Positions 1-64,000 of a DNA stretch of 64,000 nucleotides are shown in pieces. Positions within the stretch are counted from its first letter, which is position 1. Each line of letters opens with the position of its first letter. Position numbers and translations under genes: made by a program. This stretch comes from Candidatus Dormiibacterota bacterium. Its GTDB lineage: Bacteria > Chloroflexota > Dormibacteria > Aeolococcales > Aeolococcaceae. Location of the stretch: the NCBI GenBank assembly GCA_963709585.1, contig CAVPXI010000016.1, forward strand, positions 32,001 through 96,000, in the 5' to 3' direction. The notes below the pieces were generated by a model. That model was not told where the DNA came from. It saw only the letters and a list, made by a program, of their open reading frames with translations, and did not search any database.

Positions 1-1188
1 CGACGCCAGGAAATCGCGTTGCATGTAGAGGGTTGCTCCCAGCCACGCCATGATCACCAGCATCGTCGCGACACGGAACGGAGTCGCCCGCCAGTGACGG
101 ATCAGGCCGTCGAGGGCGTAGCCGGCGACGGCGGCAACAGCGGGCGTCACCGCCGCCAGGTAGTACGCCTGCACCGCGTACAGATTGATGAACGTAAAGA
201 CGGGAAGGACGCCGGCCAGGATGATTCCAACCCACACGGCGCGCCGCTCGCGCAGAATCGCGATGAGGCAAACGACCGCGAATATCCAGAACGGCATGCC
301 GGTGACCAGGGTGTCGAGCGGATGGATGATCTTGCTCCACTGATGGGGATCCAGGCGCTGGCCCACGGAACCGAAGTTGAATCCGAACAGCGCCTCACTG
401 GTCAACCAGCTCGTCGCCGGGCTCGCCGCCTTGATGTCGTCGGCGTGATGAGTCCAGAGCACGGCTGCAATCAGAGGGATGGCAAACAGCACGGCGGATG
501 TGCGCAGACGTTCGCCTAGCCAGGGCCGCCACGGTGGTCTCGAACGCGCGCCCCAGTACAGCAACAGCGGGACCATCCAGAACACCGCGCTGGTCACCTT
601 GACGAGCATCGCGAGGCTGCCGAGGACGATTGCGAGCACAGCGAACCGCCGTTGCCTGTTGTCGATCCAGATCATGCCCGCCCAGGCGTATCCGACCGAG
701 AACGCCGTCGCCATGTACTCGATCATCGAAGCCCGGCTCCACCAGACATTGAACGGTGATGCGAGGAAAACGAGGACCGCGATTCCCGCGGCCGTGCGTG
801 TCGAGAGATGGCGAACCAGCCCCCAGACTGCGACTGCGGTCGCGACAAAACAGATCACGCTGCTTACTCGCATCGCCCAGTCGGCGGCGCCGCCAAGGTT
901 CATGAGCACTGCAGCCATGGCCTGGAAGAGCGGAAACTCGAACGGGACCTGCCATGGCTTCCCGAGAACCGGGAGCTGTGGAAAGAGCAGATTGATTCCC
1001 TGCTGGTGATAGATCAATGCGGGATAGGCGGTCTCGGTCTGACGGAATGACGAGATTGCGAGCAGCGGCGCGTTCAGATTCGGAAGGCGCACGAGCAGGC
1101 CGACGGCCAGCATGGCGGCGATGACCCCGGCCTCTCGCACGCCGGGGGCGGTCATGAGCCGCGGGATGCGACCGATGACCCTACGCAT
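1..1188 (-). CDS. ArnT/PMT-like (GT39/GT83) integral membrane glycosyltransferase, runs off the left edge
   Basis: Manual minus-strand translation: MRRVIGRIPRLMTAPGVREAGVIAAMLAVGLLVRLPNLNAPLLAISSFRQTETAYPALIYHQQGINLLFPQLPVLGKPWQVPFEFPLFQ..., followed by multiple TM segments. A TAGAAT -10 lies 6 nt upstream of ATG 1188 (leaderless). Not in the ORF track because it is open at the edge. Confidence 0.75.
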   Translation of the reverse strand, partial: MRRVIGRIPRLMTAPGVREAGVIAAMLAVGLLVRLPNLNAPLLAISSFRQTETAYPALIYHQQGINLLFPQLPVLGKPWQVPFEFPLFQAMAAVLMNLGGAADWAMRVSSVICFVATAVAVWGLVRHLSTRTAAGIAVLVFLASPFNVWWSRASMIEYMATAFSVGYAWAGMIWIDNRQRRFAVLAIVLGSLAMLVKVTSAVFWMVPLLLYWGARSRPPWRPWLGERLRTSAVLFAIPLIAAVLWTHHADDIKAASPATSWLTSEALFGFNFGSVGQRLDPHQWSKIIHPLDTLVTGMPFWIFAVVCLIAILRERRAVWVGIILAGVLPVFTFINLYAVQAYYLAAVTPAVAAVAGYALDGLIRHWRATPFRVATMLVIMAWLGATLYMQRDFLAS

Positions 1189-1325
1189 GCGCGGATTCTA
1201 GGAGGGAGGCGTTCAAGGTTGACGATTCCGCCGATCGAGCGAAGGGCGCGGCCGGCACCGTAGGATGGCTGCCGATCCGCCGGCGGCGGCAGGGTCAGCC
1301 GCACCCACCGACAAGGAGACAACCC

Positions 1326-1436
1326 ATGCTCGCCTTCGCTCTATTCGGCACCAAAGAGATCATCGTGTACGTGGTCGTCGTGATCGTGCTCATCATCATC
1401 GGCTGGTACGTGATGCGGGGACGCTCCAGGGTCTAA
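1326..1436 (+). CDS. 36-aa single-pass membrane peptide
   Basis: AAGGAG RBS at 1313-1318, ATG 1326, MLAFALFGTKEIIVYVVVVIVLIIIGWYVMRGRSRV*, hydrophobic core and basic tail. Confidence 0.7.
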   Translation: MLAFALFGTKEIIVYVVVVIVLIIIGWYVMRGRSRV

Positions 1437-1490
1437 CGTAACGGGATGTGAGCGCTCTGCTCGGCTGAGACCACGAGTCGCGTCAGCGCC

Positions 1491-2900
1491 TCAGCCGTCG
1501 ACCAGCAGGCCCTTCAGCGGTCCCAGCAATCGCGCCGAGCGGCGTGACACCGACGGCAGCGGCCGGAGCGGGTTCTCGTATGGCGGTCGGGCGGTCACCG
1601 ATTTCCGCCAGGCAGTCTCGATGACCTCGAGCGGATCGGCGCCGCCACAATCCTGGTTGAGGTGCTCGCTCCACAACTGCTCGCGCACGCTGCGAGCTAA
1701 TGCCGCGTCGTCGGTCACGACGTTGACCTCGGTGTCGTTGAAGAGTGAATGCTCGTTGAGATTCGCCGACCCCACCGTCAGCCAGCCGTCATCGACGATC
1801 GCGACCTTCGCGTGCACGTAGACCGGAGGATGCTGGCGGTGCACTGGGCCGACAGTCCCGACCAGCAGGCGGTGACGGTGGTCGGCGGCCTGGAGCATGC
1901 CGAGCTGGCCGCGCGTGTCGTCATTTCCATTGTTCGGATGACGCGGAAGGACGATGCAGAGCCGAAAGTCGTCGCTGGGCGGCTGCAGCAACTTCTCGCG
2001 AAGCACCGCGGTCACCTCCGGACTCCACAGGAACTGATTTTCGAGATAGATGAGCCGGCGCGCACGTCGCAGCGCGCCCATGTAGGCCTCGAGAATGCTG
2101 AAGTCACCGCGAGGCAGCGGCTTGTACGTTCGCTCGGGAACCGTCCGGATGACCTGGACGCGGCTCTCCCCGGCGGCCGGCGGTGCGACCGCCGCGGGGA
2201 GCGTCTCCCCGGTCGTTGCCTGCCACCGCATCGCGAAATGCGCGCAGACATCCGCGACCGCCGGGCCCGCGAGCTGCGCTGCCGCATCGTGCCACCCCAA
2301 GGTGCCGCTGCGGCGGTGTGGCGAGCCGTCGTACCGGTCACCCGCGAGAGCGGTCAGATCGATGCCCCCCACGAACGCCTGGGTGCCATCGACGATCACG
2401 AGCTTCTCGTGATGGCAGTGCATCGGGCGATTGCGTGGATCGAGGGCGCCTCGAATCCGCGTGCCACGCACCAGGCCATCCATGAGCTGCCGCGCCGTCG
2501 CGCGAGACGGCTGCATGATCGGCAGCGGTGCTCCCGCCCAGACGAGAACGCGGACGTCGACACGATGTGCGGCCTCGGAGAGAAGCTCACGGACGGTCAC
2601 CACCGCGGGATGCCGCTCCACTGCAAACTCCGGGTCAACCGTCCAGCCGGCAATGTGCACGTACGAGCGAGCGCTCCGTACAGCGGCCGCTATCGCGGGG
2701 AGGGCGGACGTCCCGTCGACATGGACCTGCAGGCTATTGCCATCGCGCGCTGGAGGAGCCATGGCCCAGGCGTCGCCGTCGCCACGCAGTGCACGGCCCC
2801 AACCGAGACGGGCCAGACGCCGGACGTGATGACGAGTCGCTGTATCCTCGACGACGTCGCCGAGCCTGGCATCCAGACCGCTTACGATCTCGCCGATCAC
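1491..2900 (-). CDS. Phospholipase D family protein (two HKD motifs)
   Basis: HHEKLVIVD...GGID and HAKVAIVD...GSANLN motifs; WHDAA motif. Confidence 0.9.
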   Translation of the reverse strand: MIGEIVSGLDARLGDVVEDTATRHHVRRLARLGWGRALRGDGDAWAMAPPARDGNSLQVHVDGTSALPAIAAAVRSARSYVHIAGWTVDPEFAVERHPAVVTVRELLSEAAHRVDVRVLVWAGAPLPIMQPSRATARQLMDGLVRGTRIRGALDPRNRPMHCHHEKLVIVDGTQAFVGGIDLTALAGDRYDGSPHRRSGTLGWHDAAAQLAGPAVADVCAHFAMRWQATTGETLPAAVAPPAAGESRVQVIRTVPERTYKPLPRGDFSILEAYMGALRRARRLIYLENQFLWSPEVTAVLREKLLQPPSDDFRLCIVLPRHPNNGNDDTRGQLGMLQAADHRHRLLVGTVGPVHRQHPPVYVHAKVAIVDDGWLTVGSANLNEHSLFNDTEVNVVTDDAALARSVREQLWSEHLNQDCGGADPLEVIETAWRKSVTARPPYENPLRPLPSVSRRSARLLGPLKGLLVDG

Positions 2901-3001
2901 GGTTTACTCGCTCTCATGGCGGGCTCCATGGCAAGAATGGTCGCGCATCTGTACGCTAGCGCACCGTATTAATCGGGAAGCCCGCGCATGCTGGCGGTCC
3001 T

Positions 3002-3898
3002 GTGAGCGGTCATCTCGGCGTCCTGAAGGCTTCGCGCCGCGCGGTCTTCCTTGCATGCATCGTCGGAGTCACGATCGGAGCACTGCCAACTGTGGCAATG
3101 GCCGCGGTCACGCAACCGCGCCTGCTGTCGGCCGGCAACTTCACGGTGATGGCCGCCTCTGCGATCACCAACACCGGTGCCACCACGATCACGGGCAACC
3201 TGGCGATCAGCCCGAACAAGGCGTCCTCGGTCAAAGGTTTTCCTCCCGGGGTGGTCACCGGCGCGAAGGACGAAGACAACGCGGTGGCGATCAAGGCTCA
3301 GACCGACCTGGTCACCACCTACAAAGACGCGGCCCATGCCACACCCTTCAAGAACATGTCGGGGGTGAACCTCGGCGGTAAGACGCTCACACCAGGCGTC
3401 TACCACTTCAATTCGTCGGCGCAGCTCACCGGGACGCTCACGCTCAACGGCGAGGGTCGAAGCGGTTCGCTCTTCATCTTCCAGATCGGGTCGACGCTGA
3501 CAACGGCGAGCCGCGCTCGCGTCGCCCTGATCGGCAGGGCAAACTCCTGCAACGTGTTCTGGCAGGTGACCAGCTCGGCGACCCTCGGCACCGCGACGTC
3601 CTTCCAGGGAAACCTGATCGCGTTGACGAGCATCACCATGACGACCGGTGCCACGATCGGCGTCGGGGGTGGCCTCAACGGCGGGCGCGCCCTGGCACGA
3701 AACGGTGCCCTCACCCTTGACAGCAACATCATCAGGCCGCCGACAGGCAGGTGTCCCACCATCGCCTCGTCGTCGACCTCGACAACACCATCGACTCCAT
3801 CGTCCGGGGCGGCGCCCAACGCACTTCCCCCATGGCTACTCGCCTCGGGCGCGCTGCTTGTCATGGCAGCGACTGTCCGCCGCCGCCAGTCGAGGTAG
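3002..3898 (+). CDS. Ice-binding-like protein (DUF3494) with signal peptide and C-terminal membrane/cell-wall anchor
   Basis: Hallmark segments AGNFTVMAASAITNTGATTITGNLAISP, LTPGVYHF, FIFQIGSTLTTA, NVFWQVTSSATLG, GRALARNGALTLDSN; S/T linker, hydrophobic helix, RRR tail. Confidence 0.88.
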   Translation: MSGHLGVLKASRRAVFLACIVGVTIGALPTVAMAAVTQPRLLSAGNFTVMAASAITNTGATTITGNLAISPNKASSVKGFPPGVVTGAKDEDNAVAIKAQTDLVTTYKDAAHATPFKNMSGVNLGGKTLTPGVYHFNSSAQLTGTLTLNGEGRSGSLFIFQIGSTLTTASRARVALIGRANSCNVFWQVTSSATLGTATSFQGNLIALTSITMTTGATIGVGGGLNGGRALARNGALTLDSNIIRPPTGRCPTIASSSTSTTPSTPSSGAAPNALPPWLLASGALLVMAATVRRRQSR

Positions 3899-3987
3899 TC
3901 GTTCCCTCTCTCTTTACCCCGATTAACAATCCTCCGATCAGAGTGGTGGCGTCGCCGCTTCCATCAGCAGAGAGGACGGGGAAAGAC

Positions 3988-5052
3988 ATGACCCAGACTG
4001 CGCATCGTCGCTGGATCATCGCCGGCGCCACAGCAGCAATCGCGCTGCCCGCTGCCCTCTCGGCGGTACCGGCCGCCGCCGGCGGCGAGCTGTCAAACCG
4101 AGTGTTTACGAGCGGCACGGCCACCATGACCCAGCCCGACGACATCACGTGGCTCGACGGCACCATCTATGTGGTCTGGCAGAACGGCGTCGGGCCGAGT
4201 GGCCAGCCCAGCTCGACCGGTGCGACCGACAGCACCGTCGTTGCCTACAGCAAGTCCGGTCGCCGGGTCGCGAGATGGCGGATTGCCGGCCACACTGATG
4301 GTCTGGCTGCGGACTCGGCACGCCACCGCCTCATTGTTACCGTCAATGAGGACGGTAACTCGAGCCTGTACACGATCTCGCCGGAGGCACCGGCTGCGGA
4401 TCAGGTGGAGCACTACCACTACAATTTGAACCCGCTGCCGCATGGAGGAGGTACCGACGCTGTATCGGTCTACCGCAGGATCATTCTCATCAGCGCATCG
4501 GCGCCGACGGTTGCCGATGGACCGGCCGTCTACCGGGCGCGACTCGAGGCGGGTGGGATGGCCGTGCTGGAGCCCGTGTTCTTCGACGACAGCCTCGCGA
4601 GGGTGGCCAACGTCGACACCTCGTCATCAAGAAAGTTGGTGGCTCTGGCGCTGACCGATCCGGATTCCAACGTGGTCGTCCCCTCGAGCAGCCCTCGATT
4701 CGCCGGTGATTTCATGCTCAACAGTCAGGGCGACGAAGAACAGATCTACGTCGGCGGCGCAGCAGGCCCAAGCCCGCAACTCTCGGTGCTCGATCTCTCC
4801 CAGGCTGTCGATGACACGGCGTGGGTCACCGACGCGGACGGGACGTTGCTGGTGACCGACAGCGTCGACAACGCGGTCTTCGCGGTGCGTGGCGAGTTCG
4901 ACCCCGGGGCCGCCTACGTTGCGGTCACGCCCCGCGACGCCAACACCCCGATCAATCTGCCGAACTACCTGGGTCGTCTCAACCTCCACACCGGTGAGGT
5001 GTCGCCGGCGGTGACCACCATTCAGGCAAAGGGCCTGCTCTTCATCCCCTGA
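3988..5052 (+). CDS. Secreted hypothetical protein, probable beta-propeller, possible Tat signal
   Basis: MTQTAHRRWIIAGATAAIALPAALSAVPAAA signal; PDDITW, DGLAAD and GGGTDAV blade-like motifs; RBS-like AGAGGA upstream. Confidence 0.65.
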   Translation: MTQTAHRRWIIAGATAAIALPAALSAVPAAAGGELSNRVFTSGTATMTQPDDITWLDGTIYVVWQNGVGPSGQPSSTGATDSTVVAYSKSGRRVARWRIAGHTDGLAADSARHRLIVTVNEDGNSSLYTISPEAPAADQVEHYHYNLNPLPHGGGTDAVSVYRRIILISASAPTVADGPAVYRARLEAGGMAVLEPVFFDDSLARVANVDTSSSRKLVALALTDPDSNVVVPSSSPRFAGDFMLNSQGDEEQIYVGGAAGPSPQLSVLDLSQAVDDTAWVTDADGTLLVTDSVDNAVFAVRGEFDPGAAYVAVTPRDANTPINLPNYLGRLNLHTGEVSPAVTTIQAKGLLFIP

Positions 5053-5155
5053 AACGCTCCCACATTCGCGGAGGTGGCCCCGATCATCATGCTGGCATAT
5101 GGGCTTTCGGCTCAGGGGCGCACGATCACGGGCTGGTCTGCCAGGGGATGTCACT

Positions 5156-6175
5156 ATGTCCCCCATGCCCAAACCCGACGCCCGCTCGGCCCATCAGGAT
5201 TCTTCGCGTGACCTCACCACGCTTGGACGCGACGGACCGGCGGTAAGCCGTATCGGGCTCGGGCTCGCGGCCGTCGGCCGGCCCGCCTACATCACGACCA
5301 ATCGCGCCGCCGACCTCGGCGGTGACCGCTCTGTTGGCGCCCTCCGCGACCGGACGTGGCACCTGCTTGACGCCGCGTACACCGCCGGCGTGCGCTACGT
5401 CGACGTCGCACGCTCCTACGGATTGGCAGAGGCGTTTCTCAGTGAATGGATCGTGAACCGCGGCGTGCCTGATGATCTGGTCATCGGCTCCAAGTGGGGA
5501 TACGCTTACGTCGGAGGCTGGGATCTCGCGGCGCCGGTGCAGGAGGTCAAGGATCTCTCGGCGGCGAACTTCGAGCGCCAATACGCCGAGACACGTGCGC
5601 TGCTCGGCGATCACCTTCGCCTCTACCAGGTGCACTCGCTCACGATTGAGTCAGGCGCGCTGGACGATGCGCCGCTGCTCGCGGCACTCGCCCGGCGCCG
5701 CGAGGAAGGCCTGCGCCTCGGCATCACGACCACCGGGCCGCATCAGGCTGACACGATCCGTCGAGCGCTCGAAGTTCGTATGGACGGAACGCCGCTGTTC
5801 TCGTCGGTGCAGGCGACCTGGAACCTGCTCGAGCCCTCGGCCGGGCCTGCGCTGCGCGACGCATCGACCGCAGGATTGGCGGTGATCGTGAAGGAGGCGC
5901 TCGCCAATGGCAGGCTTGCTCGCATCGGCGACGCCGGCGGCGCGGATAGTCCGTTCGGTAGGTTGTCGGCCGTCGCCGGTGTGGAGCCGGACGCGCTCGC
6001 GATCGCGGCAGCCCTGGCGCAATCGTGGGTCTCGGTCGTGCTCAGCGGCGCCGCCGGCATCGACCAACTGGCGAGCAATCTGCGCGCTCTGGACGTTGTC
6101 ACCACCGGTATGCCGGACGTCGCCGAGCCGGCGGAGGATTACTGGGCCGCCAGGTCGGCGCGACCGTGGACCTGA
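5156..6175 (+). CDS. Aldo/keto reductase
   Basis: IGLGLAAVGRP, DVARSYG, GSKWGY, YQVHS, VKEALANGRL motifs. Confidence 0.9.
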   Translation: MSPMPKPDARSAHQDSSRDLTTLGRDGPAVSRIGLGLAAVGRPAYITTNRAADLGGDRSVGALRDRTWHLLDAAYTAGVRYVDVARSYGLAEAFLSEWIVNRGVPDDLVIGSKWGYAYVGGWDLAAPVQEVKDLSAANFERQYAETRALLGDHLRLYQVHSLTIESGALDDAPLLAALARRREEGLRLGITTTGPHQADTIRRALEVRMDGTPLFSSVQATWNLLEPSAGPALRDASTAGLAVIVKEALANGRLARIGDAGGADSPFGRLSAVAGVEPDALAIAAALAQSWVSVVLSGAAGIDQLASNLRALDVVTTGMPDVAEPAEDYWAARSARPWT

Positions 6176-6182
6176 GGGGCCT

Positions 6183-7091
6183 CTACTGCTGTTGCTGCTG
6201 TTGCTGCCAGTGCACCGCGGCGTGATGCTCCACACGGTTGACCTGCTGGTTCGACATGCGAGTGATCCGCACCGTCACCTCGGGCGGCGCTCCCGTTGCC
6301 GCGCCGAAAAAAAGGCCGTGATGCGGTGCTACATCGCCGTAGTCACGACCGATCGCCAGCCGGAGGTGATGCGTCCCCACGTGCTGTCCCAGTGTCGGGT
6401 CGAGACCCAGCCAGCGACCATCAGCGCCGCAGATCTCGACCCACGCGTGTGATTGCCCCTCGGCCACCAGCTCGTCATCGACCGGTCCCAGGTAGCCGCT
6501 CACGTATCGCGCCGGCCACCCGGCCCCGCGAACCATTGCCAGGAACAGGTGCGTGAAGTCCTGGCACACCCCAGCGCCGCCTGCGAGGAGGTCGTCGATA
6601 CTCGATTCGACGGTGGTCGCTCCGCTCACGTAGCGCAACTCCCGCGGAATTCGCTGTGCCGTTGCCAGGACGCTGTCGAAGCTCGTGTCAGCGCCGTTCC
6701 ACTCATGCCACAGCGTGCGCGTGTTCTCGGCGAGGGGCACACGCGGGCTCGGGAGCACGAACTCGAGGCGGGGATCGCCGGCCAGCGCGTCCGGTTCCCA
6801 TGCCGCGAGGCGGCGCCGGCGTGGTTCGCCACTCTCGACAACGGCATCGACGGCGAGCTCCAGGCGGTTGTGCGGTATCGCAACGTCGAGGCGATGCACG
6901 AAATTGCCGAAGTAGTCGACCCGGCTCCTCGGCACCGCCCAGGGGGTGCTCAGCAGTGAGAACGCCAGCGTCCGCTGCGACCCGCGGTCGCGGGGCCGCA
7001 TGCGCACCTCGTTGTACGACAAGCTCACCTTCGCCGTATAGCGCAGCACGGTGCGGTGCGACACCGCGTAGGTCAGCGTGTCAATACCCAC
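6183..7091 (-). CDS. Transglutaminase-like protein (N-terminal domain plus core) with poly-Gln tail
   Basis: GVCQDFTH (Cys), SHAWVE (His), LDPT (Asp), GRDYGDV; GTG start overlapping the upstream ATP-grasp gene, AAGGA RBS; ends WQQQQQQQ. Confidence 0.9.
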   Translation of the reverse strand: MGIDTLTYAVSHRTVLRYTAKVSLSYNEVRMRPRDRGSQRTLAFSLLSTPWAVPRSRVDYFGNFVHRLDVAIPHNRLELAVDAVVESGEPRRRRLAAWEPDALAGDPRLEFVLPSPRVPLAENTRTLWHEWNGADTSFDSVLATAQRIPRELRYVSGATTVESSIDDLLAGGAGVCQDFTHLFLAMVRGAGWPARYVSGYLGPVDDELVAEGQSHAWVEICGADGRWLGLDPTLGQHVGTHHLRLAIGRDYGDVAPHHGLFFGAATGAPPEVTVRITRMSNQQVNRVEHHAAVHWQQQQQQQ

Positions 7092-8519
7092 GTGTCCTTG
7101 CTCCCACCGCCGTGAGACGAGTTCACCACGAGCTCCTCGGGATCCACGGCGACGCGGGTGAGCCCGCCGGGAACGATCCACGGCCGCTCGTCGAGCAGCA
7201 CGAACGGACGCAGGTCGACCGCGCGGGGCTCGAAACCGCCCCCCGCCCGCAGGCAGACGGCGCGGCTGAGGGCCACCTCTTCCTGCGCGAGCCATTGCCG
7301 GGGCTCAGCCTTGACACGATCGAGGAAGTCGGCGCGCTCGGCAGAGGACATGAGCCTGCCGAAGTGGATCCCGTAGCCCCCACTGGCATCCACCGGTTTC
7401 AGCACCATGGTGTCGATGTTGGCCACAACATGCGCCTGCTGCTGAGCGTCGGTGAGGTCGAAGGTGGGGACGTTGTCCATGAGCGGCTCCTCGCCGAGGT
7501 AGTAGCGGATCATCGCGGGAACGTACGGATAGATCACCTTGTCGTCGGCGACGCCGGTTCCCGGCGCGTTGGCGATGGCGACGTTGCCGCGGCGCCAGGC
7601 CTCGATCAGGCCCGGCGCTCCAAGCATCGAATCCCGGCGGAAGACGAGCGGATCGAGCCACTCACTGTTGACGCGCGAGTAGATCACATCGACGCGCTGG
7701 GTGGCACCCTCGGCGTCCCGACGGTAGACCTCGTCCTCAACCACGATGAGCTCGTGTCCCTCGACCAGCGTGGCATTCATCTCGTCAGCAAGCAGCCGGT
7801 GTTCGTAGTACGCGGCGTTATACGAGCCGGGAGTGAGCACCACGATGTCTGCGTCCCACTGTCTCGGGGCGATGCGCTGCAGGATGCGACGGAGCCGGCC
7901 GGTGTAGCCATGGATCGGTCGGACCGGCGCCAGCTCGAACCATTCCGGCGCCAGTGACTCCATCGCGCGCCGCGAACTCGAGGGCGTAGGCGATGCCGCT
8001 GGGGATGCGCACGTTGTCCTCGAGGACGTGGAACGTTCCCTTCACTCGGACCACGTCGATCCCCGAGACGTGACACCAGGTAGCGCGGGGAGGTCGGATG
8101 CCCACGATGTCGCGGAGGTAGCCGGTGCTGCTGTAGACGAGCCGTCCGGGCACCGCACCGTGACGGATCGCCCGCTGAGCGCCGTAGCAGTCCGACACGA
8201 ACAGGTCGAGCGCCATGGCCCGCTGCGACAGCGCTCGGCTCAGCGCCCGCCATTCGCCGGAGGAGAGAACGCGCGGCACCGGGTCGAAGGGAAAGATCGG
8301 CGCCACTCCCTCGGTGGGGACGCCGAAGGTGACCCCCCGATCGGCGAACCACTGCTGCGCATCGCGGCGGATCCGGGGCAGGCTACCGGCGGCGCGCTCG
8401 AGGGTGGCGAGCAACTCGGAATAGGGAGGCCGGACCACCCCGTCGAGGTCGACGCATTCGTCGGCAGCCCGCGGCAGTCCGTGGGCAACCCCCCGGTCGG
8501 TCCCGGCCTCGATCGTCAT
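7073..8519 (-). CDS. Circularly permuted ATP-grasp family protein (frameshifted at ~7975)
   Basis: N half: FPFDPVPR, LEDNVRIPSGIAYALE. C half: LTPGSYNAAYYEH, NAPGTGVADDK, KPVDASGGYG, GGLTRVA, VVNSSHGGGSKDTWV. Removing one base of GAGTTCG gives ...LE-SRRAMESLAPEW and joins the two ORFs. Confidence 0.85.
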
Positions 8520-8631
8520 CCACGGACAGTACTCCCCGCATCCCGCAGATCGTCATTGGTCACGGTGCACAAGGAGTGGCGACAGCGATTGTGCAGTCAG
8601 ATCGGTTCACACGCGCCGAATCAGCGGTACA

Positions 8632-9528
8632 GTGAGGATCGTGATCGACGCCCCCACGAGCGGTCGGCGACTTCGTGTGGGTTGTGAATTTCTCCATGAC
8701 CTGGACTGGCCGGTCAGCTTCGTTCTCCAGGTGGAGCCGCGCCGGGACGCCGTGCGCGCCTTGAGCAGCGCCGGTGTCGAAACCTGGCCGCAGGTGGATG
8801 TCCACGAGTACACGGATATGTACGGCAATACGTGCGAGCGGTTCGTCCTCGGCCCCGGGAGCGCGCGTATCCGGTACGAGGCCGAGGTCGAGGTCGATGC
8901 CGGAATCGACGAGGTCGACGAGCTGGCGGCTCAGGATGTGGTCGCCGACCTGCCCGACGCGACGCTGCACTTCACGTTGGCAAGTCGCTACTGCGAGTCC
9001 GACAAGCTCGGCAACACGGCGTGGCGGCTGTTCGGTGACACGGCGCCCGGATGGCAGCGCGTGCAGGCGGTCGTCGACTGGGTGCACGACAACGTCACCT
9101 TTCGACACGGGAGCAGCGGACCTTCAACCGGCGCGACCGACGTCTACCTCCAGCGAGAAGGTGTCTGCCGCGACTTCGCCCATCTCGCCGTGACCTTCCT
9201 GCGAGGGCTGAACATCCCGGCGCGCTACTGCTTCGGCTATCTGCCCGACATCGACGTTCCGCTGCCCGATGAGCCCATGGACTTCGCGGCCTGGCTCGAG
9301 GCCTACGTGGGCGGCCGCTGGTACTCCTTCGATCCGCGTAACAACGCCAGGCGCACTGGCCGGGTGCTCATCGGACGCGGCCGCGACGCGCTCGATATTG
9401 CGATGATGACCCACTACGGCGCGGCCCCTCTGCGTGCGATGCGCGTCGTGGCCGAGCCGATCGAGGCTCGGCCATGGTCGAGTGCGAGCCCCGCGGTGGT
9501 CGGCGAATTCTCCGGTGAGCTTCAGTGA
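8632..9528 (+). CDS. Transglutaminase-like protein
   Basis: SRYCESD, GVCRDFAH, PARYCFGYL, MDFAAWLE, FDPRNN, GRDALD. Confidence 0.9.
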   Translation: MRIVIDAPTSGRRLRVGCEFLHDLDWPVSFVLQVEPRRDAVRALSSAGVETWPQVDVHEYTDMYGNTCERFVLGPGSARIRYEAEVEVDAGIDEVDELAAQDVVADLPDATLHFTLASRYCESDKLGNTAWRLFGDTAPGWQRVQAVVDWVHDNVTFRHGSSGPSTGATDVYLQREGVCRDFAHLAVTFLRGLNIPARYCFGYLPDIDVPLPDEPMDFAAWLEAYVGGRWYSFDPRNNARRTGRVLIGRGRDALDIAMMTHYGAAPLRAMRVVAEPIEARPWSSASPAVVGEFSGELQ

Positions 9529-10475
9529 CTGTGCGGCCGGAGCCGTCGCTCGTGGACGCACAACGGACCTGGTCCTCGGATCCGCCGGCGTGGGACTGGA
9601 GCCGGGTGCAGCGAACCCGGTACCGAATTCAACAGCGCATCACGTACCGATATGACGGTCCCGTGCAATCGCTGCAGCAGCGACTCGTCGTCCAACCGCG
9701 GAGCGTGCACGGTGATCAGCGACGGATCAGTCGCCGCCTCAGTGTCCTGAATGCGATTCCTCGACGGATCGATGCGAGCGTGGACGTGTTCGGGAATACG
9801 GTCGTGACGTTGATCATTCCTCGGGTGGAGGAGGAGGTCACCTTCGTCACCTCGAGCGTTGTCGAGCGCGACGCGCAGCATGGTCCGCACCTGGAGCCGG
9901 CCGCGATGCTCGACGACCGCCGCCTGCTCGACGCCACGATGCTCACCGGCGCGGATCCCGCGATCGAGCTGCTCGCCGAGGAGCTGCGCACCAGCGGTCT
10001 GACCGGCGGCGCGCTCGCATCGGCCGCGAACGAATGCGTCCACAACCTCATGACCTACGAGCACGGCGCGACGTCGGTCGCCACCACGGCGGCCGAGGCC
10101 CTTGCCCGTCGTGCCGGCGTGTGCCAGGACTACGCGCATCTGCTGCTGGCGTTGACCCGCCGTCTCGGACTGGCGTCCAGGTACGTCTCGGGGCAGATGC
10201 TCGGATTCGGTGGGTCTCACGCCTGGGTCGAAGTCCTCGTGCCCGACGGCGCCGGCCGCGCTCGGGTGCTTTCGCTCGATCCCACGCACGGTCGTGCTAC
10301 GGGATACCAATACATCACGGTCGCCGTGGGTCGCGACTATGCGGACGTCGCACCGCTCTCCGGAACCTATCGCGCCCCATTCGCTGGATCGCTCATCACG
10401 ACCAAACGAGTGGTCATGACCGCGCTCGGCCCGAACGATTACGCCGACGCCACCGATGTACGCGCCGTCGCCTGA
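9525..10475 (+). CDS. Transglutaminase-like protein (N-terminal domain plus core)
   Basis: DVFGN, GVCQDYAH, SRYVSG, SHAWVE, LDPTH, GRDYADVAP; GTGA overlap with the previous gene. Confidence 0.9.
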   Translation: MTVRPEPSLVDAQRTWSSDPPAWDWSRVQRTRYRIQQRITYRYDGPVQSLQQRLVVQPRSVHGDQRRISRRLSVLNAIPRRIDASVDVFGNTVVTLIIPRVEEEVTFVTSSVVERDAQHGPHLEPAAMLDDRRLLDATMLTGADPAIELLAEELRTSGLTGGALASAANECVHNLMTYEHGATSVATTAAEALARRAGVCQDYAHLLLALTRRLGLASRYVSGQMLGFGGSHAWVEVLVPDGAGRARVLSLDPTHGRATGYQYITVAVGRDYADVAPLSGTYRAPFAGSLITTKRVVMTALGPNDYADATDVRAVA

Positions 10476-10502
10476 GCCCGTGCGCCCCCTCGCACTCGGG
10501 GC

Positions 10503-10829
10503 TTAGTCGCTCACCAGCTCGTAATAGGGATTCAGGATGGCGAGCTGGCGGCGCCAGAGTCCTACCATCCCTTCGACAAGCACGCTCGCGCCCAACTCGA
10601 TCCCCGGGATGCGCCGCCGCCCTGGAAAGACGAGGAGCAGACTCCCGGCCTCATCGCCGATCTCGCAGCCGAGGCTCGACCCCGTCTCCGTCTCCTGGAC
10701 CTTCAGGGCCCGGACCGTGCCGGTCGCCCGGATTCGGTTGCGCCACCTGGCCTGATTGATCGGCGCCGTCGCCGGCTCGGCCGGATCGGGTTCGCTGTCA
10801 TCCCACTCGGCAATCGCGCTCAGGGCCAT
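10503..10829 (-). CDS. OB-fold nucleic-acid-binding domain protein
   Basis: GGAG RBS before ATG 10829; DEAGSLLLVFPGRRRIPGI...LNPYYEL resembles actinobacterial small OB-fold proteins. Confidence 0.7.
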   Translation of the reverse strand: MALSAIAEWDDSEPDPAEPATAPINQARWRNRIRATGTVRALKVQETETGSSLGCEIGDEAGSLLLVFPGRRRIPGIELGASVLVEGMVGLWRRQLAILNPYYELVSD

Positions 10830-10963
10830 GTCAGTCGCTCCAGTGTCGATGTCGGGGAAGGCTGCGTACATGAGTGCCACCGTCAGTAACTGTGTCAGAT
10901 GCCATGGGGAGAAACTTCGTCCTTCGTGCACACATCTGCTTCACGACCGCTGTGCATCCGGCA

Positions 10964-12454
10964 TCAACTGGCGATCGGCTCGACGGTCGCGAGCTCCGGA
11001 AGAGACGGCTCGTTCTCGTTCTCGTTGTCGATCCGCGCGACATCACCACGGCGAACGGTGGTCACCAGGATCGCCGCGCCGGCCAGCATCAGAAAGGCGC
11101 CGACGAGGAACGCGACATGAAAGCCGGTGACCAGTGCGCTGACCCCGTCAGCCGGACTGGGCGAGTGACCGAGTCCCGCGAGGGTGCTCGCCGTGCTGTT
11201 CGCCGCAAGCGTCGACAGCACCGCCAAACCGATCGCCCCGCCGAGCTGCTGGGCCGTGTTGAGCAACCCCGATGCAAGCCCAGCATCCTCCGGGCCGACG
11301 TTGGTGGTCGCGATCAGCGTGATCGGCACGAAGGTGAGCCCCATGCCCACCGCCATGATCATGAGCCCAGGCAGCAGATCACCCAGATACGTTCCCGCCA
11401 CGGGGATTCTGCTCAGGAGGATGAGTCCGACTGCCGCGATAGACATGCCGGTGAGCCCCACCGCGCGAACTCCAACCCGGCGGATCAACTGCTGTGACAG
11501 TCCGGCGCCCGCGATGATGCCCGCTGTGACCGGGAGAAAGGCGAGCCCGGCACGCAGCGCGCTGTAACCGAGCACCTCCTGCACGTAGATCGAAGCGAAA
11601 TAGAACAGCGCGAACATGCCGCCGGCGACGAGCAACATCGCGGCGTTGGCTCCGGTGATGGAGCGCATCCGGAAGATGCCGAGCCGGATCAGCGGATGGC
11701 GGAGCCGCGATTCCAGCACCACGAACGTTCCGAGCAGGGCTGCGGCGAGGGCGCTGAGTCCCAACGTCTCAACGGACACCCACCCGGCTGTCTGGGCGTT
11801 GACGAGCGCATACACCAACACCACCAGCCCGGCGGTCACCGACACCGCACCAGCGATGTCGACACCGCCGCGGGCGTTCTCGACCCGGCTCTCGGGCACG
11901 AATCGCAGGGCCAGCGCGATGGCGACCACGCCGACCGGAACGTTCACGAAGAAGATCCACTGCCAGGAGAGCAGGCTGGTGAGCACGCCACCGAGCAGGA
12001 GGCCGACCGCCCCGCCGCCCACCGCGACCGCGCTCCACACCCCAAGCGCGGTCGTCCGCTCCCGGCCCTCGGCAAACGTCGTGGTCAGCACTGAGAGGGC
12101 CGCCGGCGTGACCAGCGCACCGCCCAGGCCTTGGAGAGCACGCCCGGCCACGAGGATCCCGGCGGAACCCGCGAGCCCGTTCATCAGCGAGGCGGCGGAG
12201 AACAGGACGATCCCAAGAAGGAACAGGCGGCGGCGACCGAGCAGGTCGGCGGCGCGACCGCCGAGCATCAGAAATCCACCGAACGCGAGCGTGTAGGCAT
12301 TCACGATCCATTGCAGGCTCGACGGCGAGAAGTGAAGCCCCCGCTGAATCGAGGGGAGCGCGACGTTCACGATGGTGGCGTCGAGGATCACCATGAACTG
12401 GGCCAGGCCGACGATGACGAGGACGAGCCAGGGGTTGACGCGTCGTGGTTGCAT
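10964..12454 (-). CDS. MFS transporter, DHA2 (EmrB/QacA) family
   Basis: LDATIVNVALP, WIVNAY, GRAADLLGRRR, WIFFVNVPVG; about 14 TM segments. Confidence 0.93.
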   Translation of the reverse strand: MQPRRVNPWLVLVIVGLAQFMVILDATIVNVALPSIQRGLHFSPSSLQWIVNAYTLAFGGFLMLGGRAADLLGRRRLFLLGIVLFSAASLMNGLAGSAGILVAGRALQGLGGALVTPAALSVLTTTFAEGRERTTALGVWSAVAVGGGAVGLLLGGVLTSLLSWQWIFFVNVPVGVVAIALALRFVPESRVENARGGVDIAGAVSVTAGLVVLVYALVNAQTAGWVSVETLGLSALAAALLGTFVVLESRLRHPLIRLGIFRMRSITGANAAMLLVAGGMFALFYFASIYVQEVLGYSALRAGLAFLPVTAGIIAGAGLSQQLIRRVGVRAVGLTGMSIAAVGLILLSRIPVAGTYLGDLLPGLMIMAVGMGLTFVPITLIATTNVGPEDAGLASGLLNTAQQLGGAIGLAVLSTLAANSTASTLAGLGHSPSPADGVSALVTGFHVAFLVGAFLMLAGAAILVTTVRRGDVARIDNENENEPSLPELATVEPIAS

Positions 12455-12482
12455 GGCTTTCGTCCTCCGTTTGCGGTAGAAT

Positions 12483-12538
12483 CGGAGCGTGGGCTCCGGT
12501 TATGGGGTACTATACGGAACGATGGTTCCGTTTGTCAA
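12483..12538. promoter_or_regulatory. Two TetR operator palindromes and a sigma70-type promoter for the MFS gene
   Basis: CGGAGC-GTGG-GCTCCG (12483-12498) and ACGGAAC-GATG-GTTCCGT (12514-12531); minus-strand TTGACA (12538-12533), 18 nt spacer, TATAGT (12514-12509). Confidence 0.75.
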
Positions 12539-12556
12539 CCGTAGTCAGGACGACCG

Positions 12557-13225
12557 ATGAGCATGGGGATGACCGGGGGAGAGGAGCTCGAGGCCGAGCC
12601 TCGTGCAACTGAACGGCACCTGCGCGCCGATGCGCAGCGCAACCGGGAGCGCATCCTGGAGGCGGCCACCACCTTGATGGCCACCCAAGGCATTGACGTC
12701 CCCATCGACGAGATCGCCCGGCTTGCTCAGGTCGGCGTCGGCACCCTGTATCGCAACTTCCCGACCAAGGGAGCGCTGTTCGAGGCGCTGCTCATGGCTC
12801 GGATCAGCCCGCTCGTCGCCGCGGCTCGGTCAGCCGCGGACTCGGATGACCCCGGCGACGCCTTCGTCACCTTCGTCCGCGAGTTGTGCGACGAATTCGC
12901 GGACTTCAAGGCGCTCGCCGACGCGATGGCCGCGTCGGGCGTCGATCTCACCGCCACCAAGCACGAGATCTCGGGCGATCTGATCGCCGCTGTCTCAACG
13001 CTCCTCCAGCGGGCTCAGGAGGCCGGGCGGATCCGGCCCGACGTGAACATCACGGATGTTTCAGCGATGATGGCCGGTCTCAGTCACGCCGATCCGTCGT
13101 TCATGGATCCATCGCAGCGGAAGCGCTGTGTGGCGCTGGTCTGCGACTCGCTCCTCGTCGATGCGCGCAGCGTGCTGCCGCACTGCGGACTGGCGGCGTC
13201 CTCGCCGCATCCCACCGCGCGCTGA
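12557..13225 (+). CDS. TetR/AcrR family regulator
   Basis: LRADAQRNRERIL...IARLAQVGVGTLYRNFPTK; divergent from the MFS gene. Confidence 0.93.
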   Translation: MSMGMTGGEELEAEPRATERHLRADAQRNRERILEAATTLMATQGIDVPIDEIARLAQVGVGTLYRNFPTKGALFEALLMARISPLVAAARSAADSDDPGDAFVTFVRELCDEFADFKALADAMAASGVDLTATKHEISGDLIAAVSTLLQRAQEAGRIRPDVNITDVSAMMAGLSHADPSFMDPSQRKRCVALVCDSLLVDARSVLPHCGLAASSPHPTAR

Positions 13226-13236
13226 CTCGGACCGCT

Positions 13237-13464
13237 TCAGGACTGGGGATCACTCCGTCTGAGCTCCCAGGCGAGACGGTCGATGGCACGATGCTTGCCG
13301 ATCGGGATCTGCAGGGATCGGTACCCGCCGGCCGACCGAACCTTGATGTCGATGAGCCATGTGCCGCGTTCCCCGCGCGAGAGCAACACATCGTCGGCTC
13401 GCATCACTGCTTGTCCGGTTGGGGGCGCTTCGACGACCGCTCGCGGTGTGCGGCGTTTCGCCAT
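13237..13464 (-). CDS. Hypothetical 75-aa protein at the end of the glpABC operon
   Basis: ATG 2 nt after the glpC stop; MAKRRTPRAVVEAPP...WLIDIKVRSAGGYRSLQIPIGK... Confidence 0.5.
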   Translation of the reverse strand: MAKRRTPRAVVEAPPTGQAVMRADDVLLSRGERGTWLIDIKVRSAGGYRSLQIPIGKHRAIDRLAWELRRSDPQS

Positions 13465-13466
13465 GA

Positions 13467-14729
13467 TCACCCGGCCACGCGTACGGACCCTGTCTCGGCG
13501 GTGACCAGGGCGGCCTGATTCCCACGGTCGAGCCCATACGCGCGATAGAGCAGCTCGACCGGATGCACCGCGGTCACACCGGTGCCGTGCGCGATCTGCC
13601 AGCGGCATGTCTCGCTGTCGCAGGCGGCAAGCTCGGATCCGCTGGCAGTGATGTCGTCGAAGAGCCGTTTGCCGACCGTCATCGAGATCTCGTACTTCTC
13701 CTTCTTGAGCCCATAGGTCCCGGCGATACCGCAGCAGTCGGCATCGAGCTCGATCATGTGGAGGTCCGGGACGAGCGCAAGCAGATCGAGCGCAGGCTTG
13801 CCGATACCATGGCCTCGCTGTTGACATGGCGCGTGGTAGGGGACCGTCAGGGGCAGCGATCCGAAGTCGGTGCGCAATGCTCCGCGCTCGTGGAGACCGA
13901 GGAGGAATTCGCAGAGGTCGTACATCAACTCGCTGACGACCTTGAGATCGTCGTCCTCGATACCCAGGATCTCGTGGGCCTCGCGCTTCACCATCAGCCC
14001 GCAGCTCGTCGAGTTCGCGACGATCGGCAGTCCCGCGCGCGCTTGCGGGGCGAGACGAGCGACCAGGCGTCGCACGTAGGCGCGCGCCGCCGGGAAGTTT
14101 CCGTTCGACTGGAGGGGAAGGCCGCAGCAGTCCTGCCGCGGGACGATCACCCGAAACCCGTTGTGTTCCAGGACGGCGACGACCATCTCGCCGAGGCGCG
14201 GTTCGTAGTAGTTGGTCCCGCAGCCGTGGAAATAAACGACCGCGGGCGCTTCGGGCGGGCCGTGATGACCGCGTGACCGCGTCTGAAACGTCCTCCCCGC
14301 GAAGCTCGGCATCGGAGCGTCGCGGTGGATGCCGACGACGCTCTGCACCATCGCGCGGACGGCGCGATTGTGCAGCGCCCAGTTTGCCAGCGGGGCAACC
14401 GGGGTCCCCAGCCGTCCGATCACCGTTGGGCGGGCGATCAGCTGATTGCGGAGTGGAATGCCCCGCTTTTCCCACAGTTTCGCTCGCGCACGCGAGTTGA
14501 TCTCCGCGATCTTCACGTCCTGGGGGCAGACCTGCGTGCAGATCCCGCACCCCGAGCAGTAGTCGACGGAGGCATCGGACGATGGTCCGGCGCCTCGATA
14601 CCGCTCCGCCTGGGGACCGACGTACTTCGGCCCCGGGAACAGTGGCGTGGCCTGGGAAACCGGGCAGTACGTCTCGCAGATCGTGCATTTGACGCAGTGA
14701 TCGAGCGAATCGCGGATGAGATCGTTCAC
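13467..14729 (-). CDS. glpC: Anaerobic glycerol-3-phosphate dehydrogenase subunit C
   Basis: CVKCTICETYCP and CSGCGICTQVCP ferredoxin motifs, two CCG domains; GTGA overlap with glpB. Confidence 0.93.
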   Translation of the reverse strand: MNDLIRDSLDHCVKCTICETYCPVSQATPLFPGPKYVGPQAERYRGAGPSSDASVDYCSGCGICTQVCPQDVKIAEINSRARAKLWEKRGIPLRNQLIARPTVIGRLGTPVAPLANWALHNRAVRAMVQSVVGIHRDAPMPSFAGRTFQTRSRGHHGPPEAPAVVYFHGCGTNYYEPRLGEMVVAVLEHNGFRVIVPRQDCCGLPLQSNGNFPAARAYVRRLVARLAPQARAGLPIVANSTSCGLMVKREAHEILGIEDDDLKVVSELMYDLCEFLLGLHERGALRTDFGSLPLTVPYHAPCQQRGHGIGKPALDLLALVPDLHMIELDADCCGIAGTYGLKKEKYEISMTVGKRLFDDITASGSELAACDSETCRWQIAHGTGVTAVHPVELLYRAYGLDRGNQAALVTAETGSVRVAG

Positions 14730-16009
14730 CGAACCGCACCCGAGACGGCATGCGATTGGGGCGCGAGGATGGCTTCCGCGGCGGCATACCCGGTGGCGAC
14801 GCTGATCCCGGTGCCCGACTTCTCCCGCCATGGAACCGCCCCGCCGAGAATCGCACCGACCGCGTACAGGTTGGTGTAGACGGGGTCCCCGCTGCGGTCG
14901 ATCGGCCGCATGCGGTCGTCCGTGGCCACGCCGGCTTGAGCAAGCGGTTGCGCGTCGAAGTACCCCGGGGCGAAGCGGACACGAACGCCTTCCGGGACGC
15001 CGATCAGGGGAAGGTCGAACACCGTCTCACGCGTCGCTCCAAATGAATCGAGCTCCAGACCGCCACTCGCGAATCCTCCGGAGGCGAGCACGACAGACCC
15101 TGTGGAATGCGACGTCGTGCCGTTGGCGTTGGCCACTGAAACCGCCCCGATGCGTCCGTTGTCCGCGCGGGCGCCGACGGCGCGGACACCCAGCACGATG
15201 CGAGTACCGCCGGCCCGGAGTGCGTCGGTCAGCGCGTCTGATAGGCGGATACCGGGTATCGACGGTGGCAATGTCGGGACCTCGAATACCTTTCGATCCA
15301 GTCGCTTCTCGAGCTCCTGCCATGTCTCCTCGGCCCTGCGCAGTCCGAGCACCGCCGGCACGCCGATGCGCTCGTCCGGATCGACTCGATGCTCGAGTGC
15401 GGCGACCAGCCAGTCGCTCAGGTTTTCGGTGTCGAAGCGTCCGGCGAGGACGCGGGCGCTGAGGTCCCCGCTGCGTCCTCCGGGGGGTTGGAGTTCAAGC
15501 GCGCGAGCGGTGATCTGCACGGGAAGGCGAGCCCGGATCACGTTGGCGGCGATCAGCGTGGGGTGGAAGTCCTTGAAACCCCTGAACGCGACGAACACGA
15601 AGCGACCTCCGGCGCGGAGGTCGCCGTTGGACATGGTTCGTGGCGCAAGTGCCGACGGCTTGGCCACGCCGAGCGCGGTTGGCAGCAGCATGTTCTCGGC
15701 GAGTGTGCCCACGTAGCCCGACGCGCCTGCGCGCGCGCCGAACCACGCCAACGCGGTCGCAAGCTGTTCAGCCGAGACGTGTCTGTAGGGATGATCGGGC
15801 GAGCTTGCGAGCAGCGCCGGCAGCGACGCGACCGGACTCTCGACCCGCGCATCGCCGAGATAGCCGAGCACGTCGACCGTCGCCGGAGCGAGATGAGTCG
15901 CACCCACTCCTCGGGCGACGATCAGCACGCGCTGTCCCTGCTCGGTGAGCCGGAGCGCGGTCGTCAGCCCAGCGAGGCCGGTGCCGATGACGACCGTGTC
16001 GTAGCTCAT
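14726..16009 (-). CDS. glpB: Anaerobic glycerol-3-phosphate dehydrogenase subunit B
   Basis: YDTVVIGTGLAG FAD motif, EVPTLPPSIPGIRL, EKSGTGISVATG; ATGA overlap with glpA. Confidence 0.92.
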   Translation of the reverse strand: MSYDTVVIGTGLAGLTTALRLTEQGQRVLIVARGVGATHLAPATVDVLGYLGDARVESPVASLPALLASSPDHPYRHVSAEQLATALAWFGARAGASGYVGTLAENMLLPTALGVAKPSALAPRTMSNGDLRAGGRFVFVAFRGFKDFHPTLIAANVIRARLPVQITARALELQPPGGRSGDLSARVLAGRFDTENLSDWLVAALEHRVDPDERIGVPAVLGLRRAEETWQELEKRLDRKVFEVPTLPPSIPGIRLSDALTDALRAGGTRIVLGVRAVGARADNGRIGAVSVANANGTTSHSTGSVVLASGGFASGGLELDSFGATRETVFDLPLIGVPEGVRVRFAPGYFDAQPLAQAGVATDDRMRPIDRSGDPVYTNLYAVGAILGGAVPWREKSGTGISVATGYAAAEAILAPQSHAVSGAVR

Positions 16010-17577
16010 GCCGGCAGATGCTCCACGTCGAGAATGCCCTGAAAGATCCAGTCGTCCAGGCGCGCCTGTCGAAGCTGGTCGCCGTGGAGGATGGGGTGAA
16101 TTCCCTTCCACCGCTCCTCGAGGAAGTCGAGCAGCGTCCGATTTGCACCTGCCTCGTCGACAGTCCCGCCCTGGTGCAGGATGCCGGTGGCGCGATAGAT
16201 GCAGAACCCACCCTGACAGGGCCCCATCGCCAGTCTCAGCAGACGGCGAATGTCGTCGAGGCTCGTGGTGTCGCGTTGCTTGATCGCGTCCTCGAGGCGA
16301 GCTCTGGTGATCAACTCGCACTCGCAGATGATCTCCTCGGCCTGAGGGACGGGCTCGCGCGCGGCCAGGCGGTGGCCGATCTGGTACAGCGCGTGACTCT
16401 CGGAACCCGCGAGCGGCACCTCAGCTGTCGTGCACGCACGGGGCCCGCCGAGCTGCTGACACGCGGCGTCGACAGCAGCCTCCGCCATCAGCCGGAACGT
16501 CGTCGTCTTCCCGCCGGTGATGGTGAGGAAGCCCGCGACGCCTTCGCGCGACGAGTGATCGAGGAGCGCATGCGAGCGGGTCACGTCTCGCGTTTCCGCG
16601 ACCTTCGCGGTGTCCTCGAACAGCGGGCGGACACCGGCCCACGCATGCAGGGCTCGAGCCTGGCGAAATCCGGGCACGAGCTTCTCTCCCTCGTCGAGGA
16701 GAAGGTCGATATCGGCCTGACGGATCTCGGTCTCGTCGGGATCGGGGACGAACACGTCGGTGGTGCCGATCACACACGCGGTGCGGAGCGGCAGGAGGAT
16801 GTCACCGTCCGCCGGTCGCTTGCATCGATTGACACACATGTGGACGAGCCGGTGGTTCATCGCGATCATCAGTCCCATCCCGGCCCGTACGTTGACCGTG
16901 CAATGTGCCAGCTCCGCGATCTGCCCGGCCCAGGCGCCCGCCGCGTTGATGACAACAGTGGCGTGAATGCGGAATTCCTCGCCACTGCGCTCGCTGCGAA
17001 CGTGGGCTCCCACGACCCGGTCGCCATCGACCTCGAGGTCGAGAACACGGTGATACGGAAGGATGCGCGCCCCGCGGTCCTCCGCCGACCGAGCGCAACC
17101 CCAGACCAGCTTCCAGGGGTCCAGCGAAGCGTCCGGAACCAGGAACGCACGCCGGATGTCGGGGTTGACGCGTGGCTCCATGCGGAGCGCCTCCGCAACA
17201 GGGATCTCCTCAGCTGGAACGCCGGTCGCCCTGCAGCCCTCGAGGAACAGGTCGCCGTACTCCGGGTCGTCCAATGGGGTGGCCACGAACATGCCACCTG
17301 TGTCCTCAACGCAGTCCGCTGCTGTGACACGGAGAATCCGGTTCTCGGCGATGCACTCGCGCGCGGCTGAAGGGTCTTTGACCGCGTAGCGACCGCCGGA
17401 GTGGAGCAGGCCGTGAAATCGACCCGTGGTTCCGTCGGCGAGATCTCGCCGCTCCACAAGGATGGTCGAGAAGCCACGCAACGCGGCGTCCCGCGCAACG
17501 CCGGCACCCGTCGAGCCTCCCCCGATGACCAGGACGTCAGCCTCGAGCGATGTCGTCGACGAGTTCTGCGTTGCCAT
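16006..17577 (-). CDS. glpA: Anaerobic glycerol-3-phosphate dehydrogenase subunit A
   Basis: VIGGGSTG, GTTGRFHGLLHSGGRYAV, ICECE...MGPCQGGFC [2Fe-2S] C-terminal domain. Confidence 0.94.
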   Translation of the reverse strand: MATQNSSTTSLEADVLVIGGGSTGAGVARDAALRGFSTILVERRDLADGTTGRFHGLLHSGGRYAVKDPSAARECIAENRILRVTAADCVEDTGGMFVATPLDDPEYGDLFLEGCRATGVPAEEIPVAEALRMEPRVNPDIRRAFLVPDASLDPWKLVWGCARSAEDRGARILPYHRVLDLEVDGDRVVGAHVRSERSGEEFRIHATVVINAAGAWAGQIAELAHCTVNVRAGMGLMIAMNHRLVHMCVNRCKRPADGDILLPLRTACVIGTTDVFVPDPDETEIRQADIDLLLDEGEKLVPGFRQARALHAWAGVRPLFEDTAKVAETRDVTRSHALLDHSSREGVAGFLTITGGKTTTFRLMAEAAVDAACQQLGGPRACTTAEVPLAGSESHALYQIGHRLAAREPVPQAEEIICECELITRARLEDAIKQRDTTSLDDIRRLLRLAMGPCQGGFCIYRATGILHQGGTVDEAGANRTLLDFLEERWKGIHPILHGDQLRQARLDDWIFQGILDVEHLPA

Positions 17578-17637
17578 TGGCACTAAGCGTATCGAGTCGG
17601 CGGCGCCGATCCCTCCACCACTCGGGACGTCCCCGAT

Positions 17638-17913
17638 CTAGGACGGATGCGAGTCCTCCTCCTCCTGGCCCTCAGCAAAGTCGCCCTTGTTCTCCGGAAG
17701 CTCGGGGTGGTGATCGACCTCCTCCTGGCCTTCCGCGAAGCTGCCCTCGTGAACGGGCTTGGCGGCCTCCTCGCCCGTGGCGAAGTCGCCCTCCTCCTCC
17801 TCGCGCTCAGGGTGATGCTCCATCGTCTCCTCGCCGGTGGCGAAGGAGCCCTGATGCCCGTGCTCGTGCTCGTCCGCGGCGGGGACGCCTTCAGGCTCCT
17901 GACCCTCGCTCAT
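17638..17913 (-). CDS. 91-aa acidic His/Glu-rich protein with four G[SD]FA[TE]G[EQ]E repeats
   Basis: Strong GAAAGGAGG RBS; MSEGQEPEGVPAADEHEHGHQGSFATGEETMEHHPEREEEEGDFATGEEAAKPVHEGSFAEGQEEVDHHPELPENKGDFAEGQEEEDSHPS. Confidence 0.8.
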   Translation of the reverse strand: MSEGQEPEGVPAADEHEHGHQGSFATGEETMEHHPEREEEEGDFATGEEAAKPVHEGSFAEGQEEVDHHPELPENKGDFAEGQEEEDSHPS

Positions 17914-17960
17914 GGTGGACCTCCTTTCAGCCTGGCTCTCGCCAGTTCGGTCGCTGGCAG

Positions 17961-18015
17961 CCTCCGGGGACCCCGGTCGACGCCCACGATGACGCCGCCG
18001 GGGTTCCCGCGGAGG
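17961..18015 (-). terminator. GC-rich imperfect hairpin downstream of glpK (terminator or mRNA-stabilising stem)
   Basis: CCTCCGGGGACCCCGG...CCGGGGTTCCCGCGGAGG inverted repeat about 22 nt after the glpK stop; no clear U-tract. Confidence 0.45.
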
Positions 18016-18037
18016 ACCAAATTTCAGTCTGCTCCAG

Positions 18038-19529
18038 TCACTCGGCCCAGTCGAAGGTCCGCGTGACAGCCTTCTTCCAGAGCGCGTACTCGCGGTCCAC
18101 ATCGGCCTTGTTCATGCTCGGGGTCCATTCCTTGTCCTTGCCCCAGTTCTCGCGGAGGTCTTCGACCTGCGCCCAGAATCCGACCGCGAGCCCTGCGGCG
18201 TATGCGGCACCGAGCGACGTGGTCTCGGCGACGGTCGGACGTACCACCGGCACGCCGAGCACGTCGGACTGGAACTGCATCAGCGTGTCGTTGAACACCA
18301 TGCCGCCGTCGACCTTGAGCGAGGTCAGCGCGACCCCGGAATCGGCGTTCATGGCGTCGACGATCTCACGCGTCTGCCACGCCGTCGCCTCGAGCGCGGC
18401 GCGGGCTATATGGCCCTTGTTGACGTAGCGCGTCAGGCCTGCGATGACGCCGCGAGCACTGGACTTCCAGTACGGAGCGTAGAGGCCTGAGAACGCCGGC
18501 ACGAAGTACGCGCCGCCGTTGTCATCAACTGTCTTGGCGAGCACCTCGATGTCCGAAGACTTCTCGATCATGCCCAGGTTGTCGCGCAGCCACTGGACCA
18601 GGGCGCCGGTGATCGCGATGGAACCCTCGAGGCAGTATGTGGCGTCGGCGCTGCCCATCTTGTACGCCAGCGTTGTGAGCAGGCCGTTCTTCGACTGGAC
18701 TGGCTTGGTGCCCGTGTTGAGGAGCAGGAAGTTCCCGGTCCCATATGTGTTTTTCGCCTCGCCGACCGCAAAGCAGGTCTGCCCGAACAGGGCTGCCTGC
18801 TGATCGCCGAGGTCACCCGCGACCGGTATTCCGGCAAGCACGCCCTTGGCCTCCCCATAGGTCTCGCTCGACGCCCGAATCGCTGGGAGCATGGACCTGG
18901 GAATGGTCATCGTGGCCAGGATCTCATCGTCCCAATCGAGCGTGTTGAGATTCATGAGCATGGTCCGGCTTGCGTTGGTCACGTCGGTGACGTGCTTGCC
19001 ACCGTCGGTCCCTCCGGTGAGCAGCCAGATCAGCCATGCGTCGATGTTGCCGAAGGCGAGCTCGCCACGCTCCGCCTTGGCCCTCGCTCCGTCGACGTTA
19101 TCCAGGATCCACTTGACCTTTGGACCCGAGAAGTAGGTTGCCAGCGGCAGGCCCACCTTCGCGCGAAAGCGGTCCTGGCCACCGTCCGCGGACAGCTGGT
19201 CGACGATCTTGTCGGTGCGCGTGTCCTGCCAGACGATCGCGTTGTAGACAGGCTTACCGGTGCCACGGTCCCAGACGACCGTTGTCTCACGCTGATTGGT
19301 GATTCCGACGGCCGCGATATCACCGATATCCACCTTGCCGAGGCCGGCTTTTCACGACCTCCTGGGTCCGGTCCCAGATTTCGAGCGGGTTGTGCTCGAC
19401 CCAGCCCGGCTTGGGGAAGATCTGCTCGTGTTCCTTCTGATCGACAGAGACGACCTTGCCGCTGTGGTCGAACACCATGAAGCGCGTGCTCGTGGTGCCC
19501 TGATCGATAGCTGCTGCGTATTTCGCCAT
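18038..19529 (-). CDS. glpK: Glycerol kinase (copy 1, frameshifted at ~19350)
   Basis: [12 protein letters not shown]-terminus in one frame; [26 protein letters not shown] in the next. Removing one A of GTGAAAAGCC gives [13 protein letters not shown]. Confidence 0.93.
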
Positions 19530-19586
19530 TCTTAATCCCTTTCGCCCGTATGGCGTTCAGAGTCGCTCAGCGCCTAGCGACATGTC

Positions 19587-20309
19587 CTAACCGATGGGAA
19601 GTTGGTGCGCAACGATGGCGCCCAGGATGCCGCCGACGATCGGCCCCACCACCGGTATCAGGGCGTACTCCCAGTCGGATGAGCCCTTGCCGGGGATCGG
19701 CAGGAGGAAGTGGGCGATGCGGGGCATGAGGTCGCGGGCAGGGTTGATCGCGTACCCGGTCGGACCGCCCAGGGAGAGGCCGATCGCGAAGACCAGCAAG
19801 CCGATGATCAGCGGCGCGAGTCCACCGACCAGGCCATTTCCCTTGGAGGTGATGGCAACGACCCCGAAGACGAGCACGAAGGTGCCGATGACCTCGCTGA
19901 TGAAGTTGAACGCTGGGTTGCGGATAGCAGGGCCCGTGCAGAAGACCGCGAGCTTCAGACCAGGATCCTCGGTCTCCTTCCAGTGGTGGCTGTAATGAAC
20001 CCACACCAGGACCGCCCCGATGAACGCTCCCACCAGCTCTCCGCCGATGTACGACGGAACGTTCGACCAGTCGGTCACGCCGATGACCGCCAGCCCAAGC
20101 GTTACCGCGGGGTTGAGGTGCGCGCCGTCGAACTGACCCACGGCATACACGGCCATCGCGACGGCCATCGCCCACCCGAAGGTGATGACGATCCACCCAC
20201 TGTTCTGGGCCTTCGACTTGGACAGCAATACGCCGGCGACGACGCCATCTCCCAAGAGGATCAGTAGGCCAGTACCGATGACCTCCGAGAAAAAGATATG
20301 GCCAGGCAT
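19587..20309 (-). CDS. glpF: Glycerol uptake facilitator (aquaglyceroporin)
   Basis: HLNPAVT and INPARD motifs; AAGGAGG RBS before ATG 20309. Confidence 0.94.
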   Translation of the reverse strand: MPGHIFFSEVIGTGLLILLGDGVVAGVLLSKSKAQNSGWIVITFGWAMAVAMAVYAVGQFDGAHLNPAVTLGLAVIGVTDWSNVPSYIGGELVGAFIGAVLVWVHYSHHWKETEDPGLKLAVFCTGPAIRNPAFNFISEVIGTFVLVFGVVAITSKGNGLVGGLAPLIIGLLVFAIGLSLGGPTGYAINPARDLMPRIAHFLLPIPGKGSSDWEYALIPVVGPIVGGILGAIVAHQLPIG

Positions 20310-20356
20310 TAGTGCCACCTCCTTGGCGCGATCTCTGCCCCTGATTGGGTGTGCGG

Positions 20357-20405
20357 ACAGTACCCTCGGTCGTAGGGCATTGTCAATCACCTTTGGCAAT
20401 GGCCC
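20357..20405 (-). promoter_or_regulatory. glpF-glpK promoter with candidate GylR operator sites
   Basis: Minus-strand TTGACA (20386-20381), 18 nt spacer, TACTGT (20362-20357); GGCATTGTC and GGCAATGGC cores resemble the palindromes at 25332 and 29416. Confidence 0.55.
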
Positions 20406-20441
20406 TTTTGCCCGATTAAGGAATTGATAGGCTTAGGGCCC

Positions 20442-21206
20442 GTGCCCAAGCCGATCCAATCCATCGAACGAGCCTCGGCCATCCTCCGGCTGCTCTCCGG
20501 GCGAACCCGCCGGCTGAGCCTCGCCGAGGTGGCCGGCGAGCTGGGGCTTCCCAAGGGCACGGTCTACGGCATCATGCGCACGCTCCTGTCGGTGGGCTTC
20601 GTCGAGCAGGATCCGGAGTCCGGCAAGTACCGCATCGGCGCTGCGCTGCTCCACCTGGGGAGCAGCTACCTCGATGGCAACGAGCTGCGCACGCGCGCAC
20701 TCAACTGGGCGGACTGGCTGGCTGCGCGCACCAACGAGAGCGTGCGCCTGGGCACCTTGCACGACGGTCACGTCCTCCTCGTCCATCACGTGTTCCGTCC
20801 CGACAACAGCCCGCAGGTTCTCGAGGTGGGCGCGCTGCTGCCGATCCATGCGACCGCGATGGGCAAGGTGCTGCTCGCGTATCACCCCTACCTGGCAGCG
20901 GAGCTCAGCAACGGCGCGCTGCAGCGTTTCACGAATTGCACGATCACCGATCCCACGCGGCTCGCGCTCGAGCTCGAGCACGTGCAGGAACAGGGATGGG
21001 CTTCATCGGTCGAAGAGCTCATCGAAGGCGAGACGTCGTGCGCTGCGCCGATACGTGACCGGCAAGGTGTCGCGGTCGGCGCCATCGCCATCTCCGGGCC
21101 GACCGAACGACTCTGTGACGGCTCGCAACTCCGCAGCGAGCTCGTGTCCTACGTCCGCGAAGGAGCACGCACGATCTCGCGCGACCTGGGAGCAGTTCCG
21201 TGGTGA
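20442..21206 (+). CDS. gylR: IclR-family glycerol operon regulator (GylR-like)
   Basis: IQSIERASAILRLL, YLDGNELRTRA, VHHVFRPD, HATAMGK; divergent from glpF. Confidence 0.85.
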   Translation: MPKPIQSIERASAILRLLSGRTRRLSLAEVAGELGLPKGTVYGIMRTLLSVGFVEQDPESGKYRIGAALLHLGSSYLDGNELRTRALNWADWLAARTNESVRLGTLHDGHVLLVHHVFRPDNSPQVLEVGALLPIHATAMGKVLLAYHPYLAAELSNGALQRFTNCTITDPTRLALELEHVQEQGWASSVEELIEGETSCAAPIRDRQGVAVGAIAISGPTERLCDGSQLRSELVSYVREGARTISRDLGAVPW

Positions 21207-21371
21207 AGTCACGCAGTATCAGCCGGCACGAGGGACAACGCTCTTGAAACGCAATCTGCTGCGACTTATGGTCGCCCCGCGCAGCGAGGGCGACGGCCGT
21301 CATCACAGGGCGATGGACAGAAATGTCAGCCGCTCCACAGCCGCGTGGAAATCTGCGTGGAGCCGCGAGCG

Positions 21372-22865
21372 TTGAGCGACCGATACGTTGCCGCGATCGA
21401 TCAGGGAACGTCTTCCTCGCGATGCCTGGTATTTGATCAGCAGGGTCGGATCGTTTCGCTCAGCCAGAAGGAACACGAGCAGATATTTCCGCGACCGGGT
21501 TGGGTCGAGCACGATCCTCGCGAGATCCTGCGCAACGTCATCGAGGTCGTGCACGGCGCCCTCGAGAGCGGCGGCATCGATGTACGCGACCTCGTCGCGG
21601 TCGGCATCGCGAATCAGCGTGAGACCACCGTGGTCTGGGACCCGCACACCGGCGAGCCGGTGCACAACGCGATCGTCTGGCAGGACACGCGCACCGACGC
21701 GCTGTGCCGGAAGCTTGGCGCCGAGCACGGTCAGGATCGATTCCGCGACCTGTGCGGGCTGCCGCTCGCGACCTACTTCTCCGGGCCGAAGGTGAGCTGG
21801 CTGCTCGACAGCGCTCCAGGTCTGCGCCGGCGAGCCGAGGAGGGCGACCTGCTGTTCGGGACGATGGACAGCTGGCTCGTCTGGAATCTCACCGGTCGCC
21901 ACGTCACCGACGTCACCAATGCAAGCCGCACGATGCTGATGAACCTCGAGACGCTCGACTGGGATGACACGCTGCTCGAGGCGATCGGGGTCCCGCGGGC
22001 CATGTTGCCGGAGATCCAACCCTCGTCGAGGATCTACGGTGAAGCCGTCGACTCGCTCGGCGGCGTGCCCATCGCCGCCGCCCTCGGTGATCAGCAGGCG
22101 GCGCTGTTCGGGCAGACGTGCTTTTCGGCCGGCGAGGCCAAGTGCACGTACGGCACGGGCAGCTTCCTGCTGCTCAACACCGGGAACCGACCGGTCCTCT
22201 CCGGACACGGTTTGATCACGACCGTCGGATCCAAGATCGGAGACGAACCCGCGACCTACGCGCTCGAAGGGTCGATCGCGGTCACGGGGGCGCTCGTGCA
22301 GTGGTTCCGCGACAAGGTGGGGCTGATCGGCAGCGCACCCGAGGTCGAAACCCTCGCTCGAACCGTCGACGACAACGGCGGCATCTACTTCGTCCCCGCG
22401 TTCTCGGGGTTGTTCGCTCCCCATTGGCGCGGCGACGCCCGCGGCGTCATCGCCGGGCTAACGGGCTACGTCACCAAGGGCCACCTCGCCCGCGCGGTAC
22501 TCGAAGCCACCGCGTGGCAGACGCGCGAAGTCGTCGACGCGATGAATGCCGATTCGGGCATCGAGCTGAGCTCGCTGAAGGCTGACGGCGGGATGACCGC
22601 CAACAACCTGTTGATGCAGTTCCTGGCTGACGTGCTCGGCGTGCCGGTGGTGCGACCAATCGTCGCCGAGACCGTTTCGCTCGGCGCCGCATACGCCGCC
22701 GGTCTCGCGGTCGGGTTCTGGCCCGACATCGAGAGTCTCCGGGCAAACTGGCACAAGGCCGCGGAGTGGATCCCGAACATGGACCCGGTCGATCGCGACC
22801 GGGGCTATCGCAAGTGGAAGAAGGCTGTGCAGCGCACCCTCGACTGGGTCGACGACGACGACTGA
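21372..22865 (+). CDS. glpK: Glycerol kinase (copy 2)
   Basis: [34 protein letters not shown]; start codon approximate. Confidence 0.94.
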
Positions 22866-22877
22866 CGTCGACGCAGG

Positions 22878-23405
22878 CTAGATGACGAAGCGCCGGTAGC
22901 GCCAGAGGTAATCGAGGCCGCTCAGCACGGTGGCGATCACCGCGATCCAGATGAACGCCACAGCCGGGGGCATCAGCCACGGATACGGCTGGGCAAGGAT
23001 GATCAACAGGATCATGCAGTTCTGGGTCAGGGTCTTCGACTTGCCCCACGGCGTGGAGCTGACCACCACGCCCTGGGCGGCGGCGACCGATCGCAGCCCG
23101 GTGATCAGAAATTCGCGAGCGGCGACGACGACCACGACCCATGCCGGGAGCAGAGATTGCGTGGCGAGGATCACCAGAACGGTGATCACCAGGAGCTTGT
23201 CTGCAAGCGGGTCGAGGAACTTGCCCAGCTCGGTCACGAGGTTGCGGCTTCGTGCGATCCGTCCATCGAGCGTGTCGGTTGCCGCGGCGGTGACGTAGGC
23301 GACGGCACTGATCTGGTAGTGGTCGGTGAAATCGACCGCCAGAAAGGCGCCGATCACCGGGACCAGGAGGATCCGCAGGATCGTCAGCTGGTTGGGGATC
23401 GTCAT
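22878..23405 (-). CDS. pgsA: CDP-diacylglycerol--glycerol-3-phosphate 3-phosphatidyltransferase
   Basis: PNQLTILR, TDTLDGRIAR...GKFLDPLADK signature. Confidence 0.92.
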   Translation of the reverse strand: MTIPNQLTILRILLVPVIGAFLAVDFTDHYQISAVAYVTAAATDTLDGRIARSRNLVTELGKFLDPLADKLLVITVLVILATQSLLPAWVVVVVAAREFLITGLRSVAAAQGVVVSSTPWGKSKTLTQNCMILLIILAQPYPWLMPPAVAFIWIAVIATVLSGLDYLWRYRRFVI

Positions 23406-23488
23406 GTGCCGCGTCACCGCGTCAGTGTGCATCCGACCTTCCGCAACGGGGCAGGGCGTGTCTCGGAGATTGCATCTAGAATCGCTGG

Positions 23489-24154
23489 GTGAGCCTCCTG
23501 ACCATTGTGCTTTTGGGGGTGGCCGGATACGTGCTCGGGAGTCTCCCATGGGGATACTGGCTCTCGAGGTTCTTCACGGGGAAGGACATACGCCAGGTTG
23601 GGAGCAGGGGTACTGGGGCGGCGAACGTCTGGCGCCACGCCGGTTTCAAGATGTTCTTCGCCGTTGCGTTGCTGGACATCGGGAAGGGTTCGGCGGCCGC
23701 GGCCCTCGGCCTTGCCGCCGGCGGTCGCTGGGGAGCGGTGATTGCCGGCACTGCCGCTTTGATCGGCCACTGGCGGCCCCTGTTCCTCGGCTGCAGGCGC
23801 GGGGGCAAGATCGTCGCGACCACCGTCGGCGTCGCGCTGGTGATCGCGCCGCTCGCATCGGTGGTGATGGCGGTCGTCTGGTGGATGGTGCTCCTCGCCA
23901 CCCGCTACACCTCGGTGGCCTCGATCGCCGCGTCACTGGCGCTGCCCCCGCTGGTCCTGGCCTTCGGTGGCTCGTGGCCCGAGGTGCTCTTCACGCTCGG
24001 CGCCGCGGCGGCCATCATCGTGCTCCATCGCGCCAACATCGAGCGGCTGGCACGCGGAACCGAAAACCGGTTCGCGCTGCGTCTGCCCGGACTGCGCCGG
24101 CGCGCTCCGTCGCCGGTCGCAGCTGTGCCGCCGCCGATCGCACGCCCCCAATGA
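23489..24154 (+). CDS. plsY: Glycerol-3-phosphate 1-O-acyltransferase
   Basis: GYVLGSLP, DIRQVGS..GAANVWR, DIGKG, GHWRP...GGKIVAT, HRANIERL..GTE. Confidence 0.92.
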   Translation: MSLLTIVLLGVAGYVLGSLPWGYWLSRFFTGKDIRQVGSRGTGAANVWRHAGFKMFFAVALLDIGKGSAAAALGLAAGGRWGAVIAGTAALIGHWRPLFLGCRRGGKIVATTVGVALVIAPLASVVMAVVWWMVLLATRYTSVASIAASLALPPLVLAFGGSWPEVLFTLGAAAAIIVLHRANIERLARGTENRFALRLPGLRRRAPSPVAAVPPPIARPQ

Positions 24155-24165
24155 GGCGACCGTCC

Positions 24166-25197
24166 CTAGGCAGGTCTGGACGCGTTCGCTGACGAGTCGG
24201 TGAAGCCGGGGAGCGGCCGCAGGATCAGGCCCTGCTCGATGTACCAACTGACCGTCCGGCGCATCGTGGTCTCGATCGGGGTGTAGACCAGGCCGAGGTC
24301 CCTGGCCGCAGTCGACCCGTCGTATGCGGAGCCCTCGATCAGGGTGCGAACCATCTCACGACAGAAGCGGGTCGGCCTCCCGCGAATACGGGCGACCAGT
24401 TCGATGCACGCGGAGGCGGCGAGCGCGAGCCCAGGGGCGAGGAATCGCGGGGGATCGTCGAGCCCGGTGAGGCGGGAGAGGAGGGCGAGCCCGCTGCGCA
24501 GCGTCATCGAGGCCCCGCACAGCAGGTACCGCTCCCCGGGAACGCCGCGCTCCTCGGCGAGCAGATGGCCGCGGGTGCAGTCGGCGATGTCGATGACGTT
24601 CAGCGGCCCGTCGACCGCGGCGGGGAGCTTGCCGTTGAGATACCCGATCAGCAGCCGAGCTGTCCCGCTGGTCCGCCCCGGCCCTTGCACCGACGCCGGG
24701 TTGACGCAGACGACGGCGAGCCCGGTGTTCGCCGAGGCTTCGAGGATCGCCTGCTCAGCCTCGTACTTCGATCGAGCGTAGTTCGAGAGAAACCGTCGGG
24801 AGCCGCGACGACCGCCGGCTCCTCCCGCTGATGGGACGTCGAGGGTCGCTGCCGACGACGTGTAGACCAGCCTGGCGACGCCGGCCGCGCTGGCAGCGAG
24901 CACGACCGTTCGAGATCCGGCCACGTTGACCTCGAACATCGGCCGGGAGTCGGGCACGCAGAACGCGTTCACCCCGGCTGCGTGGTAGACGACCGTGCAT
25001 CCCTCGAACCCGGTCTCGAGCGCCGACCGGTCGCGCAGATCGCCGCGCACCGGCTCTGCGCCGATCGCAATCAGGCGCTGGGCGGCGGAGTTGGAGCGGG
25101 CGAGTGCCCGCACCGGGCGGCCGGCGGCGACCAGCTCTTCGACGATCGATCTCCCGAGGAACCCGGTCGCCCCCGTCACGAAAGCCCTGTCAGCCAT
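24166..25197 (-). CDS. NAD-dependent epimerase/dehydratase (extended SDR, HpnA/DFR-like)
   Basis: VTGATGFLG, YARSK catalytic motif, GERYLL. Confidence 0.88.
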   Translation of the reverse strand: MADRAFVTGATGFLGRSIVEELVAAGRPVRALARSNSAAQRLIAIGAEPVRGDLRDRSALETGFEGCTVVYHAAGVNAFCVPDSRPMFEVNVAGSRTVVLAASAAGVARLVYTSSAATLDVPSAGGAGGRRGSRRFLSNYARSKYEAEQAILEASANTGLAVVCVNPASVQGPGRTSGTARLLIGYLNGKLPAAVDGPLNVIDIADCTRGHLLAEERGVPGERYLLCGASMTLRSGLALLSRLTGLDDPPRFLAPGLALAASACIELVARIRGRPTRFCREMVRTLIEGSAYDGSTAARDLGLVYTPIETTMRRTVSWYIEQGLILRPLPGFTDSSANASRPA

Positions 25198-25291
25198 GGA
25201 GAACGGAGCCTACGCCGTCGCCTCGGGGACCCTGCCGAGCCCAGCCGAGGCCGAGTTCACTTGACCGTCTCGGACCATCTCGACAAACCCA

Positions 25292-25346
25292 TTGACAGCA
25301 CCCTTGCCAAAAGAGTAATTTCCGACCAACGTTCGATAATGTCGAA
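25292..25346 (+). promoter_or_regulatory. dhaK promoter and operator palindrome
   Basis: TTGACA 25292-25297, TAATTT 25316-25321, TTCGA-TAATG-TCGAA palindrome 25332-25346. Confidence 0.65.
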
Positions 25347-25385
25347 TAACAGGAGTGTCGAGCCATGGCCACAGCCACCAGGCGC

Positions 25386-26387
25386 ATGCGGAAGATCATC
25401 AACGAGCCGGACCAGGTCGTCAAAGAATCGCTCGCCGGGCTTGCCGCCTCCGTTCCCAACCTGCTGCGCTACGACGTCGCGAATCAGATCCTGGTGCGGG
25501 TGGACGCGCCGGTCAAGGGAAAGGTCGCGCTGATCTCGGGTGGTGGATCCGGGCACGAGCCGCTCCATGGCGGCTTCGTCGGCGTCGGCATGCTCGATGC
25601 GGCGTGCCCGGGCGAGGTGTTCACCTCCCCGGTCCCGGACCAGATGCTCGCCGCCACCAAGGCTGTGAACGGTGGGGCGGGGGTCATCCACATCGTCAAG
25701 AACTACACCGGTGACGTCCTGAACTTCAAGATGGCCGCCGACGAGGCTTCCGAAGAGGGCATCAAGGTCGACACGATCGTCATCGACGACGACGTCGCCG
25801 TCCAGGACTCGCTGTACACCGCCGGGCGTCGCGGCGTCGGTGCGACCGTGCTCGCCGAGAAGATCGCGGGTGCCGCCGCGGAGCGTGGCGATGCCCTCGA
25901 AGCGGTGGCAGACGTCGTGCGCCATGTCAATGCTCGGGCACGCTCCTTCGGCATCGCGCTGTCGTCGTGCATCCCACCAGCGTCCGGCAAGCCCATCTTC
26001 GATCTTCCCGAAGGCGAGATGGAAGTCGGCATCGGTATCCACGGCGAGCCGGGACGCCGTCGTGCGCCACTCGGCAGTGCCGCCGAGATCGCGGACATCA
26101 TGGTCGAGGCTGTCACCTCCGACCTTGCTGCCAAAGCTGGCTCAAACGTGCTCGCCTTTGTCAACGGCATGGGTGGCACCCCGCTGCTCGAGCTCTACCT
26201 GCTTTACGGCGAGGTGGAGAAGCGCCTGCGGGCTGCCGGGCTCACGCCCGTGCGTAACCTCGTCGGCAGCTACATCACGTCGCTCGAGATGGCCGGAGCT
26301 TCGCTGACGGTCCTCGAGCTCGACGAGAACCTCACGGCGCTGTGGGACGCGCCCGTGCACACCGCCGCGCTTCGCTGGGGAGGCTGA
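25386..26387 (+). CDS. dhaK: PTS-dependent dihydroxyacetone kinase subunit K
   Basis: SGGGSGHEP, KNYTGD, GRRGVGAT, GIGIHGEPG. Confidence 0.95.
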   Translation: MRKIINEPDQVVKESLAGLAASVPNLLRYDVANQILVRVDAPVKGKVALISGGGSGHEPLHGGFVGVGMLDAACPGEVFTSPVPDQMLAATKAVNGGAGVIHIVKNYTGDVLNFKMAADEASEEGIKVDTIVIDDDVAVQDSLYTAGRRGVGATVLAEKIAGAAAERGDALEAVADVVRHVNARARSFGIALSSCIPPASGKPIFDLPEGEMEVGIGIHGEPGRRRAPLGSAAEIADIMVEAVTSDLAAKAGSNVLAFVNGMGGTPLLELYLLYGEVEKRLRAAGLTPVRNLVGSYITSLEMAGASLTVLELDENLTALWDAPVHTAALRWGG

Positions 26388-26412
26388 TGCTATCGTGGCG
26401 GTCGCTATAGCA

Positions 26413-27045
26413 ATGAACTCGCAGACCGTCACGGCGTGGATGAACGAGATCGCCGCATCGGTTCGCGCCGAGCGGGACTATCTGGTCCAGCTCGACGCGG
26501 CGATCGGCGATGGCGACCACGGCATCAACCTGAATCGCGGGTTCGATGCCGTGACGCTCGCTTTGAGCACTGAGCCGGATGGAACCCCGGGCAAGCTGCT
26601 GATCCTTTCCGGCAAGACGCTGATCTCCACGGTCGGCGGCGCCAGCGGTCCGCTCTGGGGATCGGCGCTGCGCAAGGCGGGACGCGCCCTGGGCGATGAA
26701 CCGACCTTCGATCTGGCCCAACTCGTCGATGCGATGGCTGCGGCACTCGCATCGATTCAGGACCTGGGCGCGGCTGTGCCGGGTGACAAGACCATGGTCG
26801 ACGCGCTCGAGCCGGCGGTGACGGCGATGCGAGCGGGGCTCGCACGCGGCGCGTCGAGTGGGGAAATGCTTCGCTCCGCGGCGGAGGCGGCGGAGGCGGG
26901 GATGCGGGCAACCATCCCCATGCAGGCGCGCAAGGGACGCGCGTCCTACCTCGGCGAACGCTCGATCGGACATCAGGACCCGGGAGCGACCTCGACCGCC
27001 ATGATCATCCGCGCCCTGGAACGGACGGTAGCGGGCACTCCTTAA
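26413..27045 (+). CDS. dhaL: Dihydroxyacetone kinase ADP-binding subunit L
   Basis: LDAAIGDGDHG, VGGASGPLWG, GDKTMVD, KGRASYLGERS, DPGA. Confidence 0.95.
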   Translation: MNSQTVTAWMNEIAASVRAERDYLVQLDAAIGDGDHGINLNRGFDAVTLALSTEPDGTPGKLLILSGKTLISTVGGASGPLWGSALRKAGRALGDEPTFDLAQLVDAMAAALASIQDLGAAVPGDKTMVDALEPAVTAMRAGLARGASSGEMLRSAAEAAEAGMRATIPMQARKGRASYLGERSIGHQDPGATSTAMIIRALERTVAGTP

Positions 27046-28733
27046 TGACCGAGCGAGTGCTCGCTGGCGTTCCAGCGTCACCGGGGACAGCGTTCGGAAG
27101 GGTTCGGCAACTCGACGCCGGCGGTGGGATCGACGGAATCGTCCTCGACGACGGCGCGCGTCCGGCTGCAGCGGCGCAGGCCCTCGACGCGCTGGCGCAA
27201 TCGGCGCGGGAGCTCGAAAAGCTTGCGGCGGCGATTCGAGCTGAAGGCCGGACCGCGGAGGCAGACATCCTCGACGCCGGAATGATGATGGCCGAGGACC
27301 CGATGCTCCGCGACGCCGTCGAGCGCGCGGTGCTCATCCGCGGCCTCACTGCGGCGAGCGCGATTCGCGTCGAGGTGGAGGCTGCCGCGACGCAGCTGGA
27401 CATGCTCGGTGATGCTGAGCTCGCGGCGCGGGCCGCGGATGTCCGGAGCCTCGCGAGGCGGGCATCGCGACACGCGTCCGGCAACTCCGCCGTCAGTGCG
27501 AAGAGCGGCGGCGACGACGCGATTCTGGTTGCGCCTGATCTCGGTCCCGCAGACGTCATCGAGCTCGACGGCGACGTGCGCGGGATCGCCCTCGCGGTCG
27601 GGGGTGTGACCGGCCACGCCGCGATCGTCGCGCGCGGGCTCGGTCTCCCGATGGTGGTAGGACTCGGTGCGGATCTCCTCTCAATGGCGGAGGGCGAGCT
27701 CTGCATCGTCGACGGCGACCGGAGCGTGGTCATCGGGTCGCCGGACCGCGGCCGCGTCGAGGCGGTGCGCGGAGCGATCGCCGCCGCCCGGGAGGCGCGA
27801 GCTCGAGCCATGGCGGCTCTCGCCCTGCCGACAGTCACTCGCGACCGCCGGATGGTTCGCGTCCTCGCCAACGCCGCGACCGCGACGGAGGTGCGCGCCG
27901 CGTTGGAGGCGGGTGCCGACGGGGTGGGCCTGCTGCGCACCGAGCTGGCCTTCCTGGAAGCCCGGCACTGGCCGACCGTCGCCGAGCATCGCCGCACGCT
28001 CGACCCTGCGCTGACCCAGCTCAGGGGATTGACGGCGACCGTTCGCCTGCTCGATTTCGGAGGCGACAAGACGCCCCCCTTCCTTAAAGGAGTCTACGGA
28101 CGTGGCGTCGAGCTCCTCCTGGAGGATGCCGAGGCGCTCTCGTGGCAGCTCGAGGCGATCCTCGAGGCAGGTGCTGCCACCGAGCTTCGGGTGCTCATCC
28201 CGATGGTGACCGAGCCCGCTCAGGTGCGCGCGGTGAGGGCCGCCATCGAACCGATCGCCGCGAGGAGGGGGAGTCGCATACCGGTCGTGGCCGCGATGGT
28301 CGAAGTTCCGGCGGCCGTTGTCATGGCAGATCGCATCGCCCGCGAGGTGGGCATGCTCAGCATCGGCACCAACGACCTGACCAGTTTTCAGCTCGGGATC
28401 GATCGGACTCGGCCCGGCGGCGCTCCGGCGCATCACCCCGCCGTGCTCCAGCTGATCGCCGACACCGTCGGCGCCGCTCGCACCACCGGGATCCCGGTCG
28501 AGGTGTGCGGCGAAGCGGCATCGAATCCGCTGGTGATGCCGCTGCTGGTCGGACTGGGTGTCGACGAGTTGAGCGTCGGTGCGGCCGCGGTCGCTCGAGT
28601 TCGGGCGTGGGTCCGTGCGCTGAACTACGAGGAGGCGGCAGGAATCGCGTACCGCGCGCTCGACGCCGAATCGGCTGCCGAGGTGGAGTCGCTGGAGCGC
28701 CCGCTCCGCTCCCTACTCGACGACGCCGGCTGA
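27045..28733 (+). CDS. ptsI: PEP-protein phosphotransferase (PTS enzyme I)
   Basis: GGVTGHAAIVAR phospho-His, GVGLLRTE, DFGGDK, MVEVP, SIGTNDL, VCGE. Confidence 0.92.
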   Translation: MTERVLAGVPASPGTAFGRVRQLDAGGGIDGIVLDDGARPAAAAQALDALAQSARELEKLAAAIRAEGRTAEADILDAGMMMAEDPMLRDAVERAVLIRGLTAASAIRVEVEAAATQLDMLGDAELAARAADVRSLARRASRHASGNSAVSAKSGGDDAILVAPDLGPADVIELDGDVRGIALAVGGVTGHAAIVARGLGLPMVVGLGADLLSMAEGELCIVDGDRSVVIGSPDRGRVEAVRGAIAAAREARARAMAALALPTVTRDRRMVRVLANAATATEVRAALEAGADGVGLLRTELAFLEARHWPTVAEHRRTLDPALTQLRGLTATVRLLDFGGDKTPPFLKGVYGRGVELLLEDAEALSWQLEAILEAGAATELRVLIPMVTEPAQVRAVRAAIEPIAARRGSRIPVVAAMVEVPAAVVMADRIAREVGMLSIGTNDLTSFQLGIDRTRPGGAPAHHPAVLQLIADTVGAARTTGIPVEVCGEAASNPLVMPLLVGLGVDELSVGAAAVARVRAWVRALNYEEAAGIAYRALDAESAAEVESLERPLRSLLDDAG

Positions 28734-28983
28734 ACGACTCCGCCAGCGCGTCGAGCGCCGCTGCGGCGTCCTCACCGTCGGCGCGCACCAGCAACGTCGT
28801 ACCCGCGGTTGCGCCCAGCCCGAGCACGCTGAGAATGCTCTTCGCGTCGGCCTCACGTCCGTTCGCAGCGACGACGATCTTCGAGCGGAAGCGCATTGCG
28901 GTGCGAACGAAGAGCGCCGCGGGGCGGGCGTGGAGCGCCACGCCGTCGGGAAGCGTCATGGTGGCTTCAGAGCTTGCGAGCAT
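28713..28983 (-). CDS. ptsH: HPr phosphocarrier (3' end frameshifted as given; the ORF reads through to 28357)
   Basis: LHARPA (His15) and DAKSIL (Ser46). Removing one base at 28733-28734 gives an 89-aa protein ending AGVVE* and keeps the ptsI stop. Confidence 0.85.
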
Positions 28984-29365
28984 CGCGGGCCTCTTCGGCA
29001 GCTTGCGCCACCTCATCGAGCGGTGCTCCCGACGAAGCGATGACAGCGGCTGCCACCGCGCCCTCGACAAAAGGCGCATCGACAAGCCGGATGTGGCCGT
29101 TGCCGTTGCCGCCGAGCACCTCGCGCACAGTGAGGATGGCGCTACCGAGGTCGCAGAGCAGCAGGACCCCGTCGCCTTGATCGGCTCGCTCGATCGCCGC
29201 GCGGACGAGGTTGTCGGAAGTGCCGAGGCCTCCGTCCTGGTCACCTCCGGCGGGCTCGATATGCACGTCCGGCCCTGCCATCTGACCGGCGAGAAGCGTA
29301 AGCCCCGCGGCCAACTGGGGGCTGTGTGACACCAGTACAATCCCGACGGCCACCACGTCCCTCAT
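28967..29365 (-). CDS. dhaM: Dihydroxyacetone kinase phosphotransfer subunit (EIIA-like)
   Basis: VGIVLVSHS, AGG...GLGTS, DLGSA, DAPFVEGAVAA. Confidence 0.92.
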   Translation of the reverse strand: MRDVVAVGIVLVSHSPQLAAGLTLLAGQMAGPDVHIEPAGGDQDGGLGTSDNLVRAAIERADQGDGVLLLCDLGSAILTVREVLGGNGNGHIRLVDAPFVEGAVAAAVIASSGAPLDEVAQAAEEARDARKL

Positions 29366-29410
29366 TGTCACGCGGTCGGTTCAGAGTGCCGACTAGTCTA
29401 CATCCTCGAC

Positions 29411-29430
29411 CATAATTCAGCAATGCCGAA
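29411..29430 (+). promoter_or_regulatory. Leaderless -10 and autoregulatory operator over the start of the second IclR gene
   Basis: CATAAT at 29411-29416, 6 nt before ATG; TTCAGCAATGCCGAA (29416-29430) resembles the dhaK palindrome. Confidence 0.6.
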
Positions 29431-30211
29431 TGACCGGCGACCGACGACGATTCAGTCCGTCGATCGAGCCGCCGCTATCCTCAAGGCCCTCGCCGGCGGT
29501 CCGGGGAGGTTGGGCGTCAGCGAGCTGGCTGCCAGGCTCGGCCTCGCGCGCCCGACCGTGCACGGTCTCCTGCAGACGCTGCTCGCCCAGGGGTTTGTCG
29601 AACAGGATCAGGTCTCGGAGAAATACCAGCTGGGGGCGGGTCTGCTCCAACTGGGGTACTCGTATCTGGACGTCAACGAGTTGCGGTCGCGCTCGATCAC
29701 CTACGCCGCGCAACTCGCGGTGCGAACCAAATCCGCGGTCCGCGTGGGTGTGATGCACGGCCCGTCCGCGGTGATCGTGCACCATGTATTTCGCCCCGAC
29801 GCGACGCTGCAGATCCTCGAAGTCGGTTCACAGCTCCCGCTGCACGCCAGCGCTCTCGGGAAGGCGCTGCTCGCATTCGCGCCCAGCGAGGTCATCGAGA
29901 CCATGCTGTCGGCGCCGCTGGAGCGCCTGACCAAGCGAACGCCGAACGCGGCCGCGTTGCGCATCCAGCTCACCACGATCCGCCTCCAGGCGATCGCGAC
30001 CGAGCGCGATGAGGCCGTGCTCGGTGAATCCAGCATTGCCGCGCCGATCTTCGATCGCGCGAGCAACGCCGTCGGCGCCATCGCCGTCGTGGGTGACACC
30101 GATCGGGTGTTTCCGCGCGGGCCGGCTCGCGAACTCTCGACAGCCGTGGTCGAGGCGGCGCGCGGTGTGTCACGGGAGCTCGGCGCCCCGCGCTGGCCGT
30201 TCGCGGGCTAG
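29423..30211 (+). CDS. IclR-family regulator (second GylR-like paralog)
   Basis: IQSVDRAAAIL, YLDVNELRSRS, VHHVFRPD, HASALGK. Confidence 0.9.
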   Translation: MPNDRRPTTIQSVDRAAAILKALAGGPGRLGVSELAARLGLARPTVHGLLQTLLAQGFVEQDQVSEKYQLGAGLLQLGYSYLDVNELRSRSITYAAQLAVRTKSAVRVGVMHGPSAVIVHHVFRPDATLQILEVGSQLPLHASALGKALLAFAPSEVIETMLSAPLERLTKRTPNAAALRIQLTTIRLQAIATERDEAVLGESSIAAPIFDRASNAVGAIAVVGDTDRVFPRGPARELSTAVVEAARGVSRELGAPRWPFAG

Positions 30212-30312
30212 GTCGGCGGGGATCCCGCCCGCTATGCTCTGATGGTCGATCGGAACGACCGAGGAGGTTTCGTGGCAGCGGTCAGAGTTGTCGAGTCCGA
30301 TGAGGAATCGCG

Positions 30313-31009
30313 TTGATAACCGTTGAGGGGAAAGAGGTCTTCACCGAGCTGAGCGAGCTCGTCGACCCTGCGCACACGGCGCTGCTCCTGGTCGATATGC
30401 AACGTGACTTCGTTGAGTCCGATGGCGTGTTCGGCGAACTGGGCGTCGACCTGTCGATGTATCACGATTCTCTGCCAAGGCTCGCGGGTCTGCTCAGAGA
30501 TGCCCGTCGCGCGTCCGCTCTGGTCGTCCATGTGCAGAACACGGCGCTGCCCGATCGCTTGAGCGACTCACCGGCGCAGATCCGCTTCAATCTCCGCATG
30601 CATGCCGGGAAGCGCCGTGACGGCGCCCCGCTGCGGTACTCGGTCGCCGGCACACGCGGTCACGACTTCGTCAAGGAGCTCGCGCCCCGTGGTGATGAGC
30701 TGGTGGTGCGCAAACATCGATCGAGCGCGTTCTGGGGGACCGACCTCGAGATGCTGCTGCGCAGCAATGGGATCAAGACTGTCGTGATCGGAGGGTGCAC
30801 CACCGAGGGATGCGTTGAGTTCGACGGCACGGGACGCGCTCTTCAACGACCTCTACGTCGTGATCGCCGTCGACTGCGTGGCGAGCGACGACCGGGAACA
30901 GCACGACGCGTCGTTGCTGCTCATGCGCCATCGCTTCGATATGGTGACCGCCGACGAGATCGCGGCGGTGTGGGCCACGGCCCGTCGCCGCGCCGGCGAC
31001 GAAGGCTGA
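30313..31009 (+). CDS. Isochorismatase-family cysteine hydrolase (frameshifted at ~30820)
   Basis: ALLLVDMQRDF, KHRSSAFWGT, GCTTEGCVE; removing one T of GAGTTCG gives CVESTARDA...DCVAS. Confidence 0.88.
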
Positions 31010-31051
31010 CGTCTCGACGGCTGTTGCGCCAACCCGCTGCTCGGGAGCTCC

Positions 31052-32305
31052 ATGGTTATCGCCGACGTCCTCTCAGTTCCGGTTCGCTCGGGGTTCTTCA
31101 GCGACGACCAGGCTGCGATTCGCGCTGGGGCGGTGCACGACGGATTCACCTACCGCGGCCGGCCGGCGACGGCCGGCTTTCGGAGCATCCGCCAGCCCGG
31201 CGAGGCCGTGTCCGTGTTGCTCCTCCTGGATGACGGTCAGATCGCCCATGGCGACTGTGCTGCCGTGCAGTATTCGGGTGTCGGCGGACGCGCCCCAGTC
31301 TTCCTGGCAGGTCCGGCCGTCGATGCGATCGAGCGTCACGTCGCACCCCTGCTGCGGGGCCGCGAGCTCACCACGTTTCGTGATGTTGCGCGCGAGATGG
31401 ATACACTCGCCGTCGATGGAGCACCGCTCCATGCTGCCATCAGATACGGCGTGACCCAGGCGCTCCTGGATGCCGTCGCGCGGAGGCGCGGAGTGACCAT
31501 GGCCGAGGTGGTGCGTGACGAGTATGCAACCGGTATCCCACTCCGCCCGGTTCCCATGTTCGCGCAATCGGGCGACGATCGCCGTGACAACGTCGACAAG
31601 ATGGTGCTCAAGGAAGCGGACGTGCTCCCGCACGGGCTCATCAATGAGATCGAGACGAAACTCGGCCGCGGCGGTGAGCTCCTGCTCGAGTACGTCGCCT
31701 GGGTTCGGGATCGCATCATCGAGCTGCGCACGAATCCCGGGTACTCCCCCCGCCTGTACTTCGACGTTTACGGAACCATCGGCGTTGTCTTCGGCGGCGA
31801 TGTCGGACGGGTGGCAGAGTATCTAACCCGTCTCGGTGACGTCGCCAAACCCTTCAGCGTCTGCGTTGAGCACGTCATCGACGCCGGAAGCCGTTCCGAG
31901 CAGATTCGCATTTCCGCGGCGCTGCGAACCGCGCTCCGAGGCAGCGGCAGCGACGTGCAGATCGCTGCGGACGAGTGGTGCAACACGCTCGAGGACATCG
32001 AGCTGTTCGTTTCGGCGCGAGCGGCCGACGTGATCCATGTGAAAACACCCGACCTGGGGGGCGTCAACAACGCAATCGAGGCATTGCTTCTCGTCGCCCG
32101 GAGTGGGCTGACCGCCTACTGCGGGGGGAGTTGCAATGAAACCGACCGATCCGCGCAGGTCTCGGCGCACATCGCGATGGCCTGCGGAGCTGCCCAGGTG
32201 CTGGCCAAGCCGGGAATGGGCGTTGACGAGGGAATGATGATCGTCGGCAACGAGATGGCTCGCGTGGCCGCGCTCGTTGCCGCTCGGGAGCGCGCGCTCT
32301 CATGA
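31052..32305 (+). CDS. mal: Methylaspartate ammonia-lyase family protein
   Basis: GFFSDDQAAIRAG, GDCAAVQYSG, FAQSGDDR, LPHGLIN, ADEWCNT, KTPDLGG, GGSCNETDRS, LAKPGMG. Confidence 0.92.
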   Translation: MVIADVLSVPVRSGFFSDDQAAIRAGAVHDGFTYRGRPATAGFRSIRQPGEAVSVLLLLDDGQIAHGDCAAVQYSGVGGRAPVFLAGPAVDAIERHVAPLLRGRELTTFRDVAREMDTLAVDGAPLHAAIRYGVTQALLDAVARRRGVTMAEVVRDEYATGIPLRPVPMFAQSGDDRRDNVDKMVLKEADVLPHGLINEIETKLGRGGELLLEYVAWVRDRIIELRTNPGYSPRLYFDVYGTIGVVFGGDVGRVAEYLTRLGDVAKPFSVCVEHVIDAGSRSEQIRISAALRTALRGSGSDVQIAADEWCNTLEDIELFVSARAADVIHVKTPDLGGVNNAIEALLLVARSGLTAYCGGSCNETDRSAQVSAHIAMACGAAQVLAKPGMGVDEGMMIVGNEMARVAALVAARERALS

Positions 32306-33519
32306 AGCCACTCGCCGATGTCCGCATCATCGCCATCGAGCAGTACGCAGCGGGACCTTTTGGAAGCGTGCAGCTTGCGGACCTCGGCGCCGATGTCATC
32401 AAGATCGAGGATCCGGCGACCGGTGGAGACATCGGGCGCTACGTCCCTCCATTGCAAGAGGGAGAGGACAGCCTCTTTTTCGAGACGTTCAACCGGAACA
32501 AGCGAAGCCTCGGTCTGGATCTCAAGACACAGGGCGGCCGCTCGGTGTTCGAAGACCTGGTGCGCGTCAGTGACGTCGTGTACTCGAACCTTCGCGGTGA
32601 CGTGCCCCACACCCTGCGGATCAACTACGACGACCTCAAGCACCTCAACCCGGTGATCGTGTGCTGCGCATTGACCGGATTCGGCATGACTGGACCGCGC
32701 AGGAACGAGCCCGGATATGACTACTTCCTGCAGGGGCTTGCCGGTTGGATGGACCTCACAGGAGAGCCGTCGGGTCCGCCCGCAAAGTCAGGGCTCTCGC
32801 TGGTCGATTACTCCACGGGGCTGGTTGCCGCAGTCGCGGTGCTGGCCGGTGTTCACGCGGCCCGCCGCGACGGGGTGGGAATGGACTGCGACGTCAGCCT
32901 TTTCGATACCGCGCTCGCCATGCTGACGTACCCGGCGATCTGGAATCTCAACGGCGACTTCACACCCGCGCGCACGCATCACTCGGCGCATCCATCGCTG
33001 GTTCCCTTCCAGGCCTTCCAGACGCGCGATGGGTGGATCGTGGTGGGATGTGCGAAGGAGAAGTTCTGGGTGCGTCTGGCCGTCGCCATCGATCGACCCG
33101 AGCTTGCGTCCGACGCCCGGTTCGCAACCTTCGCCGATCGCCTTCGCAACGCCGAGGAGTTGCTTCCGATGCTCGAAATCGTGTTCGCATCACGCACAGC
33201 AGGGGAGTGGCTCGACATCCTCGGTCGAGCCGGGGTCCCGTGCAGCCCCGTCAACACCGTGGCCGAAGCCTTGCGGGACGAGCAGACCACCGACCGGGGC
33301 ATGATCGTCGAAACCGAACATCCCCGCTTCGGTACGGTCCGTCAGCTGCGCAGTCCGGTTCGGGTGGGTGCTGTCCAACCCGAATACGTGCGCGCGCCAC
33401 GGCGTGATGAGCATCGGGACGAGGTGCTTCGCGAACTCCTGGGCTACGACGCAACCCGCATCGCCGAGCTCTCCGCCGGCGCAGCGTTTGGGCAGCCCGG
33501 GCCAAAAACGCCGGGGTGA
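32302..33519 (+). CDS. CaiB/BaiF family III CoA-transferase (mesaconate CoA-transferase-like)
   Basis: EQYAAGPFG, LADLGADVIKIE, NRNKRS, PGYD; ATGA overlap with mal. Confidence 0.88.
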   Translation: MKPLADVRIIAIEQYAAGPFGSVQLADLGADVIKIEDPATGGDIGRYVPPLQEGEDSLFFETFNRNKRSLGLDLKTQGGRSVFEDLVRVSDVVYSNLRGDVPHTLRINYDDLKHLNPVIVCCALTGFGMTGPRRNEPGYDYFLQGLAGWMDLTGEPSGPPAKSGLSLVDYSTGLVAAVAVLAGVHAARRDGVGMDCDVSLFDTALAMLTYPAIWNLNGDFTPARTHHSAHPSLVPFQAFQTRDGWIVVGCAKEKFWVRLAVAIDRPELASDARFATFADRLRNAEELLPMLEIVFASRTAGEWLDILGRAGVPCSPVNTVAEALRDEQTTDRGMIVETEHPRFGTVRQLRSPVRVGAVQPEYVRAPRRDEHRDEVLRELLGYDATRIAELSAGAAFGQPGPKTPG

Positions 33520-33541
33520 TTCGGCTGTAGGATCTGTCGCC

Positions 33542-36373
33542 GTGACCAGCGAAAGTAGCCGGATGGATGGAACGTTCGTCGGCAGACGCAACGAGCTGGC
33601 CAGCCTGCTGGCGCAGGCCGCGCAGGCGCGCGACGGCCATCCACGCGTCGTCCTGGTCACCGGCGAGCCGGGGATCGGGAAGACGGCGCTGGCGCATCGT
33701 TTTGTAAGCCAGGCGCACGGGTTCCAGCTCTTGGAGGCGAGTGGAGAGGAGGCCGAGCAGTTGCTCGCCTTCGGGGTGATCGAACAGCTTGTGCGGGCGG
33801 CCCATTCCTCGGGTGGTCCCGCGCTCGCGGACCTGAGCGACCGAGACGGCGAGGCACGAGACCCCATCTGGGTGGGAGCTGGCCTCCTTGAGCTTCTCGG
33901 CACCATGCAGGCGTCCGGCCCGGTCCTTCTGCTCATCGACGACGCCCAGTGGGCGGATCGCCCTTCGTTGCAGGCGCTCGTGTTCGCCCTCCGGCGATTG
34001 CAGGCCGACCGCGTGCTCACTCTCATGGTGTCGCGGAGTGGGTCTCCGAGGGGGCACCTTGCCGGCGTTCACCGCCTCGTCGAGCACGGCCACGGTGCGT
34101 GGGTGCGCGTCCGCGGCCTGGAGGCGTCCTCGATCCGCGACCTCGGGGTCTCCATGGGGGTCGATCACCTCTCGTCGCGGGCCGCCGACCGGATTCGAGC
34201 TCATACCGGCGGCAGTCCGCTGCACGCGACGGCGATCTTCGACGAGATCATCCCCGCGATCCTTCGGGAGCCATCCGACCTGCCGCTGCCTTCGACCGCC
34301 GACTTCGGCGCGCTGGTCCGCTCGCGGCTCGACGGGTGTACTGCCGAAGCCCGGCGGCTGGTGGGTGCGGCGTCGGTGCTCGGGCTCTCCTGCCGGCTCG
34401 CGATCGCGGGCCGGCTCGCCGAGCTCGATGAGCTGCTCGTCCCGCTCGAGCGGGCGATGTCGGCACATCTTCTTGAAGAGCGCGGCTCGCCCATTGATCG
34501 GCTGATCGCCTTCCCCCATCCGCTCGTACAGGCGGCGGCATATCACGCCCTGGGGCCGGCGCATCGCTCCGAACTCCACGAGCGCGCGGCCATCCTCGTC
34601 ACCGACGAGGCGACTGCTCTTCGGCATCGGGTTGCGGGCGCTCGCGGAGCGGATCCCCAACTCGCTGCAGATCTCATCATCTTCGGAATCGACGTCGCGC
34701 GTCGCGGCTCGTGGGATGCGGCTGCCGACGCGCTGCTGTCGGCGAGCCGTCTCACCCCCGACGGGCCCGAGCGCGACCAGCGGGCGCTGATGGCGGCGGA
34801 GTACATGCTGCTCGGCGGCGCAGTCGATGATGTGCTCGCGCTTGTCGGTGAGATCGAGGGTCAAGCTCCAACCGCGCGCCGCGGATTCGTGCTCGGCAGC
34901 CTGGCGATGACCAGTGGTCGATACGACAAAGCCCAGGACCTGCTCGCCGGCGCCTATGACGGTTGCGACCCGGTGCGTGACCACCCGCTGGCCGAGGAGA
35001 TCGCGGCCCAGCTCGCCCGGGTGCACATGGGACGCGGCCACGGCGCCGATGCAGCGCTCTGGGCGACGAGGTCGCTCGACGCCCGCCTGGCGCCGTCACC
35101 GGTCGCCGATTCGCTGTCGGTGCTCGCGATCGGTCTGCTCTTCGCCGGCCGCGCGCCCGAGGCGGCAGCGGCGGTGGCCGAACTACCCGAGGCGAGGCTT
35201 CTCGGCGACGACGCGTCGCTCGACGGATTTATCGGTCGCGGCTACGTACGCTGCGTCACCGACGACCCCGCTGCGGCTCTACAGGACCTCGCGCCGGTGG
35301 CCGAGCGGCTACGTCGCCGTGGACCGGCGCACCAGACGATCGAGGCTCTCAGCATGCTCGCGACCGCCGAGTATCGAATCGGCGACTGGGACGACGCCTC
35401 GGTGCACGGGCAGCTGGCGGCATCGCTCGCCGAGGATGCCGACCAGACGTGGTTGCTGGCCGGGGCTCACGCGGCCGCATGCGCGCCCCTGGCAGGGCGC
35501 GGCCACTGGGAGGCGGCGACGGCCCACGCGGATGCGGCACGGCGCGCCGCCGAGCTCGTGGGCGCCGAGTTCGGGATCGCCCAGGCGGCGATGGCGGCTG
35601 CGTGCATCGCCCGGGCTCGAGGTGACCACGAGTCGGTGATCCACTCGCTCGAGCCGCTGCTCCCACTCGCCGATCTTGGCGGGATCGGTGAGCCCGGCGT
35701 TCTCGACTGGCCCATCCTCTACGCCGAGGCACTGGTGGGCCTGAGCCGGCTTCGTGACGCCGAAACCGTGGTGTCCCGTCTCTCACGGCTCGCCCGTGAG
35801 CGCAACCGCGCGCAGTCGATGGCGGGCGCTGACCGGCTTCGAGCGATGCTCGACGCGGCACTGGGCAGAGCCGACGATGCCGAGGTCTCCTTCGTGGCCA
35901 GCCTGGCCATCCTCGACGACGTCCAGCTCCCGTTCGAGCGAGCACTCACGGAGCTCGAATACGGGCGGTTCCTCATGCGCGAGGGGTTCAACCGCGCGGC
36001 GGTGTGGCAGCTCGATGCCGCACGGGAACGCTTCAGCGACCTCGATGCCCGACCCTTCGTCACTGAATGCGTAGCCGCGCTGGTGCGGTGCGGGATGGCG
36101 CCCTCCACCGAGGGGGGGCACGCCCGCTGGCGCTTGACCCCGCAGGAGGTGTCGGTCGCCCGCCTCGTGGCCACCGGCAGGACCAACCGTCAGGTGGCTG
36201 ACGAGCTGGTGGTCAGCATCAAGACGGTCGAATATCACCTGGCCAACGTGTACGGGAAGCTGCGGATCCGCTCGCGGCAGGAGCTCGTGCCGATCTTCGG
36301 CCCGGTCGACATCGGCCGGCAGCCCCGGATGGCATCCGGCCTGGCCAAGGGTTCCTTCGCCCTAAAAGACTAG
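33542..36373 (+). CDS. LAL-type regulator (AAA ATPase plus C-terminal LuxR HTH)
   Basis: FVGRRNEL, GEPGIGKT Walker A, LLIDDAQWAD, LTPQE...GRTNRQVADELVVSIKTVEYHL. Confidence 0.92.
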   Translation: MTSESSRMDGTFVGRRNELASLLAQAAQARDGHPRVVLVTGEPGIGKTALAHRFVSQAHGFQLLEASGEEAEQLLAFGVIEQLVRAAHSSGGPALADLSDRDGEARDPIWVGAGLLELLGTMQASGPVLLLIDDAQWADRPSLQALVFALRRLQADRVLTLMVSRSGSPRGHLAGVHRLVEHGHGAWVRVRGLEASSIRDLGVSMGVDHLSSRAADRIRAHTGGSPLHATAIFDEIIPAILREPSDLPLPSTADFGALVRSRLDGCTAEARRLVGAASVLGLSCRLAIAGRLAELDELLVPLERAMSAHLLEERGSPIDRLIAFPHPLVQAAAYHALGPAHRSELHERAAILVTDEATALRHRVAGARGADPQLAADLIIFGIDVARRGSWDAAADALLSASRLTPDGPERDQRALMAAEYMLLGGAVDDVLALVGEIEGQAPTARRGFVLGSLAMTSGRYDKAQDLLAGAYDGCDPVRDHPLAEEIAAQLARVHMGRGHGADAALWATRSLDARLAPSPVADSLSVLAIGLLFAGRAPEAAAAVAELPEARLLGDDASLDGFIGRGYVRCVTDDPAAALQDLAPVAERLRRRGPAHQTIEALSMLATAEYRIGDWDDASVHGQLAASLAEDADQTWLLAGAHAAACAPLAGRGHWEAATAHADAARRAAELVGAEFGIAQAAMAAACIARARGDHESVIHSLEPLLPLADLGGIGEPGVLDWPILYAEALVGLSRLRDAETVVSRLSRLARERNRAQSMAGADRLRAMLDAALGRADDAEVSFVASLAILDDVQLPFERALTELEYGRFLMREGFNRAAVWQLDAARERFSDLDARPFVTECVAALVRCGMAPSTEGGHARWRLTPQEVSVARLVATGRTNRQVADELVVSIKTVEYHLANVYGKLRIRSRQELVPIFGPVDIGRQPRMASGLAKGSFALKD

Positions 36374-36386
36374 GGTCCAACCCTGG
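36370..36386. promoter_or_regulatory. Candidate LuxR-type box upstream of the padR-hydrogenase region
   Basis: CTAGGG-TCCAA-CCCTGG imperfect palindrome overlapping the LAL stop codon. Confidence 0.4.
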
Positions 36387-36444
36387 GGTAAATCGGGTGC
36401 ACGCCTCGTAGAGTTAAGCGAACTGGCCAGTTAGAGGTAAGCAT

Positions 36445-36927
36445 GTGAGCGGGGACATCAAGCCCGATCGGCCGGCTGCGTTGACCGTCGGCTTGCTGCG
36501 GCCCTGCATCCTCGCCCACCTCGTCGGTGGCCAGACCGTATACGGGTACGAGCTGCATCACTGGCTGCTGGGCATCGGCGTGGAATGCGACCTGGGGACG
36601 GTGTACCGATCGCTCAACACGATGGAAGCGGAAGGGCTGCTGCACTCGTCCTGGGAGCGAACCGCGGGCGGGCGCAGCCGCAGGCGCTACGAATTGAGCG
36701 AGCCCGGTCTCGACATGGTCGACGCATACGTGGCCCCGGTAGAACAGCTGAAAGCGGTTGCTCAGGAGTTCCTCGAGATGCGCAGGGGTGGTGCCGGCTC
36801 ACCCGGCAGCGGCGAGTCTCATGACGGCGATTCCATGGAGCCGGCGCAGCCACGTGTTCGCCGGCCACATGCCTTGACCCCGACGAACCGCATCGCCCCG
36901 TTGTCAATGTCCGCGCCACGCGGATAA
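36445..36927 (+). CDS. PadR-family transcriptional regulator
   Basis: LRPCILAHL...YGYEL...GTVYRSLNTMEAEGLLHSSWE...RRRYELS. Confidence 0.85.
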   Translation: MSGDIKPDRPAALTVGLLRPCILAHLVGGQTVYGYELHHWLLGIGVECDLGTVYRSLNTMEAEGLLHSSWERTAGGRSRRRYELSEPGLDMVDAYVAPVEQLKAVAQEFLEMRRGGAGSPGSGESHDGDSMEPAQPRVRRPHALTPTNRIAPLSMSAPRG

Positions 36928-37050
36928 GTGCGCAACACACGGATTGACGCAGCCAGGACAGGTGGCCACAGTCCCATATCGAGGCGGACCTGGCGGGGTT
37001 TGATCCGTCGGTAGGTGCCGCTGCCAATCGCTCACATAGGAGGAGGTTGG

Positions 37051-38115
37051 ATGGCCACGGATACCGTGCCGTATGGGCGCAAGACCCAGCGGGAGTCACC
37101 CGTCTCCGATCTCCACATCGTCTGGGTCACCGCCGGCCTCGGTTGCGACGGCGATTCGGTGTCGATCACGGCCGCAACGCAGCCCAGCATCGAGGATGTG
37201 CTGCTCGGCGCGATCCCGGGACTTCCCAAAGTCCACCTCTACAACCCCGTCCTCGCCTACGAGAATGGTGAAGAGTTCATCAAGTCCTGGCACGCGGCTG
37301 CAAACGGACAGCTCGACCCGTTCGTGCTCGTCATCGAGGGCTCGATTCCCAACGAGACGATCAAGAAGGAAGGCTACTGGGCCGCAGTGGGAACAGACGC
37401 CGCGACCGGACAGCCCATCACCACATGTGAGTGGATTGATCGTCTCGCTCCGAAGGCACTGGCAGTGGTTGCATGCGGCACGTGCGCGACCTACGGCGGC
37501 ATCCATGCGATGCAGGGCAACCCGACCGGCGCCATGGGCCTTGCCGACTACCTCGGCTGGGACTGGAAGTCCAAAGCGGGCTTGCCCATCGTCAACGTCC
37601 CCGGGTGTCCGGTGCAACCGGACAACTTCATGGAGACGGTGCTGTACCTCCTCTATATGGTTGCGGGGCTCGCGCCGATCATCCCGCTCGACGATCAGCT
37701 CCGCCCGACGTGGCTGTTCGGCGACACGGTCCACGACGGCTGCGACCGCGCAGCCTCATACGAGCAGGGCGATTTCGCCGCCGATTACAACTCGCCGCGC
37801 TGCCTGGTGAAGCTTGGATGCTGGGGACCGGTCGTCAACTGCAACGTGCCCAAACGTGGATGGATGGCCGGTATCGGTGGCTGTCCGAACGTCGGCGGCA
37901 TCTGCATCGGCTGCACCATGCCGGGATTCCCCGACAAGTTCATGCCCTTCATGGATGAGCCGCCTGGGGCGCATCTGTCGACAGGTGTGATCGGCGTCTA
38001 CGGCACCGCCATCCGCGCGCTGCGGAAGGTCACCAACACGACTGTCAACAAGGAGCCCAGATGGCGTCACACGCGGCCCGAGCTCACCACCGGCTACAGG
38101 CCGACCACGTACTGA
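37051..38115 (+). CDS. hhyS: Group 1h [NiFe]-hydrogenase small subunit
   Basis: AGLGCDGDS, CGTCATYGGIH, PGCP, HDGCDRA, CLVKLGCWGP, GGCPNVGGICIGC; AGGAGG RBS; no Tat signal. Confidence 0.95.
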   Translation: MATDTVPYGRKTQRESPVSDLHIVWVTAGLGCDGDSVSITAATQPSIEDVLLGAIPGLPKVHLYNPVLAYENGEEFIKSWHAAANGQLDPFVLVIEGSIPNETIKKEGYWAAVGTDAATGQPITTCEWIDRLAPKALAVVACGTCATYGGIHAMQGNPTGAMGLADYLGWDWKSKAGLPIVNVPGCPVQPDNFMETVLYLLYMVAGLAPIIPLDDQLRPTWLFGDTVHDGCDRAASYEQGDFAADYNSPRCLVKLGCWGPVVNCNVPKRGWMAGIGGCPNVGGICIGCTMPGFPDKFMPFMDEPPGAHLSTGVIGVYGTAIRALRKVTNTTVNKEPRWRHTRPELTTGYRPTTY

Positions 38116-38128
38116 GGAGAACTGAGCC

Positions 38129-39916
38129 ATGACAGTGGTTGAGAAGGACGCCACCAGGACCAAGGACCCGGTCCTCGTCGACGTTGCCTGGGACCCGATC
38201 ACCAGGATCGTCGGCAGCCTCGGCATCTTCACCAAGATCGACTTCGCCAATCGTGTGGTGGCCGACTGCCGGAGCACGTCGTCGATCTTCCGCGGCTACA
38301 GCATCTTCATGAAGGGCAAGGACCCGCGGGACGCGCACTTCATCACCAGCCGCATCTGCGGCATCTGCGGCGACAACCATGCGACCTGTGCCACCTACGC
38401 GCAGAACATGGCCTTTGGCATCAGGCCGCCGGCCATGGCGGAGTGGATCGTCAATCTCGGTGAAGCCGCCGAGTACATGTTCGACCACAACATCTTCCAG
38501 GACAACCTGCTGATGGTCGACTTCTGCGAGCAGATGGTCAAGGAGACCAACCCGTCGGTTCTTGCCAAGGCGGAGAACACGCCGGCGCCGCATGCAACAG
38601 AGCATGGCTACCGGACGATCGCCGAGATCATGCGGGCGTTGAACCCCTTCACCGGGGAGTTCTACCGCGAGACGCTCCACGTCAGCCGCTACACGCGCGA
38701 GATGTTCTGCCTGATGGAGGGGCGTCACGTCCATCCATCGACGCTGTATCCGGGCGGTGTCGGCACGGTGCCCACGGTCCAGCTCTTCTCGGATTACCTC
38801 GTCCGGCTGATGCGGTACGTCGAGTTCATGAAAAAGGTCGTGCCCCTCCACGACGACATCTTCGACTTCTTCTACGAGGCGCTACCCGGCTACGAGGAGG
38901 TCGGCCGCCGGCGCATGGACACGGTGTGCTGGGGGTCCTTCAACGATCCTGACGAATGCGACTACACATACCGGCACATGACCAACTGGGGCCGTTCGAT
39001 GTTCGTCACCCCGGGAGTGGTTGTCGACGGCAAGCTGGTGACCACCGATCTCGTCGAGATCAACCGCAACATCCGGATCCTGCTCGGGCACTCGTATTAC
39101 GAGGACTGGGCGGACGATGGTGAGGTCTTCGTCGAGAAGGACCCGCTGGGTCACCCGATCGACAAGCGTCATCCATGGAACCAGACGACGATTCCGAAGC
39201 CGGGGAAGCGCGACTTCGACAAGAACTACAGCTGGGTGATGTGTCCCAGGTATCTGCACGAGGGCGAGCACCTCGCGATGGACACCGGGGGCGGCGCCTT
39301 CGCCCGTCTGCTTGCGACGTCGCTCGCGGGTATCGTCGATGTCGGTTACATCAAGGCGACGGGCACCAGCACCAAGATCTACCTGCCGAAGACGGCTTCC
39401 AAGCCCGAGGTGGAGTTCGAGTGGCACGTTCCGAAGTGGAGCAACGCCATCGAACGCGACCGGGCTCGCACCTACTTCCAGGCCTACGCGGCGGCAGCGG
39501 CGCTGCACTTCCTGGACAAGGCATTCGCCGAGCTGAATGCGGGACGCACCGATACGTTCACTCCCTTCACCGTGCCTGACGAGGCGATCGGCTGCGGCTT
39601 CCATGAGGCGGTCCGGGGCGTGCTCTCCCACCACGTCGTGATCCGTGACGGGAAGATCGCCAACTACCACCCGTACCCACCAACGCCGTGGAACGCGACC
39701 CCGCGCGACATGTACGGCACCCCGGGACCCTACGAAGACTCAGTGCAGAACACCCCGATCTTCGAGGAGAACGGACCGGACAACTTCAAGGGCATCGACA
39801 TCATGCGTGCGGTGCGGAGCTTCGATCCCTGCCTGCCGTGCGGTGTGCACATGTATCTCGGCAACGGCAAGGTGCTGGAGACTCGGCACTCGCCGAACTT
39901 CGGCCCGCAACCATGA
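38129..39916 (+). CDS. hhyL: Group 1h [NiFe]-hydrogenase large subunit
   Basis: L1 TSRICGICGDNH and L2 SFDPCLPCGVH followed by a cleavable C-terminal extension. Confidence 0.96.
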   Translation: MTVVEKDATRTKDPVLVDVAWDPITRIVGSLGIFTKIDFANRVVADCRSTSSIFRGYSIFMKGKDPRDAHFITSRICGICGDNHATCATYAQNMAFGIRPPAMAEWIVNLGEAAEYMFDHNIFQDNLLMVDFCEQMVKETNPSVLAKAENTPAPHATEHGYRTIAEIMRALNPFTGEFYRETLHVSRYTREMFCLMEGRHVHPSTLYPGGVGTVPTVQLFSDYLVRLMRYVEFMKKVVPLHDDIFDFFYEALPGYEEVGRRRMDTVCWGSFNDPDECDYTYRHMTNWGRSMFVTPGVVVDGKLVTTDLVEINRNIRILLGHSYYEDWADDGEVFVEKDPLGHPIDKRHPWNQTTIPKPGKRDFDKNYSWVMCPRYLHEGEHLAMDTGGGAFARLLATSLAGIVDVGYIKATGTSTKIYLPKTASKPEVEFEWHVPKWSNAIERDRARTYFQAYAAAAALHFLDKAFAELNAGRTDTFTPFTVPDEAIGCGFHEAVRGVLSHHVVIRDGKIANYHPYPPTPWNATPRDMYGTPGPYEDSVQNTPIFEENGPDNFKGIDIMRAVRSFDPCLPCGVHMYLGNGKVLETRHSPNFGPQP

Positions 39917-40852
39917 ATGGCAGCGCAAGCTCGTATTCTTGAGGAGCGAGAGCTCCAGAAGCGTCTCGCCCATGTCGACACTCTGGTCGGGGAGCTGCAA
40001 CAGCTCCCCGACCTTGCGTCGCGAGCGCTGGTCGAGGAGTTGCTCTCAACGGTGCTCGACCTCCACGGGGAGGCGCTGTCACGAATGCTCGACGCCCTCG
40101 GGCCGCGCGGCGATCCCGCGGCGGACCGGTTGCTCGAGGGCATGGCAGCCGATGACCTGATCCGCGGCGTGCTTCTGCTCCACGGGCTGCACCCGATGGA
40201 TCTGCGCAGCCGTGTTGAGGGGGCGCTCGAGTCGGTTCGGCCGTACATGCGATCTCACGGAGGTGGCGTGGAATTGGTCGGTGTCGCCGGAGACACCGTG
40301 CGCATCCGTCTGGAGGGTCACTGCCAGGGATGTCCCTCATCGATGGTCACGCTCAAGCTGGCTGTCGAGAAGGCGATCTACGAGGCGGCGCCCGACGTCG
40401 CCGCAATCGAGGTCCTCGATCCTCCGGATGCCTCTGTGTCCGGTCCGCCGGCGATCGTCGGTCTGGTGTCGCTTCCGGTCTTCAGTTCGTCCGGTCCGCG
40501 TCCGGCCCCCCGTCCGAGCGTCTCGCCGTCGGGAGAGTGGGTCACGCTCGCGGCGCGCGCCGCTCACATCGACAACGGCAGCGTCCTGAAGACCCGGGCG
40601 GACAACGACGCGGTGTTGATCGCTCGAGCCGGCGACGTGTTCTATGCCTACGTCGCCACGTGTCCCGCCTGTGAGGGCGGGATGGAGGCTGCCGCACTGG
40701 ACGGAGCCCAACTGGTCTGCGACCTCTGCGGCGCCCGTTACGACATCCGCCGCGCCGGCGCGGGCATCGAATCGGACCTTCGCATCGAACCGCTTCCGCT
40801 CCTGGAGGAGTCGGGAGTCCTGCGGATCGCGATCCCCGCGCGGCTGGCATGA
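39917..40852 (+). CDS. NifU-like plus degenerate Rieske-like Fe-S protein of group 1h clusters (HhyE-like)
   Basis: LLLHGLHP, VRPYMRSHGG, CQGCPSS; C-terminal CPAC...CDLC. Confidence 0.85.
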   Translation: MAAQARILEERELQKRLAHVDTLVGELQQLPDLASRALVEELLSTVLDLHGEALSRMLDALGPRGDPAADRLLEGMAADDLIRGVLLLHGLHPMDLRSRVEGALESVRPYMRSHGGGVELVGVAGDTVRIRLEGHCQGCPSSMVTLKLAVEKAIYEAAPDVAAIEVLDPPDASVSGPPAIVGLVSLPVFSSSGPRPAPRPSVSPSGEWVTLAARAAHIDNGSVLKTRADNDAVLIARAGDVFYAYVATCPACEGGMEAAALDGAQLVCDLCGARYDIRRAGAGIESDLRIEPLPLLEESGVLRIAIPARLA

Positions 40853-41478
40853 GTACCTCCGCGCGTCTTACGGGACTGAGAGGACTGATCCGCGAGCGTG
40901 TGCCCGCGGAACGGTGCGAGCTGTGCAGCGCCGAGCTGTCGCCGCATCCGCATCACGAGCATCTCTTCGAGCCCTCGTCGCGGCAGATCCACTGCAGCTG
41001 CACGCCCTGCGCCATCCTGTTTCCCTCAGACGCCGAGAAACGCTACCGTCGCGTGCCACGACGCCTTCTGTACCTGGACGACTTCGCGATGAGCGATATG
41101 CAGTGGGAGTTCCTCGCCATCCCGGTGAACATGGCGTTCCTGCACACCAGCGCTGCAGCGGGCGGTGTGCGCGCGTTCTATCCAAGCCCGGCCGGAGCGA
41201 CCGAGTCGATGCTCAGTCTCGAGGGATGGGAGCAGCTGGTGGCGGACAACCCGCTCCTGGGGAGGCTGGAACCGGACGTGGAGGCGCTGCTCATCAACCG
41301 TATCGGCGGGGCCCGCGATCACTACATCGCGCCCATCGACCGCTGCTTCGAGCTGGTCGGTCTCATCCGCATCAGCTGGCGCGGGCTCAGCGGTGGGCAG
41401 GAGGTGTGGGATCGCATCGCCAACTTCTTCGCTGAGTTGCGCAGCGCAGCGACTGTCAGGGTTCGCGCGCATGCCTGA
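40849..41478 (+). CDS. Group 1h hydrogenase-associated protein (DUF5947 / HhaA-like)
   Basis: ERCELC, CSCTPC, IPVNMAF, FYPSPAGATES, PIDRCFELVG. Confidence 0.85.
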   Translation: MSTSARLTGLRGLIRERVPAERCELCSAELSPHPHHEHLFEPSSRQIHCSCTPCAILFPSDAEKRYRRVPRRLLYLDDFAMSDMQWEFLAIPVNMAFLHTSAAAGGVRAFYPSPAGATESMLSLEGWEQLVADNPLLGRLEPDVEALLINRIGGARDHYIAPIDRCFELVGLIRISWRGLSGGQEVWDRIANFFAELRSAATVRVRAHA

Positions 41479-42133
41479 CCTGGATCTCGAGGTCGTCTCC
41501 GCCGGCGCCGAGCCGGACACGTTGATCCCGATCCTCAACTTCCGGCTGAGGATTCACGAGCGTGAGGGCCACCGCATCGATTCGATCTCCCTGCGGTGCC
41601 AGATCATGGTCCAGGCGACGCGCAGGACCTACGTGCCGGGTGAGCAGGAGGCCCTCCTGGACCTCTTCGGAAAGCCGTCGCGCTGGGGAACGACGTTGAA
41701 GACGATGCTCTGGACGCACGCCAGCACCGACGTCGCAGGGTTCGTGGGCTCGACCGAAACTGTGGTCCCGGTGCCGTGCACGCACGACCTCACGATCACC
41801 GCAGGCAAGTATTTCTTCGCCCTCGAGCAGGGAGAGGTACCGCTGATGTTCCAGTTCAGCGGCACCGTCTTCTGGCGCGACGACGATGGGAGCCTGCAGG
41901 TTGCCCCGATTCCGTGGTCGAAGGAGGCGGCCTACCGGCTCCCCGTGTCCACCTGGCGGGCCTTGATGGAGGAGCACGACCCGGACAGCGCATGGCTCTG
42001 TCTACGGCGCGACACTGTCGATCGCCTCAACCGCTACAAGGCGCACTCCGGGGTGCCGGGATGGGATGAGGCGCTCGCCCGCCTCCTCGCCAGCACCGAC
42101 GACCATGTCCCCATCGGAAGCGCACCGCAATGA
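41471..42133 (+). CDS. Group 1h hydrogenase-associated protein (DUF6084 / HhaB-like)
   Basis: LRCQI, LFGKPSRWG, VPCTHD, KYFFAL, FSGTVF, PWSKEA. Confidence 0.85.
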   Translation: MPDLDLEVVSAGAEPDTLIPILNFRLRIHEREGHRIDSISLRCQIMVQATRRTYVPGEQEALLDLFGKPSRWGTTLKTMLWTHASTDVAGFVGSTETVVPVPCTHDLTITAGKYFFALEQGEVPLMFQFSGTVFWRDDDGSLQVAPIPWSKEAAYRLPVSTWRALMEEHDPDSAWLCLRRDTVDRLNRYKAHSGVPGWDEALARLLASTDDHVPIGSAPQ

Positions 42134-43194
42134 CCCAGAGCGCGCTCGATCGCCTGGTTGCGGCCACGCTCTACGAGGGGTACATCCTCTACCCGTACCG
42201 GCCGTCCTCGGTGAAGAATCAGGTGCGCTGGACGTTCGGAGGCGTGCATCCGCGCGCGTGGAGCGAGGCTTCCGGCGGCACCGATCCATGGAGCGCGCAG
42301 ACCGAATGCCTGCTGCGTGCGACCGCTGTCACCACGGTCACGGTGCGTGTCCGGTTTCTGCAGTTGGTGACTAGAACCGTCGCGAAACTCGACCCCCCGA
42401 GCCCCTCGCTCGACGCCGACGCAGTCGGACGGCTCGAGGACGTGGATGAGTTGCGTGTGGCGGGAGTCAACCACCGTGCGTGGGAGGAGGCGATCGAGGT
42501 CGCCGTCGACTGTGGAACGCACGCCCTGCAGTCGCTCGTCGAGCGCGAGGTGGTCGTCGAGCACATCACGCCCGCTCACGACGAGGTGGAACCGCTGTGC
42601 GACGAGGGGGGACAGGTTGTCGGCGTCCTCCAACGTGAGCGCCAGCCACTGGCCACGGACGTGACCGTGACGGCGGACCGCGTCGGCGAGGATCTCGTCC
42701 GAGTTGGCGTCACCGTTCGCAACGCCAGTGCCTTCAGCCTGGATGGGAATCGCGACCGCGGGCGCGCGCTGTGTTCCTCGCTCGTATCGACGCATGCCGT
42801 TCTGGTAGCGAAGGACGGCGAATGGCTCTCGCTCGCCGACCCGCCCATCGATGCCGTCGACGCGGCCGCCGGGTGCCGAAACATCGGCCTCTGGCCGGTC
42901 CTCGTCGGCGAAGCGGGCACGTCGGACACGCTGCTCGCTGCTCCGATCATCCTCGAGGATCACCCTCAGATCGCCCCGGAATCGTCGGGCGACCTCTTCG
43001 ATGCGACCGAGATCGACGAGATCTTGAGCCTGCGCATCCTGGCACTCACCGACGAGGAGAAGGCCGAGATGCGAGCTGCCGACGCACGGGCGCGCGCGCT
43101 GCTCGATCGCACCGAGGCGCTAACCGGCGACGACCTGATGCGGATGCACGGCACGATTCGCGAAGTGCGACCGACCATCGGAGAGCGAAGGTGA
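42130..43194 (+). CDS. Group 1h hydrogenase-associated protein (HhaC-like)
   Basis: LYEGYILYPYRPSS.KNQVRWTFG, PIILEDHPQIAPESSGDLFDATEIDEIL. Confidence 0.85.
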   Translation: MTQSALDRLVAATLYEGYILYPYRPSSVKNQVRWTFGGVHPRAWSEASGGTDPWSAQTECLLRATAVTTVTVRVRFLQLVTRTVAKLDPPSPSLDADAVGRLEDVDELRVAGVNHRAWEEAIEVAVDCGTHALQSLVEREVVVEHITPAHDEVEPLCDEGGQVVGVLQRERQPLATDVTVTADRVGEDLVRVGVTVRNASAFSLDGNRDRGRALCSSLVSTHAVLVAKDGEWLSLADPPIDAVDAAAGCRNIGLWPVLVGEAGTSDTLLAAPIILEDHPQIAPESSGDLFDATEIDEILSLRILALTDEEKAEMRAADARARALLDRTEALTGDDLMRMHGTIREVRPTIGERR

Positions 43195-43518
43195 AAACGT
43201 TTGACCTCGGCGCCTGGGATCCCGACAGCACGGGCGGGACAACCGAACTCGGTGCGCTGGGGCGATGGGCTGCTCCATCGTGGCGATCGCGTCCGTATCC
43301 GGCCGCGCGGCCGCGCCGACATCATGGACATCGCCCTGCACGGTCGCACCGCCGTCGTCGAGTCCATCGAGCGCGATTACGAGGACGTCGTTCACGTCGC
43401 GGTGCTCGTCGACGACGATCCCGGCAAGGACCTCGGTGCGCTCAGGCAGCCTGGGCACCGCTTCTTCTTCGGCCTCGACGACCTCGAGCGCGTGGAACCA
43501 GCGGAGGAACTGCTGTGA
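43191..43518 (+). CDS. Small hydrogenase-associated protein (HhaC C-terminal-like domain); possible frameshift at ~43237
   Basis: GDRVRIRPRGRADIMD...DDDPGKDLG...GHRFFF; GTG 43191 overlaps the upstream stop and has a GGAG RBS but is 1 nt out of frame with the conserved part. Confidence 0.75.
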
Positions 43519-44018
43519 GCGAGGCCACGATCCTGGTAGCGGGGATCGGCAACATCTTCCTCGGCGATGACGGCTTCGGTGTCGAGGTTGCACGCCAGCT
43601 CGCGTCCCGACCGCACGCTGAGAGCGTGCGCATCGCCGATTTCGGTATCCGCGGATTCGACCTCGCGTTTGCCATCCTCGACGACCCGGCCGCGACCATC
43701 CTGGTCGACGCCATGCCCCGTGGAGAACGACCCGGCACCGTCTACGTCCTCGAGCCTGATCTCGACGTCGACGCCACACACGCCGATGGTTCGTTCCAGG
43801 GGCACGCCATGACACCGGACTCCGTGTTCGCCCTGGTCCGGACTCTCGGCGGACGGCCGCGCAACGTCACTGTCGTCGGGTGCGAACCCCTGACCCTCGG
43901 CCCTGAGGGCGAAGGCTACATGGGGCTGAGCGAGCCGGTAGCCGATGCGGTCCCCGAAGCGGTGGCGATCGTCGAGCACCTGCTCTCGCGGCTCGTCCCG
44001 ACAACGAGTGCGCCCTGA
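43515..44018 (+). CDS. Hydrogenase maturation endopeptidase (HupD/HyaD family)
   Basis: VAGIGNIFLGDDGFG, DFGIRG, ILVDA, HAMTP, VGCEP. Confidence 0.92.
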   Translation: MSEATILVAGIGNIFLGDDGFGVEVARQLASRPHAESVRIADFGIRGFDLAFAILDDPAATILVDAMPRGERPGTVYVLEPDLDVDATHADGSFQGHAMTPDSVFALVRTLGGRPRNVTVVGCEPLTLGPEGEGYMGLSEPVADAVPEAVAIVEHLLSRLVPTTSAP

Positions 44019-44380
44019 TGCACGAGCTCGGGCTGGCGGAGGGCATCATGACGGTCGCGATCGACATGGCCGGCGGCCGCACCGTAGCGCGCATTGCCGT
44101 GCGCATCGGCGAGGAGCAGCGCATCGTCCCCGACAGCCTCGAGTTCGGATTCCAACTCCTTGCCGAAGGCACCGTCTGTGAAGGGGCGACGTTGCAATGC
44201 CTCGTCGTGTCCGGGGTGAACGTCCTCGTCGACGAGGTGGAACTTGTCGGAGATCCACCGACGGTCCTCCGGCGCCCCGGCGCTCCGATCGTCGAGCCTC
44301 CGCACGACCACATACAGGCCGGCCACAATGGCGTCAATCCGGCGCCGATCACATCAGCACGCACGCAAGGAGGAGCTTAG
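44018..44380 (+). CDS. hypA: HypA-like nickel chaperone lacking the Zn-finger domain
   Basis: MHE Ni-binding N-terminus and VPDSLEFGF...EGTVCEGA; no CxxC pairs. Confidence 0.75.
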   Translation: MHELGLAEGIMTVAIDMAGGRTVARIAVRIGEEQRIVPDSLEFGFQLLAEGTVCEGATLQCLVVSGVNVLVDEVELVGDPPTVLRRPGAPIVEPPHDHIQAGHNGVNPAPITSARTQGGA

Positions 44381-44512
44381 GTGTCGCTCATGCTCGGTAG
44401 TCAGAAGAACGGCCTGCGGACGATCGTGCAGTGGTTGATCCTCGGAGCCATCGTCGGCGCCGTGCTCAACTCGAAAGACATTCAGCGGTATCTGAAAATC
44501 CGGTCGATGTAG
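44381..44512 (+). CDS. 43-aa small membrane protein typical of group 1h clusters (DUF6893-like)
   Basis: AAGGAGG RBS; MSLMLGSQKNGLRTIVQWLILGAIVGAVLNSKDIQRYLKIRSM*. Confidence 0.75.
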   Translation: MSLMLGSQKNGLRTIVQWLILGAIVGAVLNSKDIQRYLKIRSM

Positions 44513-44530
44513 GAAGCACCAGAGCTCACC

Positions 44531-45043
44531 GTGCCACGGTTCCGCGTGAACACCGCTCAATCGACGGTGAAGGTCGGCCTCAGGGTCAACCTTCACCCGT
44601 CGCACATCAACGCCGACGCGCTCACCGGGTTCATCGAATGCGAGGTGGACGACCAGGGAAAGCCACGCCTCGACCAGCCCTACCGCGCGGAGTTGACTCT
44701 GCCGGTGGATGCCATCAAATCGGGTAACAGCATCCAAGATCGGGAGATGCGCCGTCGCTTCGACGTCTCCCGGTACCCGACGATAACGGCGACGGTGACG
44801 CACGGCGAGGCACTCGAGGGTGAGGGCCGGTATCGGGCCGCGGCGCAGCTCACCATGCATGGTCAGACGCGCGAGATCACCGGCGATGTGCAACTGGGCG
44901 TCAACGGTACGACGATGTCGATCGACGGCCAGCAGGTGATCAACGTCAAGGAGTTCGGCATCGATCCCCCGCGTCTGATCATCCTGAAGGTGGAACCGGA
45001 CGTGGATCTGCAGGTTCACATCGTCGCGGAACGGGAGTCATAG
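44531..45043 (+). CDS. YceI-family lipid/polyisoprenoid-binding protein, no signal peptide
   Basis: LPVDAIKSGNSIQDREM...FDVSRYPTI, LTMHGQTREI, EFGIDPP...KVEPDV. Confidence 0.82.
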   Translation: MPRFRVNTAQSTVKVGLRVNLHPSHINADALTGFIECEVDDQGKPRLDQPYRAELTLPVDAIKSGNSIQDREMRRRFDVSRYPTITATVTHGEALEGEGRYRAAAQLTMHGQTREITGDVQLGVNGTTMSIDGQQVINVKEFGIDPPRLIILKVEPDVDLQVHIVAERES

Positions 45044-45070
45044 CGATAACGGTTTTTGGAGTGGAATGCA

Positions 45071-45265
45071 ATGCTTGAGAAGCTCGTGATCTTCGGGATC
45101 GGTTATGTGCTCGGGACCCGGGCCGGCAAGGAGCGCTTCGACGAGATCGTCGAAACCGCCAAGAAGTTCGCCGCGCGTGATGACGTCCAGATGGTGGTGA
45201 GCCTGGCGACCGGCTTCCTCGAGGAGCGGTTCAGCTCGACCGCGGAGCACCTGCGCGCCGCATGA
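45071..45265 (+). CDS. Small membrane-anchored hypothetical protein (YtxH-like N-terminus)
   Basis: MLEKLVIFGIGYVLGTRAGKERFDEI. Confidence 0.7.
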   Translation: MLEKLVIFGIGYVLGTRAGKERFDEIVETAKKFAARDDVQMVVSLATGFLEERFSSTAEHLRAA

Positions 45266-45269
45266 TTCC

Positions 45270-47627
45270 ATGACCGTCGCAACCCCACCATCGACGACCC
45301 GCTCGGCGGGCGCGAACACACGCGTGCGTGGGGTCGGCGAACGGCAGCGCTTCGCGGTCTACGGCGTCGTTCAGGGGGTGGGGTTTCGCCCCTTTGTCTG
45401 GAACCTCGCGACCCGTCTTGGGCTCGGCGGCTGGGTCCGCAACACCTCCGGAGCGGTCGTCATCGAGGTCGAGGGCGGGCGGATCGAGCTCGACGCGTTT
45501 GCGTCCGCACTGGGCACCGAGGCGCCGCGGCTCGCTCGAATCGAAGCGGTCGAGGCAGTGGCGATGGATGCGGTGGGGGAGATCGGCTTCCGCATCGTGG
45601 AGAGCCGGGCCGTCGATGGCGACTATCAGCCGATCGCTCCCGACGCGGCGACCTGTCCGGATTGCGTCGCCGATATCGTCACCCCCGGCAATCGGCGGCA
45701 CCGATACCCATTCACCAACTGCACCAACTGCGGCCCCCGGTTCACGATCATCGAGGACGTTCCGTACGACCGGCCCCAGACGACCATGCGCCATTTCGCG
45801 ATGTGCGCGGCGTGCACGCAGGAGTACGAGGACCCGGCGGATCGTCGCTTTCACGCGCAGCCGAATGCGTGCCCCGCATGTGGCCCACGGCTCTGGTGCG
45901 CCGATGCGCACGGCGTTGAACTCCCAGACGATCCGATCGATATCGCCGCCGGTTCGCTCGCGCGTGCGGAGATCGTCGCGCTGAAGGGGTTGGGTGGCTT
46001 CCAGCTCTGCTGCGATGCCACCGATGAGGCGGCGGTTGCGCGGCTGCGGGTTCGCAAGCACCGGCCCGCGAAGCCCTTTGCGATTATGTTCGCGGATATC
46101 GGCGGTGTACGCCGCCTCTGTGAGGTGAGCGACGCGGAGGCGGCGTTGCTGGAGGGGCCGGCGCGGCCGATCGTGCTCCTGCGACGCCGGCGGGATCGAG
46201 ACGCGAGCGTGGTCGCAGACTCTGTCGCGCCCGGCCTTCAGGAGCTCGGCGTGATGCTCCCGTATACGCCGATGCACCACCTGCTCCTGCGCGCCACCGG
46301 GGGACCCCTGGTGATGACCAGTGGCAATGTCAGCGAGGAGCCGATCGCCAAGGACAACGACGAAGCCGTGCAGCGCCTCGGCCACATCGCCGACCGGTTT
46401 CTCCTGCACGACCGTGACATCTATGCTCGCTACGACGACTCCGTTGTGCGGGTCGTCGACGGAACCCCGCGCATGGTCCGTCGCGCTCGCGGTTACTGCC
46501 CACTTCCGGTTCGAGTCGAATCCCGTGACGCGCAGGTGCTGGCACTTGGCGCGCACCTCAAGAACACGTTCTGCGTGCTTCACGATCGCAACGCCTTCAC
46601 CGGCCCGCATATCGGCGACCTCGACAGTCCGCGGACACTGGCCCACCAGGACGAAGCGCTGCGCACGTTCCTCCGGCTCTTCCGAACCAACCCTGTCACC
46701 GTCGCGGCCGACCTGCATCCGGACTACGCGTCCAGCCGCATAGCCGAGCGATGGTGGGACTCCGGGGCCCACGGGGTACGGGTGCAACATCATCACGCCC
46801 ACATCGCCAGCGTGCTCGCCGAGCACGGTCTGCGGGGCAGCGTGATCGGTGTGGCGTTCGACGGTGTTGGTCTCGGACCGGATCATTCCATCTGGGGCGG
46901 CGAGTTTCTCCTCTGCGACGAGCGCTCGTATCAGCGTGCGGGTCATATCGCAGCGGTGCGCCAGCCCGGAGGCGACGCCTGTGCCCGGGAAGGGTGGCGA
47001 ATGGCGATTGCGTACCTCGCGGCGGCCGGTGAACTCCAGGACACACCGCCCGACTGGTTCCGCGAGGCGCCGGGTGCGCCGGATCGGCGTCAGTGGCGGC
47101 TCGTCTCCCGGCTGGCGGCATCGGATGCGGCCCCGGTCACCACGAGCGCAGGCCGGCTGTTCGACGCCGTCGCAAGCTTGATCGGAGTTGCGCACGTGTC
47201 GACGTTCGAGGCCGAGGCCGCGATGCGCCTGGAAGCGCTTGCGACCTCCGCCGGCGATCTCTCCTCGGTCGAGGCACCCGACATCGGAGTCGGTGGCGAC
47301 CCGGTCGTTCTGGACACGGTCGATCTGGTCCGCACGCTGCTTCGGGAGCGGCACCAGGGCCGATCGCTCGACGTGCTTGCGGCGATGTTCCACGAGAGCC
47401 TGGCGCGAGGGATCGCGACCATGTGCGTGCGGCTGAGCGCGGAACTCGGCGTGAACCGCGTCGCGCTGAGTGGCGGCGTGTTTCAGAACGCCCTGCTCCT
47501 GGCCCGCGTGGAACGGCTCTTGCGCGAGCGCGACCTCTTCGTCTATACCAATCAGCAGGTCCCGGCCAACGACGGCGGCATCAGCCTGGGACAGGCGCTG
47601 GTCGCGGTTTCACAACTCGAGAGGTGA
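45270..47627 (+). CDS. hypF: Carbamoyltransferase
   Basis: GVVQGVGFRP acylphosphatase domain, CTNCGPR, FHAQPNACPACGP, QHHHAH, NDGGISLGQ. Confidence 0.96.
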   Translation: MTVATPPSTTRSAGANTRVRGVGERQRFAVYGVVQGVGFRPFVWNLATRLGLGGWVRNTSGAVVIEVEGGRIELDAFASALGTEAPRLARIEAVEAVAMDAVGEIGFRIVESRAVDGDYQPIAPDAATCPDCVADIVTPGNRRHRYPFTNCTNCGPRFTIIEDVPYDRPQTTMRHFAMCAACTQEYEDPADRRFHAQPNACPACGPRLWCADAHGVELPDDPIDIAAGSLARAEIVALKGLGGFQLCCDATDEAAVARLRVRKHRPAKPFAIMFADIGGVRRLCEVSDAEAALLEGPARPIVLLRRRRDRDASVVADSVAPGLQELGVMLPYTPMHHLLLRATGGPLVMTSGNVSEEPIAKDNDEAVQRLGHIADRFLLHDRDIYARYDDSVVRVVDGTPRMVRRARGYCPLPVRVESRDAQVLALGAHLKNTFCVLHDRNAFTGPHIGDLDSPRTLAHQDEALRTFLRLFRTNPVTVAADLHPDYASSRIAERWWDSGAHGVRVQHHHAHIASVLAEHGLRGSVIGVAFDGVGLGPDHSIWGGEFLLCDERSYQRAGHIAAVRQPGGDACAREGWRMAIAYLAAAGELQDTPPDWFREAPGAPDRRQWRLVSRLAASDAAPVTTSAGRLFDAVASLIGVAHVSTFEAEAAMRLEALATSAGDLSSVEAPDIGVGGDPVVLDTVDLVRTLLRERHQGRSLDVLAAMFHESLARGIATMCVRLSAELGVNRVALSGGVFQNALLLARVERLLRERDLFVYTNQQVPANDGGISLGQALVAVSQLER

Positions 47628-47633
47628 CGTGAC

Positions 47634-48269
47634 ATGAGTGTGCAGGTGGGACACGACCGCGACGCCGCTCTTGCGGCCGGTCGCGGCTTTCTCGATGAGC
47701 GTGTCGCGGCGTCGAACCGATCCGGCGAAGAGTACTTCGGCCAGCATGCACACGACATCGCCGCGTGCGCTGCGGCCATGGCGGATCGCTTCTTCGCCGG
47801 AGGGACGCTGCTCGTGTTCGGTTCGGGACCGCACGCGACTGACGCCCAGCACAACTCGGTGGAGTTTGTGCATCCGGTGTTGCCGGGGTGCCGAGCGCTG
47901 CCCGCGCTGTCGCTGACCAATGACATGGCGACCGTCACCGGGATCCTCCAGGGAGACGCTTCGATGGACGTCTACGCGCACCAGTTGCGCGTCCTGGGAC
48001 GGTCCGGGGATATCGCGCTCGCGTTCGCGCACGCGCCGGTGCACCCGTCGATCACCCGCGGGCTGGACGCTGCCGCGGCGGGCGGCATGCTCACCGTCGC
48101 GCTCACATCGGGCGAAGGCGGCACGGGGCGCGAGCAGGTGGACTTTGGGTTCCATGTGCACGGAGCCGACCGAAGCGGAGCTCACGAACTGCACCTGGCG
48201 ACGTACCACATGCTGTGGGAGCTGGTCCACATCGTCCTCAACCATCGCGGAATCGGAGACGTTTCGTGA
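47634..48269 (+). CDS. GmhA-like SIS-domain protein
   Basis: FGSG..ATDAQHNSVEFVHPV, LPALSLTND, ELHLATYHMLWELVH. Confidence 0.85.
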   Translation: MSVQVGHDRDAALAAGRGFLDERVAASNRSGEEYFGQHAHDIAACAAAMADRFFAGGTLLVFGSGPHATDAQHNSVEFVHPVLPGCRALPALSLTNDMATVTGILQGDASMDVYAHQLRVLGRSGDIALAFAHAPVHPSITRGLDAAAAGGMLTVALTSGEGGTGREQVDFGFHVHGADRSGAHELHLATYHMLWELVHIVLNHRGIGDVS

Positions 48270-48493
48270 GCACCGAGTGTCACGACGAGGTGTGCATCAC
48301 GTGCTCCGACCAGCTTCTCGCGATGGTGGTCACCGGCGTCGACATCGAGTCGGGCATCGCGCGTGGCACCATCGACGGATCGGTGGTCGAAGTCGGCATC
48401 GATCTCCTCGAGGGCGTCGCCGTGGGTGAGGTGTTGCTCTGCCACGGGGGCGTGGCCCTGCAGCGGGGTATGGCGGTGGAGGTGGGCGCATGA
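48266..48493 (+). CDS. HypC/HupF-like paralog
   Basis: CHDEVCITCSD...VGEVLLCHGGVAL; overlaps both neighbours. Confidence 0.8.
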   Translation: MSTECHDEVCITCSDQLLAMVVTGVDIESGIARGTIDGSVVEVGIDLLEGVAVGEVLLCHGGVALQRGMAVEVGA

Positions 48494-49167
48494 CCGAACC
48501 CGGCCGCGATCCCTTCTCGCAGCTGCTGTATCCGATGTTGAGCCCGCAGCCTGGAGCGGGTGACGAACTCGTCCAGGAGCTCGCCCGCGCCCCACTCGAG
48601 AAGTCGGCGGAGAGCAACCGCCTGCGCGTGGAGTTGCTCGATGAGTTCGGTGACGAGATCGTGAGTGCCGCACAGCGGATGGCTGAGGCATTTCAGAGAG
48701 GCGGGCGGTTGCTGGCCCTTGGAAACGGTGGCAGCGCCACGTCGGCAGCGGACATGGTGACCGAGATGCTCGTGCCCTCCGACGGTGGCCGTCCGATTCC
48801 CGCGCTCTGCCTCACCAACGACATCGCGGTGGTCACCGGGATCGGCAACGACGTGGGGTTCGGCGACGTTTTCGTTCGCCAGATCATCGCCCTGGGACGT
48901 GCCGATGACGTGGTGCTCGCCGTCTCCACGAGCGGGAACTCCGAGAACCTCGTCCGCGGGCTCGGTGAAGCCCGGCGTCGGGGCTTGTACACGATCGCGA
49001 TCTGTGGGTACGACGGAGGCCGGCTCGCCCGCGAACGGGTCGCCGACCACTGCTTCGTCGTTCGATCCAGCAGTATCCACCGGATTCAGGAGGTCCAGAT
49101 GACGCTCTACCACCTCCTCACCGAGTTGGTGCAACGCGCACTTGAAGGAGAGCCGGCATGTGCCTAG
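48490..49167 (+). CDS. GmhA-like SIS-domain protein
   Basis: GNGGSATSA, TGIGNDVGF, STSGNSEN, HRIQEVQ. Confidence 0.88.
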   Translation: MTEPGRDPFSQLLYPMLSPQPGAGDELVQELARAPLEKSAESNRLRVELLDEFGDEIVSAAQRMAEAFQRGGRLLALGNGGSATSAADMVTEMLVPSDGGRPIPALCLTNDIAVVTGIGNDVGFGDVFVRQIIALGRADDVVLAVSTSGNSENLVRGLGEARRRGLYTIAICGYDGGRLARERVADHCFVVRSSSIHRIQEVQMTLYHLLTELVQRALEGEPACA

Positions 49168-49484
49168 CGATTCCCGCCCGCCTCGTCGAGTACATCGACG
49201 AGGACCGTCTGTACGGCAAGGTCGAGCTCGGCGGTGTTCAGCGCCGCATCAACACCTCGCTGCTCGTGGGCGAGGATGCGACCGAGCCCGGCGAGTACGT
49301 GCTCGTTCACGTGGGTTTTGCGCTGAGCCGTGTCAGTGAAACCGAAGCCGCGGAGACGCTCCGCATCCTCGAGGAGATGGGGCCGGCATACCACGATGAG
49401 GTGCAGCAGATCCGCGAATGGCAGGCGATGGAAGAGGAGCTGGTCGGCGCCAACTACCGCGAGGGCAACGGGAAATCGGCATGA
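49158..49484 (+). CDS. hypC: Hydrogenase maturation chaperone
   Basis: MCLAIP, YVLVHVGFA. Confidence 0.95.
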   Translation: MCLAIPARLVEYIDEDRLYGKVELGGVQRRINTSLLVGEDATEPGEYVLVHVGFALSRVSETEAAETLRILEEMGPAYHDEVQQIREWQAMEEELVGANYREGNGKSA

Positions 49485-50695
49485 AATTCGCAGATGAATT
49501 CCGCGATGCCGATCTCGCCCGGGCGCTGGGGGCGCGCATCGCCGGCGAGGCCGGCGACAAGCACTGGAAGATCATGGAGGTGTGCGGAGGCCACACCCAC
49601 ACGATCTTCAAGTACGGCATCGAGGACCTGCTTCCGAGCAACGTCGAGCTGGTGCACGGACCGGGGTGTCCGGTGTGCGTGATCCCGATGGGGCGTCTCG
49701 ATGACGGCATCGCCGTCGCGCATCAACCCGGGGTCATCTTCACGTGCTTCGGCGACCTGATGCGCGTCCCCGGCAGCGATGGCAGCCTGCTCGACGCGAA
49801 GGCGGCCGGAGCGGACGTGCGCATGGTGTACTCGCCACTCGACGCGTTGAAGATCGCGCAGCAGAACCCCGACCGGCAGGTCGTCTTCTACGCGATCGGT
49901 TTCGAAACCACGGCACCGTCGACCGCACTGACGCTGATGCGAGCCAAGGCGGAAGGGATTCGCAATCTCTTCGTGTTCTGCAACCACGTGACCATCATCC
50001 CGCCGATGAAGGCGATCCTCAACTCTCCGGATCTGCAGCTCGACGGCTTCCTCGGACCAGGACACGTGTCCACCGTTGTCGGGATCAGGCCCTTCGAGTT
50101 CGTGACCAGGACGTACAACAAGCCGGTGGTGGTTGTCGGATTCGAACCGCTCGACATTCTCCAGGGCGTGCACATGATCATCCAGCAGATCCACGAGGGG
50201 CGCTGCGAAGTCGAGAACCAGTACAAGCGCGTTGTCCACGACGACGGCAACCCGAAGGCGCTCGAGGTGCTCGCGCGCGTCTTCAAGCTGCGCTCGCACT
50301 TCGAGTGGCGCGGACTCGGCTTCATCAGCCAGAGCGCGCTCGAGCTGCAGGACGAGTACGCGGACTACGATGCGGAGAAGGTGTTCTCGGTACCGGGCGT
50401 CCGGGTCGCCGATCCCAAAGCGTGCCAGTGCGGTGAGGTACTCAAGGGGGTTCTCAAGCCGTGGGAGTGCAAGGTGTTCGGCACCGCATGCACGCCGGAG
50501 ACGCCGATCGGTACGTGCATGGTGTCCTCCGAGGGCGCATGCGCCGCGTACTACAACTTCGGCAGGTACTCCCGCGCGCGTGAGCGCGAGCGTGTGCTCT
50601 CCTCGGGAGAGCGACCCGATGGCAACGGCCATGCCAACGGCAACGGCATGCTCACGGAACGCGAGCTCCGGCCGATTCCGGTGCAGGCTCGATGA
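49481..50695 (+). CDS. hypD: Hydrogenase maturation protein
   Basis: MEVCGGHTH, GPGCPVC, GFETT, PGHVS, CMVSSEGACAA. Confidence 0.96.
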   Translation: MKFADEFRDADLARALGARIAGEAGDKHWKIMEVCGGHTHTIFKYGIEDLLPSNVELVHGPGCPVCVIPMGRLDDGIAVAHQPGVIFTCFGDLMRVPGSDGSLLDAKAAGADVRMVYSPLDALKIAQQNPDRQVVFYAIGFETTAPSTALTLMRAKAEGIRNLFVFCNHVTIIPPMKAILNSPDLQLDGFLGPGHVSTVVGIRPFEFVTRTYNKPVVVVGFEPLDILQGVHMIIQQIHEGRCEVENQYKRVVHDDGNPKALEVLARVFKLRSHFEWRGLGFISQSALELQDEYADYDAEKVFSVPGVRVADPKACQCGEVLKGVLKPWECKVFGTACTPETPIGTCMVSSEGACAAYYNFGRYSRARERERVLSSGERPDGNGHANGNGMLTERELRPIPVQAR

Positions 50696-51837
50696 CGGAC
50701 ACCATCGTCGAGCCGGGTAGTGGCGCCGCGATCAAAGCCGCATCAGCGCGCATCGCAGATCCCGAGCAGCGCGTGCTTGAGCGGATCGCCGAGATTCGCA
50801 AGCGCAAGCCGTCGCTGCGTGAGGACGCGATCACCATAAGTCACGGCGCGGGAGGGAAGGCCAGCCACACGCTGGTGACCGCGCTCTTCGGCGACATCCT
50901 CAGCAATCCGGTGCTCGACCAGCTCGGTGATCAGGCCGTACTGTCGCTGCCGGGCGTGGACCATATCGGGCTCGCGGTCACCACCGATTCGTTCGTGGTG
51001 AGCCCGCTCTTCTTCCCGGGCGGCGACATCGGCGAGCTCGCGGTCAACGGCACCATCAACGATCTCGCAGTCGGCGGCGGGACCCCGCTCGGCATCTCGG
51101 CCGCGTTCATCCTCGAGGAGGGCCTTGATGTCGCCACTCTGCGGCGCGTGGTGGAGTCCATGCGCCGGGCCGCTGACCGGGCGGGTGTCAACGTCGTCAC
51201 CGGCGACACCAAGGTCGTGCCCCGCGGCAAGGCCGACCAGCTCTTCATCACCACCACGGGGGTGGGGGTGGTGCCTCTCCCACAGCGCGTGGCGATTCAT
51301 CGGGTGGTCCCGGGCGACGTCGTGGTGCTCAGCGGTGCGATGGGCGACCACGGCAGCACCGTGATGCTCGCTCGCGGCGACGTCGACCTTGAAGCCGACA
51401 ACCTGCGCTCCGACACCATGCCCTTGCACGGGCTGACGGCTGCACTCCTCGACGACGGCATCGACGTGCATTTCATGCGCGATGCCACCCGCGGCGGCGT
51501 GGCGACGGTCCTCAACGAGATCGCCCAGGCCGCCGGGGTGGCGGTGGCAATCGACGAGGCATCGCTTCCGATTCACGACGAGGTGCGCGGGGTCGCCGAG
51601 ATCCTCGGCATCGACCCGCTCTACATCGCCAACGAGGGCAAGCTGGTCGCGATCGTGGCCGCCGAGCACGCGTCACGCGCCGTCGATCTCATGCGCTCGC
51701 GCCCGGAGGGCGCCGAGGCGGCCGTGATCGGCGAGGTCCTCGCCGACCCGGAAGGCATGGTCTTCATCCACACCGGTTTTGGCGGCACCCGGGTGGTCGA
51801 CATGCTGATCGGCGACCCGCTGCCGAGGATCTGCTGA
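50692..51837 (+). CDS. hypE: Carbamoyl dehydratase
   Basis: HGAGGK, TTDSFVV, GDTKVV, RDATRGG, terminal PRIC. Confidence 0.96.
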   Translation: MTDTIVEPGSGAAIKAASARIADPEQRVLERIAEIRKRKPSLREDAITISHGAGGKASHTLVTALFGDILSNPVLDQLGDQAVLSLPGVDHIGLAVTTDSFVVSPLFFPGGDIGELAVNGTINDLAVGGGTPLGISAAFILEEGLDVATLRRVVESMRRAADRAGVNVVTGDTKVVPRGKADQLFITTTGVGVVPLPQRVAIHRVVPGDVVVLSGAMGDHGSTVMLARGDVDLEADNLRSDTMPLHGLTAALLDDGIDVHFMRDATRGGVATVLNEIAQAAGVAVAIDEASLPIHDEVRGVAEILGIDPLYIANEGKLVAIVAAEHASRAVDLMRSRPEGAEAAVIGEVLADPEGMVFIHTGFGGTRVVDMLIGDPLPRIC

Positions 51838-51923
51838 ACAAGAGTCCGCAGGCGAACGGACTCGCGACACGAACCGGCGTATGGTCTGGGTGCGGTCTAC
51901 ACCACACGAGCCGTGATCACCTC

Positions 51924-52148
51924 ATGGACCCTCAGCCCCGGATGTGGCCCCTCGACCCGGACGCACACGGCACCGCGCTGCCGGCAGCGGACGTGCGCAT
52001 TCAGACGGTGGCGTGCGGGCGCTGCGGCTGGCCCAATGCCTGCCGCACTCAGAGCGGGATGCGGACGCTGCGCTTCATGTGCCAGTGGTGCGAGCGGATG
52101 ACCACCGGGATTGTGGACCCGTCGATCAAGCGCAACGTGATCTTCTAA
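51924..52148 (+). CDS. 74-aa putative Zn-ribbon protein
   Basis: CGRC...CQWC pairs; fills the gap between hypE and cbbX; stop overlaps the cbbX stop. Confidence 0.55.
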
Positions 52149-53185
52149 CCCGCCGGCACGGCTCGCCCGTCGACCGCCTGCGCGTCGGGCGACTCGGTGA
52201 ACCACCGGCTCTTGTAGATGTCCTCGGCCTCGATGCGCATCAGGTCGTCGCGGGTCGCCAACCTTCCGTCCGAGACCAGCCGGTTGGCCTGCCGGAGCCG
52301 CGCTCGTTCCAGGGCATTCCGAACGCTTCGGGCATTGGCGAAACGTGGCTGGGTCATCCGGCGTGAGAGCAACTCCCGGAACGCCGGCTCGGCATCGCTC
52401 GAGAACGTGTACCGCTGGTGATCGAGCATGATTCGCGCGATCGCAACCAGCTCATCGAGGTCGTAGTCGGGGAAGTCGATGTGGTGCGCGATCCGTGACC
52501 CCATCCCGGGATTGCTGCTGAAGAACTGGTCCATGCGATCGCGGTAACCGGCCAGGATGACCACGATGTCATTGCGCTGGTTCTCCATGACCTGCAATAG
52601 GATCTCGATCGCTTCCTGGCCATAATCGCGCTCGTTCTCCTGGCGGTGGAGGTAGTACGCCTCGTCGATGAAGAGCACGCCGCCCATGGCGCGTTTCAGC
52701 ACTTCGCGCGTCTTCGGCGCGGTGTGCCCGATGTACTGCCCGACGAGTTCGTCGCGGGTGACCGCGACCAGGTGTCCCTTGGCGAGGTATCCGAGACGGT
52801 GGAGCACCGTCGCCATCCGCATCGCGACGGTGGTCTTGCCCGTTCCAGGGCTGCCCGTGAAGCACATGTGCAGGTTCGGACGTTCCGCCTCGAGTCCGAA
52901 ACGGCGCCGGGCCGTGTCGACGATCAGGAGCGCCGCGATCTCGCGGATGCGGGTCTTGACCGGATCGAGGCCGACAAGCTCGCGATCGAGGTCGGCGATG
53001 ACGTCGAACACGCCGGACGCGCGAGCATCCGCCTCGACGTTGATACCCGCCGGATCTGCATGCGGCTGTTTCGCATCGTCGGACACGCGCGCACCGTTCC
53101 TGCTTGCAACCTCGGGCACGGACTGCGCGAGGTCAAGGGCGGAGGGACGCGGCATCCCGAAGGGGACGTGGCTGTCCTGAGTCAT
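52145..53185 (-). CDS. cbbX: RuBisCO activase, red type
   Basis: [47 protein letters not shown]. Confidence 0.95.
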
Positions 53186-53188
53186 CGC

Positions 53189-53611
53189 TCAGCGCTCGTA
53201 GCGCTCTCCGGAGCCGCGATCGGCCGCATACGGGTGAATGGTGTACCGGAGCTGCCGATCAGGACCCTCCTGACGGTCGAGGCGGAAGCCCCGCTCATTC
53301 CCGGGACGCTGCACGATGAAGCTGAGCGCCGTCGTCTGGCGTCCCAGCCGCCGGTCGTAAGCGTTTACACGAACGTAGCGCGCTGGGTACGCGTCACGGC
53401 AGCGTTGCATCTCGAGGAGGATTGCCGCGGGATCGCGCATGTCGAACATGGGCAGGCCCCACATGTCCCAGAGGAAGTTGCGCGGGTGGGGATCGTCGGT
53501 GAACTCCACCGAGAGCGCCCACGCATTGTCGAGTGCGTACTGCACCTGCGCCTTGACCTGTTCGTCGGTGAGGGGCGGAAGGTACGAGAACGTTCCCTGC
53601 GTGACGTGCAT
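53189..53611 (-). CDS. cbbS: RuBisCO small subunit (red-like)
   Basis: [42 protein letters not shown]. Confidence 0.96.
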
Positions 53612-53622
53612 GTGATTCCTCC

Positions 53623-56117
<2,495 letters not shown>

Positions 56118-56164
56118 GGCGTTCTCGCGTCGAGGTGGTGGCGGCGACGAACCATGGCACCGAA

Positions 56165-56217
56165 GATAAATCGCGGCTATCCTGCCGTCCAATGCATGAT
56201 TCTTATAGTTTCAATAA
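56165..56217. promoter_or_regulatory. CbbR (LysR) binding boxes
   Basis: GATA-N9-TATC (56165-56181) and TTAT-N7-ATAA (56203-56217) in the AT-rich divergent intergenic region. Confidence 0.65.
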
Positions 56218-56226
56218 GATTGCCTA

Positions 56227-57168
56227 ATGGAAACCAGGCTCGAGCGCAGCATCACCCTTCGCCAGCTCCGGATCTTCACGAGTGTGATCGAGCAACGGAG
56301 CTTCACGCGTGCCGCCGAGGTGCTCTCGCTGACCCAGCCGGCGGTGACCCACCAGATGCAGGCGCTCGCCCGGGCCGTCGGCCAACCACTCCTCGACCCC
56401 GGAATCCGCGCTCCAGTGCTCACAGCCGTCGGGCAGGCGCTCCATGAGCGCGCCGGCCGGATCCTGGCGATGGTCGGTGACGCAGAGGAGGCGATCGAGG
56501 ACGTCGCAGGTCTGCGTGCCGGAAGGGTCCGGGTTGCCGGCGACACGACGGTCGGGATCTACGTGCTTCCGGACGCGATGGCCGCATTCCACCGCGAGCA
56601 CCTCGGAGTGGCGTTGAGCCTCGACGTCGTCAATCGCGCCCAGGTCCGCGAGTTGCTCCTTGAGGGCGTCGCCGATGTCGGTGTCGTCGGGACCCTGTGG
56701 AAGGACGAGGTGCTCGCGGCGGAGCCGTTCCTCGAGAACTCACTGATGTGCTTCTGCGCTCCCGGTCATCCGCTCGCGCAGCGCGAACCGTTGCAGCCGG
56801 TCGATCTGCTCGACGGTCCGCTGCTCCTCCGCGAACCAGGGTCGGGCACGCGCGATTCGGCGGAACGGATCCTGCGTGAGGCTGGTATCGAGCCGATGGC
56901 CGCCATGGAGATGGCCAGTAACGGCGCGTTGAAACGCGCGGTCGCCGGAGGTCTCGGAGTGACGGTGCTTTCGACGTATGCCGTTCGCCTCGAACTCCAG
57001 CTCGGGCTGCTCAGACCCCTACGCGTGCATGGATTCCCGGTGGAACGGATGTGGCACGCAGTCTGGGCCCGCGACCGCCTGCTCAGCCCGGCCGCCGGAG
57101 CGTTCAAGGCGTTCCTGCACAGCCCCGATTGGCGAGCGTCGCTGCTGACCCCGCTGGGCAGCGAATAA
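56227..57168 (+). CDS. cbbR: LysR-type regulator of the cbb operon
   Basis: ITLRQLRIF...SFTRAAEVLSLTQPAV, REPGSGTR, SNGALKRAV; divergent from prk. Confidence 0.9.
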   Translation: METRLERSITLRQLRIFTSVIEQRSFTRAAEVLSLTQPAVTHQMQALARAVGQPLLDPGIRAPVLTAVGQALHERAGRILAMVGDAEEAIEDVAGLRAGRVRVAGDTTVGIYVLPDAMAAFHREHLGVALSLDVVNRAQVRELLLEGVADVGVVGTLWKDEVLAAEPFLENSLMCFCAPGHPLAQREPLQPVDLLDGPLLLREPGSGTRDSAERILREAGIEPMAAMEMASNGALKRAVAGGLGVTVLSTYAVRLELQLGLLRPLRVHGFPVERMWHAVWARDRLLSPAAGAFKAFLHSPDWRASLLTPLGSE

Positions 57169-57173
57169 CGCAA

Positions 57174-57923
57174 TCAGGAAAACGTCGGACCGAGTGCCGC
57201 CAGCGAGGACTGGATGGGGAGCACGAATATCTTCCCGGCAGAGCAGAAGGTTTGACCGTCCGGGAAGCCGTCAACTCGCAGGTTCACGACAACCGGGGTC
57301 GATGACCCTGGTGTGATGACGCGGACGCTGTCCGCAACCTCGCAGGGTTCGATGACGTCGTCCCCGGAGAAGTTGATGTATGCGGCCGGAGCCGCGTCGG
57401 CCGCGCAGCGGTTCGGCTGTGCGCAGGGGATCAGACTGACAGCGACGTCACGCGCGCTCCCGGAGAAGGTTGATGTGGTTTCCACCCAATGGGTCGGCAC
57501 GAGACCGCCGGCCTTGTTGAGGAATTGGAGTGTTGGCCAGCCACGCAGCTTGCACGGCCTGGCGCCACGGTTCCAGACCGCGAGCGATATCGCGGCGTTA
57601 CCGGCTGCCCCGCCGCTGAGAGCCGGCCAGTACGCAATCTGCAATTGAGCACCCGTGCACGTCGGCTCGTTGGCGGTGGGGATCGGCGCAGACGGCTGAG
57701 CCGTCGGTGCTTCGGTGGGCGAAGGGCTTGGGAGGGCGCTCGGCGCGATTGATGGAGCGGGAGGAGACGGGGTGCTGTGCGGTGAGCCCGACGGCGTCTG
57801 GACCGAAGGGGTGCCCGTGCACGACGCGAGCAGGGTGGCCAGCGCAGCCGCGAGAACGACCAGATGGCCGGGCACCCGGCTCGAGGCGGTTCCGGCTGAC
57901 GAGCGCTCGTGCGGTCTCAGCAT
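57174..57923 (-). CDS. Lipoprotein, DUF4232-like
   Basis: Lipobox LASC, P/S/T linker, CTGAQL...GAAG...NRGARPCKLRGWP; start approximate. Confidence 0.7.
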   Translation of the reverse strand: MLRPHERSSAGTASSRVPGHLVVLAAALATLLASCTGTPSVQTPSGSPHSTPSPPAPSIAPSALPSPSPTEAPTAQPSAPIPTANEPTCTGAQLQIAYWPALSGGAAGNAAISLAVWNRGARPCKLRGWPTLQFLNKAGGLVPTHWVETTSTFSGSARDVAVSLIPCAQPNRCAADAAPAAYINFSGDDVIEPCEVADSVRVITPGSSTPVVVNLRVDGFPDGQTFCSAGKIFVLPIQSSLAALGPTFS

Positions 57924-58115
57924 CGTCGATGTCGTAACGCGGAACGAGCGACCACGGTTCCAGCCGAGGCTGGCCGGGCTCTCGACGCGAGCACGCTCGA
58001 GGCGGAGTCGCATCCTGACTGACGATGAGCACCACGTAAGCAAAGTCTGTTGCTGCCGCGGCCGCCGTAGCCAGCAACGCTGCGGTCGTCATCCGCCGCC
58101 GATGCTTTTGGTCCA

Positions 58116-58490
58116 TCACTTCTGATCGGATGCGCCGCTGCCGTGGACCTTGTCGATGACGTCAAAGACGTTGCCCTCAGGATCCAACAGCGTGACGAAG
58201 TCCTCCCCGGGCTCCACTTTCCGGGGATGGCGCACCGCTCCCAACTCGAGCAGACGCGCGACATCGCCAGCCTGGTCAGCGGTGTACAGGTCGAGGTGGA
58301 GCCGGTTCTTTCCGACCGATGGCTCCGGGACTCGTTGGAGGGAAACGTTGACGTGGCCTCCGTCGGGGTCCCGCAACACCGCCCATCCGTCTTCGGGCGG
58401 ATCCCGAGGCACATAGCGAAGCGCGGCCGCCCAGAACGCGTACATGGCGCTGAAGTCGTTGCAATCGATCACCACCGATCCGACGTACAT
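58116..58490 (-). CDS. VOC / glyoxalase-like protein
   Basis: VVIDC...FWAAAL, KNRLHLDL, LLDPEGNVFDV; AGGAGG RBS. Confidence 0.88.
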   Translation of the reverse strand: MYVGSVVIDCNDFSAMYAFWAAALRYVPRDPPEDGWAVLRDPDGGHVNVSLQRVPEPSVGKNRLHLDLYTADQAGDVARLLELGAVRHPRKVEPGEDFVTLLDPEGNVFDVIDKVHGSGASDQK

Positions 58491-58581
58491 ATGAAATCCT
58501 CCTGAAACATTTAGCTCATGAAGTCGACAGGATGCCGGGTCCATGATGCGACCGTGATCCAACCGCGATAGGGGATGAGCA

Positions 58582-58824
58582 ATGCTCGCGATCGACGTCA
58601 GGGACAGCGACATCATGGAGACCACGCCGCAACGCCAGGGTGGGGTGGGGCGCATGCTCGCCGCGCTGCAGGATGCCGGTCTCCGCGTGATCCGGATCGA
58701 GCCCCGAACCAACGAGGTCGGGATGTACCGCGTGACCATGACCGACAGCCCTGAACTTGCGCTGCGGGTCTTGAGGGCGATCGGTCGCCGGGTGACACCA
58801 TCCATGTCGACCGCCGTCGGGTAG
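58582..58824 (+). CDS. Small hypothetical protein, possibly ACT-like
   Basis: GGVGRMLAALQDAGLRV...DSPELALRVLRAIG pattern; fills the intergenic gap. Confidence 0.45.
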   Translation: MLAIDVRDSDIMETTPQRQGGVGRMLAALQDAGLRVIRIEPRTNEVGMYRVTMTDSPELALRVLRAIGRRVTPSMSTAVG

Positions 58825-58909
58825 GGAGCGCCTCAAAGCGCCCACTCGCGCTACGCTGACTGCGTCCGCCCTGTCTGGCTGAGGATCTACGAACGATCAA
58901 CGAACGCGG

Positions 58910-61900
58910 GTGAGCGAAGCTGCCGTCAAGCCCGGTTGGATCCGGCGCCTGTGGGGCTACATGCTCCGGCACCGACGCGACGTCGTGCTGTCGGTGGGTG
59001 CCGCGGTGCTCGGCAGCGTGTGTCAGACGGCCGTCCCGCTCGTCGCACGCCAGATCGTTGACGGAGTCATTCTCTCCAGCACCTCGGCGCTGTGGCCGTG
59101 GCTCCTCCTGCTGGTCGGGCTCGCCGCGGCCAGCTTCGGCTTCGCGTACATCCGCCGATACCGTGGTGGCCGGGTGGCGCTCGAGGTCCAGTACGACCTG
59201 CGCAATGACATGCACGATCACCTGCAGGTCCTCGACTTCGACAACCTGGGCCGCATGCCGACCGGCCAGCTGGTCGCGCGCGCGAACTCCAACTCGACGC
59301 TGGTCCAGGGGCTCCTGAGCTTCTTCCCGATCATGAGCAGCAACGTCCTGCTGCTGTTGCTCTCCCTCGGCGTGATGCTCTACCTGTCGCCGCTGCTGGC
59401 GCTGGTGAGCCTCGTGGTCGCGCCGAGCCTGCTCATCGTGTCCTACCGCATGCGCTGGCGCATCTTTCCGGCGACCTGGGACGGACAGCAACGGGAGGGC
59501 GAGCTCGTCCAGATCGTCGACGAGGACCTGAACGGCGTCCGCGTCGTGAAGGCGTTCGGTCAGGAGCAGCGCGAGGTCGAACGAATCGCAGCCGCCGCCA
59601 AGACCGTTTACGGATCGCAGATGCGTGCGGTGCGTCTGCAGTCGCGCTACCAGCCGCTGCTGGAGGCGATCCCACTGTTCGCGCAGGTGGCCATCCTCGC
59701 GCTTGGCGGTTGGCTGGCGCTCCAGCATCAGATCACCCTGGGCACCTTCCTGGCGTTCTCGACCTACGTCACGCAGCTCATGGCTCCGGCCCGCCAGCTC
59801 GCCGGGGTCCTGACCATCGGCCAGCAGGCTCGGGCGGGGATCGAGCGCATCTTCCAGCTGCTCGACCTGCCGCCGGCCATCGCCGACGCACCTGACGCCG
59901 TCGACCTCCCCGAGCTCCGCGGTGACATCAGGTTCTCGAGCGTCCACTTCCGCTACGGCGACGATGACCCGGTCATTCGAGGAGTCGATCTGCATGTCGC
60001 GCCGGGTGAACGCGTTGCCATCGTCGGCCCGAGCGGGAGCGGCAAGTCGACCCTGGCGATGCTCGTCCCGCGCTTCTACGACCCAACCCAGGGCGCGGTC
60101 CTCATCGACGGCTACGACGTGCGCACTGTCACGCTGCGGTCGCTGCGCCGGCAGGTGGGGGTTGTCTTCGAGGACAGCTTCCTGTTCTCCAACTCGGTTC
60201 GGGCGAACATCGCCTACGGACGGCCCGACGCGACCGACGCGCAGATCGAGGCGGCCGCCCGCGCGGCGCAGGCGCACGAGTTCATCGAGGACCTGCCCCG
60301 CGGCTATGACACGGCAATCGGTGAGCGGGGCCTGACCCTGTCGGGGGGTCAGCGTCAGCGGATCGCGCTCGCCCGCGCGATCCTGTACGACCCACGCATC
60401 CTCATCCTCGACGACGCCACGAGCGCGATCGACGCCGAAGTCGAGGCAGCAGTCCACGACGCTCTCCGCGGGGTCATGGCCGGTCGCACGACGCTGCTGA
60501 TCGCGCACCGGCAATCGACGCTGCATCTCGCCGACAGGATCGTGGTGCTCGACGGTGGCGTCGTCGTCGACCAGGGCACCCACGACGAGCTGATGGCCCG
60601 AAGCGCGCTCTATCGGACACTAGTATCCGGGCTCGACGAGCTCGATTCCATCGAGGCGCTCGCGACGATTGCATCGACCGCCGGCGCGGACGGCGTTACC
60701 GCGGCCGCGTGGGCCGGTGACCGGCAGCGTTCCGGCAATCGTGCGGCCGCACGGTCCATCGGCGCGCCCAGCCTGGGTCCGGGCCTCGGCGGCGGGTCCG
60801 GCTGGCGGCTGAACCTGGCGCCGACCCCCGAGCTGCTCGCCCGCGTGGCGCGATTGCGGCCGGTGCGCGACGTGCCCGTGGTCGATCTCGATCGGGAGTC
60901 ACGTCCGGACAGGAACTTCAGCCTGCTCCGGCTGCTGCGCGAGTTCCGGCGGCCATTGCTGCTCGGACTCGTCTTTGTGGTCATCGACGGGTTGATGACC
61001 CTTGCAGGGCCGATCCTGGTGAAGACGGGTCTCGACGACGGGGTGGCGAAGGGGTCGTCCGTCGTCCTCTTCGCCGCAGCCGGTGTGTTTCTGGTGGTCA
61101 CGCTCGTCGACCTCGTCGACGAGATCGGTGAGACGTTTGTCACAGGACGTGCCGCGCAGCGAATCATGCTGTCGCTCCGGATCCGCATCTGGGCGCAGCT
61201 GCAACGCCTGTCCCTCGATTATTACGAGCGCGAGATGGCGGGTCGAATCATGACCCGGATGACGACCGACGTCGACCAGTTCGAGTCGCTGATCGAGAAC
61301 GGACTGCTCTCCGCGCTCGTCTCGATTGTCACGTTCATCGGGGTCGGTGTCGCGCTGGTGGTGATCAACACCGAGCTCGGCCTCTGCACGCTCTCGGTGG
61401 CGATTCCCCTTGCTGCGGCGACGGTCGTCTTCCGGCAGAAGGCGGCCCGCCTCTACAGCATCTCCCGCGAGCGAATCGCCATCGTCAACGCGGATTTCCA
61501 GGAGAGCCTCTCCGGTGTTCGCGAGTCGCAGGCATTCGTGCATGAAGGCGCCGCGATGGCGCAGTTTCACCGGCTCGGTCGCTCATACCTCGACACCCGG
61601 GTCGCAGCCCAGCGTCTGGTGGCGACGTACTTCCCGTTCGTCCAGTTCATGGCCGCTGTCGCCGACGCGATCGTGCTCGGCGTCGGTGCGCGGCTGATAG
61701 CCAGCGGCAACCTGACCACCGGGGCGCTCATCGCATTCCTGCTGTACATCGATCTGTTCTTCTCGCCGATCCAGCAGCTGTCGCAGGTGTTCGACGCCTG
61801 GCAGCAGACGCGCGTATCAGTCGGTCGTATCGCCGAACTGATGCAGCTCGACACGCTCACGCCCAACCCGGCCCTTCCCGAGGACCCGGGCCGGCTCCAC

Positions 61901-62755
61901 GGCGATCTCAGCCTCAACCACGTGCGATTTTCGTACCCGGTGCCGGTGAATCGACCCGGCTTCGAGGGGGTCCGCCCCGTCGACCGGCGAGGACCCAAGG
62001 ATCCGCGGCTCCTGCAATCGCGAGATGCGGCGTGGCGGAGGCCGCCGGAGGCGCTGCGCGGCATCGACCTGCAGATCGCAGCAGGGGAGACGGTTGCGCT
62101 TGTCGGTGAGACGGGCGCCGGCAAGTCGACGGTCATGAAGCTGCTGGCTCGTTTCTACGATCCGGATGAGGGAAGCGTCGAGGTCGATGGCCACGACCTC
62201 CGTGCCATCGACCTGCACGCGTTCCGGCTGCAACTCGGGTATGTGCCGCAGGAGGCATTCCTGTTCTCGGGCACGATTCGGGACAACATCGCTTACGGCC
62301 GGCCGGAAGCGAGCGATGCCGAGGTGGAAGCGGCGGCTCGCGCGGTGGGCGCGCACGAGTTCATCGCCCGCCTTTCCGATGGCTACCACCACGAGTTGAC
62401 CGAGCGTGGGCGGTCGCTCTCGTCCGGTCAGCGCCAGCTGATCGCGCTGGCTCGCGCCGAGCTGGTCGACCCCGCGCTCCTCCTCCTCGACGAGGCGACA
62501 TCGAACCTCGACCTGGTGACCGAGGCACGCGTCGCCGCTGCGATGCAGGAGGTGTCCCACGGTCGGACCACCGTGGTGATCGCCCACCGCCTGCAGACCG
62601 CGAGAGCGGCGGACCGCATCATCGTGTTGCACAGCGGGCAGGTGGTCGAGACCGGAACCCACGCCCAGCTGATTGCGACGCGGGGCAGATACGCGGCGAT
62701 GTGGGACGTCTTCAGCGTTGCCGGCAGCGCCACGCCCGCCCCGCAACTCCGGTAG
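58910..62755 (+). CDS. Fused ABC exporter (TMD-NBD-TMD-NBD), Rv0194-like multidrug type
   Basis: GPSGSGKS / LSGGQRQR / ILDDAT (degenerate site) and GETGAGKS / LSSGQRQ / LLDEAT. Confidence 0.93.
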   Translation: MSEAAVKPGWIRRLWGYMLRHRRDVVLSVGAAVLGSVCQTAVPLVARQIVDGVILSSTSALWPWLLLLVGLAAASFGFAYIRRYRGGRVALEVQYDLRNDMHDHLQVLDFDNLGRMPTGQLVARANSNSTLVQGLLSFFPIMSSNVLLLLLSLGVMLYLSPLLALVSLVVAPSLLIVSYRMRWRIFPATWDGQQREGELVQIVDEDLNGVRVVKAFGQEQREVERIAAAAKTVYGSQMRAVRLQSRYQPLLEAIPLFAQVAILALGGWLALQHQITLGTFLAFSTYVTQLMAPARQLAGVLTIGQQARAGIERIFQLLDLPPAIADAPDAVDLPELRGDIRFSSVHFRYGDDDPVIRGVDLHVAPGERVAIVGPSGSGKSTLAMLVPRFYDPTQGAVLIDGYDVRTVTLRSLRRQVGVVFEDSFLFSNSVRANIAYGRPDATDAQIEAAARAAQAHEFIEDLPRGYDTAIGERGLTLSGGQRQRIALARAILYDPRILILDDATSAIDAEVEAAVHDALRGVMAGRTTLLIAHRQSTLHLADRIVVLDGGVVVDQGTHDELMARSALYRTLVSGLDELDSIEALATIASTAGADGVTAAAWAGDRQRSGNRAAARSIGAPSLGPGLGGGSGWRLNLAPTPELLARVARLRPVRDVPVVDLDRESRPDRNFSLLRLLREFRRPLLLGLVFVVIDGLMTLAGPILVKTGLDDGVAKGSSVVLFAAAGVFLVVTLVDLVDEIGETFVTGRAAQRIMLSLRIRIWAQLQRLSLDYYEREMAGRIMTRMTTDVDQFESLIENGLLSALVSIVTFIGVGVALVVINTELGLCTLSVAIPLAAATVVFRQKAARLYSISRERIAIVNADFQESLSGVRESQAFVHEGAAMAQFHRLGRSYLDTRVAAQRLVATYFPFVQFMAAVADAIVLGVGARLIASGNLTTGALIAFLLYIDLFFSPIQQLSQVFDAWQQTRVSVGRIAELMQLDTLTPNPALPEDPGRLHGDLSLNHVRFSYPVPVNRPGFEGVRPVDRRGPKDPRLLQSRDAAWRRPPEALRGIDLQIAAGETVALVGETGAGKSTVMKLLARFYDPDEGSVEVDGHDLRAIDLHAFRLQLGYVPQEAFLFSGTIRDNIAYGRPEASDAEVEAAARAVGAHEFIARLSDGYHHELTERGRSLSSGQRQLIALARAELVDPALLLLDEATSNLDLVTEARVAAAMQEVSHGRTTVVIAHRLQTARAADRIIVLHSGQVVETGTHAQLIATRGRYAAMWDVFSVAGSATPAPQLR

Positions 62756-62777
62756 CGGCGGGCGCGTGCTCGCCTAC

Positions 62778-63107
62778 CTACGCGGCGATCTGCAACGCCT
62801 CGTCGATGAATGCGACCAGCCGTCCCTTCGACGTGAACCCCACCATCTGGCGTACCGGCTTGCCGCCGATGAACACCAGCAGGGTGGGCACTGACATCAC
62901 GCCATATCGCCCCTGGGTCACGGGGCTGGCGTCGACGTCGACAGTGAGCACGCGAAGCTCGCTCGACCGCTCCTCCGCGACCTCGTCGAGCACCGGCGCG
63001 AGCATGCGGCACGGCGGGCACCATGTTGCACCGAACTCGACGAGCACCGGTGTATCGGATGCGAGCACGTCGGCATCGAAGCTCGCGTCGTCGACGGTCT
63101 TGATCAT
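62778..63107 (-). CDS. Thioredoxin
   Basis: EFGATWCPPC, VMSVPTL; AGGAG RBS. Confidence 0.9.
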   Translation of the reverse strand: MIKTVDDASFDADVLASDTPVLVEFGATWCPPCRMLAPVLDEVAEERSSELRVLTVDVDASPVTQGRYGVMSVPTLLVFIGGKPVRQMVGFTSKGRLVAFIDEALQIAA

Positions 63108-63466
63108 GTGGTTTCTCCTGACGAGTGGCGGGTGGTGACGGCCTTGTAGGCGGCGCAATTCGAAAAGGTGTGGGTCGCGATTCGGGCGCGGGCGCGCTGT
63201 CCACGCGAGGGCGGCGGCGGGTCGCGATCCTCGGCGGCGTACCGGTCCCAGACCGACTGACGTGACATGCCGAGGCGGTCGGCGATGTCCTGCCAGCTCA
63301 TGCCGTCGGCGCGAGCCGCGAGCACGGTGGATGCCCTGCGAGATCCGAGCAGCACGGCGACCGATCGCAATGCGACCAGGCGATCCTCGGTCGGCAGGGC
63401 GTTGAGGACCTTGAGCACGGTTCCCACAGCGGCGTCCGCATTCGGGCTGGAGGTCGAGTACGCCAT
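63104..63466 (-). CDS. Small helix-turn-helix protein, coupled to thioredoxin
   Basis: ARADGMSWQDIADRLGMSRQSVWDRY; ATGA overlap with the thioredoxin gene. Confidence 0.75.
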   Translation of the reverse strand: MAYSTSSPNADAAVGTVLKVLNALPTEDRLVALRSVAVLLGSRRASTVLAARADGMSWQDIADRLGMSRQSVWDRYAAEDRDPPPPSRGQRARARIATHTFSNCAAYKAVTTRHSSGETT

Positions 63467-63467
63467 A

Positions 63468-63485
63468 TGTCAACTATACATGACA
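63468..63485. promoter_or_regulatory. Operator palindrome overlapping the leaderless -10 of the HTH gene
   Basis: TGTCA-ACTATACA-TGACA; minus-strand TATAGT 6 nt upstream of ATG 63466. Confidence 0.65.
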
Positions 63486-63492
63486 AATCCAG

Positions 63493-64000
63493 TCAGACGC
63501 TGAGGCGGCGATTGACCCCCAGGCGGCGCGGGATGCCCGTTCCGCGCGTGATGGCGACGCCTCCAAGGCAGAGAACGCCCCCGAGGAGCGCCAGCAAAGG
63601 CGGCACGTCGCCCAGCACCACCCATCCCATCGCGATCGCCACCGGCGGGACGAGATACCCCATCGCGCCCATACGGCCGCCGCTGGTGCGCGCCAGGGCG
63701 TACGCCCAGAAACTGAACCCGACCGCCGTGGGAAAGAGGCCGAGATAGATAGCCCACATGACGGTCCCTGGATCCGACCTGCTCAGGTCATGGGCAAGCT
63801 GGGGCGCGAAGGGCAGGCAGGCGACCGCGCCGATCGCACACGCGAGCCAGGTGACGGTGAGGGCTGAGTTGTGCCGGAGCAGGGGCTTTTCAGCGGTAAC
63901 CCCGCCCGCGTACACCGCGGCGGCGGCGATGCAGAGCGCGGCGCCCAATCCCGCCTGGAATCCGCGCGTCGAGGTGGCGAATCCAATCACGACCGCTCCG
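63493..64000 (-). CDS. EamA/DMT family transporter, 5' part outside the window
   Basis: YLGLFPTAVGFSFWAYAL...YLVPPVA...GGVLCLGGV. Confidence 0.88.
   Translation of the reverse strand, partial: GAVVIGFATSTRGFQAGLGAALCIAAAAVYAGGVTAEKPLLRHNSALTVTWLACAIGAVACLPFAPQLAHDLSRSDPGTVMWAIYLGLFPTAVGFSFWAYALARTSGGRMGAMGYLVPPVAIAMGWVVLGDVPPLLALLGGVLCLGGVAITRGTGIPRRLGVNRRLSV

Follow-up and report, generated by a model that had tools for sequence, protein, structure and literature searches.

A leaderless YceI-family barrel in group 1h hydrogenase clusters of two phyla: an optional member and putative lipid-binding accessory

A cytoplasmic YceI-family barrel encoded within a group 1h [NiFe]-hydrogenase (hhy) cluster may be an optional accessory of the hydrogenase (Hhy) that binds a polyisoprenoid lipid, probably menaquinone, at the interface between enzyme and membrane. 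This is the best explanation we can offer and it is held tentatively, with a chance of being right that is real but somewhat short of even. The gene belongs to a clade that recurs in the 1h clusters of Dormibacteria and Actinomycetota with a patchy distribution, and from this setting and the fold of the protein we infer its ligand, its membrane location, any contact with Hhy and any effect on electron transfer.

What has been called atmospheric chemosynthesis is powered by group 1h hydrogenases, which are regarded as the principal biological sink for atmospheric H2. The portion of the literature cited here treats the electron acceptor and the membrane attachment of Hhy as unresolved (PMC6883350), and a group 2a hydrogenase is reported to reach menaquinone via a dedicated lipid-lined subunit, HucM (PMC10017518). 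A preliminary description of the present locus suggested that YceI and the two small genes beside it could form a quinone-delivery or membrane-tethering module for the 1h enzyme. Part of this proposal has held, as YceI proteins of the same clade occur in 1h clusters of two phyla, but YceI is optional and the three genes do not behave as one module. Literature searches on DUF6893, the family of the first small gene, found no paper, and those on a connection of YceI or DUF6893 with hydrogenases turned up nothing relevant.

Organization of the locus

The window, that is, the whole stretch of 64,000 nucleotides analysed, holds a hhy cluster of a Dormibacteria-type genome in which p43, YceI and p64 are co-oriented and tightly spaced between hypA and hypF. 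Pfam matches and the map of open reading frames agree with the preliminary description on the coordinates and gene content of this part, to which p105 is added as a correction. The genes of the cluster are as follows:

36445..36927, + strand, PadR-family regulator upstream of hhyS (Pfam PadR, 43.2 bits)
37015..39916, + strand, hhyS and hhyL, structural genes of the group 1h [NiFe]-hydrogenase (Pfam)
39917..43194, + strand, hhyE (NifU-like), DUF5947, DUF6084 and a 354-aa protein, the conserved 1h accessory set (Pfam; order conserved across the loci compared)
43201..43518, + strand, p105, a conserved 105-aa gene with no assigned function, between the gene of the 354-aa protein and hupD (found by HMM in 93 of 120 loci)
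43515..44018, + strand, hupD-type maturation protease (TIGR00072, 115.6 bits; GTG start with GGAGGAA upstream)
44018..44380, + strand, hypA, HypA-like (Pfam HypA, match limited to residues 1-64)
44381..44512, + strand, p43, a 43-aa DUF6893 single-helix membrane peptide (Pfam PF21833)
44531..45043, + strand, YceI, a leaderless 170-aa beta-barrel of the hydrogenase-linked clade (Pfam PF04264)
45071..45265, + strand, p64, a 64-aa protein of two predicted helices and no named family (AF2 model)
45270..47627, + strand, hypF (five HypF domains by Pfam; start 4 nt past the p64 stop)

The large subunit, HhyL, is 62-80% identical to its Actinomycetota orthologues. As the preliminary description had it, HhyS carries no Tat signal, its first 48 residues containing no RR motif, and a Pfam scan of 20 frames from 33.4 to 51.8 kb gave no cytochrome b. 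RuBisCO genes adjoin the hydrogenase cluster in the window.

The three small genes are real and not chance frames, because p43, YceI and p64 recur among the same neighbours across dozens of genomes. The intergenic gaps from hypA through p43, YceI and p64 to hypF are 0, 18, 27 and 4 nt, and no promoter-like or terminator-like site was found between 44000 and 45270. Furthermore, RNA-library contigs of relatives span the junctions hypA-p43 (two contigs), p43-YceI (one) and YceI-p64-hypF (one), which is weak support for co-transcription. Only the bridging was counted here, and depth and uncovered bins of the contigs were set aside. The close packing and the bridging contigs count in favour of the preliminary description.

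The YceI barrel and its clade

The YceI protein matches Pfam PF04264 with 63.1 bits (cut-off 23.7) over residues 5-166 of 170, the weakest of the six PF04264 matches in the genome. Its AF2 model (pLDDT 94.8) is an eight-stranded antiparallel, lipocalin-like barrel, and the top 21 Foldseek matches to this model (E<=0.001) are YceI structures throughout. The best of them are polyisoprenoid-binding proteins, namely TT1927b and the Saccharophagus degradans polyisoprenoid-binding domain, in agreement with the earlier assignment of YceI to the polyisoprenoid-binding type.

TT1927b of Thermus thermophilus (PDB 1wub) is the best match among solved structures in both sequence (profile E 4.4e-9) and fold (TM 0.82, rmsd 2.6), at an identity of only 19%, and both proteins consist of one eight-stranded barrel domain of some 170 residues. 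We know of no hydrogenase link for TT1927b; the window protein, in contrast, falls in a separate clade embedded in hhy clusters. The S. degradans domain (2x32/2x34; TM 0.70-0.76, identity 15-17%) has the same fold but is part of a larger secreted protein in a redox-related extracellular system; it offers a precedent for an attached YceI barrel and was reportedly solved with a quinone-type ligand. Similarly, E. coli YceI (1y0g), Pseudomonas aeruginosa PA0423 (7bwl), Burkholderia cenocepacia BcnA and BcnB (5ixh, 5ixg) and Helicobacter pylori HP1286 (3hpe) share the fold (TM 0.77-0.81) and the Pfam family at 13-21% identity. These solved proteins are described, in the part of the literature cited here, as secreted or periplasmic lipocalins or as antibiotic sequesterers (PMC5350466), whereas the window YceI is leaderless and lies in the operon of a cytoplasmic enzyme.

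The N-terminal export signal of the periplasmic or secreted YceI type is absent from the window protein by reading frame, model and hydrophobicity. The start at 44531 is the first possible one after an in-frame stop, the open frame of 176 aa opening only six codons earlier; strand 1 of the model begins at residue 3, and the most hydrophobic 15-mer has a KD of only 0.73. The lack of a signal peptide noted previously is thus borne out for this copy, but it is nothing special to it, as at least three of the five other YceI paralogues in the genome likewise have no hydrophobic N-terminal segment. Because YceI has no leader and HhyS no Tat motif, we take the former to be a cytoplasmic eight-stranded barrel and predicted lipid binder that shares a compartment with Hhy.

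A scan of a species-level genome collection, with a 10-sequence alignment as query, gave the 80 nearest YceI loci, 62 of which hold hhy-specific genes and 10 more hyp genes (72/80 in total). Within the genus, YceI orthologues are 70-97% identical. Conservation is strong in a comparison at the same loci, where YceI is 78-97% and p64 77-97% identical, against 65-82% for HypA and 69-84% for HypF. Relatives in Actinomycetota hhy clusters are 35-43% identical to the window YceI. A long, starred branch of the tree (98/94) parts 71 hydrogenase-linked rows from the five other paralogues of the genome, and the hydrogenase-linked proteins are thereby placed in a clade of their own that spans two phyla. 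Absence of YceI from other 1h clusters had been put forward as grounds for abandoning the proposal; the same clade is instead found inside the 1h clusters of both Dormibacteria and Actinomycetota. In both phyla the gene sits between hupD/hypA and hypC/hypF, at the boundary with the maturation genes and away from hhyS/L/E. No YceI relative was detected among PLSDB plasmids at E<=1e-8 (tblastn).

Presence of the gene is nevertheless a matter of lineage. A YceI orthologue accompanies HhyL in all 18 genus-level genomes that have HhyL, in 25 of 48 such genomes of Dormibacteria and in 5 of 45 of Actinomycetota; the sister genus has none in seven genomes, though its HhyL is 89-90% identical where the match is full-length. 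Among evenly sampled Actinomycetota hhy loci the count is 2 of 40 (30 of the 40 extend past hupD). YceI is therefore an optional, lineage-specific member of 1h clusters and does not occur in most of them across taxa, as a core component would. Since it is missing from most of the 1h clusters sampled, it is not the general 1h route to the respiratory chain, and as an idea for all enzymes of the class, YceI as the way to quinone fails.

The flanking small proteins

The peptide p43 scores above the gathering threshold of Pfam DUF6893 (PF21833; 26.2 bits, cut-off 24.6), a family without described function. Its GTG start directly follows the hypA stop, and GGAGGAG lies 5 nt before that start. Members of the family have about 30-45 aa, with one hydrophobic helix followed by a D-x-x-R-Y-x-K/R-x-R-x-M end, and p43 shows this pattern, with IVQWLILGAIVGAVL as its most hydrophobic 15-mer (KD 2.39) and KDIQRYLKIRSM as its C-terminal motif. 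The family match and this hydrophobic core substantiate the earlier view of a 43-aa membrane peptide. The C-terminal motif is common to the Dormibacteria and Actinomycetota copies, and in Actinomycetota homologues ending in ...SLPDIARYLKIREM sit directly upstream of YceI. With an iterative HMM, DUF6893 was found at 70 of the 80 loci centred on YceI; of the 40 Actinomycetota hhy loci sampled it occurs in 24, or 24 of the 30 that extend past hupD. The family is a general constituent of 1h clusters and separate from YceI.

The start of p64 is the ATG, the alternative 69-aa form from a TTG being less likely because some orthologues begin at the ATG. The AF2 model (pLDDT 72) has helices at 2-34 and 37-63. 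As the N-terminal hydrophobic stretch covers only about 11-16 residues (KD 1.57), the membrane anchoring ascribed to p64 in the preliminary description is not established. The protein carries an invariant GY..G...G motif and has 401 relatives annotated 'hypothetical'; it belongs to no Pfam or NCBIfam family, and its Atlas neighbours share no common Pfam family. Assignment as a YtxH, phasin or glycine-zipper protein was rejected, with sub-threshold matches only; for the YtxH profile, none of 28 p64-family members reaches the gathering score and the best E is 0.016, in two members.

Across 120 loci, 56 of 57 hits of the p64 family lie within 1.5 kb downstream of a YceI gene. An exclusive tie to YceI was true of these first 120 loci and was broken by additional Dormibacteria loci, two of which (L169, L171) carry p64 without YceI; p64 mostly follows YceI. 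Complex prediction for YceI with p64 scored 0.00 twice (mark 0.32) in a trial that included no folded controls, a score that speaks neither for nor against a complex.

Several arrangements argue against treating the trio as a single module. In locus L074, p43 and p64 are adjacent and YceI has been relocated upstream of hhyS. The sister genus runs hupD-p43-hypA-p43-hypF, with YceI and p64 missing, and many clusters have DUF6893 without YceI, to which the YceI-free p64 copies can be added.

Possible roles of YceI

In the mechanism we propose, the YceI barrel would bind a polyisoprenoid lipid, most likely menaquinone, and hold or present it on the cytoplasmic side of the membrane, the place at which Hhy, having no signal, has to pass on its electrons. 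The two-helix protein p64 would be the usual helper of YceI, and the DUF6893 peptide a separate and more general membrane component of 1h clusters. Menaquinone is probably made by this genome, and so probably available, because MenA is present (217 bits, cut-off 102); the futalosine pathway marker PF02621 has no match in the genome. Several observations count against this mechanism: the optional presence of YceI, its lack of plasmid relatives, its position by the maturation genes, the leaderless paralogues, the orphan copies in genomes that show no HhyL, and a sister branch fused to a DNA-binding domain, which suits sensing no less than carrying.

The closest functional parallel is HucM of the Mycobacterium smegmatis hydrogenase Huc. 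According to the cited part of its description, HucM is a small dedicated protein giving an O2-insensitive cytoplasmic uptake hydrogenase without cytochrome b access to menaquinone, the job proposed here for YceI, and it is an alpha-helical scaffold on which the Huc oligomer depends, its tetramer forming a hydrophobic tube (PMC10017518). YceI, in contrast, is modelled by AF2 as an all-beta barrel with no helical scaffold or tube of the HucM type, occurs in only some 1h clusters and is not homologous to HucM; the likeness is a proposed functional analogy only.

The opposing view that deserves most weight is suggested by PadR-YceI fusions, found in hhy clusters of genomes of Acidimicrobiia type and of some Dormibacteria. 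Six proteins contain both Pfam domains, an N-terminal PadR winged helix with YceI at its C-terminus, and their YceI domains form the sister branch of the window clade (clade support 97/87). The fusions lie upstream of hhyS, mostly divergent (co-oriented in locus L105), each followed by its own p64 paralogue; they thus share clusters, ancestry and a downstream p64 gene with the window YceI, which, unlike them, stands alone among hyp genes. On this basis YceI could be a ligand sensor whose bound hydrophobic signal might be the quinone pool or a starvation lipid and which works with PadR to set hhy expression instead of taking part in electron transfer. The stand-alone PadR of the window matches the PadR half of the L105 fusion (tblastn), and two proteins separate here and fused elsewhere make a classical fused/split pattern. 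However, some clusters (L077, L101, L105, L115, L116) contain both the fusion and a stand-alone YceI, which is thus not simply the split form, the sister genus has PadR upstream of hhyS without any YceI (L162-L166), and in the window 7.6 kb separate YceI, among the maturation genes, from PadR. We regard ligand sensing for regulation as a serious rival to the accessory-binder reading, albeit an unlikely one.

The fusions also point to a lipid-type ligand that controls expression as well. An extended form of the accessory reading, which we think improbable, would have DUF6893 anchor the soluble 1h enzyme and YceI lift menaquinone from the bilayer to the distal iron-sulfur cluster, the two and p64 together forming, in lineages that have them, the interface with membrane and quinone that is missing; the PadR-fused sister barrel would read the same quinone and switch the operon on. 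If this were true, one ligand would be both substrate and signal for the scavenging of atmospheric hydrogen, and YceI would be a beta-barrel answer to the job that HucM does for Huc. As candidates for the membrane and electron link of 1h enzymes we would rank DUF6893 first, being near-universal, followed by the lineage-specific YceI with p64 and then by the PadR-YceI fusions.

YceI might also be a general lipocalin that binds lipids or xenobiotics, has no specific role for Hhy and is kept in the cluster by linkage and co-expression under starvation. In the cited part of the literature, the solved relatives BcnA and PA0423 sequester varied hydrophobic compounds (PMC5350466). The genome has five other YceI genes, the distribution among clusters is patchy, and 9 of the 10 genomes with orphan copies of the clade show no HhyL (two of these are of the same genus, 86-88% complete); in the tree these orphans nest inside the hydrogenase-linked clade. 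Against such hitch-hiking stand the association of YceI with hhy or hyp genes, kept across two phyla and under differing gene orders at 72 of the 80 nearest loci, its standing in a distinct clade and not as a random paralogue, and the cohesion of the DUF6893-YceI pair, which remains a pair also where it lies away from hupD (L099, L102, L106). We consider its prospects slim.

Least probable, and in our judgement very unlikely, is a part for YceI in maturation or assembly, in which it would help to insert cofactors, fold the hydrogenase or deliver it to the membrane. Its place among the maturation genes in both phyla speaks for such a part; against it, most clusters mature their enzyme without YceI, and YceI barrels are not known to act in the assembly of metal centres. 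A variant for this genus is that YceI might make up for an apparently missing HypB and a zinc-less HypA: neither TIGR00073 nor PF02492 finds HypB in this genome (88.8% complete, and searched without 8000 withheld bases), and by sequence inspection the HypA-like protein keeps its MHE N-terminus but has no CxxC zinc motifs. That YceI lies where hypB usually does, as had been remarked, is incidental, and replacement of HypB by YceI is ruled out, because the two proteins coexist in three Actinomycetota genomes. These are the three of five tested YceI-carrying genomes from other phyla in which HypB exceeds the family cut-off, and in two of them HypB lies within about 6 kb of the cluster.

The group 1h cluster and its YceI gene

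The plus strand of the window carries a complete gene cluster for a group 1h [NiFe]-hydrogenase (Hhy), as assigned with Pfam and NCBIfam models.

Features of the hydrogenase region (Pfam/NCBIfam assignments unless stated otherwise)
36445-36927, plus: PadR
37015-38115, plus: hhyS
38129-39916, plus: hhyL
39917-40852, plus: hhyE, NifU-like
40849-41478, plus: DUF5947
ending at 42133, plus: DUF6084
42130-43194, plus: 354-aa protein, no family
43201-43518, plus: p105, conserved 105-aa gene, function not assigned
43515-44018, plus: hupD protease
44018-44380, plus: hypA
44381-44512, plus: p43, 43-aa DUF6893 peptide (Pfam)
44531-45043, plus: YceI (Pfam PF04264)
45071-45265, plus: p64, 64-aa protein, no family
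45270-47627, plus: hypF
after hypF, to 51837, plus: two SIS-domain genes, hypC-like gene, hypC, hypD, hypE
52145-55326, minus: cbbX, RuBisCO small and large subunits

The preliminary description placed p43, YceI and p64 (the trio) correctly: the three are co-oriented, and the gaps from hypA to hypF are 0, 18, 27 and 4 nt. It was also right that HhyS lacks a Tat signal, as no twin-arginine motif was seen in it, and that the operon lacks a cytochrome b, none being present among the 20 frames scanned with Pfam. Across the genus the trio is conserved with the same neighbours, and in these 3.5-kb loci identity is 70-89% for YceI, mostly 77-97% for p64 and 70-95% for p43, with 65-82% for the flanking HypA and 69-84% for HypF. 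A simple scan of 44000-45270 found neither promoter-like nor terminator-like sites. Three metatranscriptome libraries, from different studies, contain contigs that match the stretch at about 88-95% likeness; they derive from relatives rather than the window's strain and span the junctions hupD-hypA-p43 (library X18 record 9, X20 record 29), p43-YceI (X19 record 19) and YceI-p64-hypF (X18 record 13). They lend weak support to expression of the trio; RNA libraries can contain DNA, and a contig that spans two genes is no proof of one shared transcript.

The YceI protein scores 63.1 bits against PF04264 and cannot have a leader because its frame opens only six codons upstream. Its AlphaFold2 model, built from a 40-sequence alignment, is an all-beta barrel with one helix (pLDDT 94.8). 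Its 21 Foldseek matches at E<=0.001 are without exception YceI structures; the best, TT1927b (TM 0.82), also ranked first in a profile search of PDB sequences. By sequence and predicted fold, the protein is thus a YceI family member. Leaderless forms are common in this organism, since a hydrophobic N-terminal segment is missing from at least three of its five other YceI paralogues (L002, L003, L004) and present only in L005.

Several neighbouring genes deserve mention. The p105 gene, between the 354-aa protein and hupD, overlaps the hupD start with its stop and is kept in 93 of 120 loci from both phyla by HMM. Between hypF and hypC (47634-49167), two GmhA/DiaA-like SIS-domain genes flank the hypC-like gene, a block that recurs at the majority of 1h loci in both phyla. 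The cluster is directly followed by genes for CbbX (477.7 bits), a RuBisCO small-subunit-like protein and the large subunit of a form I RuBisCO, a set to be expected where hydrogen drives CO2 fixation.

Distribution of YceI among group 1h clusters

A full HMMER scan of 1.84 billion representatives with the YceI protein returned 274 sequence clusters at E<=1e-10, the best matches being about 165-175 aa long and aligned from residue 1-3. In a species-level genome collection, a 10-sequence alignment found 291 relatives, of which the best 80 were kept: 33 are Dormibacteria-type and the other 47 mostly Actinomycetota (Acidimicrobiia, Ilumatobacteraceae, Microthrixaceae and one Mycobacteriales MAG), with one Acidobacteriota record. 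At these best 80 of 291 loci, tblastn with the window proteins detected hhy-specific genes in 62, hyp genes only in 10 and neither in 8, among them a contig of 3.5 kb. YceI is therefore present in other 1h clusters; its absence from them was one of the outcomes that the preliminary description had named as counting against its proposal. The Dormibacteria order is ...hupD-hypA-DUF6893-YceI-p64-hypF, and that of Actinomycetota hhyS-hhyL-hhyE-DUF5947-DUF6084-354aa-p105-hupD-DUF6893-YceI-hypC-(p64)-hypD. In a maximum-likelihood tree of 78 rows (near-identical Dormibacteria thinned to every fourth locus, two very long frames dropped), a starred branch (98/94) sets all 71 hydrogenase-linked rows apart from the five YceI paralogues elsewhere in the genome. 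Among PLSDB plasmids, no relative was encoded at E<=1e-8.

Carriage is optional. An even sample of 301 Dormibacteria genomes held 48 with HhyL at least 70% identical, and 25 of these carry a full-length YceI of the hydrogenase-linked clade (24/45 without three flagged unpublished, G423 with YceI and G303 and G471 without). The gene is present in 18/18 such genomes of the window's genus, 2/14 in the rest of its family, 5/12 in another family and 0/4 elsewhere in the class; the 14 include a sister genus that has it in 0/7, with an HhyL 89-90% identical where the match is full-length. Among 401 evenly sampled Actinomycetota genomes, 45 have HhyL at least 62% identical, five of which carry YceI in a genome search that scored 8 first-look candidates per genome. 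A direct check with an HMM from the YceI alignment A1 covered 40 of the 45 hhy loci and found it in two; 30 of the 40 extend past hupD.

The gene also occurs alone. Six more genomes of the window's genus have YceI with HhyL not found in the search; two of them (L035, L036), like L072, carry a 70%-identical YceI without hydrogenase neighbours. In L072 the adjoining genes encode an Nramp transporter and a kinase-like DUF4032 protein. Nine of ten orphan-copy genomes lack HhyL at E<=1e-50, and orphan copies nest within the hydrogenase-linked clade. Two degenerate clusters of the same genus (L046, L017) keep YceI, a truncated p64 and hyp genes; they lack hhy structural genes upstream, and the DUF6893 frame is reduced to its final residues. 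G216, of the same family, has three HhyL copies (C1:431523, C7:374943, C7:1324712), all three sharing about 83% identity with that of the window, and a full cluster in one of the three regions examined (L169).

DUF6893, p64 and HypB

The preliminary description suggested that the trio could be a module for quinone delivery or membrane tethering. That the three genes form one unit does not hold: DUF6893 occurs without YceI, and YceI and p64 each occur without the other. By iterative HMM over 120 loci, DUF6893, a peptide with one hydrophobic helix, is found at 70/80 YceI-centred and 24/40 sampled Actinomycetota hhy loci. All 24 are among the 30 that extend past hupD, so it is a general 1h-cluster gene, with or without YceI. 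It is close to a core gene of these clusters and, among candidates for how Hhy attaches to the membrane, has a stronger general claim than YceI. The DUF6893-YceI pair is intact away from hupD (L099, L106) and outside hhy clusters (L079, L102). DUF6893 is sometimes in two tandem copies in Actinomycetota and occurs twice per cluster in the sister Dormibacteria genus, whose order is hupD-DUF6893-hypA-DUF6893-hypF, with YceI and p64 both absent.

For p64, predicted with moderate confidence as two long helices, no family was found. It is detected by iterative HMM at 50/80 YceI-centred loci and at 2/40 Actinomycetota hhy loci, exactly the two with YceI, and 56 of its 57 matches have a same-strand YceI gene at most 1.5 kb upstream. 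The pairing has exceptions both ways: p64 was not detected at about 17 complete Actinomycetota loci with YceI, and two of 18 further Dormibacteria loci (L169, L171) have p64 but lack YceI.

HypB was not found with TIGR00073 or PF02492 in the window's genome (88.8% complete, with 8000 bases withheld), which gave only cobW-like matches of 24-28 bits. The location of YceI where hypB usually lies is incidental, because HypB (about 249 bits) coexists with YceI in 3/5 YceI-carrying genomes of other phyla, in two of the three at a distance of no more than about 6 kb from the hhy cluster. The window's HypA keeps the MHE nickel-binding start and lacks the CxxC zinc motifs.

Possible roles of YceI

What the data show is the fold and clade of YceI, its association with 1h clusters across phyla and its optional presence in them, the close packing of the operon, p64 as the usual partner, and a sister branch fused to a regulator. 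Full-text literature searches outside subscription journals found, in listings, abstracts and searched passages, no link of YceI, DUF6893 or a p64-like protein to hydrogenase; the Rhodococcus equi 1h cluster is described, in an excerpt of a 2026 comparative paper, as having '6 genes encoding hypothetical proteins' (PMC13332983). The reading tentatively preferred, at somewhat short of even chances, is that YceI is an accessory lipid or quinone binder acting for Hhy. The barrel would bind a polyisoprenoid lipid, with menaquinone as the obvious candidate, since MenA was found in the genome, the electron acceptor of Hhy is unresolved in the literature (excerpt of PMC6883350) and the sister group 2a enzyme Huc reaches menaquinone via a required lipid-lined subunit (excerpt of PMC10017518).

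A less probable reading is that YceI is a regulatory sensor, which is favoured by a sister branch fused to PadR in 1h clusters. Three loci have, upstream of hhyS, a second YceI copy of 358-393 aa with an N-terminal PadR and a C-terminal YceI domain, an architecture shared by three database proteins from the HMMER scan (P0217, P0255, P0271); all six are 353-393 aa long.

PadR-YceI fusions upstream of hhyS
L077:8712-9890, minus
L101:2013-3176, minus
L105:1586-2659, plus

With four unfused neighbours, the fusions group together as sister (97/87) to the stand-alone YceI clade. They show that a YceI barrel in these clusters can be the part of a transcription factor that binds the ligand, so that sensing competes seriously with carrying as its role. 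The fusions are candidate lipid-sensing regulators of hhy and suggest that the ligand matters to the hydrogenase. That YceI is a general lipocalin hitch-hiking in the cluster has a slimmer chance, and a helper role in maturation is improbable.

A p64 paralogue of its own comes after each of the upstream YceI copies in L077, L093, L099, L107, L115 and L118; none follows the confirmed fusions L101 and L105. The window's stand-alone PadR matches the PadR half of the L105 fusion. Just upstream of PadR and the hydrogenase genes in the window, 33368-36373 encodes a STAND-type ATPase of 1001 aa that has TPR repeats and ends in a DNA-binding LuxR (GerE) part.
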